Part shown: one piece after another, positions 1 to 64,000 of the stretch
Layout: every line of letters begins with the position of its first letter
Position numbering within the stretch: position 1 is the first letter of the stretch
NCBI GenBank assembly: GCA_964643545.1
Contig: CAZXTE010000001.1
Span: 19,101 to 83,100 of the forward strand
Origin: an uncultured Candidatus Saccharibacteria bacterium
GTDB taxonomy: Bacteria; Patescibacteriota; Saccharimonadia; Saccharimonadales; AWTP1-31
DNA length: 64,000 bases
Direction of reading: 5' to 3'
The notes under the pieces: generated by a model
Told to the model about the DNA's origin: nothing
Database searches by the model: none
What the model saw: only the letters and a program-made list of their open reading frames with translations
Program-made: the position numbers and the translations under genes

Positions 1-1
1 G

Positions 2-145
2 GACAACTACGAAAAATACTGTTTTGTAAATTTAGCAGACACCGACATAAACGCTCAATGGCCAATCGCTCTTGATGAAGCCATCGTTAATGATCGAGAC
101 CGTAACCACCCCTTCCTTAAAGATATAAAGCCCTTGGAGATCTAA
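2..145 (+). CDS. rfbC: dTDP-4-dehydrorhamnose 3,5-epimerase (RfbC), C-terminal fragment truncated by the window start
   Basis: The frame ending at TAA 143-145 translates to ...DINAQWPIALDEAIVNDRDRNHPFLKDIKPLEI. This fits an RfbC-like C-terminus (DP.L.I.WP....LS.KD pattern). It lies directly upstream of rfbD and rfbA. Confidence 0.45.
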   Translation, partial: DNYEKYCFVNLADTDINAQWPIALDEAIVNDRDRNHPFLKDIKPLEI

Positions 146-146
146 C

Positions 147-1010
147 ATGATTATTGATGACTCAAAGGTATTCATTGTCGGTGCAAATGGACAACTCGGT
201 CGCGCCTTAAAAGCTCAATATCCAAATGCGCAGTCTGCCGATATAGATGAGCTTGATATTACAGATGCCGATAGCGTAAAAAAATACGACTGGTCAAAGA
301 TAGACATCATCCTCAATGCAGCTGCCTACACAAATGTAGACGGCGCAGAAACAGCAGAGGGTCGAATAGCCGCCTGGAATGTAAACGCAGCTGCCGTTAA
401 GAACCTTGCGTACGCAGTGTGGGAGCATCAGCTAAAGGCGATTGTTCACATTTCTACTGACTACGTCTTCGACGGAAGTAAAGATAACCATAAAGAGACT
501 GAGTTGTTTAGCCCATTGTCTGTATACGGTAGTAGCAAAGCGGCTGGCGACCTGCTCATTTCTCAAGTAGACAAGCACTATATCTTGCGCACTTCGTGGG
601 TCATTGGTGAGGGTAACAATTTTGTTCGTACCATGCTTGGCCTTGGGGAAAAGGGTGTTAACCCAACGGTTGTCGCAGATCAAATTGGTCGACTAACCTT
701 TACCTCCGAGCTCGTTCGAGCGATCGATCACTTACTCACAGCAGGTGCTCCGTTTGGAACATATAACGTCAGTAACGGCGGTGAACCAGCCAGTTGGGCG
801 AACATAACGAGAGAAATATTTAAAGTAGCGGGCTACAGCTTGCAAGTTACAGACACAACTACTGCCGAATACTACGCAGGAAAAGAAGGCATCGCGCCCA
901 GACCACTGAAGAGTACCCTGGACCTTGAAAAAATCCAGGCAACCGGTTTTGTGTCGCTTGATTGGCAGAAGGAACTTACAAAATATATTGCAAAGGAGCA
1001 GCAGCAATGA
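147..1010 (+). CDS. rfbD: dTDP-4-dehydrorhamnose reductase
   Basis: 287 aa. It has an N-terminal Rossmann GANGQLG motif, and its size and sequence (STDYVFDG, YGSSK catalytic Y-x3-K) are typical of RmlD. Its stop overlaps the rfbA start in an ATGA arrangement. Confidence 0.85.
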   Translation: MIIDDSKVFIVGANGQLGRALKAQYPNAQSADIDELDITDADSVKKYDWSKIDIILNAAAYTNVDGAETAEGRIAAWNVNAAAVKNLAYAVWEHQLKAIVHISTDYVFDGSKDNHKETELFSPLSVYGSSKAAGDLLISQVDKHYILRTSWVIGEGNNFVRTMLGLGEKGVNPTVVADQIGRLTFTSELVRAIDHLLTAGAPFGTYNVSNGGEPASWANITREIFKVAGYSLQVTDTTTAEYYAGKEGIAPRPLKSTLDLEKIQATGFVSLDWQKELTKYIAKEQQQ

Positions 1011-1870
1011 AAGGCATAGTACTAGCCGGCGGGTCGGGCACACGACTCTACCCAATCACCCAGGGAGTCAGCAAGCAGCTCATACCCATCTTCGACAAAC
1101 CAATGATCTACTACCCGCTCACTACCCTCATCAATGCAGGAATCCGAGAGATACTCATTATTTCAACGCCCCAGGACCTGCCAAGATTTGAACAACTGCT
1201 TGGAGACGGCTCACGTATCGGGTGTAGCTTTACATATAAAGTACAGGAGACGCCACGTGGGCTTGCGGATGCATACATCGTCGGTGCTGATTTTATAGGG
1301 ACTGATGACGTAGCCATGGTGCTTGGAGACAACATATTCTTCGGTAGCGATTTCGACAAAAAGGTTAAGTCGGCGACCAAAGACCTAGATGGTGGAGTTA
1401 TTTTTGGCCAACAAGTTGCCGATCCCGAACGTTATGGAATCGTAGAATTCGACAAAGAAAACAAGGTTGTTTCGATAGAAGAGAAGCCAACGGAACCCAA
1501 GTCAAACTATGCCATCCCAGGATTATACTTTTTCGATAATGACGTTGTTGAGATTGCCAAGCACGTACAACCCAGCAATCGGGGTGAAATAGAGATTACA
1601 GAAATTCATAACGCTTACCTAAAACAAGGTAAATTAAAAGTAAACTTGTTGGACCGTGGTACTGCCTGGCTCGATACAGGAACATTCAAAAGCCTGAACC
1701 AGGCATCACAGTTTGTGCAGGTCATAGAAGAACGCCAAGGCATTAAGATCGGTTGCATAGAAGAGGCAGCCTACCAGCAAGGCTTCATAGACCGTACCCA
1801 GCTTGAAGAACTCGGCAATGAGCTCCTCAAGAGTGGATATGGCAAATACTTATTAGCGTGTCTTGTATAG
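1007..1870 (+). CDS. rfbA: glucose-1-phosphate thymidylyltransferase
   Basis: The start MKGIVLAGGSGTRLYPIT is the hallmark RmlA N-terminus, and the ATG at 1007 overlaps the rfbD stop. Nucleotidyltransferase motifs are present throughout. Confidence 0.9.
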   Translation: MKGIVLAGGSGTRLYPITQGVSKQLIPIFDKPMIYYPLTTLINAGIREILIISTPQDLPRFEQLLGDGSRIGCSFTYKVQETPRGLADAYIVGADFIGTDDVAMVLGDNIFFGSDFDKKVKSATKDLDGGVIFGQQVADPERYGIVEFDKENKVVSIEEKPTEPKSNYAIPGLYFFDNDVVEIAKHVQPSNRGEIEITEIHNAYLKQGKLKVNLLDRGTAWLDTGTFKSLNQASQFVQVIEERQGIKIGCIEEAAYQQGFIDRTQLEELGNELLKSGYGKYLLACLV

Positions 1871-2300
1871 CATGGTTAAACTTAAAAACCTGATAACCTT
1901 TCTATACAATCATCATCTTATACGTTATTTATTTGTTGGAGGCACAACCTTCTTCATAGACTTCGGGCTTTTAGTTTTGCTACACGGCAAACTCAATATT
2001 GGTTTAGCAATTGCCGCTTCTACTTCTTACTGGGTATCAATTCTGTACAATTTTAATCTCAACCGAAACTGGACTTTTAGTGCGGCCGAAAGCAAAAAAC
2101 TCCACCAACATATTCTTCCCTACTCTATTCTCTTGTGTTTCAATTATCTCTTCACTGTACTTTTTCTGAGTTTGATTACGAGAGTCATTCATTATCAAGT
2201 GGCTAAAGTTATTGCAGTCGTCGTCCAAGTTGCCTGGACATATCCTATCTATAAATATGTCATATTCGGAACTTCGTCCGACAAAACTAACCCAGCTTAA
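1863..2300 (+). CDS. GtrA-family polysaccharide biosynthesis membrane protein
   Basis: 145 aa with four predicted TM helices. Its size and hydropathy are typical of the GtrA/flippase-accessory family, and it sits inside a sugar-nucleotide operon. Confidence 0.65.
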   Translation: MYSMVKLKNLITFLYNHHLIRYLFVGGTTFFIDFGLLVLLHGKLNIGLAIAASTSYWVSILYNFNLNRNWTFSAAESKKLHQHILPYSILLCFNYLFTVLFLSLITRVIHYQVAKVIAVVVQVAWTYPIYKYVIFGTSSDKTNPA

Positions 2301-3243
2301 GAGAATTCCGAAAGTACTCTATGGTTTTATCTAAGCCTTCATCTAGCTCAATGGTCGGCTCCCAATGAAGCCTTCTTTTAGCTAATTCTATAACGGGTTT
2401 TCTCTGAAGTGGGTCGTCACCTGGAAGGGGCATATACACCATTTTTGAGTCACTACCCACCTTTTTTAGAACTTTTTCCGCTAGCTCTAACATAGTGAAC
2501 TCGGCTGGATTGCCAAGATTTATTGGTGTCACTTCTTCAGACTCAATCAACTTTACGATCCCAGCAACAAGATCATCAACGTAGCAGAAGCTTCGAGTTT
2601 GAGTGCCATCACCATAGACAGTAATAGGCTCTCCTCTTAGGGACTGCACGATAAAGTTTGATACTACTCTCCCGTCGTTTGCATCCATACGTGGGCCATA
2701 CGTATTAAAGAATCTGGCAATGCACGCTGATACCTCTGGGTGCTTTTTGGTATAAGAGTATATGAGGGCTTCGGCATACCGCTTAGACTCGTCGTACATG
2801 GCACGTGGGCCATAACAGTTAACGCTGCCTTTATAGGTCTCCGGTTGTGGGTGTACCTCAGGATCACCATAAACTTCGCTTGTACTTGCATGGAAGAAAC
2901 GTGCCTTATTTTTTTTCGCCAGATCTAGCAGCCTGAGCGTACCTTCAGACCCAACCCTTAGTGTTTCGATGGCAAGTCTTTGGTAATGTGGTGGGCTTGC
3001 GGGTGAAGCCATATTAAGAATAATGTCGTAAGATCTGTCGGTGACACTGTCTGGCAATTCTGACACAATGTCTGCCTCGATAAACGTAAATTGCTTGTTA
3101 TCTATAAGGTGCGTTACATTTTTCTTAGTACCCGTTGAAAGGTTATCCAAGCAGATTACGGAGTCTCCCTTGCCAATAAAGTAGTCGCAAAGATGTGATC
3201 CAAGAAACCCAGCACCACCCGCGATTAAAACCGACCTAGACAT
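2287..3243 (-). CDS. UDP-glucuronate decarboxylase (UDP-xylose synthase)-like NAD-dependent epimerase/dehydratase
   Basis: The internal Met start MSRSVLIAGGAGFLGSHLCD at 3243 gives a GxxGxxG Rossmann motif. A YxxxK (YDESKRY) motif is present and overall similarity is to the UXS/ArnA decarboxylase subfamily. The ORF-track start at 3288 would add 15 residues with no homology. Confidence 0.75.
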   Translation of the reverse strand: MSRSVLIAGGAGFLGSHLCDYFIGKGDSVICLDNLSTGTKKNVTHLIDNKQFTFIEADIVSELPDSVTDRSYDIILNMASPASPPHYQRLAIETLRVGSEGTLRLLDLAKKNKARFFHASTSEVYGDPEVHPQPETYKGSVNCYGPRAMYDESKRYAEALIYSYTKKHPEVSACIARFFNTYGPRMDANDGRVVSNFIVQSLRGEPITVYGDGTQTRSFCYVDDLVAGIVKLIESEEVTPINLGNPAEFTMLELAEKVLKKVGSDSKMVYMPLPGDDPLQRKPVIELAKRRLHWEPTIELDEGLDKTIEYFRNSLKLG

Positions 3244-4561
3244 ATGGGTCCACCAACCGCCTACCAATACTTTGGTAGTAAATTCCATGTTCTTCCATCG
3301 TTACTAAATCATATAGGTTCCTGCCATCAAAAACGACGGGGGCTTTAAGAAGCTCTTTGATCCTATTAAAGTCAGGGCTAAAAAACTCTTTCCAGTTAGT
3401 TGCAATGATCAGTGCATCAGCCCCATCAAGCACTTCGTACTCATCCTCGCCATAGCTAAGCCTTGGGTTGTCTGCCATCGCCTTCTTTACGTTTCCCATT
3501 GCTTGTGGGTCAAAAGCAACGACATTAGCACCCTGGCTCGTCAGTGATTCAATTATGGCAAGTGCTGGTGACTCACGTATATCGTCCGTATTGTCCTTAA
3601 AAGCAAGACCCCACAATGCAAATGTCTTACCCTCAACATTGCCCTCAAAATACTCCATAACTTTTTCTGGAACAACTAGTTTCTGGCGATCATTTGCCCC
3701 CATAACAGCCTCTAGGATACTAAAATCAAAACCACAATCTTCTGCTGTCTTGCTTAATGCCAAGACATCCTTTGGGAAACAGCTGCCACCGTAGCCTGGG
3801 CCTGCGTAAAGAAATTGATCACCTATCCGACTATCGGTACCCATCCCTGCCCGCACCATATCGACATCTGCACCAAGCAATGAACACATACCAGCAATCT
3901 GATTTATAAAACTAATCTTTGTTGCCAAGAAAGCATTCGATGCATACTTAATCATTTCTGCAGATGCTTCATCGGTTACGATAAGACTTTCTGGCTTCCT
4001 TCTGACAAATGGAGCATAAAGTTCTTTCATGACCCTGATCGCTCTGTCAGATTTACTACCTATAACCACTCTTTCAGGTGCAAGAAAGTCTGCAACTGCC
4101 TGCCCTTCTCTCAAGAACTCTGGGTTAGAGACTACATCAAAGTCGACTTTGGCGTTAACGGCAATTGCTTGCCTAACCTTTTCCGCAGTTCCCACAGGCA
4201 CTGTACTCTTGTCTACAATTACCGAGTAGCCCGCAAGCTTCTGCCCGATGTTGTCTGCAACGCCTAGAATATACGACAAGTCTGCGGAGCCATCTTCATC
4301 AGAAGGTGTTGGAAGTGCTAAGAAGATTGCTGCAGCGCCAAGAGCCTCTTCCAGATCGGTTGTAAAAGTTAAACGGCCTTCTTTGACGTTACGCTGAAAT
4401 ATATCGCCCAATCCTGGCTCAAAAATTGGCACTTCTCCAGCCTGCATTCTATGGACTTTTTCTCTATCAATATCTACACAGGTGACTTCGTTGCCCATCT
4501 CAGCGAAACAGGTACCCGTCACCAAACCAACGTATCCGGTTCCTACAACAGCAACTTTCAT
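3236..4561 (-). CDS. ugd: UDP-glucose 6-dehydrogenase
   Basis: 441 aa. The N-terminus MKVAVVGTGYVGLVTGTCFAEMGNEVTCVDID is the classic UDPG/GDP-mannose dehydrogenase NAD-binding domain, and the catalytic Cys region GGSCFPKD is present. Confidence 0.9.
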   Translation of the reverse strand: MKVAVVGTGYVGLVTGTCFAEMGNEVTCVDIDREKVHRMQAGEVPIFEPGLGDIFQRNVKEGRLTFTTDLEEALGAAAIFLALPTPSDEDGSADLSYILGVADNIGQKLAGYSVIVDKSTVPVGTAEKVRQAIAVNAKVDFDVVSNPEFLREGQAVADFLAPERVVIGSKSDRAIRVMKELYAPFVRRKPESLIVTDEASAEMIKYASNAFLATKISFINQIAGMCSLLGADVDMVRAGMGTDSRIGDQFLYAGPGYGGSCFPKDVLALSKTAEDCGFDFSILEAVMGANDRQKLVVPEKVMEYFEGNVEGKTFALWGLAFKDNTDDIRESPALAIIESLTSQGANVVAFDPQAMGNVKKAMADNPRLSYGEDEYEVLDGADALIIATNWKEFFSPDFNRIKELLKAPVVFDGRNLYDLVTMEEHGIYYQSIGRRLVDPYV

Positions 4562-4712
4562 ATGTTACCAACATTTATACCAAAGATAGTGGCGGTTATA
4601 AAGATGTAAACGATGAATGTTTGAATTCTACAACAACGCCATAGCACTAGTTACAATTCTGTTTTGTGGGGCACATTATGTTAGGATAAATGTACAATTA
4701 AACTTATCCGCG

Positions 4713-5441
4713 ATGGCTAAAACAGTAAAACTTTCAATAATTATTCCTTGTTTCAACGAAAAGGAGACAATCTTAACAATACTTCAAGAGATTGAGGACG
4801 TTCATCTAGGCTCTACTAAAAAAGAGATCATCATTATCGATGATGCCTCAACTGATGGTACACGAGAAATATTAACTCGTGTAGCTAGCAAAAACAAAAA
4901 CATAAAACTTCATTTTCAAAGTGTCAACCAAGGAAAAGGGGCTGCTTTGAAAAAAGGACTCCTATCTAGCACTGGGGATGTTGTGATCATCCAAGATGCA
5001 GATCTCGAATATGACCCCCAGGAATATGTACGCTTGCTCTACCCCATAGAGAGAGGCCACGCCGACGTAGTATACGGCTCACGATTTATTGGGGGTGAAC
5101 CACACAGAATTATTTATTTCCGTAATCAAGTTGCCAATAAGTTCTTAACCTGGCTATCGAATATTTTTACGGGTCTAAATCTAACGGACATGGAGACTTG
5201 TTACAAAATGATAGATGGTGAACTTGCGCGTATGCTCGCAAAAGACTTGAAGTCACAAAGATTCGGGTTTGAACCTGAAATTACTGCTCGCATTGCTAAA
5301 AATGGAGCTCGCGTCTATGAGATCGGCATCAGTTACTATGGGCGCAGTAAAGAGGAGGGCAAGAAGATTGGTTTTCGTGATGGCTTTAAAGCTATCTGGG
5401 AGATTGTTTATTTTAACCTGAGCGTACGCAAAAAACGATAA
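4713..5441 (+). CDS. family 2 glycosyltransferase (DPM1/ArnC-like)
   Basis: The internal start [16 protein letters not shown] is followed by [10 protein letters not shown], a DAD motif and YGSR. These are the GT2 polyprenyl-phosphate sugar transferase signatures. Confidence 0.8.
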
Positions 5442-7729
5442 ATATACTTTTTCCCCAAGGCCTGTGCTTCTCCAAGATTAAGATAGCCGCCAATCGTTAA
5501 CAATAGACCGGCGGCAAAAAGCCCATAACTTATATTCACATACGGTGGGCTGTACGAAAAATAGGTCTTTGACTTTCCCGCTGGCACAGCGACTGCCTGA
5601 AAGATATCTTTCTCTGTTTGGATGGGCCTACTAATATCGTTTACTTTTACTCGCCAACCCGGAAAAGAAAGCTCGCGTCTTATTATGGTCGTCTCTTTTG
5701 GGCAGTCTGCTTCTACAACATCCCTAGATGTATATGTTAATTTGCAATTTGCAATGCTTTCAAAATAGCCTTTCGAGTTTGGTAGTTCAAAAATCTCAAC
5801 AGTTTCGTCGCGGTGAACAAGTTTTAGCCCAAAACTATTACTAAACTTTTCACTAACCTGACCCCGATCTGTGACTAGATATTTAACGCTCAGATTCTCA
5901 AACTCTTTGATATTCCTTCCAAACTCTTCCAAAGCACTTGGCCCCAATGGATCAACACGTGAATAGCCCGTAAAGACTAGCGCGTTAGCGTTTCGATCTA
6001 ATTTATCTGGTATATATTCTGCCCAGTTCTTGGGTACAGGTAAGTTATTCACGTTGATTGACGCTATCTCATAATATGAACCGTAGTTCGGCGCAATTGG
6101 GTGAAGTGTATAGAATCGACTAACCCCTATGTTTTTTTGCAAAAAACTAACGGGCTTCGTGTTTACTTCTGGGATATTTGGCAACGACAGAAATGGGATC
6201 ATAAACAGTACAGCCGAATCAATCAATAATATGAAACCTATCGATTTACTACGCCATTCTTTTTTCAAGAAACAGGCAACAGCAATGCCCACAATCGTCA
6301 TTCCCCACACCACCGACAATACAGCCCAGGAATGATGAGACGAATAATCACCTAGCTGCCGAACTAGATTTCGCGCATAAAGTGCCAAGGAAGCCAAAAA
6401 AAATACAGCAAAGCCAGTTGCTCCGATTATTCTTTTCTTAGTAATCTCTGCTTTTTTGATTGCCTCTAGCCCAAACATGGCTAGAATAATTAAAGCCAGG
6501 CTTAGTGCAGGTATAGAATATCTGTAAAAAGCTATTAACTTCATTCCGGGCAGGACATTAACCATATACTCAACTGGCTTAAATCCGTATATTTTCAAAA
6601 TTATAACCAGCGAGAATGTAGAAAGGTAAAGTTTGTGAGCCAATCGTCTTCTGGAAAATAAACCAAGGAGTGCGGATGTAATAAGAGGCATGGAGATATA
6701 CCCCCCCACATTTGACCAAAATAGAAATATAGCAAGTGCCTTCCCTGTGTCAGAAAAACCAAAAATTGGGCCATAAATATACGGCATAAATAGAGCCGGC
6801 AACGTCTTTATATTGAGTGATACATGGGCATACCCACTGTCCGAGTGGCCACCAGTAGTTGCGTGAGGCAAATACCCCAGGAATGGAACAAGAATAGGAG
6901 CTGACAATAGCAAGCCCAGAATACTAGCAAATAACAGTTTGTAGATAAAAGGCTTCCAGGCACTCCTCTTTATTTGAATCATACGAACAACACCCCAGCC
7001 ATATGCAAATAGTGCGTTAATGTAAGCTGTTTCTGGGAAACCGGAGTACAACGAAAGACTCAGCGCTAACGCAATAACCAGCCATCCACCCCGTCGTTTT
7101 TTCTCAGCTCGGATAAGTGCTACTTCGATGCCCAGTAGCAGCATAGGTAAAAAAGCTATTGGATTAAAAGCAGCATTGGTTAGCCAGGCAAATGCCCCAT
7201 TCAATGCAAAAAGAATTCCACCAATTATAGCTATACTCGAGCTGAGTTTTATTTTTCTCAGTAATAGATAAGTAGTAAACCCAGCAATAAGTTGCAAAAA
7301 AAAGTGCATAATTATGAATCCATTTCCAAAGTACAGCAATAGTACAAGGGGGAAGAACGCTGCTGACTGCATACCCCCAGCCAGTGGTGAACCAATGCCC
7401 TCATAATGGTTCCAGTAGGGTACATCCCCCTGCAGCCAACTCTGGGCCGCCCTGCGGCCAAGCGCTTGAGAAGTAAAACCGTCGTTTGGGTCAATAGTGC
7501 TCTGGCCCCCAACAGGTCCGGGGGTAATACTTGTTGCCAACCCTGAGCGTTGTAGAATGGGGTTCCTGCTTTTGCCCATTATCAGTGGGGTCAAGTTTAT
7601 TAGAAGGATAGCAAGGAATACTACCAAGAATGGCTTTGTGTGTTCTGATTGAAATAATCGCTTAATTCTTGTCATATTTTCCCCAATATTATGCCACAGG
7701 TACGTCAACATACATTCATTATGAGTCAC
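5408..7729 (-). CDS. large polytopic membrane protein, YfhO/ArnT-like putative glycosyltransferase or glycan polymerase
   Basis: 773 aa with at least 12 predicted TM helices, followed by a ~250-aa soluble C-terminal domain. It sits in a polysaccharide locus. The family assignment is tentative. Confidence 0.55.
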
Positions 7730-7820
7730 TTTTGTGCAACGGTGTCGGTATTCGGATATGAAGCTAGTTACGCTATAATGGTCTATGTTATAAAAATGGA
7801 ATGGAGAGGTTTTTTATAAG

Positions 7821-8867
7821 ATGAAGGTTTTAATAACCGGTTCTGCTGGTCTGATTGGCTCAGAAGCTGCAAAATTCTTTGCTGAAAAGGGTTTTGAGGT
7901 TGTGGGCATTGACAACAATATGCGTAGTTACTTCTTTGGTGAGGAAGCAAGTACCGAGTGGAATCGAAAGAAAATTGAAACGCAGCTCAATAAAGCCTAC
8001 ACGCACTATAACGTCGATATCCGTGATAACGATGCGGTGGGCAAGATTTTTAAGAAACATAAATTTGATCTAATTATTCATACCGCCGCTCAACCCTCTC
8101 ACGACTGGGCAGCACGCGAGCCGTTTACTGATTTTACGGTTAACGCTAACGGCACACTTGTAATGTTAGAGAACATGCGGCAATTCTGTCCTGAAGCAGT
8201 GTTTATTTTTACCTCTACCAATAAAGTATACGGGGACACACCCAACAACCTTCCTTTGATCGAACTAGATAAGCGCTGGGAACTCCCCGAAGATCACAAG
8301 TTTTACAAGGGCATAGACGAAACAATGAGTATTGACGATTGTAAGCACTCAATTTTTGGTGCATCTAAAGTTGCGGCTGACATCATGGTTCAGGAGTATG
8401 GGAAATACTTTGGCTTCAAGACTGCAGTCTTCCGTGGTGGCTGCCTAACCGGACCATCCCATTCTGGCGCAGAGCTGCATGGCTTTTTAGCTTATCTAAT
8501 TAAGTGTATTGCGAGTGGCAAAAAGTACACGATCTTCGGCTACAAAGGCAAGCAAGTACGTGACAATATTCACTCTCACGATCTCGTAAATGCCTTTTAC
8601 CATGTGTATAAAAAACCTCGTTCTGGCGAAGTCTACAATATGGGCGGTAGTCGTAACTCCAACATATCCATGCTAGAAGCCATCGAAAAAATAGAGAAGT
8701 TATTGGGGAAAAAGGCAAACTACGAACTTTCAGACGAAAATCGTATCGGTGATCATATCTGGTATATATCAGACGTCTCTAAATTCCAAAAACACTACCC
8801 GAACTGGAAGTTCGAATACGATACAGATGCCATCCTAAAAGAGATGTGCGCAGCGGTGCGAGTCTAA
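7821..8867 (+). CDS. NAD-dependent sugar epimerase/dehydratase (CDP-paratose 2-epimerase-like)
   Basis: 348 aa with [17 protein letters not shown] Rossmann and YGASK catalytic motifs. A good RBS-like AGGAGG lies upstream at about 7805. Confidence 0.8.
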
Positions 8868-9934
8868 TGCATTATAAAAACATACTCATTACAGGTGGCG
8901 CTGGGTTTGTAGGCTCTAATTTAGCGCTAAAATTAAAAAGCGACTACCCCGAAGTGCATATTATTGTACTCGACAACTTAAAGCGTCGCGGTTCAGAACT
9001 ATCATTGGCGCGCTTAAAAAGCGCTGGCATCGATTTCGTTCATGGCGACATCCGTAACCGAGAAGATTTAGTGGTTGATAGTATTGATCTACTAATCGAA
9101 TGCTCTGCCGAACCGTCTGTTATGGCCGGGATCGATTCTTCGCCAGACTATTTAATGAACACTAACTTGGTTGGAACGCTCAATTGTTTAGAATTAGCAC
9201 GCCACCATAACGCAGCTAGTTTATTCCTATCTACCAGCCGCGTGTACCCCATAAGCCATATTAATAACCTGCAGTTCAAAGAGTCGAGCACACGATTCGA
9301 AATTCTCGATTCTCAAAAAATTCTTGGCGCTTCATCAAAGGGCATTGCTGAAAATTTTCCGCTCGACAGACCACGCTCTCTCTATGGAACAACAAAACTG
9401 GCTTCTGAGATGGTCGTGGCAGAATATATCGATACGTACGGCATGAAAGCAATTGTTAATCGCTGTGGTGTCATTACTGGTCCGTGGCAAATGGGCAAGA
9501 TCGACCAAGGTGTCTTCGTCCTGTGGGTTGCTAAACACTACTTCAAGCAATCGCTGTCCTATATAGGCTATGGTGGTGAAGGAAAACAGGTCCGTGACTT
9601 TATCCATATTGATGATTTGTATACGGCCATAGACCACCAACTCGCGCACTTCGATGATTACAATGCTGGAGTCTTTAATATTGGTGGTGGTGCAGCCAAT
9701 AGCGTGTCTCTCAAGGAGCTGACTACCTTGTGTCAGGAAATTACAGGAAATACGATCAATATTGCTTCCATCAAAGAAGACCGCCCAGCTGATCTGCGGT
9801 TCTTCATTACAGACAGCACGAAATTTCTGGAGAAATCAGGTTTATCGTGGAACAAAGATGCGCGTCAAACGGTTACTGATATTTACAAATGGATTCGCGA
9901 TAATGAAGCGGCCCTAAGACCAATCTTGGCCTAG
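8867..9934 (+). CDS. NAD-dependent sugar epimerase/dehydratase
   Basis: Begins [23 protein letters not shown] and has a YGTTK catalytic motif. The ATG overlaps the upstream stop (TAATG). The ORF track used a GTG 21 nt upstream. Confidence 0.8.
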   Translation: MHYKNILITGGAGFVGSNLALKLKSDYPEVHIIVLDNLKRRGSELSLARLKSAGIDFVHGDIRNREDLVVDSIDLLIECSAEPSVMAGIDSSPDYLMNTNLVGTLNCLELARHHNAASLFLSTSRVYPISHINNLQFKESSTRFEILDSQKILGASSKGIAENFPLDRPRSLYGTTKLASEMVVAEYIDTYGMKAIVNRCGVITGPWQMGKIDQGVFVLWVAKHYFKQSLSYIGYGGEGKQVRDFIHIDDLYTAIDHQLAHFDDYNAGVFNIGGGAANSVSLKELTTLCQEITGNTINIASIKEDRPADLRFFITDSTKFLEKSGLSWNKDARQTVTDIYKWIRDNEAALRPILA

Positions 9935-9937
9935 CGC

Positions 9938-10681
9938 ATGAAGTTATCGATTGTCATACCGGCACACAACGAAGAGGGCTCTATTGCAACCACCGTCAAC
10001 GCTTTTCATACGGAACTTACCAAGGCAAAAATCCCGCACGAAATACTTGTGGTTAACGACAACAGCAAAGATAAAACTGAAAAAATATTAAAAAACATCT
10101 GCAAAAAAATACCCGAGGTGCGCTACGTAAACAACGTTCCGCCCAATGGTTTTGGGTTTGCTGTGCGAAAAGGGCTGGAATCATACACCGGTGACTGCGT
10201 GGCGCTGGTCATGGCTGACATGTCCGACCGCCCTATGGATCTCGTTGCTTATTATCGAAAAATGATCGAGGGCAACTACGACGCCGTTTTTGGCTCCCGT
10301 TTTATAAAAGGTGGCAAGACTATTAACTACCCACGTACAAAGCTCCTTATGAATCGCTTGACCAACAATATAATAAAGATCCTGTTCGGCATTCGCTTCA
10401 ATGATGTCACCAATGCCTTTAAGCTCTACAAGAGAGAAACCATAGAAGGCGTAAAGCCATTCCTAAGTCATCACTTTAACCTAACGGTAGAACTCCCCCT
10501 CAAAGCGATTGTTCGTGGATACTCGTACGGTGTGGTGCCTAATTATTGGACCAACCGCACAACCGGCGAGGCAAAGCTTAAACTGAAGGAGATGGGAAGT
10601 CGATATTTCTATATAATTCTATATTGCTTGATAGAGAAGTGGTTATCACGTGGTGATTATAAAAAACCTAACTCACCATAG
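9938..10681 (+). CDS. family 2 glycosyltransferase (dolichyl/undecaprenyl-phosphate sugar transferase-like)
   Basis: MKLSIVIPAHNEEGSI followed by VVNDNSKDKT, then DAD and FGSRF motifs. Confidence 0.8.
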   Translation: MKLSIVIPAHNEEGSIATTVNAFHTELTKAKIPHEILVVNDNSKDKTEKILKNICKKIPEVRYVNNVPPNGFGFAVRKGLESYTGDCVALVMADMSDRPMDLVAYYRKMIEGNYDAVFGSRFIKGGKTINYPRTKLLMNRLTNNIIKILFGIRFNDVTNAFKLYKRETIEGVKPFLSHHFNLTVELPLKAIVRGYSYGVVPNYWTNRTTGEAKLKLKEMGSRYFYIILYCLIEKWLSRGDYKKPNSP

Positions 10682-10777
10682 TTTCTGAGTTTATCAACAA
10701 TTCGTTGTATTTCCTTCTATATGCCAGAACGCTTTTTTAAGCTACTATACCTATTAAGATAATTATGGAGATGTTGC

Positions 10778-11443
10778 TTGATGAAAGATTACGTACTTTC
10801 CATTTACGCTGATCGCTTTGATAAGGACGAGCAAAAACGTAAGGTAATGTGGCAGGTTCTCTGCAATGACTACTTTCAAAAGTTCATTGGCAAGAAAGAT
10901 GTCGTTCTTGACCTTGCTGCAGGATACTGTGAGTTTATTAATAATATAAAGTGCGGGAAGAAAATTGCTGTCGACCTAAATATGAAAACCAAGCAGAAGG
11001 CTGCAAAAAATGTAACAGTATACCGAGCGCTCAGTACCGCCCTGCCTAAAAAACTAACCGGTTCGGTGGATGTAGTATTTACCAGTAACTTCTTCGAGCA
11101 TTTAGATAGCAAAAATGAACTAATTGATACTCTAAAAGAGATACACCGAGTACTGAAACCAGGTGGTAAACTTATGGTTTTACAGCCCAATATTCGACTC
11201 GTCGGTAATCAGTATTGGGACTACGTTGACCACACATTGCCATTAACTGAAAAGAGTCTTGAAGAAGCTTTTCACTTAACTGATTTTGAACAATGGTTTC
11301 GTAAAGTAAGGTTTTTGCCATTTACAGCAAACTCACGTATGCCGGCGTATCCATTTCTAATTCGTCTGTATCTTCGACTTCCATTGGCTCAGTTTATTAT
11401 GGGTAAACAAACTTTTGTTATAGCTAAAAAAGTTAAGGCTTAG
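10778..11443 (+). CDS. class I SAM-dependent methyltransferase
   Basis: Motif I VLDLAAGYCEF and post-I VLKPGGKLMV are present. It lies inside the glycan locus. Confidence 0.7.
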   Translation: MMKDYVLSIYADRFDKDEQKRKVMWQVLCNDYFQKFIGKKDVVLDLAAGYCEFINNIKCGKKIAVDLNMKTKQKAAKNVTVYRALSTALPKKLTGSVDVVFTSNFFEHLDSKNELIDTLKEIHRVLKPGGKLMVLQPNIRLVGNQYWDYVDHTLPLTEKSLEEAFHLTDFEQWFRKVRFLPFTANSRMPAYPFLIRLYLRLPLAQFIMGKQTFVIAKKVKA

Positions 11444-12681
11444 TGCTTATTTAGACAAGTCAACCAATCACTACTCGGATTTACTTCGAGACAAACTCGC
11501 TCGCCAGAGTGAGCATTGTTGAATTTCTGAACTGAATTTGAAAAGTTTGTATACGATTTTTGTGGATAAGAGAAATCACTCGGTATTCCCAATAGAACCA
11601 TGCACAAGAGCAAGCCAACTGCTAATGACCTTGCATACTTATTAGCATACGAAAAGAGGAATAGTATTGCCGAAAAGAGGCCAATCATTGGAAGCCAAAA
11701 ATAACGATTTCCCCCTCCACTAACCATCGACGTCCACTGGGGTACGGTGTTGCTAGCCTGGGGTTTTATGAGCGCTACAAAGAAAATCAGCCAAGTGAAG
11801 ATTATGATCATCTTATACTTATACGGTGCTTTGATGAGAACAAAGATTAATAATGCTAATGTAACCGCACCAAGCACCGCAAACCAACCTTGATTGGCTA
11901 AAGCGTATTTGTTAATAGTCTCCATGCCTACCAGCAGTCCGCCAGTAATTCTACTACCTATTATAGCCAGAAACTTGACTGGGCTCGCGCCCAATCCCTG
12001 CGTAAATCTGGCTTCGGGCTTAGACAGAAGATACACAATTGTCTGCACGACCGACGTAACAGAATATACAGCCAGGTAGGGAAAGCCGACTTTCCCCCTC
12101 TTCCACAACCAGAAAGCGATTGGCAGGACTATGATGGAAAAAGGACCGGTTAGACCAGATATAAAAAGTACGCTGGTGTCAAAGACTTGCCAAAGTTTCG
12201 ACTCAGTTTTGCCAGAGATTAAAATCATGAACACGATCAACGCTAGGTGCCAGTTCATGTTGGTCAGGTTGGCGTTAACCTCAAAACTATTGGGCATCAG
12301 CAGATAGAAGGCTGCAAATAGTGACGAGTTTCGGGTTGAGCCAGTAAGCTTTTTGAATCGGTCGGTAAACAACAAAACAACAGGTAAAATCTGGACTACT
12401 GTTGCCGATAACACAAAAAATAATGGTGCTAGCTTCAACGGCAAGACCATGGATGTCGATGCGACCAGACGCATGCCGACTTGTAGGCTGCTGGCGTAGG
12501 GTTTAAAGATTGACAGAAGAATACCGTCGTTATAGGCCTGGCCGAACCACTTTATACCATCCTCTCCCCAGAATTGGGCATGCCTAAAAACGCTTGGATC
12601 GCGGAGGTAGACAAGCAAAAAACTGCCCAAAAATACTCCCAGAAGGAGCAGTATCTTGTTCTTAGTTAAATAATTCCGCAT
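11440..12681 (-). CDS. polytopic membrane protein, paralog of 16561-17853
   Basis: 413 aa with about 10 TM helices. The N-terminal motif FRHAQFWGEDG..W...AY and C-terminal tail ..NPSSDWLTCLNKH are shared with the 430-aa ORF at 16561-17853. This is likely a glycan polymerase or transferase family. Confidence 0.6.
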   Translation of the reverse strand: MRNYLTKNKILLLLGVFLGSFLLVYLRDPSVFRHAQFWGEDGIKWFGQAYNDGILLSIFKPYASSLQVGMRLVASTSMVLPLKLAPLFFVLSATVVQILPVVLLFTDRFKKLTGSTRNSSLFAAFYLLMPNSFEVNANLTNMNWHLALIVFMILISGKTESKLWQVFDTSVLFISGLTGPFSIIVLPIAFWLWKRGKVGFPYLAVYSVTSVVQTIVYLLSKPEARFTQGLGASPVKFLAIIGSRITGGLLVGMETINKYALANQGWFAVLGAVTLALLIFVLIKAPYKYKMIIIFTWLIFFVALIKPQASNTVPQWTSMVSGGGNRYFWLPMIGLFSAILFLFSYANKYARSLAVGLLLCMVLLGIPSDFSYPQKSYTNFSNSVQKFNNAHSGERVCLEVNPSSDWLTCLNKH

Positions 12682-12706
12682 TTGTGGATAGTATATAATA
12701 GTTCTC

Positions 12707-14329
12707 GTGCTTACAATAGATTGGTGGCCGCTACTAAGTGTAGCGCTTTATATTTCTTCATTTTTTAGTCTAAGTCTTTTTTTTGGCCTCAAAGCCCATC
12801 AGAAAAAACTCATTCCCGATAACTTTTTGTACATGGGTGGCCTAGCCATTTGTCTAGTCATCTGCTATTCTCAGTTTTACATTTTTGCCATTAGCCCAAA
12901 GCTTGGTCACGTCACGACTATTCTATTTATTCTCGCAGGCTTAGCAGTTTTGCCATTCCTGTTACGAACGCTTCTGATTCAAAAAACGATTTGGCAAATA
13001 ACTAAGAAGTACTTCTTTGTACCTTTTTTGATAATAGTTCTCCTCACTTTTCTGTATTCGTATTTCTTATTCGGCTGCACCACCAGCAAATACACTATTG
13101 ACCAATGGGGTGAAGTTCAAAACCCCGCCTTTTGTCACATATCGAAACTACCTATAGATAATGCTCTGCCCTACATCTACAGCGAGAAGGTTAAGAACAA
13201 TGATGCTAAATCATTGGTGATTGATTGGAGCATAGCCGACCGGCCACCGCTGCAAATTGCTACAACTTTGCCAATTTCTGATTTAGCCAAAACCACTGGC
13301 AGACCACAGCGTTACGCTATGTATTACGTCTTTTCCATCACATTACAGCTAAGCTGGATTGCGGTCATTTGGGGCATTTTAACAAAGCTTCTCCAGCGAA
13401 AATTACATGTCTGGGGTTCTATGTTGGCCCTGTCTGCTACGGGGTTCTTATACATTAACTCCGTTTTTGTGTGGCCAAAACTGATCTCAGCCAGTTTATT
13501 CGTATTTGGCGCCTTCATACTTTTTGAAACTAGCACCAAGAGACGAAACTTATTTACTTACAAGTATCTTACCCTAGCGGCAATCTCGTTCGCGCTGGCA
13601 TTACTCTCGCATACGGGCGTGTTGTTTACGTTAATAGTCCTTGCGCCGCTGGTTGCTTTTGACCTTTGGCGTAGTCAAAAAATAGACCAGAAGTTATTGA
13701 AGAGTCTCATAGTACCGACTGCTGCTGCCCTCATCTTGCTAGTACCATGGCAAATCACCAAAAATCATTTAATTTCTCATGATCGACTCATCAAGTGGCA
13801 CTTCGCAGGTGTAATCTCTGCGGAGGACCAGCGGGGAACTCTCAAAACTATAGTTGACGAGTACAAGAAGTTGCCCCTCGCAGCCTGGGCACACAATAAA
13901 CAGAAAAATATTGAAGCACTCTTTACGGGGGGCGTAGGCAACAGTTGCGACTCTGCAATTCGCAGGACCCTTGACGATTGCCACGTAGCCGTATGGAGAG
14001 ATCGAGAGTTCTTCAGCTCGTTCTATTCTTTAGGATTGTTTTCCATTGGATTCCCCGTAATTATCTGGCTTGGCCTTAAGAAGAAGTTGGACAGGCTTGA
14101 TATTATGCTACTTTTACTTACAGTACTGTACTTTATAGTTTGGGTGCTGTTGATGTTTATCCCGGGAGCAACCGTGATACATCAAGGGTCGTATGCTTCT
14201 GCTCTGTTTCTATTTATTTTGCTCATCAAGAATCTATCGCTAATGCCCGACGCAGCGTTTATAGCTTTTGTCGTTCTACAGCTCACCATATTTGGGTTAG
14301 CCTGGCTTCGACCTTTCGGCTTTTTGTAA
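12707..14329 (+). CDS. polytopic membrane protein (putative glycosyltransferase, GT39/ArnT-like fold)
   Basis: 540 aa with at least 12 TM helices and soluble loops. It sits in the polysaccharide locus, and no specific motif was recognised. Confidence 0.5.
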   Translation: MLTIDWWPLLSVALYISSFFSLSLFFGLKAHQKKLIPDNFLYMGGLAICLVICYSQFYIFAISPKLGHVTTILFILAGLAVLPFLLRTLLIQKTIWQITKKYFFVPFLIIVLLTFLYSYFLFGCTTSKYTIDQWGEVQNPAFCHISKLPIDNALPYIYSEKVKNNDAKSLVIDWSIADRPPLQIATTLPISDLAKTTGRPQRYAMYYVFSITLQLSWIAVIWGILTKLLQRKLHVWGSMLALSATGFLYINSVFVWPKLISASLFVFGAFILFETSTKRRNLFTYKYLTLAAISFALALLSHTGVLFTLIVLAPLVAFDLWRSQKIDQKLLKSLIVPTAAALILLVPWQITKNHLISHDRLIKWHFAGVISAEDQRGTLKTIVDEYKKLPLAAWAHNKQKNIEALFTGGVGNSCDSAIRRTLDDCHVAVWRDREFFSSFYSLGLFSIGFPVIIWLGLKKKLDRLDIMLLLLTVLYFIVWVLLMFIPGATVIHQGSYASALFLFILLIKNLSLMPDAAFIAFVVLQLTIFGLAWLRPFGFL

Positions 14330-14367
14330 TTTACAATTCTAGTTTAAAATGGTAAACTATAACTGTT

Positions 14368-14892
14368 ATGGTTAAAAATAAAAAGGTTAGAAAGACTAAG
14401 ATAATTGCACTCACCGCCGCTGTGCTGCTTCTAGCTGGCGGCTCTGCCTTTGCCTACGTAAAAACCAGACATCCAGCAGCCCCGGCGCCTCTGCCGGTCG
14501 GTGGAGTCAACCTTGATAAGCCAACTGCAGAAGAAATAAAAGAAACTGAAGAATTCAAGAAGCAGCAAGCAAAAGCGACGACTAACCCGCCCACCCAAAC
14601 GGCTTCTAACAACAATGCCAACGTTGTCATAACGACCATAACCACAACCGAAGCTAGGGGCTATGTATCGGGCACAGTTGAAGAAGGTGGCACCTGCACG
14701 CTAACGCTCACAAGAGGTACGGCAAAAGTAACAGCGAGCTCAACTGGCATACTCGATGTCAATAAAACGACCTGCTCCCAAATCACAATCGGCCCGGGTC
14801 AACTAAGCTCTGGTGAATGGGATGCAGTACTCAGTTACACTTCTCCAAGCATAAGTGGATCTTCTGCGGTCCAGAAACTAAAGGTACCCTGA
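14368..14892 (+). CDS. membrane-anchored secreted protein, unknown function
   Basis: 174 aa. It has an N-terminal signal anchor (IIALTAAVLLLAGGSAFA) followed by a Thr/Asn-rich linker. It is co-oriented with, and 3 nt upstream of, the next secreted-protein gene. Confidence 0.5.
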   Translation: MVKNKKVRKTKIIALTAAVLLLAGGSAFAYVKTRHPAAPAPLPVGGVNLDKPTAEEIKETEEFKKQQAKATTNPPTQTASNNNANVVITTITTTEARGYVSGTVEEGGTCTLTLTRGTAKVTASSTGILDVNKTTCSQITIGPGQLSSGEWDAVLSYTSPSISGSSAVQKLKVP

Positions 14893-14895
14893 GCT

Positions 14896-16560
14896 ATGTT
14901 GAGACCATTAAAGAGATTTGGTGCATTTATCAGCTTGCTAACCGCAGCGGTACTAATCGTGTTTGGACTTCAGCCAGCCTACGCAGCATCTGGCAACACC
15001 TTCAAAGCTGATCGTATTATTGATGACGCCATATTTTTTAACACAGCCCAGTTGTCCGTTACAGACATACAGAATTTCCTAAATAGTAAGGTCCCAACGT
15101 GCGACACCAATCATACCGGCAGCGGAAGCAACCAACCGCCGTTTACCTGTCTCAAGGACTACTCACAAACCATCAGCGATAGGGCGGCAGACCAGTATTG
15201 TACTGGTGCCGTAAGCGCTGGCACAAAGTCGTCGGCACAGATTATTAAAGATGTCGCAAATGCCTGTGGAATCAATGCTGCTGTACTAATAGTATTGCTC
15301 CAAAAAGAACAGTCCTTAATTACTGATACGTGGCCATGGGCATCACAGTACGAAAAAGCTACCGGTTACTATTGCCCCGATGACCCATCTAGGCCGGGCT
15401 GGTGTGACCCGGAATATGCAGGCTTTTTCAACCAAGTGTGGTATGCTGCCAGACAATTCCAGAGGTACGTGAAACAGCCGGGTTCTTTTAACTTTGCTGT
15501 TGGAAGAGCAAGCAGTGTACTCTTCCAGGCAAACCGCCCTAGTTGTGGTGGCACAACCCTTACTATGCAAACCCGAGCAACCGCAGCACTTTACAACTAT
15601 ACACCGTACCAGCCTAGTCAGGCTGCTCTAGACTATCTCTACGGCGTAGCCCCTGGTGACCCTAACACACCCGGCACGCCAGCTTATTGTGCAGCTTATG
15701 GGAACAGGAATTTCTGGCGACTCTTCAATGATTGGTTTGGGCCAACTACTTCAGATAACAATACGGATGTTATAAGTTTTGTTCGGCTTAACCATGCATC
15801 AGGGAACGTTGAGGTAGTAGGCTATACCTCAATAAGCGAGTACTCTTACCCCGCTCGGCATAACTTCTCTAGCTATCCCTCCGTACCAGCCGATGGCAAT
15901 GTGATACCCCTATTCTGGCCTAACGGTGACCTCGTATTCGTGAGACTTAATCATGCCTCAGGAAATGTCGAAGTGGTGAGCTATAGTGCGAATAGCGGAT
16001 ATAAACAACTTGTTAATATTGCAATAACTGGCTACCCCTCCGTGCCTGGCGATGGCAATGTTATCCCAATGTTTAAACCTAACGGGGATTTAAGTTTCAT
16101 TCGACTAAACCACAGTTCAGGAAATGTCGAAGTGGTGAGCTATGGCCCCGGAAGTAATTATAGAAGTCTCACCAGAATTCAAAATTCTAGCTATCCCTCC
16201 GTACCAGCCGATGGCAATGTGATACCCCTATTCTGGCCTAACGGTGACCTCGTATTCGTGAGACTTAATCATGCCTCAGGAAATGTCGAAGTGGTGAGCT
16301 ATAGTGCGAATAGCGGATATAAACAACTTGTTAATATTGCAATAACTGGCTACCCCTCCGTGCCTGGCGATGGCAATGTTATCCCAATGTTTAAACCTAA
16401 CGGGGATTTAAGTTTCATTCGACTAAACCACAGTTCAGGAAATGTCGAAGTAGCTACCTACAGCGCCTCTAGCAACTACAAGCAACTTATTGATTTACGC
16501 CTGACTGGTTACCCTAATGTAGCTAATGATGGTGCCGTAATTCCGCTATTCACCAGGTAG
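14896..16560 (+). CDS. secreted protein with six ~53-aa beta-strand repeats (NGDL.F.RLNH.SGNVEVV)
   Basis: 554 aa. Signal peptide with AYA cleavage site, then a Cys-containing N-terminal domain. The 53-aa repeat recurs six times, and two of the units are encoded by 100%-identical DNA. Confidence 0.7.
   Translation: MLRPLKRFGAFISLLTAAVLIVFGLQPAYAASGNTFKADRIIDDAIFFNTAQLSVTDIQNFLNSKVPTCDTNHTGSGSNQPPFTCLKDYSQTISDRAADQYCTGAVSAGTKSSAQIIKDVANACGINAAVLIVLLQKEQSLITDTWPWASQYEKATGYYCPDDPSRPGWCDPEYAGFFNQVWYAARQFQRYVKQPGSFNFAVGRASSVLFQANRPSCGGTTLTMQTRATAALYNYTPYQPSQAALDYLYGVAPGDPNTPGTPAYCAAYGNRNFWRLFNDWFGPTTSDNNTDVISFVRLNHASGNVEVVGYTSISEYSYPARHNFSSYPSVPADGNVIPLFWPNGDLVFVRLNHASGNVEVVSYSANSGYKQLVNIAITGYPSVPGDGNVIPMFKPNGDLSFIRLNHSSGNVEVVSYGPGSNYRSLTRIQNSSYPSVPADGNVIPLFWPNGDLVFVRLNHASGNVEVVSYSANSGYKQLVNIAITGYPSVPGDGNVIPMFKPNGDLSFIRLNHSSGNVEVATYSASSNYKQLIDLRLTGYPNVANDGAVIPLFTR
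15871..16455 (+). repeat. perfect tandem duplication inside the secreted repeat-protein gene
   Basis: The segment 15871-16137 is repeated identically at 16189-16455, with a 318-nt period equal to 106 aa in frame. The copies diverge only after gaaatgtcgaagt. Confidence 0.85.
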
Positions 16561-17853
16561 TTAGTTCTTCTTCAGGCACGTTTTCCACGCTTCGTCGGGA
16601 TTTATATCAAAGCAATATTGTTGCCCAGGACGTAAGGTCGAGAACTCGTTAGCTTGGCCTCTGAAGTTAAACTTCTTCAACTCTTTTACTCTAAAGTAGA
16701 ATGGGAAAAATAGCACGTATAAAGCCACCAAAGCTGAGGCAATCTTGCCCATGTTATTCCTGGTAAGTGCCGCAAAGTAGACCAGTATCAGCAGCCAGCA
16801 GAAGATTGGGATGAAAAAGTATCGTGCGCCGAAGGAATTTAGTTGTAACATATCCCAGAACTGCACAATCGGAACAGTTTGAGCTCGTACGAATGTCGAA
16901 GCATAAATAAGAGACCCGAATAATATCACTGCTCGCATATAGATGTTGGCCTTGATGAAGGCGTAGATCGTCATAATAATAGCGAACATACCCAACATAA
17001 ACATCTGGGGCGACCCTGCTATCTCTTTGGTGATTATTTTCTCGCCTGCGACTGGCAAAGCAAAGAACCTCATACCGGTAATCTTAATCGGTTTACTATA
17101 GTTATTTATTAGTTCTCTTTTCTGAGATACCAGACTGGCAGTTCTTTGTTGGGGGGCCTGTACGTAGACAGCTATCTGAATGAGCGCACAAGCAACTATA
17201 GCAGCAGCCTTAATCCAGTGCATTCTATTTTTGCTCTTTTGAGCAGTAATTAAGTATGCAGCCGTTAGTGCTAGGAAGGGAGCAAACGGCCCACTCAACC
17301 CAGACACAATAAGCACAGTAATATCAAATACCAACCATTTCTTCTGCGTTTTTGGGCCCCTAACTAGTACCAAAATTGCGGCAGCGGCCAAGAACCAAAT
17401 AGTATTTGTAAAATTTCCATAAATCTCAGCAATGCCCGGAATAAGTAGGTATAGAAAAGTGAATGTCATCTTTGATCGCACACTGAATTTTTTTATAAGG
17501 GTGCTATCCGACCAGAATATAAACAATGGTAGGACCATGACCAGAATGGCCACTAAATTTGCCGCCGCTGGGGCGAATCTTAGGGGTACCAACAGCAGCG
17601 GTAGAGCTACCAATCGAGGGAAGAAGGGCAAGATTCCAGAATAAGTCTTGAAGATACTGTAGCCGCCACGCATATAGGCATCTCTATAAAATACGGCGAA
17701 GTCTTCTGCCCAAAACTGAGCATTAAAAAGCAGCTCCGGCCTTCGTAATACGATTACGCCAACGCCAATCAAACACACTACTACCGCTTTTTTCATATCT
17801 GAAAGTACGACAAATTTACGCCAAATGTTAGCTGCCAGCGACTTTATTTCCAT
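16561..17853 (-). CDS. polytopic membrane protein, paralog of 11440-12681
   Basis: 430 aa with about 10 TM helices. It shares the N-terminal motif (LFNAQFWAEDF) and C-terminal motif (INPDEAWKTCLKKN) with the ORF at 11440-12681. Confidence 0.6.
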   Translation of the reverse strand: MEIKSLAANIWRKFVVLSDMKKAVVVCLIGVGVIVLRRPELLFNAQFWAEDFAVFYRDAYMRGGYSIFKTYSGILPFFPRLVALPLLLVPLRFAPAAANLVAILVMVLPLFIFWSDSTLIKKFSVRSKMTFTFLYLLIPGIAEIYGNFTNTIWFLAAAAILVLVRGPKTQKKWLVFDITVLIVSGLSGPFAPFLALTAAYLITAQKSKNRMHWIKAAAIVACALIQIAVYVQAPQQRTASLVSQKRELINNYSKPIKITGMRFFALPVAGEKIITKEIAGSPQMFMLGMFAIIMTIYAFIKANIYMRAVILFGSLIYASTFVRAQTVPIVQFWDMLQLNSFGARYFFIPIFCWLLILVYFAALTRNNMGKIASALVALYVLFFPFYFRVKELKKFNFRGQANEFSTLRPGQQYCFDINPDEAWKTCLKKN

Positions 17854-17857
17854 ATTC

Positions 17858-19756
17858 CTATTTTAATCTAGCATTAGCGATGTCACGACGAAACTCTGGG
17901 TGATAAAACGGGTCATCTTTAATGAGAGTGCCCCACTTATTTAACATAAGCTTTATCTCTTTATCGAACAGTTCTAGGTCGCGTTGCTTAGAACCAGGCT
18001 GGCCAATAGAGACTGACTCGTGGTGAAACAGATTTACGTGCGGCAGGTACACATTCCTATAACCTTTATCGTATAGCTTTAAACAGAAGTCAACATCGTT
18101 AAAGGCAATCTTAAAGATGGGGTCGAATCCATTAACTTTATTGAACTTGGAGACACCAACCATCACACAGGCTGCAGTTACAGCTGTGAAGTTCCGCGTG
18201 CCACCGACATATAAATTTTGAATGGGGCTCTGGGGTGGTTTATCTATATAAGCCGGGAAGAAATGCCCGGCTATGCCTGGGGTGCCATCCTGGCCACCAA
18301 CACCAAGGATAATGCCTGCATGCTGCAGCCTCTTGTCTGGATAATATAGTTTGCAGCCCACTGCACCAACGTCATCTTGTTGGCTGTAGGCAACCATCCC
18401 TTGGATCCAATCCGGAGATATGACCTCAGTGTCATTGTTGAGGAATAGTAGCTGTGAACCACTTGAGTTATCCGCTCCTAGATTGCAGGCTGCGGCAAAG
18501 TTGAACGGCTTTTCCCACTTCACCACCCTCAGGCCTTTTCCGAGCGATTTGTACCTTTTGTACAGATCCCACACTTTGTCGTCTGTACTGCCCGTGTCTA
18601 CTATTACTACTTCGTAATTATTATAGGTTGTTTTTTCTTTAATTGACCTTAAGCAACGCTCAATATAACCAAATTGATCTTTGGTTGGGATAACGATACT
18701 TACTAACGGATTATCACTTTCATACGCAACCCTCCACATAGAGTATGGAATTTGCCAAGAAATCTCGGCTTTCATGTTACGAGCCTTGACATCATCTTGT
18801 AAGGCTTTCTTCTGATTAACATAGGCGTACTCTTTGGAAGCAGGATTTTCAGCAGTCGAATTTTCAGTTTTCCGCCAACTGTAGAGTACCGTGGGTATGT
18901 GCTGAATTTTGTCAGTCTGGCGAGTAACTCGAAGGAATAGGTCCCAGTCTTGAGCACCTTCGTAACCAGGTCGAAAACCGCCAACTTTCTCAACTAACGA
19001 ACGTCTAATGACCGCAAAGTGAGTTATGTAATTGATTGATCGTAAAAATTCAAAACTCCAATCTGGTTTAAAGAAGGCATCTTCATGCACCTTGCTTTGT
19101 GAATCTATCTTGTCTTCGTCGCTATAAACAAGGTCGGCTTTTTTTTCATTAATAACAGTCGCTGCGTGGAATAAAGCATTTGGCCATAGTACATCATCGT
19201 GATCGAGCAGAGCTATAAATTCACCACTTGCTAGCTTTAATGCTGAGTTTGTGGCATGACAGATATGACCGTTTTCTTGGCGTATGGTGTACTTTATTCT
19301 GGGTTCTTTTTGGGCGTAAGCCTGAATCGCTCCAATTACTTTTTTATCGGTCGAGGCATCATCGGCAATGCAAAGCTCCCAGTTATCGTAAGTCTGGGCT
19401 ATAACGGACTCAATGCACTCTTTTAGGTGCTGAATGTTAGGATTGTAGGTTGGCACTAATACACTGATTAGAGGGCGAGATTTGAAATTCTTTTGGTTTT
19501 TCACTTGCTGCTTCAAAATACCACCCGTTGGGTAATTCTTTTTAAACCACTGTCTGTATTCTTTGTCGATTTGAATCTTTGTGTGAGCCGCTAGGGTTAA
19601 TGAATCTATGCGCGAAATGAGTTTTTTTGCACCCGGTAGACGCCGGGTATAACGATTAATAAAGATGTGTTTGCCGAAGATCTTGATGTGCAGAATTCGG
19701 ATTATAATTGGATATATCCCCTGCTTTACTTTCTTTACTATAGACGTCATTTTCAC
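17858..19756 (-). CDS. dual-domain family 2 glycosyltransferase
   Basis: 632 aa containing two GT2 modules. Their signatures are ISVLVPTYNPN...DDASTD and VSIVIPTKD...VVIVDTGSTDD, as in WbbL or rhamnan-type polymerising glycosyltransferases. Confidence 0.8.
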   Translation of the reverse strand: MKMTSIVKKVKQGIYPIIIRILHIKIFGKHIFINRYTRRLPGAKKLISRIDSLTLAAHTKIQIDKEYRQWFKKNYPTGGILKQQVKNQKNFKSRPLISVLVPTYNPNIQHLKECIESVIAQTYDNWELCIADDASTDKKVIGAIQAYAQKEPRIKYTIRQENGHICHATNSALKLASGEFIALLDHDDVLWPNALFHAATVINEKKADLVYSDEDKIDSQSKVHEDAFFKPDWSFEFLRSINYITHFAVIRRSLVEKVGGFRPGYEGAQDWDLFLRVTRQTDKIQHIPTVLYSWRKTENSTAENPASKEYAYVNQKKALQDDVKARNMKAEISWQIPYSMWRVAYESDNPLVSIVIPTKDQFGYIERCLRSIKEKTTYNNYEVVIVDTGSTDDKVWDLYKRYKSLGKGLRVVKWEKPFNFAAACNLGADNSSGSQLLFLNNDTEVISPDWIQGMVAYSQQDDVGAVGCKLYYPDKRLQHAGIILGVGGQDGTPGIAGHFFPAYIDKPPQSPIQNLYVGGTRNFTAVTAACVMVGVSKFNKVNGFDPIFKIAFNDVDFCLKLYDKGYRNVYLPHVNLFHHESVSIGQPGSKQRDLELFDKEIKLMLNKWGTLIKDDPFYHPEFRRDIANARLK

Positions 19757-20742
19757 TTCTTTCTCTTAATTACCCTCTTGGTTGCTCTAAGTAATTTGGT
19801 GACCTTCCAAGATAATGATCGTTGCATTGCCGTATTAGATGCCTCAAGGGTTTGTACTTGTAATGAAAGGAGGTTTATTGAGTGCTGCATACTATTTTTT
19901 TGATTATCAATTGCGTTCTTTACTATCTCTGTTAGGGCTAGCGGTAGTTTGTTAACAACACTGACAGTTTTAGTGGCAACCTTCGGATAATACTCATCCA
20001 TGGCTTTCGCTACTCTCCTAACTTTACTTTGATTCCCAGAAATAAAGTAGATTACTCTATAAGAATTAAACTCGTCAACATCACTATCTAGCAGCTTGGT
20101 GTTTTCATTATAAAATCGATTAATCTCACCTGCTTTCATCGATGTAGTGTCGAGTACGCTAGATAGAAAAAAGATAGTCTGCATGGTAACCCAATTCTCA
20201 ACTTTATTACTATAGAGTTTACTAAAGTATAGTTTTTTAGAATGAATCACTGACTCTATTTTTTGTTGAGTTGGTAAGACATTGTCTATATGTTCTGCTA
20301 GCCACTGATGTCCTTTTCCTTCAAATGATTTGAAAAGCGCATTTAAATTCTTCTCGGCTTCGGTAACCACACTTGAAGAATTTTCGAACGGACAGCACAA
20401 GAAAAATCCTTCTTTAGAGACACGTATGCATTCTAGAATAAAATCTGCTCGTTTTTCTGTAGATATATGCTCTAAAACATCAAAACTAACCACTACATCA
20501 AATTCCTCATTTTTAAAGGACATTTTTGTTCCATCGCCCTTGACGTAGTTATCTTCCTCTACATCAAAAACATCGAGTACCGTTACTTTATCTTGCCTCG
20601 AAAAATCGTGGGTTTTTCCCTTGTATCCTCCAACGTCAAGTACTTTGAGAGTTTTACCCTTTGGCCTAATTACTCCTACTAAGTCTGCGGTTATATTTTG
20701 ACGAGAATACTGATCGAAAGGTAAGTCTAGGCGTGCGTTCAT
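19753..20742 (-). CDS. SAM-dependent methyltransferase with C-terminal coiled extension
   Basis: Motif I KVLDVGGYKG and post-II DVVVSFDVLEHI are present. It overlaps the upstream Wzt stop (ATGA) and the downstream GT start. Confidence 0.7.
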   Translation of the reverse strand: MNARLDLPFDQYSRQNITADLVGVIRPKGKTLKVLDVGGYKGKTHDFSRQDKVTVLDVFDVEEDNYVKGDGTKMSFKNEEFDVVVSFDVLEHISTEKRADFILECIRVSKEGFFLCCPFENSSSVVTEAEKNLNALFKSFEGKGHQWLAEHIDNVLPTQQKIESVIHSKKLYFSKLYSNKVENWVTMQTIFFLSSVLDTTSMKAGEINRFYNENTKLLDSDVDEFNSYRVIYFISGNQSKVRRVAKAMDEYYPKVATKTVSVVNKLPLALTEIVKNAIDNQKNSMQHSINLLSLQVQTLEASNTAMQRSLSWKVTKLLRATKRVIKRKK

Positions 20743-21944
20743 GATATACCGCTCTTATCCCATGTGCCAAACAGCTCCACCTTGCTTGCCGGATTGGTTG
20801 TAGTATTAGCGGCAACTACCGTGAACTTAAATCCATTGTAAATATGATCGTGTTCTTGGGTCATATCTTTACTAAACACAGCTACGGTAAGTTTGTACTC
20901 TCCTTCCAGGAACGGCACCCTAGGTATGACGTAGGAAGCCGTCTGATCCGTTTGAAGCTCGTAATTTATGCTATTTGGGCCAGATAGATTTACCCCTTCG
21001 GAATCTTCAAACATTAATCCAAGAATTATTTTCTGTTTTTCTTCAGACTTGAATGAAATCTTAACTTCTAATTCTTCGCCACTGGTAACTCGTTTTTTCT
21101 TAAGCGGTTTGCCATTGCTGTAGAATTCTAGTGAATCAACTTTTACCTTGCTGTCACCCCAGCGTCGAACCTTCTTTTCACTCTGTACTGTTTCGTCGCC
21201 ATAACTACTGGCATTAATTTCCTGGTATACGGCAGCAGCTTCACTTGGTGTATAAATGCCTAGAAGCTTACCGTTATCAATAACAGCAACTCTTTCGCAG
21301 TATTTTTTTATAGCCTGCATATCGTGCGAAACAAGCACGACCGTTCTATTCGATTTCTTGTATTCAGCAAAGACGCTGTTGCACTTTTTCTGGAAGGCCT
21401 CATCTCCAACGGCTAGCACTTCGTCCAGTACCAGTATATCGCTTTTAGCTCGAATGGCGATCGAAAAGGCCAGACGAACCTGCATTCCCGATGAGTAATT
21501 CTTAAGCTTCTGGTCCATAAATTTCTCTATTTCAGCAAAGTCAACAATATCCTGGTACATTAAGTTCATTTCTTTGCGCCCGAAACCCAATAGCGCACCG
21601 TTTAAAAAAACATTTTCGCGACCTGTAAGTTCTGGGTTGAAACCAACACCTAATTCTATGAAGGGAGTAAGCTTACCATTGACAGATATAGCCCCTGTAT
21701 CTGGAGCGTAGATCCCTGCTAACAACTTAAGCAATGTGCTCTTCCCACTTCCATTCCTGCCAACTATCCCAAAGAAATTTCCCTTTTTTATCTCAAATGA
21801 CACATTGTCTAGAACTTTTTGTCTTTCAAACGTCCGATTCCCCCTAAACAGACTTACGAACAAGCCCTTAACAGACCCCTGTTTTTCGTGGGGAAGTTTG
21901 AATGTTTTACTGACAGACTCAATCTTAATAGCAAGATCATCCAT
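20739..21944 (-). CDS. polysaccharide ABC exporter ATP-binding protein (Wzt/TagH-like) with C-terminal extension
   Basis: Walker A GRNGSGKST, the ABC signature SGMQVRLAF and Walker B ILVLDE are present. A ~150-aa C-terminal domain follows the NBD. Confidence 0.85.
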   Translation of the reverse strand: MDDLAIKIESVSKTFKLPHEKQGSVKGLFVSLFRGNRTFERQKVLDNVSFEIKKGNFFGIVGRNGSGKSTLLKLLAGIYAPDTGAISVNGKLTPFIELGVGFNPELTGRENVFLNGALLGFGRKEMNLMYQDIVDFAEIEKFMDQKLKNYSSGMQVRLAFSIAIRAKSDILVLDEVLAVGDEAFQKKCNSVFAEYKKSNRTVVLVSHDMQAIKKYCERVAVIDNGKLLGIYTPSEAAAVYQEINASSYGDETVQSEKKVRRWGDSKVKVDSLEFYSNGKPLKKKRVTSGEELEVKISFKSEEKQKIILGLMFEDSEGVNLSGPNSINYELQTDQTASYVIPRVPFLEGEYKLTVAVFSKDMTQEHDHIYNGFKFTVVAANTTTNPASKVELFGTWDKSGIS

Positions 21945-22744
21945 TACAGATCCTCGGCAAAGTTTTTTGCTTCTCTCTTAAAGTACAGGACGCCGAATAA
22001 TAATACAGTGAGTGTTATAGAATATGGTACCAGTCGCGACCATTGACTACCGTAGACATGACTAATTGTTAACGAACTATGCGAAACTGCAGCGTACCTC
22101 GCGTCCTGAACGGCAGTAGCGATTGGATTCACCATCAAGATTTTCTGATACAAGGGCTTCGTTATGATCGAGAGTGGATATAGTATGGGCGTTAGATAGA
22201 ACAACCCTTGAAGCGAAACCTCCCATAGGTGCGTAACGTCCCGATACTTTACAAAGGCCGTCGCAAGAATAAGAGATACTCCCAAGGCAAACAAGTAGAG
22301 CTGAACCAGCACTAATGGCAACAGCAAGATACTTCGCATAATATCAACGTGATTGAATAGCAAGAAAATAAACACAATAATAAGATTAAGCGCTAAGTTA
22401 ATCAGTGCGGTAACGCTACTCGAAAGAACTATTATCCATCTTGGGATACGGATCTTGCGAATTAAGTCACCTCTGGAAACAATACTACTAAGACTTATAC
22501 TTGTCATTTCTGCAAAAAAGTTCCATAGTACTATTCCTAATAATAGGTATATGGGGTAGTGTTCTATGCCCTTACCTATCTTTAAGAATTTTACAAAGAC
22601 GACATAGAGTATCAGGAACAGCAACAACGGGCGCAGAAGCGACCATGCGTAGCCGAGAACAGAGCCTTGATAGCGAAGCTTGAAGTCGGTTCTAACCAGT
22701 TCACCAAGAAGAGTCCTGTTCTGTTTTGAAAATATATGTTTCAT
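21944..22744 (-). CDS. ABC-2 type polysaccharide exporter permease (Wzm/TagG-like)
   Basis: 266 aa with six TM helices. It is translationally coupled to the ATPase by a 1-nt overlap. Confidence 0.8.
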   Translation of the reverse strand: MKHIFSKQNRTLLGELVRTDFKLRYQGSVLGYAWSLLRPLLLFLILYVVFVKFLKIGKGIEHYPIYLLLGIVLWNFFAEMTSISLSSIVSRGDLIRKIRIPRWIIVLSSSVTALINLALNLIIVFIFLLFNHVDIMRSILLLPLVLVQLYLFALGVSLILATAFVKYRDVTHLWEVSLQGLFYLTPILYPLSIITKPLYQKILMVNPIATAVQDARYAAVSHSSLTISHVYGSQWSRLVPYSITLTVLLFGVLYFKREAKNFAEDL

Positions 22745-22783
22745 GGGTTACCAGCCTTTTATTATAAGATAGGTACTAGAAAC

Positions 22784-23794
22784 ATGAAAAAGATATTTGT
22801 CGTAGTCCCAAACTGGAATGGTAAAGATGAGCTAAAGGCCTGTCTTGAGTCGCTTCACGCGCAGACTCAAAGCGCACAGATTTTGGTAGTAGAGAACGGC
22901 TCTAACGATGGCTCCCTAGAATATATCCAAGAGAACTTTAACAACGTGCAACTTGTCATAAATAAAACGAACCTGGGCTTTGCGGGTGGGGTAAATAGCG
23001 GCATTAGGGAAGCAATCGCTAGTGGAGCAGAATATATAGCCCTATTCAATAACGATGCAGTTGCAGATAAAGACTGGCTCAAGCATCTTCTTAAGTCCTT
23101 AGAACAAAACTCGGAAGTCGGAATCACCACCTGTAAACTGTTGAGTGCAGATAAGAAACTGATCGACAGCACGGGTGACCAATATACCACATGGGGACTA
23201 CCCTACCCCAGAGGAAGGGGTGAGATTACCTCCAATAGGTATGATTCCGACACGCATATATTTGGGGCTTCTGGTGGGGCAAGCTTGTACAGAACTAAGA
23301 TGTTTGAAGAAATAGGACTATTTGACGAGGATTTCTTTGCCTACTTTGAAGATGTAGACTTGAGTTTCCGCGCCCAACTTGCTGGCTGGAAAGTACTTTA
23401 CGCTCCCAAAGCTATTGTTTATCACAAAATAGGCGCAACAAGCGGCAAAATAAAGGGCTTTACCACGTATCAAACGTTCAAGAACTATCCATTATTATTC
23501 TGGAAGAACGTTCCCTTTCCGCTTATGTTTAAAATGCTCCCACGATTTACACTCGTTTACGTCAGCATATACATAAGTTCTCTCTTAAAAGGACGTGGTT
23601 TGCCTGCAACAAAAGGCCTTGTGCGCTCACTCACTTTATTACCGAAAAAGACTCTGGAGCGGCGACGCATCCAGAAAAGCCGAATGGTTTCTGCCGAGCA
23701 CATTAATGGCTTGCTCTTGCATGACTTGCCCCCCAATGCCGACAAACTAAGGAAGCTACGTTCTCGTTGGTGGAAAATTATCGGCAAACGGTAA
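22784..23794 (+). CDS. family 2 glycosyltransferase
   Basis: The internal start MKKIFVVVPNWNGKDEL is followed by VVENGSNDGS and a DxD-like DAVAD motif. The ORF-track start at 22736 adds 16 unlikely residues. Confidence 0.75.
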   Translation: MKKIFVVVPNWNGKDELKACLESLHAQTQSAQILVVENGSNDGSLEYIQENFNNVQLVINKTNLGFAGGVNSGIREAIASGAEYIALFNNDAVADKDWLKHLLKSLEQNSEVGITTCKLLSADKKLIDSTGDQYTTWGLPYPRGRGEITSNRYDSDTHIFGASGGASLYRTKMFEEIGLFDEDFFAYFEDVDLSFRAQLAGWKVLYAPKAIVYHKIGATSGKIKGFTTYQTFKNYPLLFWKNVPFPLMFKMLPRFTLVYVSIYISSLLKGRGLPATKGLVRSLTLLPKKTLERRRIQKSRMVSAEHINGLLLHDLPPNADKLRKLRSRWWKIIGKR

Positions 23795-23818
23795 ACTTTT
23801 GGTACAGTTTTAGACCAG

Positions 23819-24226
23819 TTATATATTAAAGGTCTTCTTGGTCTTGTATGGTTCTAGCTCTAACGAGTCCTGAATTTCAGTATATACAAACGGCATCTCT
23901 TCTCGGGCGAGCGCCTGCATTGTTTTATCAATCATTTCGTATAATTTTGACGTTGGCACATCTTTTAGATCTCGTTTTTCAACTTCTTCTAGCAACTTCT
24001 CAAGTCTCTTGCCAAGAACCTTGATTCGATGTTGTTTACCAATCTTGTATTGTTCTTGCAAATTGTCTAAATACAGACCCTGTTGGTTCTGGATCTCATT
24101 TTCATATTGTTTTGCCCAATTAAACAAAGTTGTCTTACTGACGTCGAGTTTCTTTGCAATATTTGCATAGCTTTCATTGCTCGCACGTAACTCAATAAAT
24201 TTCTCATGTTTCTCTGGCTTACTCAT
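23819..24226 (-). CDS. small helix-turn-helix protein (possible transposase-N-terminal-like or regulator)
   Basis: About 135 aa. The N-terminal HTH ESYANIAKKLDVSKTTLFNWAKQY resembles the IS630/IS3 OrfA HTH, but no DDE domain follows. The C-terminal half is coiled-coil. Confidence 0.4.
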   Translation of the reverse strand: MSKPEKHEKFIELRASNESYANIAKKLDVSKTTLFNWAKQYENEIQNQQGLYLDNLQEQYKIGKQHRIKVLGKRLEKLLEEVEKRDLKDVPTSKLYEMIDKTMQALAREEMPFVYTEIQDSLELEPYKTKKTFNI

Positions 24227-24295
24227 CAACACTCCCCTTGCAATTTTCCTGTTCCGGTATTATACCACCCCTTACCGCCAGGGGTCACTCACGCA

Positions 24296-25618
24296 CTACT
24301 TCTTAGGCGAGAGTCTGGGTAGTATTTGAGCGCTCAATACCATACCCGTAAGCAGCCACCACTGTGTAGTCACCGCCTCGTTACTCCATACATGGTTGAG
24401 GAGTCCAACAATGATGTACCCCCAGAAACTCGCCTGGAGCGCTCTTTGCAAAACGAACATGTCTTGATTCTTTGTAAGCGTTTTCCTGAAAGACAGATTG
24501 TAGATAAGTAGGGCAAGTAGACCAAGAAAGAGCAGCAACCCCACCACTCCGACCTCGTACCCTATTTGTAGAAAGTAGTTTTCGGTCAATTGCCCGCCAT
24601 TAGTATTACGGATCGATACAATGCCAGCGGTCCCTGGACCATGACCCTGAGGCTCATGAATGATCCCATCTATGGCTTGGCGCTGAAAAGAAACACGCAG
24701 CTCGTTAGGATCAGCCTGGTTGGTGCTCTGGTCACTGTGCAAGAGTAGGTTTTGAGTGACGTAACTATCACGCGTCATCACTGCAACACCACAGAACAAC
24801 AGGACCACGGCGATAAGTACATACTTAAACCGGCCAGCCAGTGCTCGCAACACGCTGCCATAGGTGAGAACAACCGCCAGAACTACAGATAGAACAGCAC
24901 CAATCCACGCGCTACGAGAAAAAGTGAGCAGCAACGCCAACCCTTGCAACCCCAGTAAACCCAACAAGATTAGTCGCTTTTTCGCCTTCAGCACCATGAG
25001 CACCAACATAGTCATAGGAATCATGAGGTACGCACCTAGTGAATTTGGGTCACGAAGAGTGGACATAATACGAGGGAAGTCGGGCTTGTCGTCGATGAAA
25101 AACGCGGGTTTGACCCCCCGAGCGACACTATAGCCAAAGTGCGTCATTACATCTTTTGGCAGGAAGTACTGCAATACTCCAAGAACCGCCACTACCGAAC
25201 TAACAATCAATACTAATCGAATCAAAAAACGCTGTTTCTCTTTGTCTAGCCGCGCACCGGCAACTATGCCAATCAGCAATAGGGCCAAGGGCCGCGTGTT
25301 ATAGGCAGTCGCTTCCAGAGCGACTTGAGAGTATCCTTGAGAGCCAAGGAGCATAAGCAACACATGGGTCGTTACATAAAGCCCGGAAAGGACCGTCAGA
25401 ATGCGAAATAATCTATTACTAAACAACCCCCGCCGATATGCAAGACCCAGAAATATCGGGACTGATAGCATCAAAACAACATCTTTGCCTGCCTTCCACG
25501 CCGACAAGCCCCCGGTGTAGGTGCTTAACCAAATCGACAAGAAGATATGAAGGGGCATATACGTAAGATATGCGTACGCAAACCAGCGCGGGAACCAAGA
25601 CAGCTGCTGTTTGTTCAT
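24296..25618 (-). CDS. O-antigen ligase/polymerase (Wzy_C)-like membrane protein
   Basis: 440 aa with about 10-12 TM helices and one larger external loop. This is typical WaaL/Wzy-family topology, and the gene sits in the glycan locus. Confidence 0.6.
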   Translation of the reverse strand: MNKQQLSWFPRWFAYAYLTYMPLHIFLSIWLSTYTGGLSAWKAGKDVVLMLSVPIFLGLAYRRGLFSNRLFRILTVLSGLYVTTHVLLMLLGSQGYSQVALEATAYNTRPLALLLIGIVAGARLDKEKQRFLIRLVLIVSSVVAVLGVLQYFLPKDVMTHFGYSVARGVKPAFFIDDKPDFPRIMSTLRDPNSLGAYLMIPMTMLVLMVLKAKKRLILLGLLGLQGLALLLTFSRSAWIGAVLSVVLAVVLTYGSVLRALAGRFKYVLIAVVLLFCGVAVMTRDSYVTQNLLLHSDQSTNQADPNELRVSFQRQAIDGIIHEPQGHGPGTAGIVSIRNTNGGQLTENYFLQIGYEVGVVGLLLFLGLLALLIYNLSFRKTLTKNQDMFVLQRALQASFWGYIIVGLLNHVWSNEAVTTQWWLLTGMVLSAQILPRLSPKK

Positions 25619-25644
25619 TGTGTTTTATTGTATAGACTAATAGG

Positions 25645-26757
25645 ATGAAGAACCAGAAAAAACACATTGTTATTGATGCCCGCATTCGGCCCAGCAGCAC
25701 CGGCCGATATATTGACCGAGTACTCGAGCATCTCCAGACAATAGACACACATAATAAATACACAGTGCTCTTAAGCAAAGGGGACGAATGGAAACCCAAA
25801 GCAAAGAACTTTTCTGCGCAGACGTGCCGATTCAGGTCTTTTTCCTTTAACCCAATTGACCAACTCCTTTTCTCGCGTCAACTATATAAACTCAAGGCAG
25901 ATCTTGTACATTTTGCGATGACTGGATACCAACCATTGTTCTACTTTGGCAACCAAGTAACTACAACAAATGATCTGACAATGTTTAAGTTTACTCGACG
26001 TGGCAGACTACCGATGTGGGCGCACCGTCTGAGAATGTGGGGCTACCATCTACTGATCTGGCAGGCGCATAAAAAAGCAAAGTACATCTTAACCTTCAGT
26101 GAGTATACTCGAGATGCAGTGGCAAAATTCCATACTTTCACAAGTAGAAAAATAGTAATCACCCCCCTAGCAACTGAGCCGCCACTAACCGAAAAATCTA
26201 TGCCTGTTGAGGAAGTAGAAGGTCGTTATATTATGTACACCGGTAGCTCTTTCCCGCATAAAAATTTGAAGCGTTTGGTCAAGGCCTTTGCAAGAGTTAG
26301 CGAAGGTGACCCAAGCCTGCACTTAGTATTAGTGGGCAAGAAAGAATATCATTCAAATCAACTACAGAAATGGGTGAAAGAAAAAGGCATAACTAACGTC
26401 ATCTTTACAGGATTTGTAAGCGATGGTGAGTTAAAGTGGCTATACGAAAACACACTGGCTTATGTCTTCCCTTCTCTTAGTGAGGGCTTTGGTCTTCCTA
26501 GTCTTGAAGCAATGGCTCATGGCGCACCTGTCGCTAGTAGCAATGCATCCTGTCTGCCCGAGGTGAATGGTGAAGCTGCACAGTACTTCGACCCACTAGA
26601 TATTGAAAGCATGGCTCAAGTAATAAAAAGGGTTGTGGGCAGTAGCAGTTTACGCCAAAAACTAGTGACGGCTGGTTATCGACAAGTAAAAAAATACTCA
26701 TGGAAACGAACGGCGCAACAAACTTTAGAGGCCTACAAAAAAGTTCTAGAAAAATAG
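25645..26757 (+). CDS. family 1 (GT4) glycosyltransferase
   Basis: The C-terminal EGFGLPSLEAMAHGAPV motif is the GT4 E-x7-E signature. Confidence 0.85.
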   Translation: MKNQKKHIVIDARIRPSSTGRYIDRVLEHLQTIDTHNKYTVLLSKGDEWKPKAKNFSAQTCRFRSFSFNPIDQLLFSRQLYKLKADLVHFAMTGYQPLFYFGNQVTTTNDLTMFKFTRRGRLPMWAHRLRMWGYHLLIWQAHKKAKYILTFSEYTRDAVAKFHTFTSRKIVITPLATEPPLTEKSMPVEEVEGRYIMYTGSSFPHKNLKRLVKAFARVSEGDPSLHLVLVGKKEYHSNQLQKWVKEKGITNVIFTGFVSDGELKWLYENTLAYVFPSLSEGFGLPSLEAMAHGAPVASSNASCLPEVNGEAAQYFDPLDIESMAQVIKRVVGSSSLRQKLVTAGYRQVKKYSWKRTAQQTLEAYKKVLEK

Positions 26758-26875
26758 TTGTTGCTTTTATTACTGCTTTTTCTTTGATCTGTTCCGTGGC
26801 AATTTTTAAGCACGACAATTTTTCTTTTTAGGACTCTGCTACTACGCTTTCTTTACTAAATGTAGAGGGTACATT

Positions 26876-28363
26876 TTGAAAAGTTCTTTTTTGAAGGTGC
26901 GCGTATCGAAAAGTCTGTTCATTGTTATTTCTAGCTCAATTATTTTATCAATCCTGGTTCAACCGCTTATAGCTCTAAAAACCTCTGCGCTGGGCACCTA
27001 CCCTAACGCTTCTATTGCAAACCGAGCCCTCGGCTATACGGGCCAATGGGGCGGTAACGCCTGCAAAGATGTTGGTAGGAGTGGATATACTGGTGGTTAC
27101 CCTGGCGGTCAAACCTACGATGGTCAGTGCCGGGCGTTTGTTAACTGTGTGGTTTGGTCCGTTAGTAATCGTACGCAGTGGTTGGGTGGCGGAGACTACT
27201 TTAGCCCACTCGCAGCCAATGGTCATGAAATCAAAGATATTAATGGTTTAGTAAAAGGTGATGTCATCCAGGTCGGGCAAGGCACGCACACATTCATAAT
27301 TGTTGGTCGTACGGGCGGCAATATATTCAGAGTAGTGGACTCGAACAGCAGGCTAGATGAGGTGGTCCGAACATATGACCGTAAAGTCACCCTCGACAAT
27401 ACAAATCGTGCGTTTCGATTAGGTCTGGCTGATGGGCCTCAACCAACTGTGAACGGAGGGGTCGGGACAAGATTGCTCGGTGATGTAAATGGAGATGGGC
27501 TAGACGATGCGATCGTTATGTTTAAAGACACAGGGACAGCAATGGTCGCTCTTTCGCAAGGCAGCAGCTTCTCTAACCCTTCCGCCTGGAGTTATGGCCA
27601 TTCCATGAACGCAAGTAATTACTTTTTGGCCGATGTAAATGGCGATAAAAAGAAGGACTTGGTCGGATTCTTCGCCCAGGACGGGCGCTGGAAAGTTAGC
27701 CTATCTTCTGGGACCGGGTTTTGGTCACCCGTAGAGTGGGCGTATGGGCAGGGTGTTGGTACGAGTAATCAATGGTTAATGGATGCAAATGGTGACGCGA
27801 AGGCCGACATCATAACTCTAGATAAACAAAACGGCGACTGGTATGTAAGCAGCTCATCCGGGAGTGGGTTCTGGCCACCAAAGCGCTGGATTAGTGGCCA
27901 TGGAGTCGGAAGTGACGATCAAGCAGCAGGAGATTTTAACGGGGACGGCAGAGCTGATGTTGCCATTTGGCTTCGGGATGGCTCGTGGTATGTAGCCCTA
28001 TCTACGGGCAGCACGTTCGGCTATCCTGGCCACTGGTCTGCCGGGCAAGGATTAAATAGCAGCCAACGCCTCGTTGGGGATGCAAACGGCGATGGCAGAG
28101 CTGACACAGCATACTTCTACGCCGATACGGGCAGGTGGTACGTATCTACCTCTTCTGGTTCAGGGTTCTGGACACCAACGGAGTGGGCGTATGGGCAGGG
28201 CGTAGGGACCACGGAGCGTTTCTTGGGCACGACCACAAAAGATTCGCTAGCTGACATGGTTACATTTGACAGAAACACGGGAGATTGGTGGGTTAGTGTA
28301 TCGTCTGGATCAGGCTTTTGGCCACCTTCTCGTTGGATCAGTGGTCACGGTAAGGCTTCTTAG
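26876..28363 (+). CDS. secreted CHAP-like amidase/peptidase fused to an FG-GAP (integrin-alpha-like) beta-propeller
   Basis: It has a signal peptide. The N-terminal Cys...His pair (GQCRAFVNCVVW ... GTHTFIIVG) is CHAP-like. Six or more repeats follow with DVNGDG.DD/DANGDGRAD Ca-binding-like FG-GAP motifs. Confidence 0.65.
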   Translation: MKSSFLKVRVSKSLFIVISSSIILSILVQPLIALKTSALGTYPNASIANRALGYTGQWGGNACKDVGRSGYTGGYPGGQTYDGQCRAFVNCVVWSVSNRTQWLGGGDYFSPLAANGHEIKDINGLVKGDVIQVGQGTHTFIIVGRTGGNIFRVVDSNSRLDEVVRTYDRKVTLDNTNRAFRLGLADGPQPTVNGGVGTRLLGDVNGDGLDDAIVMFKDTGTAMVALSQGSSFSNPSAWSYGHSMNASNYFLADVNGDKKKDLVGFFAQDGRWKVSLSSGTGFWSPVEWAYGQGVGTSNQWLMDANGDAKADIITLDKQNGDWYVSSSSGSGFWPPKRWISGHGVGSDDQAAGDFNGDGRADVAIWLRDGSWYVALSTGSTFGYPGHWSAGQGLNSSQRLVGDANGDGRADTAYFYADTGRWYVSTSSGSGFWTPTEWAYGQGVGTTERFLGTTTKDSLADMVTFDRNTGDWWVSVSSGSGFWPPSRWISGHGKAS

Positions 28364-28821
28364 TCTTTGGTTACGGCCTTGAGGACAATGTGGCGGTCTC
28401 GGCCTTCGCCTACTGACTCGGTCTCTAGACCGCTCTCGCCCGCTAGTTTATGTATGGTGCGGCGATCAGCGGCATTCATGGGTTCGAGCGGCATGTCTTT
28501 GCCACTTTCTTTTACGGCAGCAACCCATTCTTCTGCCTTTTGCGACAGACGGTCTGCTCGAGCCTTCTTGTAGTCGGCAACGTCGACACTGACGCGAGAT
28601 ATTTCGTAATCGTTGTTCTTGAGTGCGCTACTCACCATGTACTGGATGGCACGGATGGTGTCGCCATGGCTACCGATAAGAAAGCCGTTGAGGTGCGAGC
28701 TAGGAACATGAAGTTCGATAACCTCATCTTCGCTATTGGTGGCATAAATATCGGTGTTTAAACCAAAAAAAGACAGTAGGTCTTCTAGGTACTTCTTGGC
28801 ATATAAAATTGATTCTTCCAC
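28360..28821 (-). CDS. jag: Jag/KhpB RNA-binding protein (KH + R3H)
   Basis: The KH-like motif IGSHGDTIRAIQY and the R3H motif ADRRTIHKLAGE...RHIVL are present. It is linked to yidC in the conserved order. Confidence 0.8.
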   Translation of the reverse strand: MEESILYAKKYLEDLLSFFGLNTDIYATNSEDEVIELHVPSSHLNGFLIGSHGDTIRAIQYMVSSALKNNDYEISRVSVDVADYKKARADRLSQKAEEWVAAVKESGKDMPLEPMNAADRRTIHKLAGESGLETESVGEGRDRHIVLKAVTKD

Positions 28822-29741
28822 TACCGTTTCCTCCGTTTACTTTTTGATTTGGCGGTTTGCTTCTTTTTGTTTTTAGGAGGAAGAACTTCTGCTTCGATTA
28901 CCACTTTCGATTTCTTGTCGGTCGCTGTCGTCAGTTCGGTCTTGTCCCGGCCAAGCACCCTGTCCTGCTGCCAATACGCAACCAGGCCACTGGCAAGCCA
29001 GTACAACGACAGTGCTGATGCTATGTTGACGGTAACGATAAAGATAAAACCAGGCAATAAGAAGCGTGTGCTGCGCCCAACGGCTGCATTGACTTCGGTT
29101 TGGTCAGCCTGCTTGCCACCACCGGCGTCTTTGAGGATGCTACGCAGACTACGCTTGTCTTTGGTGTCTGGTGCAAGCTGTTTGGCTTGGAAGTACTGGA
29201 CCACTGCGCTACCGGCAACAATGGCCATGGCAGGCCAATAGATAGCACCGGCTTTATCAAGGGCGGCCCTGGAAAGGTCAACAACCCCAAAGAGCGTACT
29301 GTCGAAGCGCCCAATATCCGCTGCCAGCGTCTTAACCCAGCTTAGATCCCGTATAAACGGATAGGAAAAGTTAACGATTGCGTGCGGGTCGTCCACAATG
29401 CGCCGCAACCCGCTATACAGACCAATGAAGATTGGGATCTGTACAATGAGCAGACCAATACTGGCGAAGGGATTAATCTCGCGCTCTTTGTAGAGCTCCA
29501 TCATCATGACAGATTCTTTTTGACGATCACCCTTTGCTGCGGCCTTGATCTTCTTAAGCTCTGGCTGCAGTTCTCGCATAGCTTTCGCTTGGTGTAGCTG
29601 CTTCTTGACGAGTGGCCACATAAGCAAGCGAACAAGTATGGTGAAGAGAATGATGCTCAGACCAAAATTATGACCTGGCAACAGAGCATAGATAAGGACT
29701 AGTAAGTTAAATATCGGCTTAACAATGAGCGCTGTAAACAT
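28821..29741 (-). CDS. yidC: membrane protein insertase YidC/Oxa1 (short form)
   Basis: 306 aa with five TM helices and a conserved YidC core. It has a Lys/Arg-rich C-terminal tail (KKKQTAKSKSKRRKR), as in Gram-positive-type YidC. It sits in the rnpA-yidC-jag synteny. Confidence 0.85.
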   Translation of the reverse strand: MFTALIVKPIFNLLVLIYALLPGHNFGLSIILFTILVRLLMWPLVKKQLHQAKAMRELQPELKKIKAAAKGDRQKESVMMMELYKEREINPFASIGLLIVQIPIFIGLYSGLRRIVDDPHAIVNFSYPFIRDLSWVKTLAADIGRFDSTLFGVVDLSRAALDKAGAIYWPAMAIVAGSAVVQYFQAKQLAPDTKDKRSLRSILKDAGGGKQADQTEVNAAVGRSTRFLLPGFIFIVTVNIASALSLYWLASGLVAYWQQDRVLGRDKTELTTATDKKSKVVIEAEVLPPKNKKKQTAKSKSKRRKR

Positions 29742-29755
29742 CGTTTCTCCTTTGG

Positions 29756-30130
29756 TTATATAGTATCACGGGTCTTGTCTTCAACCTTGACCGCGATGTT
29801 GGTTTTCTTAAGTAGCGCGCGCAGCTGTTCTTGCAGTTGGTCTATCGGAATAGTGGCGGTGCTTTCGTGAAAGACCGTCAGCACGATATCCATAGGCTGA
29901 TCGGGCAGAATTATAGTACGGATAAGTTCGTATAGCCGGCGACGCATCCGATTGCGCTTTACGGCTGACTTGCTGACTTTCTTGCTGACGACCACGGCAC
30001 AGCGCATGTCCGTACGCCGTTGGTTTTGGCCATACTTTAATCCAAATAGGTCACTCCGTACCGTTTGGCCAGTCTTATAGACATAGCGAAGGCTATTGTG
30101 ACCATGGAAGCGATTTGCTCGCCGAAGCAT
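29756..30130 (-). CDS. rnpA: ribonuclease P protein component
   Basis: 124 aa, basic, with the RNR motif region KRNRMRRRL. It lies immediately downstream of rpmH. Confidence 0.85.
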   Translation of the reverse strand: MLRRANRFHGHNSLRYVYKTGQTVRSDLFGLKYGQNQRRTDMRCAVVVSKKVSKSAVKRNRMRRRLYELIRTIILPDQPMDIVLTVFHESTATIPIDQLQEQLRALLKKTNIAVKVEDKTRDTI

Positions 30131-30149
30131 ACGGCTTAAGACCTTCTAT

Positions 30150-30287
30150 CTAGTGCGTTAGACGCACGCGACCTTTGATACGTCGGCTTTTTAGAACTCG
30201 ACGACCGGCTTTACTGGCCATTCGTTTTAGGAATCCGTGCTCGCGTGCGCGGTGGCGTTTTTTTGGTTGGTAGGTTCGTTTTGGCAT
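30150..30287 (-). CDS. rpmH: 50S ribosomal protein L34
   Basis: [40 protein letters not shown] is near-consensus L34. The ORF-track N-terminal extension (start at 30371) is not part of L34. Confidence 0.9.
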
Positions 30288-30525
30288 GTGTGCTCCTGTT
30301 GTCGTTTTTAGTAACGTGAAATTAACAATGTTTACCCCACAAATTCTAGCAAGTTTTCCACTGGTCGCCAACTACTTTCCACAGATTTCAAGATGGAGCA
30401 TTGCCCTGTGTACAAATATTCATCTGTTAGGCGCAATTCATTTAGAAATCACCTTTCGCAATTGTTTTCTTGTGGAAAACTTTTCTTCAATCCTCTAGAA
30501 TACGACTACGAAACCAAAGGAGAGG
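30288..30525. promoter_or_regulatory. rpmH-dnaA intergenic region with DnaA-box-like 9-mers
   Basis: TTTCCACAG at 30376-30384 and TGTGGAAAA at 30471-30479 each match the TTATCCACA consensus, or its reverse complement, at 7-8 of 9 positions. The region is AT-rich and carries divergent promoters. Confidence 0.45.
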
Positions 30526-31904
30526 GCGTGAACGACGGGTTGTGGCAAGCCGTACTTGGTGAGATCGAACTTTCTGTGTCGAGAGCTAGTTTTATTACTT
30601 GGTTCAAAAACACACACCTTGTTCGGTACAAAAAAGGGGTCTTGGTTGTTGGCGTGCCTAATGTTTTTATAAAGAATCAGCTGGAACGCAAGTTTAACCA
30701 ACTGATCGTTGATGCCCTCAAAAACAATGGGGTAACCCCCGACACTATCCAATACAAGGTTTACTCGTCAGGCTTGCAAAGAAAGATTGTGGACGACCCG
30801 ATGGTTATCCAGGCATCACCGCGGGACGACGAGCAAGCAAACCAAACCGGCGGGACGCCACGATCTAGTTCGCTTCGGCATAGTTACCGCCAAGGCCTAA
30901 ACGAACGCTATACGTTCGAAAACTTTATTGTTGGTTCGGGCAACGAACTCGCCTATGCTGCCTGCCAAGCCATAGCCACGAGCCCCGGCACAAAGTACAA
31001 CCCCTTGTTCTTGTATGGTGGTGTTGGTATTGGCAAAACCCACCTTATCCAGGCGGTCGGTAACGCCGTACTAGCCAACAATCCAAAAGCTCACGTTGTC
31101 TATATATCTACCGAGCAGTTTGTCCAAGAATTCTTGGACGCCATCCGCTACAAGAAAAATACCGACTTTGCGGGTTTTTATAGAAGCGCTGATGTGTTGA
31201 TTGTTGATGACATGCAGTTTATTGCCAACAAAGAAAAGACCCAGGAAGAGTTTTTTCACACCTTTAACGCACTCCACCAGGCCAACAAGCAGATCATTAT
31301 TAGCAGCGACAAGCCGCCAAAGGAGATACCCACCTTGGAGGACCGCCTACGATCTCGTTTTGCTTGGGGTATGAGCATTGACATGCAAACTCCGGACTTT
31401 GAGACGCGCTGCGCCATTATCCAAACCAAGGCGATCGTACACAACATCACGTTGCCGCCAGATGTAGTGGAATACCTAGCGACACATATCCAAACAAACA
31501 TCCGCGAACTCGAAGGCGCGCTGAACCAATTGTTGGCCTTTTGCGAGATGCGCGGGCTAGCACCGGACTTACATTTGGCAACCGGCCTTCTTGGAGCAAG
31601 CAAAAACCGTCCGAAACATTTGAATGCTAAGCAAATTGTCGAACGTACCGCTAAGCACTTCCAGGTTTCTTTGGATGATATCTTAGGACCAAAGCGAGAC
31701 AAAGACATTGTGGTGCCCAGGCAAATCGCTATGTATATGCTACGAAGCGAACTCCATTTGAGCTTCCCGAAAATCGCGAAAGAACTTGGTCGAAAAGATC
31801 ACACGACTGCCATCCATTCTGTTGAAAAAATCGAAAAAGAGTCGTCGCTCGATGCGAATATTCGTGCGGCAATTTCCGAAATTAAAGAGCGTTTGTATGC
31901 GTAA
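30526..31904 (+). CDS. dnaA: chromosomal replication initiator DnaA
   Basis: AAA+ Walker A GGVGIGKTHL, Walker B LIVDDMQF and a sensor region are present, with the C-terminal DNA-binding domain HTT..SVEKI. The likely start is GTG at 30526 after AAAGGAGAGGG. The ORF-track start at 30393 adds 44 non-conserved residues. Confidence 0.85.
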
Positions 31905-32159
31905 TACATGTGCACAAGTTGTTCATAGTATAGGCACAACTTTGTATAACTTTGGGGGTTACCCACAGCACAAAATTGGTCAGTTTTTTCACACCTCTTT
32001 GTACACTTTTTGTACTCGATTTGTACGTTGTTTATACACGCAATTTTTTGAAGTTCTAAACAGGCATTTTTATCTGTTAGTTACCGCCTTATACCCACAA
32101 TACACAGGGCTTACTATAACTACTACTACCTATTAATTAATAACAATATAAGGAACCAT
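31905..32159. promoter_or_regulatory. dnaA-dnaN intergenic region, candidate oriC
   Basis: DnaA-box-like 9-mers are TTACCCACA at 31959-31967, TTATACACG at 32032-32040 and TTATACCCACA at 32089-32099. The 3' end near 32120-32159 is AT-rich and is a candidate DNA-unwinding element. Confidence 0.5.
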
Positions 32160-33251
32160 ATGAAGCTCCAAGTAACACAAGAAAACTTATCAAAAGCAGT
32201 CAGCACAGTAGGTCGTGTTGCAAATACAAGAAACACTCTCCCTATACTCTCTAACATTATGTTGAAGACGGTTGGTACACGACTTGCAATCTCTGCAACA
32301 AATTTAGAAATTGGTATAACCCATTACATCGGTTCGAAGGTTGGGGAAAAAGGAAGTATCACCGTACCTGCCCGCCTCATGCAGGATTTTGTAAGTAGCC
32401 TACCAAGTGGTGTTATTGATTTAACACTAGACGAATATAAACTTCACATCACGACTGATAAGTACAACTCAGTGATTAATGGTGTTTCAGCAGAAGAATT
32501 CCCGGTCATGCCAACTATAGAAGGTGGAGAAAAATGGTCACTCCCCTCACATGTTCTAAAACGAGGACTACAACAAATTTTAATAGCCGCGAGTAACGAC
32601 GAAGCAAGACCGGTTTTGACAGGTGTGTACATGCAAACCAACAATGGCAAGTTATTCGCTGCAGCAACAGATAGTTATCGTCTTGCTGAAAAAAACCTGG
32701 GCAAAACAACCGAAAAAGTAAACCTACTTATACCGGCATCTTCCCTGCAAGACCTACTACGAATCCTACCCGATGGTGAAGAATTGGTTGAAATAACAAA
32801 CGATGACCAGCAAATTTTGTTTAAAGTCGGTGAAGTTGAGTTGGTAACCAGGCTTATAGAGGGTGTATACCCGGACTACCAAAAACTTATCCCAAAGACA
32901 TTTGCGAACACTGCAAAAATAAGTAAGACTGACCTCGTAAACATCACAAAAGTTTCTAGTCTGTTTGCTCGAGAAAGTGCCGGCAGTGTAACTGTGCAAC
33001 TAGACGATACACAGAAGCAGATTAGTATACGAGCGGTCGCTTCACAATTGGGCGAGAACACTGCTACCGCTGATGCTGACGTAGTTGGTGACGGTGGTAT
33101 AACGCTGAACAGTAAGTATATATTGGACGCACTTGCTGTTATGAGTAGTGACACAGTCGAACTGTGTTTTAACGGCAAACTAGAACCTTGTGTGCTGCGA
33201 GAATCCGACAAGAACGACTACACGCACGTCATTATGCCATTAAAGAGCTGA
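32160..33251 (+). CDS. dnaN: DNA polymerase III beta subunit (sliding clamp)
   Basis: 363 aa. It begins MKLQVTQENLSKAV, has a three-domain clamp architecture, and follows dnaA. Confidence 0.9.
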   Translation: MKLQVTQENLSKAVSTVGRVANTRNTLPILSNIMLKTVGTRLAISATNLEIGITHYIGSKVGEKGSITVPARLMQDFVSSLPSGVIDLTLDEYKLHITTDKYNSVINGVSAEEFPVMPTIEGGEKWSLPSHVLKRGLQQILIAASNDEARPVLTGVYMQTNNGKLFAAATDSYRLAEKNLGKTTEKVNLLIPASSLQDLLRILPDGEELVEITNDDQQILFKVGEVELVTRLIEGVYPDYQKLIPKTFANTAKISKTDLVNITKVSSLFARESAGSVTVQLDDTQKQISIRAVASQLGENTATADADVVGDGGITLNSKYILDALAVMSSDTVELCFNGKLEPCVLRESDKNDYTHVIMPLKS

Positions 33252-33281
33252 GGGAGGCCCTACGATGGCCTACAATACTAG

Positions 33282-34355
33282 GTGATGGCAATCGTTAGTC
33301 TGCAACTAGAAAACTTTCGTACATACTACCGGGATAGTTTCGAATTCTCGGAAGGGGTTAGTATTATTGTTGGTCCAAATGCCAGCGGTAAAACCAATCT
33401 TCTGGAAGCTATACTACTGCTCTGTGAAGGCCAATCGTTTCGCGCCAAAGATCACGAACTTATTAGCCACGAAAAAGACTATGCCCGAATTGAAGGTTTG
33501 GTGGGTATAGATAAGCGCATTGTTTTGATAGAGCACGATGGGATAGAGCGAAGCACAAAAACACACCAGATAAACACCCAAAACCTAAAACGTTTACCAC
33601 CAGCAAAACGAGTGCCGGTGGTGCTGTTCGAGCCGGAAATTTTACAGCTTTTCCAGGGTGGACCCGAAAAACGAAGAGAGTATATAGATAGTCTGATTAG
33701 CCGGACTACCCCAGGATTCAACACAATACTGCGTCAGTACAGGCGGGTCTTAAGCCAACGAAACGCGTTGCTAAAAAGGCAGCAAGCACCAAAGCAGGAA
33801 GAGTTCTTTGCCTGGGATGTCCGACTAAGTGAATTGGGTGGTCAGATTGCCACTGCGCGCAATCAGCTCATCGACAATCTCAACAGCTCAATAAATGAGG
33901 AGTATCAGAAGATAGCTAGCAAGAACAATAATGTGAGCCTTGAGTATCTCTCTAAAATATCGTCATTGTCGTATAACACCAAAATGCTCCACATGCTCGA
34001 GCAGGTATTCCAAACCGATCGGGAACGGGGGTATACAAGTGTCGGGCCTCACAGAGACGACTTGCAAGTGCTTTTTGATGGTAAAGATGCGAAACAGGTA
34101 GCCTCCCGCGGCGAGATGAGATCATTGGTGTTAACACTAAAGATACTTGAGCTAAAGATCGTAGAAGAGGCAGCCCAAAAGCAACCAATACTACTACTCG
34201 ACGATGTGTTTAGCGAACTTGATGGTGCTCGCCGCAAGGCCCTGACAGAATCAATACAACAATACCAAACCTTTATTACGACCACAGACGCAGACCTAAT
34301 CGTGAAGTATTTTATTGGAGCCTGCGAAATAATCCCCACTAACAGAGCAGTCTAA
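33282..34355 (+). CDS. recF: DNA replication and repair protein RecF
   Basis: Walker A GPNASGKTN and the SMC-like signature LSGGE-equivalent region are present, with a Walker B LLLDDV. It sits in the dnaA-dnaN-recF synteny. Confidence 0.85.
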   Translation: MMAIVSLQLENFRTYYRDSFEFSEGVSIIVGPNASGKTNLLEAILLLCEGQSFRAKDHELISHEKDYARIEGLVGIDKRIVLIEHDGIERSTKTHQINTQNLKRLPPAKRVPVVLFEPEILQLFQGGPEKRREYIDSLISRTTPGFNTILRQYRRVLSQRNALLKRQQAPKQEEFFAWDVRLSELGGQIATARNQLIDNLNSSINEEYQKIASKNNNVSLEYLSKISSLSYNTKMLHMLEQVFQTDRERGYTSVGPHRDDLQVLFDGKDAKQVASRGEMRSLVLTLKILELKIVEEAAQKQPILLLDDVFSELDGARRKALTESIQQYQTFITTTDADLIVKYFIGACEIIPTNRAV

Positions 34356-34987
34356 CGGTTGTTTATATTCCGTATGACTGACTCGGGAACTTTTGGAAAC
34401 TCTTTGATGTACAGAATGATCGTTGGACCTGCGGCAATTGACCAGGTGTTACCACTCTTCTTTAGAACAACCAACAAGATATCATCTTGTTCTGGGTCTA
34501 GCGGGAGGAGCTTCCCGGCATACCAGTCACCTCGCAGATAAAGCTTCCCATCGGAAATAGTGTATTTTGAGATATCATCGAAGTCGCTACGTATAACAGA
34601 CTCCACTGCAGACTTTTGAGGAACGAGCATTTCTTGCAAACGACTGTCGCTATACGAAAGTTCGGGGGTTTGAACGGTAGTTTTAGAGCTAATATTCAGT
34701 TGCTTGGATTCTGTTTTATACACACCACCACTAAAGACTGCGTTGTAATATCCTTTGGAGACTCTGACCGTTGTTTTCTCCTGAGTACGTACGATCTCTT
34801 TGGTGCTGGCTGGGTAGTTGGTGCCAGACTGGGTTAGTGTAATGGTTGTCCCTTGCTCTGGGATCAGAGTGACGCGCTTAAGGCCAAAGAAATATCGAAA
34901 ACCAAACCAGGCAACAAGCCCAAAAACCAACACAATAGCACCGAACGTTACCAGGCGCTTAATTTGAATTCGGGGTGGCTCTTCCAT
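34352..34987 (-). CDS. bitopic membrane protein (N-terminal TM, ~180-aa external domain), candidate VirB8-like T4SS subunit
   Basis: A single N-terminal TM (LVTFGAIVLVFGLVAWFGF) is followed by a soluble domain. It is the last gene of the long minus-strand T4SS-like operon. The VirB8 assignment rests on topology only. Confidence 0.4.
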   Translation of the reverse strand: MEEPPRIQIKRLVTFGAIVLVFGLVAWFGFRYFFGLKRVTLIPEQGTTITLTQSGTNYPASTKEIVRTQEKTTVRVSKGYYNAVFSGGVYKTESKQLNISSKTTVQTPELSYSDSRLQEMLVPQKSAVESVIRSDFDDISKYTISDGKLYLRGDWYAGKLLPLDPEQDDILLVVLKKSGNTWSIAAGPTIILYIKEFPKVPESVIRNINNR

Positions 34988-34988
34988 G

Positions 34989-35387
34989 TTAGTCTCCTGA
35001 CTGAAGGTCTCTAAATATTATTTCCAAATCACTAGGGTCATAACCTTGGGAGCGTATCCAGGTTAGTGCTTCTTGCCTGGCCTGTGGATCGGGGGCTTTA
35101 ATGAGAAGCGCTACCGAATCGTTACTGTCGGGTGAGACCAATGACTTCCCGTAATCTATACGGAAGTAGAGGCCGAGTGCAGGGAGTTTATCTACGATGC
35201 TGCTTTTTGCACGGACTGCCGCATCTTTTTCTTGGTAAGACGTACCACCTGCTCTTTCTTTTTCTTGGGTGCTTTTTGTATTGTTTGTTTGGGTCCTTGT
35301 CGTCACCCCAAGAATAAGTAGCCCGAACATGACGATGCCAATAAGTACGGCTATGACAATGATTTTGCTGCGTGGGTTTTCCTGCAT
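34989..35387 (-). CDS. small bitopic membrane protein
   Basis: 132 aa with an N-terminal TM (IIVIAVLIGIVMFGLLILGV). It sits in the operon 1 nt from its neighbour. Confidence 0.45.
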   Translation of the reverse strand: MQENPRSKIIVIAVLIGIVMFGLLILGVTTRTQTNNTKSTQEKERAGGTSYQEKDAAVRAKSSIVDKLPALGLYFRIDYGKSLVSPDSNDSVALLIKAPDPQARQEALTWIRSQGYDPSDLEIIFRDLQSGD

Positions 35388-35400
35388 TACTTCGTCTCCC

Positions 35401-37863
35401 TTATTTAATTCTCGCTACCGAGAAGTGATGGCCACGATCTTCCAGGTAGGCGTTACCAGCTTGTGGCGCCTGGGAGCCGAGTGAAGCCTGGCGCATGTTA
35501 TACGTGCCTCCCTGTGTCCCGACGTAGATGAATGTGTGTCCCTGGTCACCCGCTGCATAGATCAGTATGTCACCCGGCAACAGCTTGCTTGTGTCGTTTA
35601 TATCGTCAAAAACGGTGTACTTTTCGGGATGACTTCGGAGATACTCAAGTTGTGTTCCGGTGTCGACTTTCGGGTAACTCGTGTCCACCCCGCTACTGAG
35701 CATAACCGTAGCCACAAACCCACCACAGTCAGTTACGTCGGGTGTCGGATTGAATTGTTTCTTGGTATCGAGGAATTTTTGTGTTGCCGTTGCCCCATGG
35801 CCTTTGTCCGGCCACGCGAGGCTTATTGCGGTAGCCACAACATCACCCGCAACAGCAGCATTCCCCCCGGCATCAGGAGACCCTGTGCAGGTACCTGCAC
35901 TAGACCCACCACCACCCCCAACATAGTCTGCACCAATTGCAACCTTGTCGTAGTCACCCTCAGTGTCGCCAGGCCAAGCGATTTGTGGGGCGCCCGGTTT
36001 CTCATCGAGGCCGCCTAAATAGGCAAAGATAGCTCCCGCCCCCATGCGTCCGCTGTTGTCCAAGCCGTAATTACCGTATCCATAGGCGGCAGAGCCCAGA
36101 TATGCACTCCAGGTATTGAGCCATTCGTTGGCCCCAAAAGTTCCATCCTGAATGGCTGCAATAACCTCGGCACCAGTCTTCTGTGGGTTTCTTCTTGTTG
36201 CATGAAGGATAAGAACCCAGGTCGAGTAGTCGATATCTTGCACATTAGACCCATAACCACGTCTAGCTGGGGCACGTCCAGGGACTTGCTCGGGAGTATC
36301 AAAGAATCCGGGCACGCCCACATCGGCGGAATGCCACTTGTACTGCTTGCCGCCCAACTCAGCAGCAGTCGGAAGCTTCCGGCCATTAATCATAGATTGT
36401 TCTGGGTTCGAACTGCCTTCACGCCAGTGCGTTGCTGCTAGTGCCTGCCACGGCACGCCCCAACGCGCCCCAATAGACTTGTAGACAGGGATCTCCCTCA
36501 CGATATCACTTTTTATAAGTGCATCGAGTTTTGACTCTAACCCCTTGCCTTTAATCATTACATTATCGGGGTAGGTCTTGTAGCTGGCGTCAGCGGGTGT
36601 CCCTGGGTTACCGCCACCCCCGCCAGGAGCTGGCGCCCCGGGTTGGCGGATTGCATTAATACGATCCAAAGACTGCTGGATGCGCTGATTCGTTATTTTT
36701 CCTGCCTTATAGTCGGATTCAAGCCGGTCAAGCACCTTCCCAACCGATGATTCATTCACAAAAACAGCCATGTCTGCGCCTGCCGCGATCGCCATAGACG
36801 TTGCCTCCTCTACGCCGTATTTAGACTTAATGGCTTCCATGGTGCCTATGTCGTCTGTCATTGCGACACCGTTAAAGCCGTATTTATCGCGCAATAGTTT
36901 ATAGGTCTCGGGGCTCAAACTCGTTGGTATGCCACCAGTTGTTAGTCCGGGCACATTAAGGTGGCCCAGCATAACAGCAGACCTCGGGTTCTTTAGTAGT
37001 TTTTCGTAAGGCTTTAAATCCCTACCCTCCAGAGTTGCTAAGTCACTGGTTGTCACAACCTGTTTGTGCGAATCGCCATTGGCATAACCATGACCTGGGA
37101 AGTGCTTAAACACGGGCGTAAGGTTGCCTTGGCGGAGTCCTTCGGCAAACGCGCCAGACTTTTTTTCTACAACCGCAGGATCTTTCGAGAATGCCCTGTC
37201 CAAGGGGCTAATAACGGCAGAGCCACCATCGAGGTCTGCCACAGGCGCAAAATCCATGGTTAGTCCAACGGCTGCAAGCTTGTCCGCTTGGCCCTTCGCA
37301 ATGCTCTGAACTTCTGTGTCTGTTTTCGTACCCATTTCCCGAGCACTGGGCACAACGCCGAGCGGACGAAAGCGCTGTACTTTACCGCCTTCTTCGTCGG
37401 CAGCCACCAACATGGGTACAGGACCGGCTTTGAACTTATCGATCCACGTTTTATCTTTCTGCTCAAATTGTCGTCCCATCAAGAAGACTCCCCCCACATG
37501 GCTATCAATCAAGGCTTGAGCTTCTGACTCATTTGTCACAGAGACCATCAACAGTTGGGCGAGCTTCCCGCGGATGCCCCACTCAGCTGGAATTTCATAG
37601 CTGGCGCCAGTTGTTGGGCCTGTTGTTTCGCACTTCTCTTTGGCGTAGTTTGTCTTGTGGTGTTCCGTGTTTAGGAGGATGTGGTACAGATCGTCCTCGG
37701 GTATTTTTGCAGCCATTCCAAGTGGGATGATTGCTTGGAAATACAGCATGGTGAGAATGAACGACGCGCAAAAGAGGCGGAACAGGTGCTTTTTCTTCAC
37801 TATAGACATAGACATAGGCATGGTGTTATTAGCTCCCAGTATGAGACCAATGCCATGGCTCAT
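35401..37863 (-). CDS. secreted multi-domain peptidoglycan hydrolase: GH3 beta-N-acetylhexosaminidase (NagZ-like) plus C-terminal CHAP/NlpC-P60-like domain
   Basis: The KHFPGHGYANGDSH motif is a GH3 hallmark. A Gly/Pro linker (PGGGGGNPGTP) follows, then a middle domain, then C-terminal Cys (DCGGFVATVM) and His (GHTFIYVG) papain-like motifs. It has an N-terminal signal anchor. The real start may be an internal Met at 37821, 37815 or 37809, which would remove the 35-nt overlap. Confidence 0.7.
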   Translation of the reverse strand: MSHGIGLILGANNTMPMSMSIVKKKHLFRLFCASFILTMLYFQAIIPLGMAAKIPEDDLYHILLNTEHHKTNYAKEKCETTGPTTGASYEIPAEWGIRGKLAQLLMVSVTNESEAQALIDSHVGGVFLMGRQFEQKDKTWIDKFKAGPVPMLVAADEEGGKVQRFRPLGVVPSAREMGTKTDTEVQSIAKGQADKLAAVGLTMDFAPVADLDGGSAVISPLDRAFSKDPAVVEKKSGAFAEGLRQGNLTPVFKHFPGHGYANGDSHKQVVTTSDLATLEGRDLKPYEKLLKNPRSAVMLGHLNVPGLTTGGIPTSLSPETYKLLRDKYGFNGVAMTDDIGTMEAIKSKYGVEEATSMAIAAGADMAVFVNESSVGKVLDRLESDYKAGKITNQRIQQSLDRINAIRQPGAPAPGGGGGNPGTPADASYKTYPDNVMIKGKGLESKLDALIKSDIVREIPVYKSIGARWGVPWQALAATHWREGSSNPEQSMINGRKLPTAAELGGKQYKWHSADVGVPGFFDTPEQVPGRAPARRGYGSNVQDIDYSTWVLILHATRRNPQKTGAEVIAAIQDGTFGANEWLNTWSAYLGSAAYGYGNYGLDNSGRMGAGAIFAYLGGLDEKPGAPQIAWPGDTEGDYDKVAIGADYVGGGGGSSAGTCTGSPDAGGNAAVAGDVVATAISLAWPDKGHGATATQKFLDTKKQFNPTPDVTDCGGFVATVMLSSGVDTSYPKVDTGTQLEYLRSHPEKYTVFDDINDTSKLLPGDILIYAAGDQGHTFIYVGTQGGTYNMRQASLGSQAPQAGNAYLEDRGHHFSVARIK

Positions 37864-40800
37864 TCCAGTACTGCTTTAGATTATACTTTCCGGCGTTATC
37901 TATGAGCCAGTCCCACATCGGCATGCCGGGGGCAACACGAGGGTTGCTGGGGCTAGCTTTCCCACCATTTTTTGTGCCAAACTCCTCAGGGTGACCAACT
38001 CGAGTAAGCGCAAAATCTACGGCATCACCAGACTGATGTCTAGATGTTCCAGGCTTTGCGACATCGGAGTAGACGCCGTTAGGGCACTTATCATCTTTTG
38101 CGCACAGCTCTTGTTGGTGCTTCATGGTGCGAAAACTACTGGAGGCTTTGGGTGAGACGCCATCGCTCTTCATGGCGTTAAACATGTTCACCCAATCATT
38201 TGATTTGTCTGCTGCCACGAGTACGTTACCATCTGCCCCATTTACGTAATATTGACTACGCGGATTACTCTCCTCGCTTGAACTTGGGAAGCCAAGGATC
38301 GCACACAGGGTTATCTTCTTTAGAACGCCACCTTCATACCCATCGGCAAGCCCCACGTTCTTGGTGCCACTTGCACAGGTTCCGTCGCCCGTACCTCCCG
38401 TAGAGGCGGGGGGTGGTCCAAGACTCGCCACAAGAAAGTCGCTCTTTGCCAGGTATCCTGCAGCAGTATGGTGAATTTTATCTGGCGCAAACGGATACTT
38501 AGCTGGATTTTTAGCCACCTCGGCACGCCAGTCAATGGGTGTATATTTCAGGGCAGCCGCCTGGCTCGAAACTGCCGCCGCGACAGCATCGTAATTGGAA
38601 ATTTGGGTTTTTGCATTCATCCAGAATATCTTCGCCGAGGGGTTGTATTCGTGGATTTTGTCGACCATGAGTTTTATTTTGCTCGCGAACTGGGGGCTGT
38701 CTGGTCCTGGGTTTGTGCCCAGCATGACCGCTATTGTCCCGGCACGGCTAACTTCGTTTCTATCGAGGTCGATCTTTTCTAGAGATCGGTCAACGTCTAT
38801 ACCGTCGGTTGCCTGGACCTTGGTAACTTCCCACCCAGCAGTTTGCAGCTTGTTCGTTAATGAGCCTAAGTCTTTCATGCCGTTTGTCAACGAGTCGCCA
38901 ACGACGTAGACTGCATTATTGCCACCCCCACTATTTGAACCTCCGCCCCCGCTGGTGGTTTCAGATTCATAATCTTCCGGGTCGAGCACATCAGTTGTAT
39001 ATCGGCCACCAGCTGCCGCCACAGCCTTCTTATTTAGCAAGCAAGGGTTTTCCTTGGTGTGCACGTCGGTGCCCGTCTCCTTGTCCTCTATAAGCGTACC
39101 TGCAAATTCACCGCGCCCATTCGCCCAGTCTTTATCCATCTTTTCACAGACGGCGTCGGTAAGCGTGTCTGGGTCAACATCAAGTGCTGACGAATTCTTT
39201 GGAAAGCCATATTGGACGACACCAAATGGGTCAGGCTTTGCATCTGCTGCAAAGGTCTTTTTGGTGGCAAGTAAACTGCCAAAACTTTTTGACAGGCTTG
39301 TGAATGGATTTGCGAGAAGACCGGTGACGCCTGTATTGGCGGTTCTAGTCACACTGCTGGGTGTAGCCATCGCCATTTGGCTGACAAGTGATTTTGGACT
39401 CTCTGTGCTGAACATACGAGCAAAGAATGGTTGACGTTGGAATTCCTCGTTGCGCTGATTCTCTTGGTCGGCGCGAATCTCGGCTACCTGGGCGTCGGTG
39501 AGGCGTATGCCCCCCAGGCCATAGTGTGCATCATTATTCCCTGCTACATCGGCACCGCCTGCGAGCATATCGAATGTGCGGGCCCCGCTCATGTCTGCAG
39601 ACACTGGTGACGGGATTAGCCACTTCGCAATTGTTTCGAATATCTTGCCGATTTGTTCCTCAATCATCTTCTTTAGGTCAGCGTATTGAGGAAAGATCTT
39701 GCTAATTGCTGCCTCGACAGCACCTACGCCCAGATCAATGAGCTTATTGATCAAGTTAAGGATTTGTCCGATTGTGGCGTTCCATGCATCTGCCGTCTGC
39801 CCGAGCAGACTAAGTGGGGGTTGATTAAAGATGTCAGATATTTTCTGGATGACCCCATTGGTAAGCAGACTTTCCTCTGGGCAAATAAGCTTACCGGTGT
39901 CTGGCTTATTCTTATCGTCACATGTGTATTTTGGCTCTGACGCAGTGCTGCCCGTTTCTGCTGCGTATGCTTTTTGCGGCGACAGGACATCCAAAAAGGA
40001 GCTTTTTTGTATTGGTTCGCCTAGGATGTCCCCGTAGAGTGGTGCTAATTCAGCGGGTTGATTTTTGTGGTCTTTATCACCGGCGCTGTCACCCACACCA
40101 TTCGTCATGCTACCGAGCAACTCGACGTTACAATGCATGCCTTTGCACTCGTCTGCAGTTGTTCTATACAGCATGTAGGTTGCCACCATTTGCGTGCCAA
40201 TAATTTCGTATTTCCAGCGTTTCAATGCCGGCCCAGCTGACTTAGCTTTCGCGGTAATTCTGGCTGCTAGGTCAATCCAGCCAATAACAGGCAAGCCTTT
40301 CGAGGCGGCTGACCCTGCAGCCTCTCCGGCAATCTTCGCAACAACCTCTTCAACAATAAAAGCAGTTAAGCTCTTGTCTGCGAGTTTAATTGTCTTCTCA
40401 ACAATTTTTTCTACGGTCTCCTCGGTGAATTCTTTGCCAGACTTCTCAAGTGCCTCACGAATTTGTTTCTCTATTTTGTCTCTCCTCACTCCGTCATTGT
40501 CAGCTTCACCCTTCGATGCTTTGTCCGAATCACAGGCAGGATCGATGATACACTCTAATACAAAACCCAGATGTTGAGTGTAGGGTATGATGACCCGGCG
40601 ATTAATGACGAGCCTGAAGGCTCCCTTCTTTTTGTCTTTCCAGTCGTCTATGCGATCTTTTGATTTGCACGCAAAAACACACCTCCGGATGCCGTATTTT
40701 TCTTCCAGAAGTCGCCCCACCTTGAATCGGTACATAACACGCTTCCACAATGTCTCTTCTTTGAAAGACTCACGTACTTTTATGCGAACATCATTTCTGC

Positions 40801-41575
40801 CACCTGCTGCCTTCCACATACCCTGGTTTGGGTCTTTTCGCCAGCCTTCTACGTCAAGGTTACTCACTTTGTCATTGACCTTAATCTTGTAGTCGCTTGC
40901 CCCGCCACTAAAACCATCCCGGGTTATTTCTATGCCGTATTTCTCGGATAGTTTATTCTCGAGGCGTGCATCGCGCCAACCCCTAAACAAGCGGGCAGCC
41001 GGCGAATCGCCTTCTAGATTGGCAATACAATTTTTGTCTATTGTCCCAGACGAACGACTACAGGTTCCCTTGCCTAGGTTTGGGATCACCTTATCTCGGA
41101 GGTACTTGTCTAGTAGCCTTTCTGCTCTCGTTTGCACAGCACTCTCCGAGCTGGCAAAAAAGCGACTCTGCAAATTTTCCATGATGTGGTTAATCTTCAA
41201 GGGCAAAAACGCCATGAATGCGGCCAGAATCAAACCGCCAATGCCACCCCCAATAAGCCCAGCACCAATCAATTTCTTTTTTTTGCCGCCCGTGGCACCT
41301 GCTAAAAATTTCTTAAGGCTTTGAAGGTCTTTTACATCCTCAGTATTGTAGCCGCTCCCAACCCTATCGCCGAGCGCATCTGCTTCTCTTGATGCGGCTC
41401 CGCCAACACCATCCGCTGCCTCTCCCTGAGCCTCTTGCTCTGAGATATTTGGTGTTTCTGTCGAAGCGTCACCACTGGCCTCGTTTGTTAGTTTGGGGTC
41501 CTCATCTCCGCCCCCCACACTTCCTGATGCTCTTCGAGGCGAGTCATCGTCATATATTTTTGATGGTTCACCCAT
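37829..41575 (-). CDS. giant membrane-anchored multi-domain protein: SGNH/GDSL hydrolase plus C-terminal M15 (VanY/LAS-type) peptidase domain
   Basis: 1248 aa with an N-terminal TM (GAGLIGGGIGGLILAAFMAFL). There are a GDSL block VYVVGDSLTNG and a downstream SGNH-like block. The C-terminal SRHQSGDAVD ... EPWHW motifs match Zn D-Ala-D-Ala carboxypeptidase-like (VanY / peptidase M15) signatures. Confidence 0.65.
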   Translation of the reverse strand: MGEPSKIYDDDSPRRASGSVGGGDEDPKLTNEASGDASTETPNISEQEAQGEAADGVGGAASREADALGDRVGSGYNTEDVKDLQSLKKFLAGATGGKKKKLIGAGLIGGGIGGLILAAFMAFLPLKINHIMENLQSRFFASSESAVQTRAERLLDKYLRDKVIPNLGKGTCSRSSGTIDKNCIANLEGDSPAARLFRGWRDARLENKLSEKYGIEITRDGFSGGASDYKIKVNDKVSNLDVEGWRKDPNQGMWKAAGGRNDVRIKVRESFKEETLWKRVMYRFKVGRLLEEKYGIRRCVFACKSKDRIDDWKDKKKGAFRLVINRRVIIPYTQHLGFVLECIIDPACDSDKASKGEADNDGVRRDKIEKQIREALEKSGKEFTEETVEKIVEKTIKLADKSLTAFIVEEVVAKIAGEAAGSAASKGLPVIGWIDLAARITAKAKSAGPALKRWKYEIIGTQMVATYMLYRTTADECKGMHCNVELLGSMTNGVGDSAGDKDHKNQPAELAPLYGDILGEPIQKSSFLDVLSPQKAYAAETGSTASEPKYTCDDKNKPDTGKLICPEESLLTNGVIQKISDIFNQPPLSLLGQTADAWNATIGQILNLINKLIDLGVGAVEAAISKIFPQYADLKKMIEEQIGKIFETIAKWLIPSPVSADMSGARTFDMLAGGADVAGNNDAHYGLGGIRLTDAQVAEIRADQENQRNEEFQRQPFFARMFSTESPKSLVSQMAMATPSSVTRTANTGVTGLLANPFTSLSKSFGSLLATKKTFAADAKPDPFGVVQYGFPKNSSALDVDPDTLTDAVCEKMDKDWANGRGEFAGTLIEDKETGTDVHTKENPCLLNKKAVAAAGGRYTTDVLDPEDYESETTSGGGGSNSGGGNNAVYVVGDSLTNGMKDLGSLTNKLQTAGWEVTKVQATDGIDVDRSLEKIDLDRNEVSRAGTIAVMLGTNPGPDSPQFASKIKLMVDKIHEYNPSAKIFWMNAKTQISNYDAVAAAVSSQAAALKYTPIDWRAEVAKNPAKYPFAPDKIHHTAAGYLAKSDFLVASLGPPPASTGGTGDGTCASGTKNVGLADGYEGGVLKKITLCAILGFPSSSEESNPRSQYYVNGADGNVLVAADKSNDWVNMFNAMKSDGVSPKASSSFRTMKHQQELCAKDDKCPNGVYSDVAKPGTSRHQSGDAVDFALTRVGHPEEFGTKNGGKASPSNPRVAPGMPMWDWLIDNAGKYNLKQYWNEPWHWSHTGS

Positions 41576-41601
41576 GGTTGTTTATACGGCTCCGACCATA
41601 G

Positions 41602-43515
41602 TTAAACTCCAGGCGTCAATCTATTGTTAAGGTCAATGGTGCCTTGTGGCTGATTGATTTCGCCCTGTCTCATTTGTTGAACCTGCTGCGGATTCGTTGT
41701 GATAAGCCCGGTTTCTGTAGGGCTGGCTGTAATCTGGATATGAACGTGGCTTTGCCCAGCGAAGAACAGGCCCTGGCCAACAGGAAATTGACTGAGGCGC
41801 TTCTTCTCCTCGCTGGTAAGCTTGAATATATCAGCCAATACATCAACGGCAGACGTCGACTGCTTCAGCAGTATCTGCATGCTTGCGTTGGCAACGATCG
41901 CGCGACCCATGCGTGATCCCATAAAGTCCTCCACATCCTGGCTAATGGTGGTAATGCCGAGGTTGTACTTTCGAGCACGTTTTGCAAGCGAAAACAAGAA
42001 GTTAGCAGAGTCTTCGTACTTCATAAGCTGCCAAGCTTCATCGACAATCAGAATGCGACGTTTTACGTCACTCTTCGTTTTGTTCCAGATGTAGTTCAGT
42101 ACAATGTACATAGCAACGGGGCGTAATTCGTCCTCGAGGTCACGTATGTTAAACACAACCAGGGGATTATTGACGTTAGTATTCGATTGCTGACTAAAAA
42201 TGCCCGCAAATGTACCGGTGGTATATTTTCTTAGACGCTGTGCGAGCTGTGGTCCTGTGCCGCCCATATGTAGCAGCGTGTCGTACAGATCGGCAATTGT
42301 TGGCGGAACCCCATTGTGCGTGAGTGGATCGTTGGTTATGCCGGCCTTGGCATATGTTTCGATGAGTGCTGCGTCGAGGTCGGATTCTTCTACGGGGGAT
42401 AAAGCAGGAACAGCGGCTACACCGCCACTTGCTGCCATTTGTGCTTGTGCGCCACCCATCATCAGTCGGAAGAGCCCGTGCAAAGTAATAATATTACTAC
42501 GCAAGGCGTTGTCGGCTTCTTCGGCATCTACAACCTTCGGAAGGTCAAAGGGGTTAATGCGTGTTGCTGAGCTCAAACTTAGTCGTACATATGCACCACC
42601 GACTGCATCACACATTCGCTGGTATTCGTTTTCTGGGTCAATAATAAAGATTTCGGTGCCGAACATAAGACTACGCAACGCTTCTAGCTTAACGGTAAAC
42701 GACTTACCAGCACCCGACTTGGCAAAGACAACTGAGTTGCCATTTTCTAGGCTAAACCGATCAAATATAACAAGACCAGAGTTGTGCATGTTGATGCCGT
42801 ACAATATGCCATTCTCTTGGCTCAGGTCGGCCGAAGTAAACGGGAAGCTCGTGCTAATCGCGCCCGTGTTCATATTGCGACGAATCTGAAGCTGGTCCAT
42901 AAATTGCGGTATGCAACTATTAAAGCCCTGCTCTTGCTGTGAGGTAGCTGCTTTGGAGTAGGTTAGCTGTTGGCCCAGCATAGACTCGATCTTGTGGGTT
43001 ACAAACTCCAGTTCGTCCATGTCGCCTGCGTAGACAGTAAAATATAATCCAAAACGGAAGAAACGTTCCTCGCCAACCTGTAACTTATCGCGCATTTCCT
43101 CAGCATCTGTAATGGCGGCCTGCTTGCCTGGGTCTCGCACGCGTCCCTTCTCTGCGTCAATCTGTAGACCGGCCTCTAACTGCGTTACTTTTTTGCGCAA
43201 GTTCTCCAAAACCACTTGGCTTTCCACGGGGTATATATACATAGAAAGATCCATAACCTCGTCGATGTTTACCAGGCTACTTGCCCAGCCTGTAAAAACC
43301 TGGCGGGGGTATCCGTAGACATAAAATGTTCTGGCTATCCTGGTCCCAATATGGAACAGACTATTCTCGAACACAAGTGAACTGGGGGCGATAAAGTCAC
43401 GAAGTGCAGTGATGCCCTTTTGGAACGCTGCGCTTACCTCTTGCTCTTCTCGTGCTCGTTGCGCTTGTGCGATTGCAACCGGGTCAACGGGTTGGTTCTT
43501 TCTGCCAAAAGCCAT
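41602..43515 (-). CDS. virB4: type IV secretion system ATPase, VirB4/TraC/CagE family (C-terminal ATPase module)
   Basis: Walker A FAKSGAGKSF and Walker B ILIVDEAWQL (DEAW is characteristic of VirB4) are present, with an ISQDVEDF motif C region. 637 aa is short for VirB4, which suggests the N-terminal domain is encoded separately. Confidence 0.75.
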   Translation of the reverse strand: MAFGRKNQPVDPVAIAQAQRAREEQEVSAAFQKGITALRDFIAPSSLVFENSLFHIGTRIARTFYVYGYPRQVFTGWASSLVNIDEVMDLSMYIYPVESQVVLENLRKKVTQLEAGLQIDAEKGRVRDPGKQAAITDAEEMRDKLQVGEERFFRFGLYFTVYAGDMDELEFVTHKIESMLGQQLTYSKAATSQQEQGFNSCIPQFMDQLQIRRNMNTGAISTSFPFTSADLSQENGILYGINMHNSGLVIFDRFSLENGNSVVFAKSGAGKSFTVKLEALRSLMFGTEIFIIDPENEYQRMCDAVGGAYVRLSLSSATRINPFDLPKVVDAEEADNALRSNIITLHGLFRLMMGGAQAQMAASGGVAAVPALSPVEESDLDAALIETYAKAGITNDPLTHNGVPPTIADLYDTLLHMGGTGPQLAQRLRKYTTGTFAGIFSQQSNTNVNNPLVVFNIRDLEDELRPVAMYIVLNYIWNKTKSDVKRRILIVDEAWQLMKYEDSANFLFSLAKRARKYNLGITTISQDVEDFMGSRMGRAIVANASMQILLKQSTSAVDVLADIFKLTSEEKKRLSQFPVGQGLFFAGQSHVHIQITASPTETGLITTNPQQVQQMRQGEINQPQGTIDLNNRLTPGV

Positions 43516-44387
43516 TACAGTAGCTCCCTGTCTAAGTTTGGTTGTGGAGCCTGTCCTTGCCCTCTTGTGACAACAGGTGTTGAAAGATCACCGAAGTTAC
43601 GAAGTTGCTGCCTTGTTGCAGTATCTGGGTTGTAGGCATCGTAGTAGAGCTCGATAAGTTCCTGGGTATCGAGTGGTAACCCTTGGATGCCGCACTGCAT
43701 CAATCCAGAGAGTACAGCTTGTACGCGGTTTCTCAGCTCGTCTTTTGCCTTGGCGAGATCAGTCTCATTGATAACCACTTGCTTCTCAGGCTTCTTGCTG
43801 AACAGTGCCCCAATGCCACCAACAAGTTTCTTGCTTTCATCCAGTGTTTTCTGCAGGTCTGCTACGGGGAAATAGGGTATGACCACGTAAAAACGTTTAT
43901 CCATAATGTTGGTTTGTTGGCTCAACTGATCCATGAAATTTATGTAATCGTCCATGAGTAGCGCCAACAGCATGTTGTCGTGCTCGCTACGAATTTTGAC
44001 AAGCTTATCCAAGTAAGGTCCAAGGTCTACCTTCTCGGAACGGATCATAATTTGTATAGGGAAATAGAGAGAATTTAGAAAACCCTGGTAGCTAAACTCA
44101 ACAGCCTCTCGTTCTTGCGGGCTCATTAGGTCAAAGTTAATAGATTTTGTCATGATGACGGAACGGAAAGAGCCATCGTTCATGATCACAATACCATCTC
44201 GGATTTCCGCTATTTGCAGGGCATTTTGTGTGCTGTTTGGGTTTGATGGTGGTGCAAGAGGTTGTGGTTTGGCCCCAGCGGTACGAGGTGCATTAAAGCT
44301 AGCAGGTGGCGGTCCAGCGGGGGTTGGGTATGCCATCCCGGGCTGGTTTTGTACGGGGTTCATCTGAGGATTTGATGCCGGATTCAT
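43515..44387 (-). CDS. protein translationally coupled to virB4, possible detached VirB4 N-terminal domain
   Basis: 290 aa. Its stop TAA overlaps the virB4 ATG by 1 nt. The N-terminus is Pro/Asn-rich and low-complexity. The rest (IAEIRDGIVIMNDGSFRSVIMTK...) is a folded domain reminiscent of the VirB4/TraC N-terminal region. Confidence 0.5.
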   Translation of the reverse strand: MNPASNPQMNPVQNQPGMAYPTPAGPPPASFNAPRTAGAKPQPLAPPSNPNSTQNALQIAEIRDGIVIMNDGSFRSVIMTKSINFDLMSPQEREAVEFSYQGFLNSLYFPIQIMIRSEKVDLGPYLDKLVKIRSEHDNMLLALLMDDYINFMDQLSQQTNIMDKRFYVVIPYFPVADLQKTLDESKKLVGGIGALFSKKPEKQVVINETDLAKAKDELRNRVQAVLSGLMQCGIQGLPLDTQELIELYYDAYNPDTATRQQLRNFGDLSTPVVTRGQGQAPQPNLDRELL

Positions 44388-44427
44388 GCTACCTGTCTAC
44401 CCACTCCCTTGGTGCTCAATTGATAAT

Positions 44428-45471
44428 TTAACGCAGCGATATTATTACTTCACCATCGTCAGTCTTTGATTGACTGGGGTGGTTCTTCTCTGCCTCTCGT
44501 GCCAAACTATCAATCGGGCGATTATTCTCGATTGCTAGGTTCAGTATATCAGGCGCAGGTGCTGCTGTCACCCCTGGTGATTTTGGTTGTGCTTGCGGGG
44601 GCTGACTCGAAAGCGGCTGGAGCTTTCTGTGGTTACGAAACGACTCATCTGGGTGGCTTTTTTGCTCGTGTATCTTGTTTAGTAGCGCCTGCTCATTTGC
44701 GTCTGGTATTGCTGGCTTGGCAAAAGTCGGAGCAGGTGTTGACCCTCCCTGTGATTGCACGAACCAGCCTCCTGGGGGTGCGATATTGGTGCTCGGTGCT
44801 TGTTGCTCCCGAGCAACTTCACGCATGTGAGAGACTGCCTCTTGTTGGTGCACTTCCTTCGACTGGGCAATTTGGGCATCGAGCCGAGCGGCCGTTTGAT
44901 TATCAAAAATATCATCCTCTGCTCGAACATCTATGGTCGAGACCTGCTTTGGCAATTCCTCGACCGCTACAAGCCTGTCCGAGCTTGGCGCCATAGCTAA
45001 CGAACCGTAAGAGGGCTGTGCAAATAAGTTCACGTCCACGTTCTTAATAACCCAACCACGGCTGTCTATGGTTGTTGCCAGCGCCTTAAGGCGGCTTTTG
45101 ACTTCGTTCTGGCTAAGGTTATCAGAGAAGTTCTGTTCAATATGTTTTGGAACAGTTATCTTGACCAGTTCCTTCATGCCCGACTGGTCCCAAATGCGTT
45201 TACGTGGCTTAAAGTAAAAACGGAGCTTAGCGAGGAGCCATACCTCAGTGGGCTGATCTCGACCCCACGGGAACGCCAAAAACCCAAAGACAATCTCTAT
45301 AGGCAACAAAATAACCGCCACAAACCATACATTGTGTGTAAGGCCCAAGAAACTTATGTAAAGACTGGTTACAACAATCGCCCCAAAGATAAATTGTTTC
45401 AGCGTTAAGGGGCCAAGGAACTTATCCTCTGCCTCAATATCCTGGAGAACTTTATACGTAGCCACTAGCAT
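44428..45471 (-). CDS. membrane protein with N-terminal TM hairpin, candidate VirB3-like T4SS subunit with extended Pro/Gln-rich tail
   Basis: Two adjacent N-terminal TM helices (FIFGAIVVTSLYISFLGL / VWFVAVILLPIEIVFGFLAF) sit immediately upstream of virB4. This position and topology are typical of VirB3/PrgI/TcpE. Confidence 0.45.
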   Translation of the reverse strand: MLVATYKVLQDIEAEDKFLGPLTLKQFIFGAIVVTSLYISFLGLTHNVWFVAVILLPIEIVFGFLAFPWGRDQPTEVWLLAKLRFYFKPRKRIWDQSGMKELVKITVPKHIEQNFSDNLSQNEVKSRLKALATTIDSRGWVIKNVDVNLFAQPSYGSLAMAPSSDRLVAVEELPKQVSTIDVRAEDDIFDNQTAARLDAQIAQSKEVHQQEAVSHMREVAREQQAPSTNIAPPGGWFVQSQGGSTPAPTFAKPAIPDANEQALLNKIHEQKSHPDESFRNHRKLQPLSSQPPQAQPKSPGVTAAPAPDILNLAIENNRPIDSLAREAEKNHPSQSKTDDGEVIISLR

Positions 45472-45523
45472 TTAGTATCTGATATTCATCAGAAGCATGC
45501 AAGTTTTATAGAGGAAACTTGTA

Positions 45524-46495
45524 CTAAAGAGCTGGAGGTCCGGCAGGTGGTGCTGGAGGTGCAGCGGGCGGAGGCGGCAGTGCAGCTATGCGGGCAGCCT
45601 CTGCCGTAGCAGCTGCCTGGGCATCCAGATTGGCAGTTGCAAGTGCGGCAGTAGTTTGTATCTCGTTTAAGACCGCCCGCTCTGCATCGTATCTACCGAC
45701 GGCTGCATCAAGCAGGTTCACTCTCGTTTCTTTGGGGGTAGAAGCGCGTTTGTATTGAGGGCTAAATTCACCCAGAATTTTAAAAGCATCAAATCCACCA
45801 CCCTCCTTGTCGGGTCGCCTAGGGCGTTCCCGGGCAATGGGCATGTTGCTCTCGAATGGACCAAGGTCAGGCGTTGGGGAATAGGAGGTATCCTCTCCTA
45901 GGAGTGCTGGCCCCCGTGATGGAACGTGGCCTTCAAAGAATTCAAGCCCTGTCCCCACAATCCTACCAAGCGCTCCTGGATCGTCAGAGACGTGTTTTCT
46001 GCGACCCGTTGGGATGACTTCACGCCTAATGCTAAACACGGCAAATATTGGAGAGCCGCCGTCTCGGGCAACTTCCACCGGTGTGCTATAGGTTGTTTCA
46101 ACGCGTCCTATCGGCTGCTCTTCTCGCGAAATTCTGCCAGGTATGCGACTTCGCCGGTCTATACCAGGCCCTCTTGTTCGCAGGGCGTTTTGTCGCATGC
46201 GATCGGGCTCGCTTCTTTGGGTACGCTCTGCATCAACACCAATTCGCTGGATTAAGTCATCAACGTCTGCGGCTACTCGCTCTTGTTCTCCGTAGAATTC
46301 AAGCACAGCTTCCGCACCCCTGTGAATGTCCTGTGTTGCCTCAACGTGCGCTTCCCTTGTAGCCTCTTCATCATCACGTCGATCGTGTCTGGCCGTCTGT
46401 AATCTACGACGGAGGTCTTCTTGGTAGGCTGCTTGTTCTGGGCTAGGGATATCGCTCATAGTGTATTTTTGTTTTAATAGTGAGTAACAAATCAA
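45524..46495 (-). CDS. hypothetical protein with Pro/Ala-rich N-terminus, T4SS-operon member
   Basis: 323 aa. The N-terminus is low-complexity (PPPPAAPPAPPAGPPAL). It lies between the virB6-like gene and the virB3-like gene in the same operon. Confidence 0.45.
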   Translation of the reverse strand: MICYSLLKQKYTMSDIPSPEQAAYQEDLRRRLQTARHDRRDDEEATREAHVEATQDIHRGAEAVLEFYGEQERVAADVDDLIQRIGVDAERTQRSEPDRMRQNALRTRGPGIDRRSRIPGRISREEQPIGRVETTYSTPVEVARDGGSPIFAVFSIRREVIPTGRRKHVSDDPGALGRIVGTGLEFFEGHVPSRGPALLGEDTSYSPTPDLGPFESNMPIARERPRRPDKEGGGFDAFKILGEFSPQYKRASTPKETRVNLLDAAVGRYDAERAVLNEIQTTAALATANLDAQAAATAEAARIAALPPPPAAPPAPPAGPPAL

Positions 46496-46547
46496 CAGTA
46501 CACTATTTTGGTTAATAAGTCAACAAGGTTGTGTAAAGTCATCTATA

Positions 46548-49500
46548 CTATTGGCGCTTGGTGGGGTCGTTGCCAACATCTATTGGGATATCCTCTCCAG
46601 GAAGTGGGGTACCGGACCGTCCCGCTGGACCACCCGGTACAGTTGAGCGTGTTGGAGTACCGGCTATGGGGTCTGCTCTGCCTGTGGTGCCTACCTCGCG
46701 GCTCCACTCGACGGGGTCAGTTGCGGCGTGCCCTGTAGCTGGGTCGATCCTAGAACTAGTTTCAAATAATGCGTAAAAGTTCTCCATTTCTTCTTTGGTG
46801 CGTCCGCTAGCACCACCACCAACTTGGGTGATCATTCTTCCAGTTGGGGTACCGCTTGCCGTCATTTCCGGTACTGTCTGGCCGATGCTGCGTGCAATTC
46901 GAGCACCACGTTGGATAACTTCATTTGCGGCTGCCTGTTCATCGGCTGTTGCAGCTGGGTTAGCGAGTGTGGTACGAGCACGAACGACTTCTTCTGACAT
47001 TGTAGTCCAGGTGTCCGGATGCTGTTGTGTCATCTGGTATGTGCCTTGGCGTTCATCGATCTCTTGCATAAGGGCTGTGGCATTCATGGTTAGTCCATTC
47101 TCGCCGTATTGGTAATGCTTCCACTCGCGGTCGGTATTCTGGTTGGCGAAGGCCGCACCCGTCCATATGCCACCCATTTGGCCTGTAGTAGCATTTTCGG
47201 CAGCACCACCACGTGTTGCTAGGCGACCAACGTTCTGGTACAGGTAATCATGTTGTTCTTGGGTGGTGGCTTTGCGCATTTCGTAACTAAGAGCGTACTG
47301 TGCAGCATCTTGGTCCCCACGCCAGCGATTGTGTGCCGCATCCACGGCACTTTCGTCGACCCATTTCCCACCAAGTGTTTTATATTGACGTGTATTATTG
47401 TGGATTCGAACATGACCATTCCCGTCCGGGTCGTAGAGGTTGCCGGCTATAGCATCGGCCTCCGCCTTGTTTACAGTCAGTGCTCGTACCTCAGTATCAT
47501 CCCCGGTAGAGGTCAGCTGCTCCATTCGTTTTTGTGTTTCGCCACGCATTGCTGTAATACCCTCCTCGAGGTTATAGCCACCAACACGCCCCTGCAAGAA
47601 TCGCGCGCTTCTGCCAAACCGACCGCCCCTGCTGGCGTAGGTGCCAAGGGCACGGTATTGACGATCTCGTGCTGTTAGCATGCGGCGCTGCACATCTTGT
47701 TTGGCCTGTTCTTTGCGACTTTTGGTGAGCCCTCCAACCTTTGCGGTGCCCCCAGCAACGGCTGCATAGAGTTTGCCCATGGCTCCCCCGGCAAACTTGA
47801 AAGCAAAAGGAATCAGGAATAATGGGATAATTTGCAGCGAGAATGCGATGAGACCCGCAAGTCCCGCGGAAACAGGGTTGGGACTTCCGGAAGTCCCTAC
47901 GGCGTCATTTGCTACGAGTATTGTTGCGCTCAATATGCTGGCAGTCGAGAATATAACAACAACAATTGGGAACACTAGTAATGTCTCGAATAATAAGTTC
48001 CACCACTTTTTAAAATATTGTTCGGTATTTGGGAGGCAGTACAAAGCAAATGCAACGGGGCTGACCATAATGAGGGCTAATATAATGCCGCGCCGAATAA
48101 CGAGCGTTGCAAAGACCGCAAGGATGGCTAACATTGCCGGAACGACAATGCCGATAAGAATAAAAACTGCCGCCTTCCCCAGGAACCCTGCCGTTAAAAA
48201 CCCACCCAGGAACCCTGCAATACCTGCAGCCCCAAGAAACAATGCGAGAACAGTAGTTAGTACTGCGCCAAGTTGCGCCCCTGGGCTGGGAGCTGCATGA
48301 AGCAAATCGGCCACTGGGGCCATCATGAGCTGGGCAATTCCCTTGCCAAGAACGTTGGTGATGTCCACGAGCAAAGCCACAATGTAGACAGATAAGTTTA
48401 TGAGTATGGCCGCTATTAATATGCGTGGCATCACTTTCTTGGCTGTATACGCATCGATAATGCCTCCACCGATAGTTTGCCCAAAAACAATGACCAGCAT
48501 GGCTATGATGAGGAATATATTGCCATAAACGCGAAATGCCGACCACGCCTTGAAGCTCGGGTCTGATGGGTCGGTAGAAACAGGGCTGGTATATAAAAGA
48601 GGGGATACAAGATTCTTAAAAAGCCAGTCAGTTGTTTCGGCAAACATATTAAAGACAGGGCAAAGTATCCAGTTTAGGCTAAAACCAGATGCTTCGCAGG
48701 TGGCGTTTGTGTCGTCCGATGTGCCGTCCGTGTTCCCACCCCCAGACGGGTTACTGCCCCCACTATTATCTCCCTGATTTCCTTTAGAATCTTCAATTTG
48801 TTTCTGGTAATCGCCATCAAGATCCTTCATGAGCTTAGATAGGTCTGGGGTAAAGCCGTCATCTTCCAAAATATGGAAACATTTTTTATTCTTGTCGCCG
48901 CCACACTGCTGAGAGTTACTGTTCGTATCTAGATTATAGACGAGACTACTCCCGACCATCTGCACTGCGTAATTATCTGCCGTGATTGCGGCACTGGACC
49001 ATGTTACGTCATCTTGGTCTACTTCAAAGTCTTGATTGATGGTGAGTGCAATTGTTATCTCTTTGCCATCCTTGTCCTTTATGACGGATGCTGCACCACT
49101 ATTGTTGTTGCCAGGCAGCTTAATGAGACGAAAGCGAAAATTACCCGACTTTTTTAGAAAGGCGAGCTTGTCTGCCTGGGCACTAGCTTGTATGTAGTCT
49201 TTATCGCCAGCTTTAATTTTAAAGTGGACGCTTACTTTTCTTTGATTAAGTGGGCTGATATCGATACGTGACGTACATGTCTTGTCTCGATACGATTTGT
49301 CGGCAAACTTTTGGTGTTCCTCCCAGACCCCTGAGCTCTTAAGCTTTGAGTAGAGCTTTTCGGCTTGATCTGCATAAAACCTCTTGGTGCTCGCGTCGCC
49401 GCCATTACGAATGTCCCACAAGTGGTCCTGATCTTTGGGGTTGCCTTTCTGGTAGGTAAATGTGCCAGGAAAGCACAGGTCCATGGTAAGCCGTGCATCT

Positions 49501-49844
49501 CCATTAACAAATGTGGCAATACGGGGCGCAGCTACTGTAGAAAACTCAGCCGAGGCAGTCTTATAGGTATAGTCACCATTATCCGGGATAGATTCTGCTT
49601 TGTTATCGGCGCGAATGTAAGGCAAGTCTCGATCCGTGCGGGTTGTAAAGACATCCTTTCCCGGAACACGATTATAATTTGAGTTCACATCGTCATCATA
49701 AGGACTGGTAGCGTATGCTATTTGTGGCGTGAAAATAATAACGCCAGCAAGAAGCTGCAGGATGATAAATGATATAAAAGCAAATGGAATAAGCTTGCGG
49801 TTAGATCTCACAACTGAAGTATAGATTAACGGAATTAAATACAC
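46548..49844 (-). CDS. large polytopic membrane protein, VirB6/TrbL-like channel subunit with N-terminal extracellular and C-terminal cytoplasmic domains
   Basis: 1098 aa. Signal anchor, then a ~380-aa external domain, then about 8-9 TM helices (residues ~400-690), then a ~400-aa hydrophilic tail. It is the first gene of the operon containing virB4. Confidence 0.55.
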   Translation of the reverse strand: MYLIPLIYTSVVRSNRKLIPFAFISFIILQLLAGVIIFTPQIAYATSPYDDDVNSNYNRVPGKDVFTTRTDRDLPYIRADNKAESIPDNGDYTYKTASAEFSTVAAPRIATFVNGDARLTMDLCFPGTFTYQKGNPKDQDHLWDIRNGGDASTKRFYADQAEKLYSKLKSSGVWEEHQKFADKSYRDKTCTSRIDISPLNQRKVSVHFKIKAGDKDYIQASAQADKLAFLKKSGNFRFRLIKLPGNNNSGAASVIKDKDGKEITIALTINQDFEVDQDDVTWSSAAITADNYAVQMVGSSLVYNLDTNSNSQQCGGDKNKKCFHILEDDGFTPDLSKLMKDLDGDYQKQIEDSKGNQGDNSGGSNPSGGGNTDGTSDDTNATCEASGFSLNWILCPVFNMFAETTDWLFKNLVSPLLYTSPVSTDPSDPSFKAWSAFRVYGNIFLIIAMLVIVFGQTIGGGIIDAYTAKKVMPRILIAAILINLSVYIVALLVDITNVLGKGIAQLMMAPVADLLHAAPSPGAQLGAVLTTVLALFLGAAGIAGFLGGFLTAGFLGKAAVFILIGIVVPAMLAILAVFATLVIRRGIILALIMVSPVAFALYCLPNTEQYFKKWWNLLFETLLVFPIVVVIFSTASILSATILVANDAVGTSGSPNPVSAGLAGLIAFSLQIIPLFLIPFAFKFAGGAMGKLYAAVAGGTAKVGGLTKSRKEQAKQDVQRRMLTARDRQYRALGTYASRGGRFGRSARFLQGRVGGYNLEEGITAMRGETQKRMEQLTSTGDDTEVRALTVNKAEADAIAGNLYDPDGNGHVRIHNNTRQYKTLGGKWVDESAVDAAHNRWRGDQDAAQYALSYEMRKATTQEQHDYLYQNVGRLATRGGAAENATTGQMGGIWTGAAFANQNTDREWKHYQYGENGLTMNATALMQEIDERQGTYQMTQQHPDTWTTMSEEVVRARTTLANPAATADEQAAANEVIQRGARIARSIGQTVPEMTASGTPTGRMITQVGGGASGRTKEEMENFYALFETSSRIDPATGHAATDPVEWSREVGTTGRADPIAGTPTRSTVPGGPAGRSGTPLPGEDIPIDVGNDPTKRQ

Positions 49845-49931
49845 AAAACTAACTACAGTCGTTAAGGTGATTGCGCAAAATAATGACTTTTATGGTTAAA
49901 TAAAGAGTACTAACGCAACACGTAATAAAAA

Positions 49932-50450
49932 ATGAACGAAAACAATAATCAAACACCAGCAGAAACCGTAGACTACAGTTTCATAACGGATCAACCCACG
50001 GCATCTCCAAAAAAGAAACCTAATAAAATGATCGCCATATTTCTCGGGTTGACGTTGCTCGTTATTTTGGCGGCGGGCTTACTGTTGTTAGTACAGTCCA
50101 AAAAAAGCACAACCAAAAGTAACATCGACGCAGAACAGGTCGTCCGACAACTTTTTGTAGATATGGGGAACGGGGATAATATCGCCGCCCTAAACGCATT
50201 TACGGGGCCAAATAAGCCGGATGCTGCGTACCTTGAGGGCTACTTAATAGCTCCGCTGAAGAATGATTACTTGGTAGATTCATGCACATTTACCTCTTCA
50301 GAAACAAAAGTAGCTAGCTATTACCAGGTCAAGGCATCTTGCCCACAAAAGCAAGCAAGTAACATCAGAATTCGTGTAGACTTTACAGTTATGAGACAAG
50401 AGCTATCATCGAAAATTGTTGCATACTCTCTTGGCGGGGTAGATACGTGA
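49932..50450 (+). CDS. bitopic membrane protein, divergent from the T4SS operon
   Basis: 172 aa with a TM at residues ~33-54. It overlaps the next gene by 4 nt. Confidence 0.5.
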   Translation: MNENNNQTPAETVDYSFITDQPTASPKKKPNKMIAIFLGLTLLVILAAGLLLLVQSKKSTTKSNIDAEQVVRQLFVDMGNGDNIAALNAFTGPNKPDAAYLEGYLIAPLKNDYLVDSCTFTSSETKVASYYQVKASCPQKQASNIRIRVDFTVMRQELSSKIVAYSLGGVDT

Positions 50451-51433
50451 AATTGGTAAAGCGGGTTCACACCGCCGGATTAGTTATCCTATCTGTCGCT
50501 GGTCTACTTAGTGCAACATTATTCGTACATCCAAAATCGGTCCAAGCAGCCGCGCCAATATGCTATGAGCTACTCGGCAGCTCTGGTAATGATGTCCGAG
50601 TGGCTGACTGTAATAATCCCACAGTAGTTACTTTAAGAGACCAAAAGTACCCTGCTGACAAAAAATTTCTTGACGATCACTGTTACCTATATGGTGGATT
50701 TGGATTTTTCATAAAACGAGGTTTAACAGAAGTGCCGCCTGCGAGCGATGCAAATAAGAAATACACCTGTGAGTGGGCAAGAAAAGCGGCGGCTGCAGGT
50801 CAGGCAGCCGCTCCAAAATGTTACTTATTCTCTCGTGCGACGTTGGACGATTACTTTTCATTTAAATTTGCCGCTACAGATATCAAGGAAACTGCGTGCA
50901 CGCAAGAATTAAAGAATTACTACAGGTTTGTTCACAATCCTAAAGAAATAGAAAGCGGGTGGTGCTACCTATTCAGCCAAGATCATAACAACATCCAGAC
51001 ATCATGTGCAGACCTTCTTTCCAATATTGCAACTGCAGATAGTAGCGGAGGCGGGGGCGGCGGCACCTCCAGTTGCGCAAGCGATCCAACGCTTTCTTTC
51101 TGTGTGGACCTGCCGGTTAAGACCAATGATACGTGCGGCGAAGCTGGTAGCGGTACGGAAGTCCAGATATCGATCAATGTGGGATGTGTGGGCAAAGGTA
51201 ATGGCATTCTTGATCTGACCTTTGCGCTCATTCGATTTCTCTCTTATGGTGTGGGCATTGCCATGGTGGCCTCTTTAGTTGTTGCTGGCATACAGTACAG
51301 CTCCTCTAGAGGTGATCCACAGGCTACCAGCAAGGCAATAGGTCGTGCGCAGAGCACTGTTGGGGCGTTACTTCTGTTCTTGTTTATATATGCTATATTG
51401 AACTGGATAATACCCGCAGGACTCTTGAAATGA
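50447..51433 (+). CDS. Cys-rich secreted protein with C-terminal VirB2/TrbC-pilin-like helix-loop-helix
   Basis: 328 aa with a signal peptide and at least 12 Cys, followed by a Gly-rich linker SSGGGGGGTSSC. The C-terminus has two hydrophobic helices flanking SSSRGDPQATSK. This is the same module as in the five downstream paralogs. Confidence 0.55.
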   Translation: MKLVKRVHTAGLVILSVAGLLSATLFVHPKSVQAAAPICYELLGSSGNDVRVADCNNPTVVTLRDQKYPADKKFLDDHCYLYGGFGFFIKRGLTEVPPASDANKKYTCEWARKAAAAGQAAAPKCYLFSRATLDDYFSFKFAATDIKETACTQELKNYYRFVHNPKEIESGWCYLFSQDHNNIQTSCADLLSNIATADSSGGGGGGTSSCASDPTLSFCVDLPVKTNDTCGEAGSGTEVQISINVGCVGKGNGILDLTFALIRFLSYGVGIAMVASLVVAGIQYSSSRGDPQATSKAIGRAQSTVGALLLFLFIYAILNWIIPAGLLK

Positions 51434-51819
51434 CACTCCCCCTAACCTATTTTGCAGCAGCTTGTGAAGCTGGGAAAGACACCGCCGGGCAGGTGTTAAA
51501 CTTCTTTGCATTTCCTACGTGGTACAAATATCTTGAAGGGCAGACTATCACAAGTAACGGTGCCGCAGAATGTGCCCCTAAAATCACTAAGATTGGTGAT
51601 GCCTGGTTGGTGTTGGCGGCTGTTATAGAAATAATGCTACGAGTCGGTGCACTCATTGCGATAGCATTTGTTATCTATGGGGGCATATCGTTTATTACCA
51701 GCGAAGGACAGCCAGATAAAGCATCAAAAGCCAGGAGCACAGTAATAAATGCAGTTATTGGGCTGGCACTTTCGATTTCGGCATCGGCGGTAATCTCTTT
51801 CATAGCAAGGAGCTTTTAA
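51430..51819 (+). CDS. VirB2/TrbC-pilin-like small membrane protein (paralog 2 of 6)
   Basis: 129 aa. The helix-loop-helix has the loop ITSEGQPDKASKARS. It overlaps the upstream gene by 4 nt. Confidence 0.55.
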   Translation: MTLPLTYFAAACEAGKDTAGQVLNFFAFPTWYKYLEGQTITSNGAAECAPKITKIGDAWLVLAAVIEIMLRVGALIAIAFVIYGGISFITSEGQPDKASKARSTVINAVIGLALSISASAVISFIARSF

Positions 51820-52140
51820 GTGACATTCAACGTATTTGCACAAACACAGCCCCCACCTACTTCACAGGTTGGTGTTTGTACTACAGATTTGTGCAACACA
51901 AATCTGCCCGCAGTGAGTGCAGGAAGCACGCAAGTGACTACGGTTTTGCAGATCTTGTTTGGAGTGGTAGCAGTGCTGGCGCTTATTTATGTCATTTTGG
52001 CAGGTTTGAAGCTCATCACTTCCAGCGGTGATCCTCAGTCAGTAGCAAAAGGACGACAACAGATACTCTTTGCAGTTATTGGCCTGACAGTTGCACTCAG
52101 CGCCGAACTAATCATTTCATTTGTAATCAACAGGCTATAA
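51820..52140 (+). CDS. VirB2/TrbC-pilin-like small membrane protein (paralog 3 of 6)
   Basis: 106 aa with a CTTDLC Cys pair and the loop ITSSGDPQSVAKGRQQ between two hydrophobic helices. Confidence 0.55.
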   Translation: MTFNVFAQTQPPPTSQVGVCTTDLCNTNLPAVSAGSTQVTTVLQILFGVVAVLALIYVILAGLKLITSSGDPQSVAKGRQQILFAVIGLTVALSAELIISFVINRL

Positions 52141-52142
52141 TC

Positions 52143-52550
52143 ATGAGAAAATTAACACTAGTTATGGCAACCGTACTAGGCAGCATGCTTTTTGCGCTGC
52201 CGAATACAGTATTTGCGGTAGATGTTTTTGGGGGGTCGGACGGTGCTTGTACACAAGCAAATACCACGGGCGAAGTTCCGGAAATATGTAAGGACACCGT
52301 GAACGCAACGGGCGAGAACCCTATAGTAGGGCCGAGTGGTATTGTCACCAAGGGTTTACAAGTACTCGTCATTGTAATCGGCATCATTGCGGTTGTGATG
52401 TTAGTAATCTCTGGGCTACGACTTATTATGTCGGGCGGTGATCCAAAAAATGCGGCCAGCGCACGAGATGGCATACTGTACGCCGGTATTGGTATAGTAG
52501 TAGTAGTGACTGCACAACTGCTGATCAACTTTGTATTAACAAAACTGTAA
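52143..52550 (+). CDS. VirB2/TrbC-pilin-like secreted protein (paralog 4 of 6)
   Basis: 135 aa with a signal peptide and a Cys pair (CTQANTTGEVPEIC). The loop is IMSGGDPKNAASARD. Confidence 0.6.
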   Translation: MRKLTLVMATVLGSMLFALPNTVFAVDVFGGSDGACTQANTTGEVPEICKDTVNATGENPIVGPSGIVTKGLQVLVIVIGIIAVVMLVISGLRLIMSGGDPKNAASARDGILYAGIGIVVVVTAQLLINFVLTKL

Positions 52551-52558
52551 AGGAAAAA

Positions 52559-52969
52559 ATGAAAAAAATTGCCCGTTTCAGGAAAAACTTGGTAGTAGCA
52601 CTGGCGTCTGTGTTCTTCTTAGTACCGCTCTCGCCTGTTCTGGTGCATGCAGGACCATTCGACAGCGCCAAAGACGCAGCATGTAAGGGTTTAAATTTTG
52701 ACGACCCTACGGCCACGTGTGCTGCAGGCTCTAAGGACGCAGAAACAAATGCCAAGCTAAAGACGGCCGTGAATCTTTTGTCGGCTATTGTGGGTGTAAT
52801 TGCAGTAGTTATGATTATCATTGCAGGCATGAATTTTATAACTGCAGGAGGAGATTCGGGCAAAGTTTCAACTGCCAGGAATATGATTCTGTACGCTGCA
52901 ATTGGTATTGTAGTTGTAGCCCTCGCACAACTGATCGTCCGCTTTGTCTTGCAACGATTCGGGAAGTAG
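52559..52969 (+). CDS. VirB2/TrbC-pilin-like secreted protein (paralog 5 of 6)
   Basis: 136 aa with a signal peptide and a Cys pair (CKGLNFDDPTATC). The loop is ITAGGDSGKVSTARN. Its C-terminal 20 aa are near-identical to the next paralog. Confidence 0.6.
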   Translation: MKKIARFRKNLVVALASVFFLVPLSPVLVHAGPFDSAKDAACKGLNFDDPTATCAAGSKDAETNAKLKTAVNLLSAIVGVIAVVMIIIAGMNFITAGGDSGKVSTARNMILYAAIGIVVVALAQLIVRFVLQRFGK

Positions 52970-53031
52970 CTGTTGTAACTTCCCTCAAAGTTGTGATATA
53001 AACATAAGTAGCAATATAGAAAGGTAAAAGA

Positions 53032-53460
53032 ATGATTAAAAAATTAAAACGTTTAGTAGTTGGCTTCACCGCTTCGGCTGCACTGTTAATGCCTTTGGCT
53101 ATACCTGTGGCTGTTCACGCGCAAACGACTGAAGACATTGGAAAGAACTTTTGTCAGGGGGCAGACATAACACTCGGTACTGGTACGGGTAGCTCTGCAA
53201 CCTGTGATACCAAAGATGCAGAAAGCAAAGTGAATACTACCGTAAAGAACTCGCTCAATCTTTTTTCGGCAATAGTTGGTATTTTGTCTGTAGTCATGAT
53301 CATTATTGGTGGTGTTAAGTACATCACCTCTGGTGGTGAATCTGGCAAGGTTACCTCAGCCAAAGACAGCATTTTGTTTGCGGTCGTCGGATTGATTGTC
53401 GTGGCTCTTGCACAACTGATCGTCCGCTTCGTCTTGCAACGATTCGGTAACCCCACCTAA
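53032..53460 (+). CDS. VirB2/TrbC-pilin-like secreted protein (paralog 6 of 6)
   Basis: 142 aa with a signal peptide and a Cys pair (CQGADITLGTGTGSSATC). The loop is ITSGGESGKVTSAKD, and the tail ALAQLIVRFVLQRFG is shared with paralog 5. Confidence 0.6.
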   Translation: MIKKLKRLVVGFTASAALLMPLAIPVAVHAQTTEDIGKNFCQGADITLGTGTGSSATCDTKDAESKVNTTVKNSLNLFSAIVGILSVVMIIIGGVKYITSGGESGKVTSAKDSILFAVVGLIVVALAQLIVRFVLQRFGNPT

Positions 53461-53481
53461 GAAAGTTAGACGTATTAAAAA

Positions 53482-53509
53482 AGCTCCGGGTAACCGGAGC
53501 TTTTTATTT
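53482..53509. terminator. bidirectional rho-independent terminator
   Basis: The stem is AGCTCCGG/CCGGAGCT with a GTAA loop, and it is flanked by an A-run and a T-run (AAAAAAGCTCCGGGTAACCGGAGCTTTTTATTT). It lies between the convergent pilin array and hsp20. Confidence 0.8.
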
Positions 53510-53521
53510 GGTCGAGGTATT

Positions 53522-54004
53522 CTAAAGAACCTGGATCTTCTTGACGGTGTCTTGCTTGAGCTTAGTAAAGCTAATGGTTAGAACGCCATCTTTCAAGACT
53601 GCTTCGATCTCTTCTTCTTTAACGGGAACAGGTAATGTGATGCTGCGAGAGAATTCTCCCCAGTAGCATTCTTGAACAAAATAGTTCTCTACGTCATCTT
53701 CGTTGCCGGCAGATAGCGTGCCACGAATGCTAAGCGTGTTGTCGGCAATGCTCACATCGAGTTCTTGCTTGTTGACTCCCGCGGTACGTGCCTTTACGAC
53801 TAGTTTTTCCTTGGTCTCGTATACATCAACTGCTAATTGGCCAGGAACTGCTTCTTCCTCGTCCCATTCTTCTGCGGCCACAACTGCTGTGTTTGCGGCG
53901 ACAGGCGCAGTAGTCGCTGTTTCTGGAGCATCGTCTTCACCCAAAAAGGCAGCCGTCAGCTCATCTTCCATCAATAAATCTTCATCACGATTACGTCGTG
54001 CCAT
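53522..54004 (-). CDS. Hsp20/alpha-crystallin family small heat shock protein
   Basis: 160 aa. The alpha-crystallin domain shows the LSIRGTL...GVLTISF beta-sandwich signature, and the N-terminal arm is acidic. Confidence 0.8.
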   Translation of the reverse strand: MARRNRDEDLLMEDELTAAFLGEDDAPETATTAPVAANTAVVAAEEWDEEEAVPGQLAVDVYETKEKLVVKARTAGVNKQELDVSIADNTLSIRGTLSAGNEDDVENYFVQECYWGEFSRSITLPVPVKEEEIEAVLKDGVLTISFTKLKQDTVKKIQVL

Positions 54005-54123
54005 GTATGTTACCCTCCACTTGCAATAGTTTTTTGTGGTATTTTTATCTTACTTAGCAGTATAACCTAGGTAAAACCACCCAGCAACCTAAGACGGTAT
54101 ATTTACAACACAATAATAACAAC

Positions 54124-54792
54124 ATGCCAGTACTAGAGATAATTTTATCGGTCGTTGCTCCGCACACCTGTGTGGGTTGCGGTGTCGAGGGCTCACTTCT
54201 CTGCTGCGGGTGTAGCGTCGAGATTACTCCTGTGCCCTCGCGTTGCTACCACTGTAGAAAGCGAACAGAGTCTTTTAGAACGTGCCAAAGTTGCAGAGGC
54301 TCGAGCAAGCTGCGTCGAGTCTTCGTGCGGGCACAATACTGCGACGTTCCTAAGGAGCTGGTGCATAAGCTGAAGTTTGAACGTGCTCGAGCTGCTGCTG
54401 CAACGCTAGCAAGTTTGATGAGCGAGAAGTGGGGTGATGTTTCGACAGATACGCTGATCGTTCATGTGCCGACGGCAACATCGAGAAGGCGCCAGCGGGG
54501 TTATGACCAAGCTGAACTCCTTGCAAAGGAGCTGAAGAGATTAACTGGTGCTAAGCGAGCATCGTTGCTTTGTCGTCTTGGGCAGCAACGCCAAGTTGGT
54601 CATACTAGAAAACAACGCCTTGAACAGCTGAGTAATGCTTTCTATATATTAAACCCAAAAGAAGTAATAGGGAGAGATGTTCTTCTTGTTGACGATGTGT
54701 TGACGACAGGCGCTACCCTGGAGGCAGCCGCAAATGTGCTTCGCAGAGCGGGTGCACGACACGTTGATGCAATAGTTTTTGCACAGGCATAA
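54124..54792 (+). CDS. comFC: ComF family protein (ComFC: zinc-ribbon + phosphoribosyltransferase domain)
   Basis: There is an N-terminal double CxxC zinc ribbon (CVGCG...C..C, then C..C), and a C-terminal PRTase motif VLLVDDVLTTGATL. Confidence 0.75.
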   Translation: MPVLEIILSVVAPHTCVGCGVEGSLLCCGCSVEITPVPSRCYHCRKRTESFRTCQSCRGSSKLRRVFVRAQYCDVPKELVHKLKFERARAAAATLASLMSEKWGDVSTDTLIVHVPTATSRRRQRGYDQAELLAKELKRLTGAKRASLLCRLGQQRQVGHTRKQRLEQLSNAFYILNPKEVIGRDVLLVDDVLTTGATLEAAANVLRRAGARHVDAIVFAQA

Positions 54793-54829
54793 AAAAAGAG
54801 CCTACAATTTTGGCTCAGTACTCTTCTCA

Positions 54830-54919
<90 letters not shown>

Positions 54920-54940
54920 AGACTAGCTTTTCGTGTTACG

Positions 54941-55033
54941 TGGCGGAGGAGGAGGGATTCGAACCCTCGCGGGAGATTGCTCCCCCCTAACGATTTAGCA
55001 AACCGTCCCCTTCAGCCTCTTGGGTACTCCTCC
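54941..55033 (-). tRNA. tRNA-Ser (anticodon GCU)
   Basis: The reverse complement gives acceptor GGAGGAG/CTCCTCC and anticodon loop UUGCUAA, with a long variable arm. The T-loop is GGTTCGAATCC and the CCA is encoded. Confidence 0.85.
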
Positions 55034-55118
55034 GTAACAGGTTGCAATTATAGCAACTTCCCTGTTATTCATAAAGAACAGTTTTAGTAATTTGTTGTAA
55101 ATACGGTACAATACGCTT

Positions 55119-55691
55119 ATGCAAGAGGGTCAACAAAGTCAGACGGTGGCGCCTGTGCCGCAACAAACTGCACCGCAGTCGAGCTGGCAATTCACGAATA
55201 ACGAGCCGGCCCTACCTCAAACTTCAAAAGACATAAACCCCATACAATGGTCTGCCTCTGAGTTTATACGTCACGATAAAGGGATTGGCTGGTATCTTGC
55301 ACTTATGGGTGCTTCTTTGCTCGTAGCAGCGGGCATCTACTTAATAACACGCGACAAAATAACTGCCGCAACCATTATTGTTGCTACGATTCTACTAGGT
55401 GTTGTCGCTGCGCGAAAACCCCGAGAATTACAGTATGGAGTGGATGAGCACGGCGTACAGATTGGCAAGAAGCTTTACCCGTACACGAGCTTTAAGTCGT
55501 TTTCTATTATGCAAGAGGGTGGGATTGAATCTATTTGGTTTATGCCCATGCAACGATTTATGCCCGGGCTTAGTATCTACTTTGCGCCCGAAGATGGGCC
55601 GAAGATTGTTGATGCACTTTCACAGTTCTTGCCTGCCGAGACTCGCTCGCTTGATCCTGTTGACAAATTCATGCATCGCATCCGCTTCTAG
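55119..55691 (+). CDS. hypothetical membrane protein (2 TM)
   Basis: 190 aa with a Gln-rich N-terminus and two TM helices (WYLALMGASLLVAAGIYLI / AATIIVATILLGVVAA). Confidence 0.5.
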   Translation: MQEGQQSQTVAPVPQQTAPQSSWQFTNNEPALPQTSKDINPIQWSASEFIRHDKGIGWYLALMGASLLVAAGIYLITRDKITAATIIVATILLGVVAARKPRELQYGVDEHGVQIGKKLYPYTSFKSFSIMQEGGIESIWFMPMQRFMPGLSIYFAPEDGPKIVDALSQFLPAETRSLDPVDKFMHRIRF

Positions 55692-55740
55692 CTAGCAATA
55701 ACAGATACGCTGTGCTAGAATTACCCCTGTTCATCATTGA

Positions 55741-55817
55741 GCACCCGTAGCTCAGCTGGATAGAGCGTTGGCTTGCGGAGCCAAAGGTCGTAGGTTCGAA
55801 TCCTGTCGGGTGTACCA
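55741..55817 (+). tRNA. tRNA-Arg (anticodon read as GCG)
   Basis: The backbone closely resembles bacterial tRNA-Arg (GCACCCGTAGCTCAGCTGGATAGAGC...GGTTCGAATCC...CCA). The anticodon loop is UUGCGGA. The anticodon call is less certain than the gene call. Confidence 0.75.
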
Positions 55818-55826
55818 ATGAAAGGG

Positions 55827-55848
55827 CCGGTCGAAAGACCGGTTTTTT
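55827..55848 (+). terminator. rho-independent terminator after tRNA-Arg
   Basis: The stem is CCGGTC/GACCGG with a GAAA loop, followed by TTTTTT. Confidence 0.7.
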
Positions 55849-55899
55849 CATTTGTTATGTCTGTGAGCTCGGACCTACGACCCGAGCTTTGCTCGGCAG

Positions 55900-55923
55900 T
55901 CTTCGAATCCTGTCGGGTATACT
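55900..55923 (+). repeat. partial direct copy of the tRNA-Arg 3' end (att-like)
   Basis: CTTCGAATCCTGTCGGGT is an 18-nt exact match to tRNA positions 55797-55814, located 85 bp downstream of the tRNA. Confidence 0.6.
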
Positions 55924-56231
55924 GCTTGGCGTTCAGCTTGAATGCACAAGGCGCAGCATCTGTCTGCTTGTGGCAAGAACGGGGTTTGGCGGCCGCAGTT
56001 GGTAGACTGGAGCAAAGTACTCATCGTGTAACCGAGCAGCTTTGGCTGGTGGTGCATCTGGGTGTGGCACGCGCGGCTCAAAATCTCCCGCCAAACCATC
56101 ATCACCAAATAGCTCTTCTACGGTTGATATGCCCCCAAGGAACTCTGCAAACTGTTGTATGCGATGTTCGTTTGGTTTTGGTGCTTCTGGGTTATCTATT
56201 TGTTCCATGGCTGTAGTCTAGATTCGTTTGT

Positions 56232-56945
56232 GTGTACAATCTAGTTAGTACATTTTGTGTCAAAAAAATTAGACCTATGCTTACACATAATATCCAGAGA
56301 AAAATTATTCGCGGGCTTGCACTCCATAAATCCTTGTCTTTTGCTGAGCTTCGTCCCGCCGGCACAGAGAGTAATGTATTTACGTATCATTTGAATACGC
56401 TTATAAAAGAGGGCTATGTAGATAAGGTTGGCAAAGGAAATTACGAACTCACTGCTCTTGGCAAGATGCTTGGTATAAATTCTCATCTGACACCGAAAGA
56501 ATGGTTATCGCAGGCGCATGCAGTAGTGTTCGTGACGGTGTTTGACCCCAAAAAAGGATGGTTGGTGCGACGGCGTAAAGCGCAGCCAATGTACGACTAT
56601 GTGGGCTTTTTGCACTTTGAACCAGTTGCAGCAGTGCCTATGTTGGAGACCGCTCAAAACATAGTGAATGATAAAGTCGGCATTCACGCGGTTTTTGAAC
56701 CAAGAGGTTTTGGCTATGCGCGCTTTTTTAAAGATGGTGATCTACAGAGCTTTACGACCTACACCATTGTTGGTGCTACATCGTTCGAGGGAGACATAAC
56801 GAAGCAGACCGAAACTGGCGAGAGTTATTGGGCCAGCTATGATGAGATAAAGAAAGAGAAATTATTGCTCCCAACGATGCTTCCTATTATGGATAACCTT
56901 CTCAAGGAAAAGCTGTTCTTTTTAGATATGAATTTTGAAGTTTAG
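56232..56945 (+). CDS. winged-helix (MarR/ArsR-like) DNA-binding protein with C-terminal domain of unknown function
   Basis: The N-terminus IQRKIIRGLALHKSLSFAELRPAGTESNVFTYHLNTLIKEGYVDKV is a wHTH. The true start may be the internal ATG at 56277. Confidence 0.55.
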   Translation: MYNLVSTFCVKKIRPMLTHNIQRKIIRGLALHKSLSFAELRPAGTESNVFTYHLNTLIKEGYVDKVGKGNYELTALGKMLGINSHLTPKEWLSQAHAVVFVTVFDPKKGWLVRRRKAQPMYDYVGFLHFEPVAAVPMLETAQNIVNDKVGIHAVFEPRGFGYARFFKDGDLQSFTTYTIVGATSFEGDITKQTETGESYWASYDEIKKEKLLLPTMLPIMDNLLKEKLFFLDMNFEV

Positions 56946-56966
56946 AAGCGCACGAGGTAGCATATC

Positions 56967-57755
56967 TTGGGTTGGGCGTACTTTCTATTGATCTCGACGT
57001 TTGCTATATTGAACCGACTGATGAAAGTATGCTATTGGAATGTCTGCAATGAGACTTCGCCAGAAGATATTGCTGCACACTGTAGTGATATGCCCGGTGT
57101 TGACGTATTCTGCCTACAAGAAGTGCCATATGCACAACATGGGTATACAAGGTTGCCTGCAACAAGGCTTTTGGCTCGTGAGCTGGGCATGGACGGGGTA
57201 TTCCAGCATACCCGCACGTTAAGAAGATCACCGGGCAAATATAAGGCGTATGGTACCGCTATCCTTAGTAAGTCCACAATTATCGGCTCAAGAACCGCTG
57301 TGCTCAGAGATGACATCTTTGCATATATGACTCCCGGCGCACAAAATCAACGCATTGCACTGTCTGCAGCAACTGAAGCTGAACCTGGTGTAACTGTTGC
57401 TGTGGCTCACCTTTCCTATCGCCTACCGCTTGGTCTGGGCAGCGTTGGGCTTTTAGAAGAACGTCGCGTACTTCAAAGACAACTTTCCACAATGCGCGAC
57501 ACTTCAGAAGTGATCTTTGGTGGCGATATGAATGCTGAACCGGGTGGGGGCTTAGATGCTATGATTGGCGAGCTTGGTCTGTCGAGAGTGCCTACCGATG
57601 GTGCTACATTTCGTTCTCGGCATTGGTTTGCTGGCCATGCGACGCGGGAACTAGACAGGGCATTTGTTACACAGGGCTTGGTTGCAACTGCTGAACTGGG
57701 TGCGTTTGGCGCATCTGACCACCGTCCTGTGATTGTGGATGTTCACACCAGATGA
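56967..57755 (+). CDS. endonuclease/exonuclease/phosphatase (EEP) family protein
   Basis: VFCLQEV, GGDMNAEPGG and the C-terminal SDHRPVIVDV are the EEP catalytic motifs. Confidence 0.75.
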   Translation: MGWAYFLLISTFAILNRLMKVCYWNVCNETSPEDIAAHCSDMPGVDVFCLQEVPYAQHGYTRLPATRLLARELGMDGVFQHTRTLRRSPGKYKAYGTAILSKSTIIGSRTAVLRDDIFAYMTPGAQNQRIALSAATEAEPGVTVAVAHLSYRLPLGLGSVGLLEERRVLQRQLSTMRDTSEVIFGGDMNAEPGGGLDAMIGELGLSRVPTDGATFRSRHWFAGHATRELDRAFVTQGLVATAELGAFGASDHRPVIVDVHTR

Positions 57756-57823
57756 ATCTATAGACAAAACGAATGAACAGGAATATCCTAAAAGCATTAA
57801 CAGTTTTAAGGAGGGTTCAAACA

Positions 57824-58039
57824 ATGAAAATGAACGCAGTAGATAAAGTTGCATACCTGCTCCTCGTAGTGGGTGGCCTCAACTGGGGCCTCGTGGGAGT
57901 TTTTGAATGGAATCTAGTAACAAAACTTTTTGGGGTTGATTCTGGTTTGACCAGAGTTGTATATGCGCTTGTTGGTGTCGCAGCGGTGTACGGTTTGTAT
58001 ACTATCGTCAGCATGCTTGCAAAGGGCGAAGACGCGTAG
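57824..58039 (+). CDS. DUF378 family small membrane protein
   Basis: MKMNAVDKVAYLLLVVGGLNWGLVGVF... is the DUF378 signature. An RBS AAGGAGG lies 8 nt upstream of the ATG at 57824. The ORF-track start at 57773 is less likely. Confidence 0.7.
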   Translation: MKMNAVDKVAYLLLVVGGLNWGLVGVFEWNLVTKLFGVDSGLTRVVYALVGVAAVYGLYTIVSMLAKGEDA

Positions 58040-58062
58040 AGCGTCAACCGGGCAGTCACAGA

Positions 58063-58092
58063 AAATCGGGGCAACGCCCCGATTTTTATTTG
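58063..58092 (+). terminator. rho-independent terminator
   Basis: The stem ATCGGGG/CCCCGAT with loop CAACG is followed by TTTTTATTT. Confidence 0.7.
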
Positions 58093-58124
58093 GTTGGCAT
58101 GATGAGCGAGGGTATATACTGTAT

Positions 58125-58700
58125 ATGATGAGTAAAAGCCAAAAGAAGTTATATGGCGTGATCCTATTCGGGGCACTTGTTGGTTTTATTGCTTCTTTTT
58201 GGCAACTACTCGAAAAACTAACATTGCTAAAAAACAGTGCTGCTCCCTTAAGTTGTAATCTGAACACCGTCTTTAGTTGCACGAATGTATTGAATGCTCC
58301 TCAGAGCTCAGTGTTTGGCTTCCCGAACTCGCTACTGTGCATTATTTTATTCACCATTGCCATTGTTGCAGCTATAGTTGGATTAACGGGTACAAAAATA
58401 GCTCGTGGGGTGCGTTTTTCGTTTCAATTCCTAGCTCTCTTTACCGTATTCTTTGGCCTTTGGTACCTATGGCAGAGCATATTTAATCTAGGGGCAATGT
58501 GTATTTTCTGTGTTTTTTGTTTCGGGGGCGTGCTAACGATAAATGCCGCTTGGTTCAGGCTGAATTATTCGGATTACCCGATTTCAAAGTCACTTAAGCG
58601 AAAGATCGATGTAGCGGTCGCTAACGGCGCCGATATTTTCTTCTGGTGCCTCATCGGCTTGATTGTTGTAGCAGAAGCAGTTATCAAATTCACTCGCTAG
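58125..58700 (+). CDS. vitamin K epoxide reductase (VKOR) family membrane protein
   Basis: MMSKSQKKLYGVILFGALVGFIASFWQLLEKL then CNLNTVFSC (CxxC loop) then a later CIFCVFC active-site region, with 4-5 TM helices. Start chosen at the internal ATG after the terminator. The ORF-track start at 57957 overlaps the upstream gene. Confidence 0.7.
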   Translation: MMSKSQKKLYGVILFGALVGFIASFWQLLEKLTLLKNSAAPLSCNLNTVFSCTNVLNAPQSSVFGFPNSLLCIILFTIAIVAAIVGLTGTKIARGVRFSFQFLALFTVFFGLWYLWQSIFNLGAMCIFCVFCFGGVLTINAAWFRLNYSDYPISKSLKRKIDVAVANGADIFFWCLIGLIVVAEAVIKFTR

Positions 58701-58969
58701 ATACGGCGTTGCGAGCGGTTCACTTTGGGGGAGATGGAGACCTTCTCTATTTGTTCTTGCCTATGCTTGCAAAAACGCACGCAACCGATAATAGTATCTG
58801 CAGATGAAGTTATTTTTCTTGGGGGTATTATTTTTGGCTATACCGTACGTACTGCTGAACTCATTCGTAATGCCGCAGCTTCGGGGTCTTGAGAAAATGT
58901 ACAGCAATGCTGACGTAATTGCCGAGAATGTGGCCAAAGGAAAGCCGGTAAGCCCAGAGACAAACGGGG

Positions 58970-60439
58970 TTAGGTGTGTACTACAACCGGCGTGCCAATA
59001 GTGGCCCATGAGTAGATCCAGGCTGCGTCATCATTGGTAATGCCAACGCAACCATGTGAGCTATTGACGTTGCCAAAATAGGAAGACGGCCGCCAGTAGT
59101 TGCCATGAACGGCATAATCTCTATAGAAATAGTTTACATACTGTACGTTAGGCTGAAAATATTCGCTACCATCTGCATTGAACCCGCGCATATCTTGCTG
59201 ACGAACTTTTGAATAGATAGCAAATTGTCCGGTTACCGTTGGCGTTGCCGCGGCACCTGCGGTTATGAGGAACGTGCGAATAAGTACATTGTTCTGGTAC
59301 GCGTACATACGTTTACTGCCCGTGTCTACCTCGAGTAGTTTTGGCCCATTGGCGACGTTGACCGTCTTGAATGGCGTATAGCCAACTGTCATCGTGGCTT
59401 GCACCGAATTCTCCGTTGCGAGCCCGGCAACTATTTGTGATGTAACCTCATCCTTGTTCGTTACATCGGTTCCATTACTGCCGGTCACCAGGATTGTTTT
59501 GGCGCCATTAGCTTGTGTAATCTCTACCTGATCTCGGGGCCGGTGGACAATAGATGCTGTTAGCTTTTGCAAATACTCCCCTACTTTGCCGTTATCTACG
59601 GCTATGTCGTAGCTGCTTGCCTTTTCGTTTGGTGTTAATACTAACCATGAGCCAATCGTGTGCGCATCCGCAGTGGTTTGATCCTGATTAAGCGTTATCT
59701 GAACACTTCTTTTTAGCATACTCTCGAGCTTGGCTTTGCTTTTCGCAATACTCCCGGTTGTTATTGCTGGTCGAACTGTTTGCAACGTTAGCGACAAAGC
59801 TGGTTGTTGCAGAGCACGCACAGCACTCAAAACCGTGTTGCGACCACCGACGATGGCGTACTCTTGCCCGTCCGACTCATCCGTTGTCTGGATGGATCCA
59901 TCGGAATTGACCGCCAGAAGCGCATTTTTAACGGGCCGTACTTCTACCCTGGCATGCTGCGCAAGAAATGTAGAAAATTGTTGTTCGTTTATATTCAAAG
60001 CGACACTTGCTGGTTTTTCTTGCCACCAAAGCAGCGTAGACGAAACGCTGTTTGCCTGACTCTTGGTCGCCTGAATACTTTTGTCGACATCCAGCGCTAA
60101 CCCCATCTGCAAGAGAGAGTAGCTGTTTAACTTGCCGGCATCATCCTTAATGGTCAGTCTATAATCTGTTTGCTGTTTATTGAGTGCACTTCTGAGTTCG
60201 GTTTTTAGATTCTGTCTGGGGATGGTTTGTGCACCGACACTAAAGTGCGCAAAGAATGTTGCACCAACAATCCAGCTAGACAACAGCACTCCCAGTACAA
60301 GGGCGCTGACCAAGTAGGCGTGCTTGTGAAGTTTAGGAAAGCGTACATGACTAGGGTGCTCTTTCGTACCCTTCTCGTCTGAATCATCACGAAGTCGCTT
60401 TGTCGCTACACGCCCCACATTGCTCTGTTTCTTATGCAT
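58970..60439 (-). CDS. L,D-transpeptidase (YkuD) domain protein, membrane-anchored
   Basis: It has an N-terminal TM, and the C-terminal catalytic motif SHGCVGI with an upstream conserved His/Tyr region. The long N-terminal domain could be PG-binding or a scaffold. Confidence 0.75.
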   Translation of the reverse strand: MHKKQSNVGRVATKRLRDDSDEKGTKEHPSHVRFPKLHKHAYLVSALVLGVLLSSWIVGATFFAHFSVGAQTIPRQNLKTELRSALNKQQTDYRLTIKDDAGKLNSYSLLQMGLALDVDKSIQATKSQANSVSSTLLWWQEKPASVALNINEQQFSTFLAQHARVEVRPVKNALLAVNSDGSIQTTDESDGQEYAIVGGRNTVLSAVRALQQPALSLTLQTVRPAITTGSIAKSKAKLESMLKRSVQITLNQDQTTADAHTIGSWLVLTPNEKASSYDIAVDNGKVGEYLQKLTASIVHRPRDQVEITQANGAKTILVTGSNGTDVTNKDEVTSQIVAGLATENSVQATMTVGYTPFKTVNVANGPKLLEVDTGSKRMYAYQNNVLIRTFLITAGAAATPTVTGQFAIYSKVRQQDMRGFNADGSEYFQPNVQYVNYFYRDYAVHGNYWRPSSYFGNVNSSHGCVGITNDDAAWIYSWATIGTPVVVHT

Positions 60440-60569
60440 TTCTTTTTAACTCTTTTGATCAGTATAACACTGAAAGCACAAGCGAATACCTACGTGTTTC
60501 GTAAGCAAAACGTAGTAATTTAGTACCGTTTTTTGCTTTTTACGCAAATGCTTATCTATACTGTAGTTA

Positions 60570-62180
60570 ATGGGGGAAATAGTTGGGGAGTTAGCTGTTG
60601 AGATAGATCAACCCGCACAAGAGGCCTGCGGGTTGTTTATGGTCCACTTGCGCCCAGATGCCGTTGTTGGTCCAGCTGCAACAGAGCTTGCAGCCATGGG
60701 CATCGGTCAGCTTGGGCATCGTGGCAATGAAGGAACCGGAGTAGCCGTGCAAGACCAGGCCCGTGTTCTGGTTATTCACGGCAAGGGTGATGCGAAAGAG
60801 GCTTTTGGCGGCAACCAGTTACTCGGGCAAGATGCACAAAGTGCGATGGCACATGGGAGGTATGCAACTTCGAACATGGATGCGTCGGCCGAGGACGAGA
60901 GTGGAGAAATAAAGAAAAGTATCTACGATACGATACAACCAATGATCGAACAGGCCGAGGTACGCGAAGGCAGGCTAGTGTCGATTGTACAAGGACACAA
61001 TGGCGACATAGCAAATGCCAAGGAACTGACCGAGTTGTTTGGCTATAAACATGAAGAAATAAAGAGCGACAGTCACCTTGCCTTGCTAATGCTAAAAGAT
61101 GCGCTAGAGGCAGGCCTCAGCGAAGTAGAAGCCATACGGCATATCAGTCATCTGATGGTTGGTGCGTACTCGATGACAACCATGATCGGCGACAAACGGT
61201 TTGCATGGAGGGACCCGTGGGGGTTTCGGCCACTATTTTTAGGCGAAATCAAGAACGACGAAGGTGGTGTAGAGGGCTGGGCTGTTGCCTCTGAGCAACC
61301 TGCTTTTGAGGCAATTGGCGCCCGAGAGCTTGGGCCTGTTGGGCGGGGGGAGCTGGTTGAAATAGGGGACGACGGACCGATAGTACATCAATTATTTACC
61401 GAAGAAGAGTTGGCTCAGATCCCCGAGAGCTTGTGCATATTTGAATTCGTGTACTTTGCTCGCCCAGATACAGTTTTAAACGGCGTTAATGTGGGTGCGG
61501 CTCGCGTGAAAGCTGGTGAAATTCTAAGAAAAGAAGAGAATGCAGCGCTACCCTTTCCAAGGCGTCTTGGTAGGTATGCATTAGATCGGTTACGTCTCCA
61601 CAAAAATTCAATTGTAGTCGGTTCGCCAAATTCGGGTATGTTGGGAGCGGAGGGCTATGCACATGAATCTGGTATGCGAATGGTGCCTGGACTCGTCAAA
61701 AACCCGTCCGATGGGCGCCGTTCATTTATGCAGCCCGGCCAGAATGGTAGGATTGCCACGGCCTTGAACAAAATGAATGTGGTCCGATCAATCGTTGTTG
61801 GCAATAAGGTTTACAATGGCGACGACTCAAGGGTGCGCGGCCACACCAGCAGGAGGGTTAATGATCAAATGAGGGCGGCAGGCGCTGCGGAGTTGCACGG
61901 CAGAATTTTTTCGCCGCCCTATAAACACCCTTGTCACTTTGGGATGGACACAAAAGACCCTAGTCAGCTAAAGGCAAACCGAATGAGTGTCGAAGAAATG
62001 CGCAAAGACGCGGGTGATGATTCGCTGGTTTTCTTGTCGCTGGCGGGGCTCTTGAAGTCTGTTGGGAGCAAAGACGGTAGAGGGTTCTGTACTCACTGCA
62101 TGACCGGCGTAGATCCTACCCAAACTCCCGTTCAGATTCGGACAAGACGTGAGTATCTAGAAAGAACACTAGCAGCCTAG
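60570..62180 (+). CDS. purF: amidophosphoribosyltransferase-like protein (class II glutamine amidotransferase + PRTase; PurF family)
   Basis: It carries the GHNGDIANAKEL (HNGN-like) motif and the PRTase motif VYNGDDSRVRGHTSRR (DDS.VRGTT), with C-terminal PC.FG.D. The catalytic Cys in ACGLF is preceded by ~20 residues, so there may be a propeptide or a later start. Confidence 0.6.
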   Translation: MGEIVGELAVEIDQPAQEACGLFMVHLRPDAVVGPAATELAAMGIGQLGHRGNEGTGVAVQDQARVLVIHGKGDAKEAFGGNQLLGQDAQSAMAHGRYATSNMDASAEDESGEIKKSIYDTIQPMIEQAEVREGRLVSIVQGHNGDIANAKELTELFGYKHEEIKSDSHLALLMLKDALEAGLSEVEAIRHISHLMVGAYSMTTMIGDKRFAWRDPWGFRPLFLGEIKNDEGGVEGWAVASEQPAFEAIGARELGPVGRGELVEIGDDGPIVHQLFTEEELAQIPESLCIFEFVYFARPDTVLNGVNVGAARVKAGEILRKEENAALPFPRRLGRYALDRLRLHKNSIVVGSPNSGMLGAEGYAHESGMRMVPGLVKNPSDGRRSFMQPGQNGRIATALNKMNVVRSIVVGNKVYNGDDSRVRGHTSRRVNDQMRAAGAAELHGRIFSPPYKHPCHFGMDTKDPSQLKANRMSVEEMRKDAGDDSLVFLSLAGLLKSVGSKDGRGFCTHCMTGVDPTQTPVQIRTRREYLERTLAA

Positions 62181-62218
62181 ACTTCTGTAGGCATGCGCTT
62201 GTAGAATACATTGGTTAC

Positions 62219-62308
62219 GGAGAGGTGTCCGAGTGGTTGAAGGAGCTGCTCTCGAAAAGCAGTATGCCGGCAACGGTATCGAGGGTTCGAATCCCTCTCT
62301 CTCCGCCA
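62219..62308 (+). tRNA. tRNA-Ser (anticodon CGA)
   Basis: A type-II tRNA with acceptor GGAGAGG/CCTCTCC, anticodon loop CUCGAAA, a long variable arm, and CCA encoded. Confidence 0.85.
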
Positions 62309-62325
62309 CGATTCATATGGAGTGT

Positions 62326-63366
62326 CTAGCTTTGGCTCTGAGGCGTCTCTGGCGCAGAAGCTCTAACTACCGGTCTTCTACTAATTACTTGCAGCGACAA
62401 TAGTACCAGTGCCCCACACAGAGTAATTAAGCCAGAGGCAATAAATCCTTGTTTTGTGAGGTCGTGAATAAATGCATCGATCCCCTTCTCTAGTGCTGTT
62501 CTTATGGTTGTATCCAGATTACCCTTTGCTACGTTGGTTTTAATGAATGGGGCTATGAAGCGTTCGAGTGCCGCGCCAACACCAAGCAGCAGACCGCTCA
62601 TCACCAGCGTAACGCCAATTTTTTTTGCAGCGCGACGGTGATCATGGAGCCCAAGCATAATAATTGTGATCAGTAGTATGGACATGAAGCCAAGCGCAAC
62701 GGGCACTAAGCGAACATATGAGTACACTCTTTTGACTTGCTGAAAGCGCTGATACACTGGTTCTTTTGTGCCATCATTTGCCTGCGCCTGAAACGTGTCG
62801 GCGCTTAATGTTACTTGGGGCAAGAAGTTATCGCTTGATACGATTGTACTGGTGAGTTTTGCGATCTCGGCGTCTACGTCAAACCCAAATGCTGGCCGAC
62901 AGGTAATCTTTAGCAGTTCCGTGCTGGTTGGTATGGATCTTGGTGGGCATGCCGGTAGACTTAGGTACCGCGTTTTTAAGTACGAAGACAAACCCGAGGC
63001 GAACGCCACCTTTTGCGGCTGCAAATCTATAGAAAAACTTGGCTTTTCGGTTTTACCATCTAGCCACTGAAAAGACCCATCGATTATTTGCCCGCCTGTC
63101 TGCTCCAAAAAAACGGGCGTTACGGCTTGTTTTGCCGCTGCTTGAACCCCCGGATCCCCAAAAAAGGCACTGTCAGCACCAGACGATGCCTTGCTGGCCT
63201 GGCCGACAAGATAGTCGGGCAGTGTGGCATAAATGCCACTGCTGCGGAGCCAGCTCTTTATGTGTGGCGGCCGAAACTGCAGAACCAAGATGCTTGTTAT
63301 TGCGAGAAGTATTACACAAACTGCCAGCATGCTGCTGGATAACCCAGAAAAGAATTTTTTAACCAT
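62326..63366 (-). CDS. hypothetical membrane protein
   Basis: 346 aa. An N-terminal TM is followed by a ~200-aa external domain and then 3-4 C-terminal TM helices. Confidence 0.5.
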   Translation of the reverse strand: MVKKFFSGLSSSMLAVCVILLAITSILVLQFRPPHIKSWLRSSGIYATLPDYLVGQASKASSGADSAFFGDPGVQAAAKQAVTPVFLEQTGGQIIDGSFQWLDGKTEKPSFSIDLQPQKVAFASGLSSYLKTRYLSLPACPPRSIPTSTELLKITCRPAFGFDVDAEIAKLTSTIVSSDNFLPQVTLSADTFQAQANDGTKEPVYQRFQQVKRVYSYVRLVPVALGFMSILLITIIMLGLHDHRRAAKKIGVTLVMSGLLLGVGAALERFIAPFIKTNVAKGNLDTTIRTALEKGIDAFIHDLTKQGFIASGLITLCGALVLLSLQVISRRPVVRASAPETPQSQS

Positions 63367-63425
63367 AAACCTATTCTAGAGACGCACACCAAATTAACCA
63401 AGAAAAATACGATACAATAGAGAAT

Positions 63426-63824
63426 ATGAACGAAGAATCAATTTTTACGAAGATCATAAAGGGCGAAATACCATGCCACAAGGTGTACGAGGACGAACGC
63501 ACCCTTGCCTTTATGGACATCCACCCCATTCAGCCGGGGCACGTTCTGGTGGTTTCTAAGACACAGGTACCTACATTTGTAGATTTGAACGAAGAGGATG
63601 CAGGTGCATTCTGGGCTACGCTTCGAAAAGTGGGGAGGCGTCTGCAAGAAGTCTATCCTAATAAGAAGCGGATAGGCCTTATGATAGAAGGTTTAGATGT
63701 TCCCCATGTGCATGCCAAGTTGTTCCCTATTGATAGTGGCACGCAATTCCGCAGCGAGCCAGATCTTGCTGCCGAACCTGATCACGCTGCTTTGGCAGAA
63801 TTGGCTAAGCGGATTGCCTTTTAA
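63426..63824 (+). CDS. HIT (histidine triad) family nucleotide hydrolase
   Basis: The His-x-His-x motif is DVPHVHAKLFP, and the N-terminal region IFTKIIKGEIPCHKVYED is typical of HIT proteins. Confidence 0.8.
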   Translation: MNEESIFTKIIKGEIPCHKVYEDERTLAFMDIHPIQPGHVLVVSKTQVPTFVDLNEEDAGAFWATLRKVGRRLQEVYPNKKRIGLMIEGLDVPHVHAKLFPIDSGTQFRSEPDLAAEPDHAALAELAKRIAF

Positions 63825-63841
63825 GGTGCTACAATACGAAT

Positions 63842-64000
63842 ATGAGTGAAGGTGCAGTAGCATTCGTTTTTAGTATCGGTGTCGGGGCGTGGGTGTATAG
63901 TAAATTTCAACGACGAACTGGCAATCAGACACAGAAATCATTAACGGCAGCCGCCGTTGTTGGTGTGTTTGCTTTCATCGTCTTCTTTTCCCTGGCCAAA
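63842..64000 (+). CDS. small membrane protein, truncated by the window end
   Basis: ATG at 63842. The hydrophobic segments VAFVFSIGVGAWV and AAVVGVFAFIVFF are visible before the truncation. Confidence 0.3.
   Translation, partial: MSEGAVAFVFSIGVGAWVYSKFQRRTGNQTQKSLTAAAVVGVFAFIVFFSLAK

Follow-up and report, generated by a model that had tools for sequence, protein, structure and literature searches.

The window analyzed here, a 64,000-nucleotide stretch of Saccharibacteria DNA, raises the question of how a type IV secretion system (T4SS) obtains its VirB4 motor when the ATPase gene is short and is preceded by a second, overlapping ORF. The 637-aa ATPase ORF is hereafter called ORF B, and the 290-aa ORF upstream of it ORF A. 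The original prediction left three options for this pair, namely a genuinely split gene, a programmed frameshift or readthrough site, and a sequencing frameshift. We found that the VirB4 of the T4SS in the window is encoded as two adjacent, translationally coupled genes. It is probable (roughly 80%) that they specify a two-chain motor, in which ORF A supplies a TrsD-like VirB4 N-terminus and ORF B the remainder, with the protomer rebuilt non-covalently from the products of the coupled genes. The layout of a TrsD homolog with a short VirB4 is phylum-wide and was already published in 2025 (PMC12102498); the observation is correct but ordinary.

Genomic context of the VirB4 genes

The window contains a chromosomal type IV secretion locus of Saccharibacteria, close to dnaN and recF, and this locus belongs to the set of Patescibacteria T4SSs already described (PMC12102498; PMC10633639). 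ORF B sits inside a T4SS gene cluster, with a PrgI/VirB3-like gene upstream, an envelope hydrolase gene downstream, and a pilin array nearby:

37829..41575, minus strand: downstream gene, 1248-aa envelope hydrolase (Pfam VanY, a peptidase, 3.9e-15; Lipase_GDSL_2, 1.6e-7)
41602..43515, minus strand: ORF B, 637-aa VirB4 ATPase without the N-terminal ~180 residues (NCBIfam CD1110 family; Pfam P-loop_TraG, AAA_10, and DUF87)
43515..44387, minus strand: ORF A, 290-aa TrsD-like protein, stand-alone N-terminal module of VirB4, with ATG start and TAA stop
44428..45471, minus strand: upstream gene, 347-aa PrgI family (VirB3-like) membrane protein (Pfam PrgI, 3.4e-11)
46548..49844, minus strand: 1098-aa polytopic membrane protein, part of the same run of genes (ORF with many hydrophobic segments)
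50447..53460, plus strand: six VirB2-like pilin paralogs, a divergent array in the same T4SS locus (common C-terminal hydrophobic hairpin)

The PrgI family protein likely anchors the N-terminal module of VirB4 in the membrane and acts as its partner; VirB3 anchors the N-terminal domain of VirB4 (PMC12857230). The envelope hydrolase, which combines GDSL and VanY domains, is likely a functional analog of VirB1, and genes for peptidase and lysozyme homologs have been reported directly downstream of virB4 in Southlakia ML1 (PMC12102498). The 1098-aa membrane protein gave no match in a Pfam scan and is, from its gene position alone, a candidate VirB6-like channel subunit. The six pilin-like ORFs had in common the C-terminal motif S/T-x-G-D/E-P/S-x-K, and pilin arrays are described from the Saccharibacteria T4SS locus (PMC12857230; PMC10633639).

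Structural features of ORF B

The shortness of the ATPase, as claimed in the original prediction, was borne out by profile alignment. ORF B matched NF045971 (CD1110 family) with 346.8 bits (cut-off, 325 bits; E = 2.4e-103) over profile positions 182–734 of 752; the N-terminal ~180 positions were absent, and no complete N-terminal domain is present on the same polypeptide. Its scores were under the cut-off for TIGR00929 (121 versus 643) and for other class-specific models. The protein retains the second half of the N-terminal domain (residues ~1–229) and the full ATPase domain, in which the following elements were located:

41698..42828, minus strand: residues 230–606, RecA-like ATPase C-terminal domain (PDB 4AG5, chain 4AG5_A, VirB4 C-terminal domain; 7.8e-47)
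42700-42723, minus strand: Walker A, AKSGAGKS, residues 265–272
42037-42054, minus strand: Walker B, ILIVDE, residues 488–493

TrwK was also matched by this C-terminal domain.

Structural features of ORF A

ORF A was predicted to comprise a folded core between two disordered segments:

44217..44387, minus strand: residues 1–57, disordered low-complexity N-terminal extension of variable length (composition; pLDDT <50)
43638..44216, minus strand: residues 58–250, folded alpha/beta core (AF2 pLDDT ~70–84 over 59–175 and 204–250; TrwK structure matches)
43518..43637, minus strand: residues 251–290, disordered C-terminal tail (pLDDT <50)

This agreed with the Pro/Asn low-complexity N-terminus and folded domain that had been read from the sequence: the first ~57 residues contained 15 P, 9 A, 8 N, and 5 Q. 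Homologs of ORF A were between 260 and 357 aa long, with the length variation mostly in the N-terminal extension. The AF2 model was of moderate confidence, with a mean pLDDT of 58.7 (core, 70–84).

The suggested correspondence of this domain to the VirB4 N-terminus was upheld by sequence profiles, predicted fold, and natural fusions. When both ORFs were aligned to VirB4 profiles, ORF A proved similar to the N-terminal region, matching positions 4–118 of the 752-position CD1110 profile, on which ORF B resumes at 182. In the ORF A family (n = 40 tested), the TrsD/TraD and CD1110 models were matched by all 40 members, VirB4_plasma by 38, and VirB4_CagE by 32, and the best E-value against the TrsD model (NF041427) was 8.8e-7. 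ORF A itself scored 25.4 bits against NF041427 (E = 1e-5; profile positions 21–142 of 201), for which the cut-off is 200 bits, and hhalign gave a weak match between the family and the one TrsD sequence from pSK41 (E = 0.012; probability, 3.5%); therefore, ORF A is a remote TrsD relative, for which these scores do not establish strict membership.

In a Foldseek search with the ORF A model, the best 14 PDB matches were all TrwK chains, followed by a steep fall in probability. Two structure-comparison methods singled out VirB4, and the modeled fold appeared to match that of solved full-length VirB4. Sequence identity between the ORF A region and TrwK was ~13%, and sequence searches of ORF A against PDB chains, using either the single sequence or a 40-sequence profile, returned only noise; judged from the model, the relationship of ORF A to TrwK is detectable by fold only. 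Because the fold searches give no matched TrwK residues, the placement of ORF A at the N-terminus of VirB4 rests on the profile coordinates, on the fusions described below, and on one fold match to a partial chain of TrwK with 457 residues. The core of ORF A (~190 residues) is equivalent to the first ~180–200 residues of full-length VirB4.

That ORF A might be unrelated to VirB4 and its likeness spurious would fit the marginal single-sequence E-values (1e-5 to 5e-4) and the PDB sequence search without a match. We regard this as very improbable, since three independent lines agree, namely the colinear profile matches in 40 of 40 family members, the two structure-comparison methods, and the natural fusions. 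A Pfam scan of ORF A and three homologs gave no match even at E ≤10. The precomputed annotation PF26593.2 was carried by 120 of 120 homologs among the matches listed, and also by the fused proteins; no publication on PF26593 turned up in a literature search.

Fused homologs in other Patescibacteria

Approximately 70 protein clusters from other Patescibacteria contained A and B fused in the same order into a single protein of 860–910 aa. In one such protein (P0243; 898 aa), a Pro-rich linker connects an A-like part (37% identity) with a B-like part (50% identity); the core of ORF A aligned to residues 13–228 of P0243, and the fused ORF was continuous in the complete genome CP066695.1. The fused VirB4 of Berkelbacteria-like Patescibacteria contains both modules in the order of ORFs A and B of the window, but an ~80-residue Pro-rich low-complexity linker occupies the place of the stop/start junction, and the disordered segment is internal, whereas that of ORF A in the window is N-terminal. 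With the fused-family profile searched against the PDB, only the ATPase part aligned to TrwK, and the match of the N-terminal domain was insignificant though colinear. The AF2 model of a fused homolog had pLDDT <50 at residues 208–388 and 445–529, and it is uninformative on the docking of A and B because it is poor where the two parts join.

Conservation of the two-gene layout in Saccharibacteria

We compared 79 analyzable related Saccharibacteria loci with the window (80 sequences). ORFs A and B were separate in all 79 loci, with TAA, TAG, or TGA as stop codons, differing relative frames, and A–B spacings ranging from −14 to +289 nt, and the termini of both proteins were conserved as termini. 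Because two ORFs were present in 79 of 79 loci with differing stops, frames, and spacings, the split is genuine and reflects neither a sequencing error nor a programmed frameshift; the genuinely split gene was the correct choice among the three original options. The orthologs retained the two-gene arrangement with an upstream protein related to VirB4, not an unrelated one.

An indel in sequencing or assembly that broke one gene into two has a negligible probability. ORF B is short and the source genome is of metagenome type, being 98% identical to a metagenome-assembled genome of Saccharibacteria, and otherwise nothing favors this account, which was already refuted by the comparative data, the same two ORFs recurring across 79 assemblies that are independent and represent different species. 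Furthermore, stand-alone homologs of ORF A (~260–360 aa) numbered >7,500, and 149 of the 150 best cluster representatives were stand-alone.

The junction between ORF A and ORF B

Two elements were identified at the boundary of the two genes:

43513..43517, minus strand: TAATG junction, the stop of ORF A (43517..43515) and the start of ORF B (43515..43513) having one base in common (sequence)
43524..43529, minus strand: Shine–Dalgarno (SD)-like AGGGAG for ORF B, within the coding sequence of ORF A, 8 nt upstream of the ATG (sequence; position conserved across loci)

The junction reads ...GACAGGGAGCTACTGTAATGGCT..., i.e., TAATG, and base 43515 is common to the stop of ORF A and the ATG of ORF B, which confirmed the coupling by a 1-nt overlap that had been claimed for this pair. 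The ribosome-binding site of ORF B is contained in the codons for the conserved C-terminal (R/K)-E of ORF A; in most of the 80 loci, ORF A ended in L-D/Q-R/K-E-L/M-x-stop, and AGGGAG or AAGGAG lay at a constant distance from the start of ORF B. Since the identical 1-nt stop/start overlap was found in 52 of the 80 sequences, the TAATG junction is not a product of chance.

An anti-SD/SD hairpin at overlap-type TAATG junctions was considered and rejected: no significant RNA structure was detected at the window junction, where folding was no better than that of shuffled sequences (z = 0.43), and the Ala codon that the anti-SD would require varies synonymously among loci.

A programmed −1/+2 frameshift or stop-codon bypass at TAATG would yield a single full-length VirB4. 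The frames of the two ORFs do overlap, that of ORF B in the window running without a stop for ~80 nt ahead of its ATG, and the combined size of A and B would be canonical. However, no conserved slippery motif was present, the nucleotides preceding the stop vary freely, and the frame of ORF B has a stop 2–11 nt upstream of its ATG in several loci (e.g., L036 and L002). Moreover, the genes are 19–289 nt apart, in any relative frame, in 21 loci, and ORF B is equipped with a separate ribosome-binding site and starts with a conserved Met-Ala. This mechanism is thus hardly credible, and the frameshift or readthrough option is excluded by the varied stops, frames, and spacings and by the in-frame stops directly upstream of some ATPase starts.

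Translational coupling and assembly of a two-chain motor

Of the 21 loci in which a gap separates the genes, 19 had a short, non-conserved ORF (relay ORF) that bridged the distance from the stop of ORF A to the start of ORF B or to a few nucleotides short of it. The relay frame contained no stop inside the gap in 17 of these 19 loci and a single stop, at the start of ORF B, in the remaining two, versus 0–8 stops in the two non-relay frames. Small anti-SD/SD hairpins were common in gap-type loci. The 1-nt overlaps and the relay ORFs together indicate that the translational coupling of A and B is under selection.

In the two-chain motor that we favor, a ribosome terminating on ORF A would reinitiate on ORF B, and this reinitiation would provide about equal amounts of the A and B chains, made side by side. 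The two chains may then associate non-covalently into a complete VirB4 protomer, as their complementarity, the natural fusions, and the conserved coupling suggest. If R388 TrwK is taken as the model, the N-terminal-domain contacts with the membrane, with the PrgI protein encoded upstream, and with a neighboring VirB4 protomer would be made by the A module, and B would hydrolyze ATP.

ORF A could instead be an independent accessory protein which, like TrsD, descends from a VirB4 N-terminal domain but has taken on a separate function, for instance as an adaptor that contacts PrgI/VirB3 or the pilins, or in regulation, and forms no protomer with B. The long disordered Pro/Asn-rich head of ORF A, absent from canonical VirB4, would suit such a role, as would the TrsD homologs of Gracilibacteria, reported to lie mostly away from virB4 (PMC12102498). 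We nevertheless consider an accessory role unlikely, given that the segment missing from ORF B is exactly what ORF A resembles, that the same two parts are fused in the same order in ~70 protein clusters, and that coupling is retained even across insertions, as a fixed-ratio partnership predicts.

A more elaborate extension of the two-chain motor is offered tentatively, at somewhat less than even odds. It combines obligate coupling of A and B translation in Patescibacteria, relay ORFs that are selected although their sequence is irrelevant, SD-hiding hairpins, and repeated fusion or fission; on these terms, the pair would be a natural system in which to study how a split motor protein assembles during translation. 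As part of this reading, insertions of hairpins or repeats would have separated A and B, and the relay ORF would move ribosomes from the stop of A to the start of B. In many gap loci, the relay ORF crosses a small hairpin that would sequester the SD of ORF B. The two parts are fused in Berkelbacteria-like lineages and split in Saccharibacteria and pGO1-type plasmids.

The Saccharibacteria T4SS is reportedly indispensable for life as an epibiont. As the 290-aa protein is mostly annotated as "hypothetical" and the ATPase appears truncated, annotators should be aware that the motor is probably a two-chain VirB4, and attempts to reconstitute it structurally or biochemically should include co-expression of A and B. 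The finding confirms and refines the published adjacency of TrsD and VirB4. Its additions are modest, comprising the fused relatives, the match to the pSK41 TrsD/TrsE break point, and the coupling via relay ORFs, which were not found in the consulted parts of PMC12102498 and PMC10633639. These comparative extras suggest that the A and B chains must be made together.

Comparison with known systems

Within Patescibacteria, 2,272 TrsD homologs have been reported, 1,664 of them adjoining virB4 (Quinonero-Coronel et al. 2025, PMC12102498), and a T4SS with a TrsD homolog adjoining virB4 was also described by Wang et al. 2023 (PMC10633639). Southlakia epibionticum ML1 (SEML1_0006-0019), of the same phylum as the window, is described with the same locus architecture (PMC12102498; PMC10633639): both have PrgI/VirB3-like, TrsD-like, and VirB4 genes, downstream envelope hydrolases, a VirB2-like pilin array, and dnaN nearby. 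The TrsD homolog is reported to be essential in this strain (PMC12102498). The resemblance of TrsD to the VirB4 N-terminus is cited here only from PMC12102498, because TrsD does not appear in the main text of Guglielmini et al. 2014 (PMC4027160); the pIP501 TraF paper (PMC13037476) contains nothing on TraD.

Outside Patescibacteria, TrsD plus TrsE (TraD plus TraE) characterizes the staphylococcal conjugative plasmids pGO1 and pSK41 (MPF-FATA, pGO1 subclass). In pSK41, trsD (227 aa; 25886-26569) is followed by a 672-aa VirB4 (26584-28602), as ORF A is by the short ORF B, and trsD is located downstream of a small VirB3-like gene, comparable to the PrgI/VirB3-like gene upstream of ORF A. Residues 28–604 of ORF B aligned end to end with residues 20–626 of pSK41 TrsE (E = 1e-35); because this alignment runs from residues ~20–28 to the end, the break point in the window is that of pSK41 TrsD/TrsE. 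The systems differ in that 14 nt separate the pSK41 genes, whereas those of the window overlap by 1 nt, and in that ORF A has the ~57-residue disordered Pro/Asn-rich head, unlike TrsD of pGO1/pSK41. In addition, pSK41 is a conjugative plasmid, whereas the window system is chromosomal, near replication genes, and of a kind generally described in the literature without a relaxase.

Full-length VirB4 proteins, such as R388 TrwK (823 aa), the CD1110 family (~750 aa), and F-plasmid TraC, are single chains, whereas the window encodes two polypeptides. ORFs A and B jointly span the N-terminal and ATPase domains colinearly with full-length VirB4, the predicted fold of ORF A resembling TrwK and the C-terminal domain of ORF B resembling 4AG5.

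Two adjacent ORFs encode the parts of VirB4

The original prediction described an apparent split VirB4 with translational coupling, for which the following elements were located in the window:

43515..44387, minus strand: ORF A, 290 aa; stop codon TAA at 43517..43515
41602..43515, minus strand: ORF B, 637 aa; start codon ATG at 43515..43513
43529..43524, minus strand: AGGGAG, Shine-Dalgarno-like hexamer, 8 nt 5' of the ORF B ATG

Judged from sequence, this reading is right: A and B are separate genes, A is homologous to the VirB4 N-terminus, natural fusions of the two exist, their break point is also that of pSK41, and the coupling is conserved. The pair had been described accurately. The junction reads GACAGGGAGCTACTGTAATGGCT, so that the A stop and the B start overlap by one base (TAATG), and the first ~57 residues of ORF A are of low complexity (high in Pro, Ala, Asn, and Gln) and predicted to be disordered. 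No significant RNA structure was detected at this overlap junction, and synonymous conservation of a would-be anti-SD was looked for there and not found.

By its profile matches, ORF B is a VirB4-type ATPase. It matched P-loop_TraG, AAA_10, and DUF87 in Pfam and belonged to the NCBIfam VirB4 family CD1110 (346.8 bits; cut-off, 325 bits). The CD1110 alignment was limited to profile positions 182-734 of 752, residues 230-606 matched the solved VirB4 C-terminal domain (4AG5; 7.8e-47), and both nucleotide-binding motifs were present, Walker A at residues 265-272 (AKSGAGKS) and Walker B at residues 488-493 (ILIVDE). These data indicated that ORF B lacks the first ~180 residues; it retains the latter half of the N-terminal domain, followed by the ATPase domain.

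The NCBIfam matches of ORF A were weak but colinear. Residues 59-170 aligned with positions 21-142 of 201 in the TrsD/TraD family (E 1e-5), and further matches of ORF A were to the mycoplasma ICE VirB4 model, in its N-terminal region (E 3.7e-5), to positions 19-135 of TIGR00929 VirB4_CagE, and to positions 4-118 of CD1110 (E 4.5e-4), a profile that ORF B resumes at position 182. Among 40 aligned homologues, TrsD and CD1110 each matched 40/40, VirB4_plasma 38/40, and VirB4_CagE 32/40, demonstrating that the VirB4/TrsD signal belongs to the whole A family rather than to a single sequence. In an AF2 model made from this alignment, the alpha/beta core was of moderate confidence (pLDDT 70-84 at residues 59-175 and 204-250). 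A Foldseek comparison of the model with the whole PDB returned TrwK (the VirB4 of R388)/VirB4 chains as the top 14 matches (E 1e-4 to 8.5e-3; probability ~1.0); they included a 457-residue partial chain, and the probability was <0.1 below them. The local copy of Pfam gave no match for ORF A. PF26593.2 was a precomputed annotation on every ORF A homologue among the matches listed; this local copy, apparently without the PF26593 model, matched neither ORF A nor three homologues, even at E<=10.

Natural fusions join the two modules

HMMER, run exhaustively against 1.84 billion cluster representatives, yielded 2,318 relatives of ORF A. Among the best 150 of these, 149 were stand-alone proteins (~125-480 aa); the exception was P0243, with 898 aa. 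Its residues 13-228 were 37% identical to ORF A residues 52-273, and its residues 312-892 were 50% identical to ORF B residues 19-615, with a Pro-rich linker (residues 229-311) in between. With P0243 as the query, about 70 clusters of fused proteins (860-910 aa) were found, labeled Berkelbacteria, Patescibacteria, and, in one case, Saccharimonadales. The fused frame was continuous (~890 aa) in the complete Candidatus Berkelbacteria genome CP066695.1 (L081 3068-5737), where tblastn placed residues 14-898 in one frame. Sister lineages thus carry both modules, with their order unchanged, in a single chain. The deposited CP066695.1 gene encodes only 582 aa from an internal start at 4001, leaving ~950 nt upstream unannotated; this start is probably mis-called.

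The split is conserved among related loci

A 98%-identical protein is present in public databases, and the window showed 98% protein identity to a Candidatus Saccharibacteria metagenome-assembled genome. We compared 80 related genome loci, of which 79 were analysable, the remaining contig stopping before ORF B. A and B were separate ORFs in all 79. With the window as the eightieth sequence, 52/80 junctions had a 1-nt overlap (TAATG, TAGTG, or TGATG), 7/80 a spacing of -14 to +3 nt, and 21/80 a gap of 19-289 nt. At the C-terminal end of A, the conserved ...(R/K)-E-(L/M)-x codons contain the B ribosome-binding site at a constant distance to the start.

A sequencing frameshift and a programmed frameshift or readthrough had been offered as alternatives to a genuine split. 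The stop codon, the relative frame, and the nucleotides preceding the A stop varied among loci, and several loci had a stop in the frame of B merely 2-11 nt 5' of its ATG. Together with the two ORFs kept in 79/79 loci, this variation excludes a sequencing artefact and rules out a conserved recoding signal, leaving the genuine split gene.

Bridging ORFs in gap-type relatives

Of the 21 gap-type loci, 19 had their gap spanned by a bridging ORF of 10-97 codons without conserved peptide sequence, starting on the A stop (ATGA, GTGA, or TAATG) and ending on the B start codon or a few nucleotides away. Examples from the related loci are:

L032, 6916-7020
L042, 6862-7025
L049, 1583-1685
L055, 6892-7184
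L056, 1181-1293
L074, 4625-4734
L080, 3801-3916

The bridging frame was stop-free inside the gap in 17/19 loci and had a single stop, at the start of B, in 2/19; the other two frames of these gaps contained 0-8 stops. Per-gap shuffling gave P(open) of 0.002-0.31 for gaps of at least 79 nt. Hairpins (z down to -6.2) and short tandem repeats made up the inserted DNA, and a CCTCC-N3-GGAGG mini-hairpin often contained the B ribosome-binding site. The bridging ORFs look like a translational-coupling relay, and, judged from these relatives rather than from the window, A/B coupling seems to be under selection. In the simplest reading, translation of B would need ribosomes coming from A, which would fit fixed-ratio, side-by-side synthesis of the two halves of one protein. 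Of all the findings, this pattern alone may merit separate follow-up.

Gene neighbourhood

ORFs A and B lie within a minus-strand gene string, listed 5' to 3' with the adjoining plus-strand genes:

46548-49844, minus strand: 1098-aa polytopic membrane protein
45524-46495, minus strand: 323-aa Arg/Pro/Ala-rich protein, TTG start
44428-45471, minus strand: PrgI/VirB3-like protein, directly before A
37829-41575, minus strand: GDSL + VanY envelope hydrolase, 1248 aa, directly after B
35401-37863, minus strand: GH3 glycosidase
32160-34355, plus strand: dnaN and recF
50447-53460, plus strand: VirB2-like pilin array, six members, divergent from the string

Neither the 1098-aa nor the 323-aa protein had a Pfam or NCBIfam match. 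The former combines many transmembrane segments with a large N-terminal part that is extracytoplasmic and a long soluble part at its C-terminus; from its position, it could be a VirB6-like channel subunit. The pilin array comprises the C-terminal part of a 328-aa ORF and ORFs of 129, 106, 135, 136, and 142 aa, each with a signal-like N-terminus and a common hydrophobic-hairpin C-terminus. The dnaN and recF genes adjoin the T4SS string ~7 kb from virB4, in agreement with a remark in PMC12102498 that Patescibacteria T4SS loci are often close to the replication origin.

Comparison with known VirB4 systems

In pSK41, trsD (227 aa) lies 14 nt 5' of a 672-aa VirB4, with which ORF B aligned from residue 28 (pSK41 residue 20) to the end, so that the window and pSK41 have a common break point. 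ORF A scored 25 bits against the TrsD family (cut-off, 200), hence is not a member by the strict NCBIfam criterion, and matched pSK41 TrsD weakly in direct hhalign; "TrsD-like" is the best term for this remote relative. NF042935 (SCO6880 family, 477 positions) weakly matched A residues 211-258 (profile 244-292; E 0.027) and B residues 91-203 (profile 364-474; E 0.014), colinearly over the junction. These matches hint that the actinobacterial family may represent the complete N-terminal domain of VirB4 as a stand-alone protein, which would place the break point elsewhere in another phylum.

In R388, VirB4 N-terminal domains join the protomers within each dimer, sit in the membrane, and touch VirB3 and VirB8 (PMC12857230). 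By analogy, A would make particular contacts of this kind. A and B would rebuild the VirB4 protomer non-covalently. The six pilin paralogues match the VirB2-like array reported in the Saccharibacteria T4SS (PMC12857230 and PMC10633639), and the locus is the Saccharibacteria T4SS locus reported by Wang et al. 2023 (PMC10633639) and by Quinonero-Coronel et al. 2025 (PMC12102498). The two-gene VirB4 arrangement is phylum-wide and already published.

What the first reader, a model, noticed from the sequence alone, without database searches (positions are those of the whole stretch)
50447..53460. Six-gene array of pilin-like paralogs with conserved helix-(S/G)GDP-helix module; five of the six carry a Cys-Cys loop
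Six consecutive co-oriented genes (50447-51433, 51430-51819, 51820-52140, 52143-52550, 52559-52969, 53032-53460) encode proteins with the same C-terminal module. It is hydrophobic helix, then a short loop, then hydrophobic helix: IMSGGDPKNAASARDGILYAG, ITSSGDPQSVAKGRQQILFAV, ITAGGDSGKVSTARNMILYAA, ITSGGESGKVTSAKDSILFAV, ITSEGQPDKASKARSTVINAV and YSSSRGDPQATSKAIGRAQST. In five of the six, a pair of Cys residues lies 5-20 residues apart just upstream of the first helix (the 129-aa paralog has its two Cys about 36 residues apart and further upstream). Further upstream still, the N-termini are variable, ranging from Cys-rich to short. Paralogs 5 and 6 share a near-identical C-terminal tail, which points to recent duplication. 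The architecture matches VirB2/TrbC-type T4SS pilins. Multiple sequence-diverse copies suggest antigenic or adhesive variation, or major and minor pilins with a large Cys-rich tip-like member.
Basis: seen in the sequence. Interest (0 to 1): 0.85.

Follow-up and report, generated by a model that had tools for sequence, protein, structure and literature searches.

The report
Saccharibacteria secretion-system pilin gene array
These six genes are the already described set of VirB2-like pilins in the chromosomal type IV secretion system of Saccharibacteria, so the finding is real and correctly read but not new.

Summary
Six co-oriented ORFs at 50447-53460 each end in a helix, (S/G)G(D/E) loop, helix module. 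Each also carries paired Cys upstream of that module.

Five of the six pass the Pfam gathering threshold for PF18895 (T4SS_pilin). The 328-aa member falls below it.

The window comes from a Candidatus Saccharibacteria chromosome. The array sits next to dnaA/dnaN/recF. It is transcribed divergently from a VirB6-like, PrgI/VirB3-like, TrsD-like, VirB4-like and cell-wall hydrolase cluster.

This is the same locus as SEML1_0013-0021 of Southlakia epibionticum. There, six PF18895 pilins are scored essential by Tn-seq (Wang 2023). Pilin arrays of 2-11 genes have been catalogued across Patescibacteria (Quinonero-Coronel 2025).

What I add:
- In 16 related loci the array almost always has six genes in one fixed order of orthologous types.
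- Types 2 and 3 lack signal peptides in every locus with six genes.
- The Cys pair is a family-wide feature.
- The ectodomain of type 1 is hypervariable.
- Types 5 and 6 are more alike within a genome than between genomes.

This argues for a fixed set of different pilins and against an antigenic-variation cassette or a recent duplication.

Verdict: already known. Interest is low to moderate.

The parts
49932..50450 (+). 172-aa single-pass membrane protein with 2 Cys in its outer domain. It is the first gene of the operon and overlaps p1 by GTGA. It is lineage-specific.
   Evidence: ORF. One hydrophobic segment at residues 29-60, with C118/C137. No Pfam family above threshold. Homologs only in L001, L005 and L006.
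50447..51433 (+). p1: 328-aa pilin-like protein. It has a Sec-type signal peptide, a hypervariable ectodomain with 12 Cys, and a C-terminal pilin hairpin.
   Evidence: PF18895 17 bits, below the cutoff. My own family HMM gives E 1.5e-5. Position-1 proteins are each other's best hits in 182 of 182 comparisons. Only the C-terminal roughly 100 aa and the C230/C247 pair are conserved among homologs.
51430..51819 (+). p2: 129-aa pilin with no signal peptide. It carries the conserved FPTWYKYL motif and the C12/C48 pair.
   Evidence: PF18895 27.7 bits. Orthology 182 of 182. No signal peptide in any of the 14 loci with six genes. Motif residues P29, W31 and L35 are invariant.
51820..52140 (+). p3: 106-aa pilin with no signal peptide. 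It has a short, weakly charged N-tail and a tight C20/C25 loop. It is the member closest to monoderm ICE pilin-like proteins.
   Evidence: PF18895 39.3 bits. NF045849 39.0 bits against a cutoff of 40; nine orthologs score 27-39 bits. GTG start with AAGGAG 7 nt upstream. N-tail charges.
52143..52550 (+). p4: 135-aa pilin with a signal peptide ending VFA|VDV and the C36/C49 pair.
   Evidence: PF18895 42.9 bits. N-terminal signature conserved across loci.
52559..52969 (+). p5: 136-aa pilin with a signal peptide and the C42/C54 pair.
   Evidence: PF18895 50.8 bits and PF04956 22 bits, the latter below its cutoff. C42 and C54 are at least 90% conserved in 51 homologs. The AF2 model has helices 60-95 and 100-134.
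53032..53460 (+). p6: 142-aa pilin with a signal peptide and the C41/C58 pair. Its C-terminal helix co-varies with that of p5.
   Evidence: PF18895 51.2 bits. Within-genome p5-p6 tail identity is 0.72 against 0.49 between genomes, with 0 of 5000 permutations reaching it.
53478..53505 (.). Intrinsic terminator hairpin flanked by an A-run and a U-run. It lies between the array and the convergent Hsp20 gene.
   Evidence: 12-bp stem, -22.6 kcal/mol, z -4.86, 0 of 200 shuffles as stable.
46548..49844 (-). 1098-aa polytopic VirB6-like protein, transcribed divergently from the pilin operon. It is the presumed assembly platform.
   Evidence: No Pfam or NCBIfam hit. Its homologs flank the pilin array in 16 loci. 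Its S. epibionticum counterpart SEML1_0013 has a structural match to TrbL/VirB6 in Wang 2023 Table S2.
45524..46495 (-). 323-aa protein of unknown family inside the T4SS cluster.
   Evidence: No family hit. A homolog is present only in L001, at 79% identity.
44428..45471 (-). PrgI/VirB3-like protein.
   Evidence: PF12666 44 bits against a cutoff of 27.
43515..44387 (-). 290-aa protein with weak similarity to TrsD and to the N-terminal part of VirB4.
   Evidence: NF041427 25.4 bits against a cutoff of 200, so weak. Conserved next to VirB4 in the related loci.
41602..43515 (-). VirB4-like ATPase.
   Evidence: PF19044 TraG P-loop 93.5 bits and PF12846 AAA_10 45.7 bits. 99.5% identical in L001.
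37829..41575 (-). 1248-aa protein with GDSL-like lipase and VanY peptidase domains. It is a candidate VirB1-like envelope hydrolase.
   Evidence: PF02557 56.2 bits. PF13472 32.4 bits, just under its 32.9 cutoff. Syntenic in the related loci.
35401..37863 (-). 820-aa glycoside hydrolase family 3 protein with a weak NlpC/P60 match at the C-terminus.
   Evidence: PF00933 216 bits. PF00877 18.3 bits, below its cutoff.

Best explanation
The six genes encode the VirB2-like pilin set (Pfam PF18895) of the chromosomal type IV secretion system that Saccharibacteria carry next to their replication origin. They are the ortholog of the six-pilin array scored essential for epibiotic growth in Southlakia epibionticum.

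Proposed mechanism:
1. p1, p4, p5 and p6 enter the membrane through Sec and lose a signal peptide. p2 and p3 have no signal peptide and insert through their weakly charged N-tails.
2. Each mature protein is a two-helix membrane hairpin. The short (S/G)G(D/E)...K/R loop faces the cytoplasm. The N- and C-termini are outside.
3. The outer N-segment is locked by one disulfide, or by six in p1.
4. The VirB4-like ATPase extracts the hairpins from the membrane.
5. The hairpins stack on the VirB6-like platform into a tube that crosses the cell wall. The loop lines the lumen and the disulfide-bonded N-segments lie on the surface.
6. The six are distinct, non-interchangeable types. p1 carries a fast-evolving ectodomain and is a candidate tip or host-contact subunit.

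Shown here: family membership, gene context, orthology with the essential array, fixed six-type order, Cys-pair conservation, and the pattern of signal peptides.

Inferred: membrane topology, disulfide formation, polymerisation into a pilus, the division of labour among the six types, and the transported substrate.
For: Family membership:
- PF18895 is above threshold for 5 of 6.
- All 120 homologs of p5 carry precomputed PF18895 hits, and many also carry PF04956.
- NCBI already names the close relative's p5 and p6 'pilin'.

Context:
- A VirB4-like ATPase, a PrgI/VirB3-like protein and hydrolases lie on the opposite strand. dnaA, dnaN and recF are 15 kb away.
- The same gene order (Hsp20, six pilins, VirB6-like, PrgI, TrsD-like, VirB4, hydrolase) occurs in 16 unique Saccharibacteria loci.
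- It also occurs in S. epibionticum. There SEML1_0014-0019 are six PF18895 proteins, all scored essential at both outgrowth time points. They are followed by Hsp20, a ComFC-like gene and tRNA-Ser.

Fixed set of different types:
- 13 unique loci plus the window have exactly six pilin genes, 2 have seven and 2 have five.
- Best-hit analysis gives positional orthology of 182/182 for p1, 182/182 for p2, 141/182 for p3 and 162/182 for p6.
- Each position has its own N-terminal signature.

Topology:
- Signal peptides on p1 and p4-p6.
- Two long helices joined by a 4-residue turn in the model.
- 300 of 315 Cys lie upstream of the hairpin, and 105 of 114 pilins have an even Cys count.
- Two p2 orthologs have lost both Cys together.
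- One p5 ortholog carries a C-terminal PG_binding_1 domain.
- A VKOR homolog is encoded 4.5 kb away.

Precedent: VirB2-like PrgF assembles on a VirB6 pentamer in Gram-positive T4SS.
Against: - No pilus made of these proteins has been seen or purified.
- PF04956 (TrbC/VirB2) is below threshold for all window proteins.
- p1 misses the PF18895 threshold, and its model is unusable at pLDDT 41.7.
- The Tn-seq essentiality of the upstream pilin genes could partly reflect polar effects on downstream genes.
- p4, p5 and p6 are not cleanly separable by best hit.
Confidence: 0.8

Rival explanations
1. The array is an antigenic-variation or host-range cassette. Under this view the pilins are redundant and interchangeable, have diversified recently, and vary in copy number so the cell can escape recognition or adapt to different hosts.
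For: Paralogs share only 21-29% identity over their full length. Quinonero-Coronel 2025 raise this idea by analogy with Bartonella and Anaplasma. The p1 ectodomain is hypervariable. p1, p3 and p4 diverge faster than VirB4 between the window and L001.
Against: The copy number is six in 13 of 17 unique complete related arrays, and also in the window. The order of types is conserved across genomes whose VirB6-like proteins are only 29-49% identical. Positions 1 and 2 are perfect ortholog groups. All six are scored essential in S. epibionticum, which redundant copies would not be. No long DNA repeats or silent cassettes were found in the array.
Confidence: 0.08
2. The proteins are T4SS membrane components that never form an extended extracellular pilus. 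They would stay as a membrane-embedded ring, or form only a short stalk through the cell wall, and serve as channel lining rather than as a filament.
For: No Patescibacterial T4SS pilus has been shown. Gram-positive T4SS pili have never been seen by EM and may be short or transient. The family assignment rests on a small two-helix module, and its fold is not diagnostic.
Against: The N-terminal segments are elaborate, secreted and carry paired Cys. One member has a 250-aa ectodomain. These features are easier to explain for surface-exposed subunits. CryoET of the Saccharibacterium M. amalyticus shows a tube about 9 nm wide and 60-70 nm long that starts at the inner membrane and reaches into the host. 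No gene has been assigned to that tube.
Confidence: 0.2
3. They are unrelated small two-TM proteins, such as holins, bacteriocin immunity proteins or type IV pilus (T4P) pilins, that only resemble VirB2.
For: Weak sub-threshold hits to assorted membrane families such as DUF1634 and DUF6112. The generic helical-hairpin fold matches thousands of structures.
Against: PF18895 E-values reach 1e-13. Linkage to VirB4, VirB6 and PrgI is constant. None of the six has a T4P class III prepilin motif. No lysis or bacteriocin genes were found among the flanking genes scanned.
Confidence: 0.02

Closest known systems
Essential six-pilin array of the Southlakia epibionticum ML1 T4SS (SEML1_0014-0019; Wang et al. 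2023 Cell, PMC10633639)
   Same: Both have six PF18895 genes on one strand, divergent from a roughly 1090-aa VirB6-like gene. Both are followed by a convergent Hsp20 gene, a ComFC-like gene and tRNA-Ser. Both lie a few kb from dnaA/dnaN/recF, with VirB4-like, PrgI and hydrolase genes on the other side. Gene sizes are similar for positions 3-6: 103, 126, 127 and 138 aa there, and 106, 135, 136 and 142 aa here.
   Different: This is a different, uncultured Saccharibacteria lineage. The first two members are 132 and 185 aa in ML1, and 328 and 129 aa here, so the large member differs in size and possibly in position. This window has an extra 172-aa gene ahead of the array. ML1 has a second VirB6-like gene, SEML1_0011, which I did not see in the part of this window I examined.
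Patescibacterial VirB2 arrays (Quinonero-Coronel et al. 2025, PMC12102498)
   Same: They report arrays of 2-11 tandem PF18895/PF04956 genes near virB4 and near dnaA. The arrays are abundant in Saccharimonadia, with mean within-array identity of about 25%. This window fits that description.
   Different: That survey suggests the diversity may aid adaptation to different host strains. The loci examined here show a fixed order of six orthologous types instead.
VirB2/TrbC/TraA conjugative pilins of diderm T4SS (PF04956)
   Same: Both are small proteins with a signal peptide, two hydrophobic helices, a short charged connecting loop, and genes within a T4SS cluster.
   Different: PF04956 scores are below threshold here, at 16-22 bits against 27.9. 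These proteins have a disulfide-bonded N-terminal outer segment. Two members lack signal peptides. The host is a monoderm. There are six paralogs rather than one major pilin. No VirB5-like gene was recognised among the genes I scanned.
Monoderm VirB2-like proteins: PrgF of pCF10 (ter Beek et al. 2025 preprint) and the Mycoplasma ICE Mbov_0395 family (NF045849)
   Same: Both are two-helix hairpins with no signal peptide, like p2 and p3, and are encoded beside VirB6-like and PrgI genes in MPF-FATA-type systems. p3 scores 39.0 bits on NF045849, whose cutoff is 40. hhalign of the pilin profile against PrgF gives 52% probability over helix 1.
   Different: The scores stay just under the equivalog cutoff. 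PrgF itself does not hit NF045849. Those systems have a single short pilin of 75-80 aa with no Cys-pair ectodomain, and they serve conjugation with a relaxase and a coupling protein.

Membership tests
Pfam PF18895 T4SS_pilin | HMM score at or above the gathering threshold of 26.6 bits | tested here: met
   p2 27.7, p3 39.3, p4 42.9, p5 50.8 and p6 51.2 bits. p1 scores only 17 bits and is not met for that protein alone. p1 is linked through my own family HMM (E 1.5e-5) and through homologs that carry precomputed PF18895 hits.
Pfam PF18895 T4SS_pilin | Two hydrophobic helices joined by a short polar or charged loop at the C-terminus | tested here: met
   Hydrophobicity segments. The AF2 model has helices 60-95 and 100-134. 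The p1 model has helices 253-286 and 291-324.
Saccharibacterial T4SS pilin array (Wang 2023; Quinonero-Coronel 2025) | Tandem PF18895 genes adjacent to VirB6-like, PrgI and VirB4 genes on the chromosome near dnaA | tested here: met
   Gene-by-gene match to SEML1_0008-0021.
Saccharibacterial T4SS pilin array (Wang 2023; Quinonero-Coronel 2025) | Essential for growth on the host | not testable with these tools
   Known only for S. epibionticum by Tn-seq. The organism in this window is uncultured.
VirB2/TrbC pilins (Pfam PF04956) | HMM score at or above the gathering threshold of 27.9 bits | tested here: not met
   p5 22.0, p6 20.7 and p3 16.3 bits; the others have no hit. Many homologs do carry precomputed PF04956 hits.
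VirB2/TrbC pilins (Pfam PF04956) | Fold match to solved conjugative pilin structures | tested here: inconclusive
VirB2/TrbC pilins (Pfam PF04956) | Polymerises into a helical pilus with the loop lining the lumen | not testable with these tools
   Needs multimer modelling or experiment.
NCBIfam NF045849 Mbov_0395 pilin-like conjugal transfer protein | Equivalog cutoff of 40 bits | tested here: not met
   p3 39.0 bits; the other four small pilins 23-28.5 bits. Nine p3 orthologs score 26.9-39.1 bits. These indicate homology (E down to 4e-10) but not equivalog membership.
Type IV pilus (T4P) pilins | Class III prepilin signal (G|F-x-x-x-E) near the N-terminus | tested here: not met
   The motif is absent from all six.

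The most novel reading that the evidence does not exclude
The six pilins are non-redundant parts of one heteromeric organelle, the roughly 9-nm 'lance' or conduit that cryoET shows running from the inner membrane of a Saccharibacterium into its host.
- p3, and perhaps p2, have no signal peptide and most resemble monoderm ICE pilin-like proteins. They would be the ancestral core or base subunits.
- p4-p6 would form the shaft. p5 and p6 co-evolve or exchange sequence.
- p1, with its hypervariable multi-disulfide ectodomain, would form the barbed tip and set host specificity.
- On this reading the pilins descend from the MPF-FATA lineage and were not borrowed from diderm systems.
Probability: 0.3. 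Interest if true: 0.7.

Novelty: already known. Interest (0 to 1): 0.25.

Why it matters
The Saccharibacteria T4SS is essential for life on the host, but its function is unknown. Its pilin array is the feature that sets it apart from the classical Gram-positive T4SS description.

This window adds another example of that array and not a new system.

The comparative points made here give concrete hypotheses for groups that can now manipulate Saccharibacteria genetically:
- a fixed order of six orthologous types;
- two types without signal peptides;
- a family-wide Cys pair;
- a hypervariable first member;
- p5 and p6 evolving in concert.

They suggest which pilin to tag, which to swap between strains to test host range, and which to look for in the cryoET tube.

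Tried and rejected
1. Foldseek of the p5 model against PDB gave nothing below E = 6.
3. A profile search of PDB sequences gave only spurious MacB and TPR hits.
4. The AF2 model of p1 had pLDDT 41.7. Its ectodomain could not be interpreted, so I ran no fold search on it.
5. The afdb50 fold library was unavailable.
6. The promoter scan found 6 sites against 6.9 expected, so it was uninformative. The terminator scan missed the obvious hairpin after p6, which I then confirmed by folding.
7. I considered stop-codon read-through or recoding between p2 and p3, which share a reading frame. I rejected it. The stop is TAA, p3 has its own AAGGAG-spaced GTG start, and the two are separate ORFs in every one of the 13 related loci with six genes.
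8. I considered T4P pilins and rejected them, because the prepilin motif is absent.
9. hhalign against PrgF gave only 52% probability. That is suggestive, not proof.
10. The accession AY855841 is not in the plasmid collection, so I used NC_006827.

Full report
**1. The observation**

- 50447-51433 (328 aa, p1)
- 51430-51819 (129 aa, p2)
- 51820-52140 (106 aa, p3)
- 52143-52550 (135 aa, p4)
- 52559-52969 (136 aa, p5)
- 53032-53460 (142 aa, p6)

They form a tight operon together with an upstream 172-aa gene at 49932-50450. There are GTGA and ATGA start/stop overlaps, and a TAA stop is followed directly by a GTG start that has AAGGAG 7 nt upstream. The other gaps are 2, 8 and 62 nt. A strong hairpin terminator follows p6 at 53478-53505 (-22.6 kcal/mol, z -4.86).

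Every protein ends in two hydrophobic segments split by the quoted loop.

The p5 and p6 tails share VVALAQLIVRFVLQRFG, and 38 nt of DNA with one mismatch.

**2. What the genes are**

Pfam PF18895 (T4SS_pilin) is above its gathering threshold for p2-p6, at 27.7-51.2 bits against 26.6. It is below threshold for p1, at 17 bits. PF04956 (TrbC/VirB2) appears only below threshold.

The opposite strand carries these genes:
- a 1098-aa polytopic VirB6-like protein
- a 323-aa protein of unknown family
- a PrgI/VirB3-like protein
- a weakly TrsD-like protein
- a VirB4-like ATPase
- two large envelope hydrolases, one VanY+GDSL and one GH3 with a weak NlpC/P60 match

dnaA, dnaN and recF lie at 30393-34355.

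The VirB6-like protein finds 29 loci, nearly all labelled Candidatus Saccharibacteria or Saccharimonadales. The closest is MAG CTOTU2456 at 94% identity. The exact p1-p6 sequences are already in NCBI. The close relative's p5 and p6 are named 'pilin' there.

**3. Comparison with the literature**

- Wang et al. [quoted passage not shown]
- Their tables list SEML1_0014-0019 as six PF18895 proteins of 132, 185, 103, 126, 127 and 138 aa. All six are scored essential at both outgrowth time points. They are divergent from the VirB6-like SEML1_0013 and are followed by Hsp20, a ComFC-like gene and tRNA-Ser.
- The window has the same neighbours: Hsp20 at 53522-54004, a ComF-like gene at 54124-54792, and tRNA-Ser genes at 54830-55033.
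- Quinonero-Coronel et al. 2025 (PMC12102498) report 441 VirB2 arrays of 2-11 genes in 383 Patescibacteria assemblies. They note the proximity to dnaA.

The finding is therefore a correct rediscovery of a published system.

**4. What the comparison of loci adds**

I built an HMM from 120 homologs plus the window paralogs and scanned the ORFs of all loci.

- *Presence.* Every locus with T4SS neighbours and enough upstream sequence has the array. Thirteen unique loci plus the window have exactly six genes, two have seven and two have five. Loci without an array are either cut by a contig end or hold a lone second VirB6-like paralog.
- *Positional orthology.* I took the best BLASTP hit between loci for each position. 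Position 1 hit position 1 in 182 of 182 comparisons, and position 2 hit position 2 in 182 of 182. Position 3 did so in 141 of 182 and position 6 in 162 of 182. Positions 4 and 5 were mixed, at 101 and 99 of 182.
- *Type signatures.*
  - p1 has a signal peptide plus a variable ectodomain with 2-12 Cys.
  - p2 has no signal peptide and an invariant FPTWYKYL-type motif.
  - p3 has no signal peptide and a short N-tail with few charges.
  - p4-p6 have signal peptides with distinct mature N-termini.
- *Concerted change in p5 and p6.* They are more alike within a genome than between genomes, most strongly in the last helix. Identity there is 0.72 against 0.49, and 0 of 5000 permutations reach that value. 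This points to gene conversion or co-evolution and not to recent duplication.
- *The p1 ectodomain.* It has recognisable homologs only in very close relatives. Its hairpin and the adjacent C230/C247 pair are conserved.

**5. Topology and disulfides**

- Of 114 pilin ORFs, 105 have an even number of Cys and 83 have exactly two.
- 300 of 315 Cys lie upstream of the hairpin.
- C42 and C54 of p5 are at least 90% conserved in 51 homologs.
- Two p2 orthologs have lost both Cys together.
- One p5 ortholog (in L018) carries a C-terminal PG_binding_1 domain at 49.6 bits. That domain must sit outside the cell.
- A VKOR homolog is encoded at 57957-58700.

With the signal peptides, these points support N-out, loop-in, C-out, which is the VirB2 topology. 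This is inference, not measurement.

**6. Relationship to monoderm pilin-like proteins**

p3 scores 39.0 bits on NF045849, the Mycoplasma ICE Mbov_0395 pilin-like family, whose cutoff is 40. Nine p3 orthologs score 27-39 bits.

hhalign of the pilin profile against PrgF of pCF10 gives 52% probability over helix 1. PrgF was recently shown to be a VirB2-like pilin that assembles on VirB6.

This hints that the Patescibacterial pilins come from the MPF-FATA lineage. The evidence is suggestive only.

**7. Mechanism**

The best-supported model is a heteromeric VirB2-type tube. It would be built on the VirB6-like platform and powered by the VirB4-like ATPase. The charged loop would line the lumen and the disulfide-bonded N-segments would sit on the surface.

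CryoET of the Saccharibacterium M. amalyticus shows a tube about 9 nm wide and 60-70 nm long. It runs from the inner membrane into the host and has a barb at its tip. No genes have been assigned to it. From my own knowledge, conjugative pili are about 8-9 nm wide. Linking this pilin set to that tube is my inference.

**8. What failed**

Structure searches were not diagnostic. The p1 model was unusable.

**9. Verdict**

The system is already known. Interest is about 0.25, with a modest novel angle in the fixed set of six orthologous types.

Noticed in passing
window 57957-58700 (+): A VKOR-family protein (PF07884, 84.5 bits) lies 4.5 kb downstream of the array. It is a plausible oxidant for the paired Cys of the pilins and other exported proteins in this reduced genome. 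It has no fused thioredoxin-like domain.
   Followed up: partly
window 53522-54004 (-); also 18 of the related loci (e.g. L001 1795-2277): An Hsp20 gene lies immediately next to the last pilin gene in 18 loci, convergent with it in all but two (L003, L028). Its S. epibionticum counterpart SEML1_0020 is scored essential. Conserved linkage of a small heat-shock protein to a pilin operon is unexplained.
   Followed up: partly
L018 5348-5965 (-): A position-5 pilin is fused at its C-terminus to a PG_binding_1 domain (49.6 bits). This could anchor or guide the subunit in peptidoglycan, either the cell's own or the host's.
   Followed up: partly
window 49932-50450 (+): A 172-aa single-pass membrane protein with two Cys is translationally coupled to p1. 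It is found only in the closest relatives (L001, L005, L006) and is only 81% identical in L001, against 99.5% for VirB4.
   Followed up: partly
window 35401-41575 (-): Two very large multi-domain envelope hydrolases sit at the end of the T4SS cluster. One is GH3 with a weak NlpC/P60 match. The other combines a GDSL-like lipase domain with a VanY peptidase domain. The lipase domain is unusual for a VirB1-type role and might act on the host envelope.
   Followed up: no
L002, L010, L012, L025 (VirB6-like match at about 9100-12600 in each): Several Saccharibacteria genomes carry a second VirB6-like paralog away from any pilin, PrgI or VirB4 gene. One MAG (RYN_413) has both kinds of locus, L002 and L014.
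   Followed up: no
window 54830-55033 (-) and 55741-55817 (+): Two adjacent tRNA-Ser genes (anticodons TGA and GCT) and a tRNA-Arg (GCG) follow the ComF-like gene. S. epibionticum has a tRNA-Ser at the matching position.
   Followed up: no
window 45524-46495 (-): A 323-aa protein between the VirB6-like and PrgI genes has no family hit and is only 79% identical in the closest relative. At the same place S. epibionticum has a non-essential NTF2-like (VirB8-like fold) protein, SEML1_0012. I did not test whether the two are equivalent.
   Followed up: no
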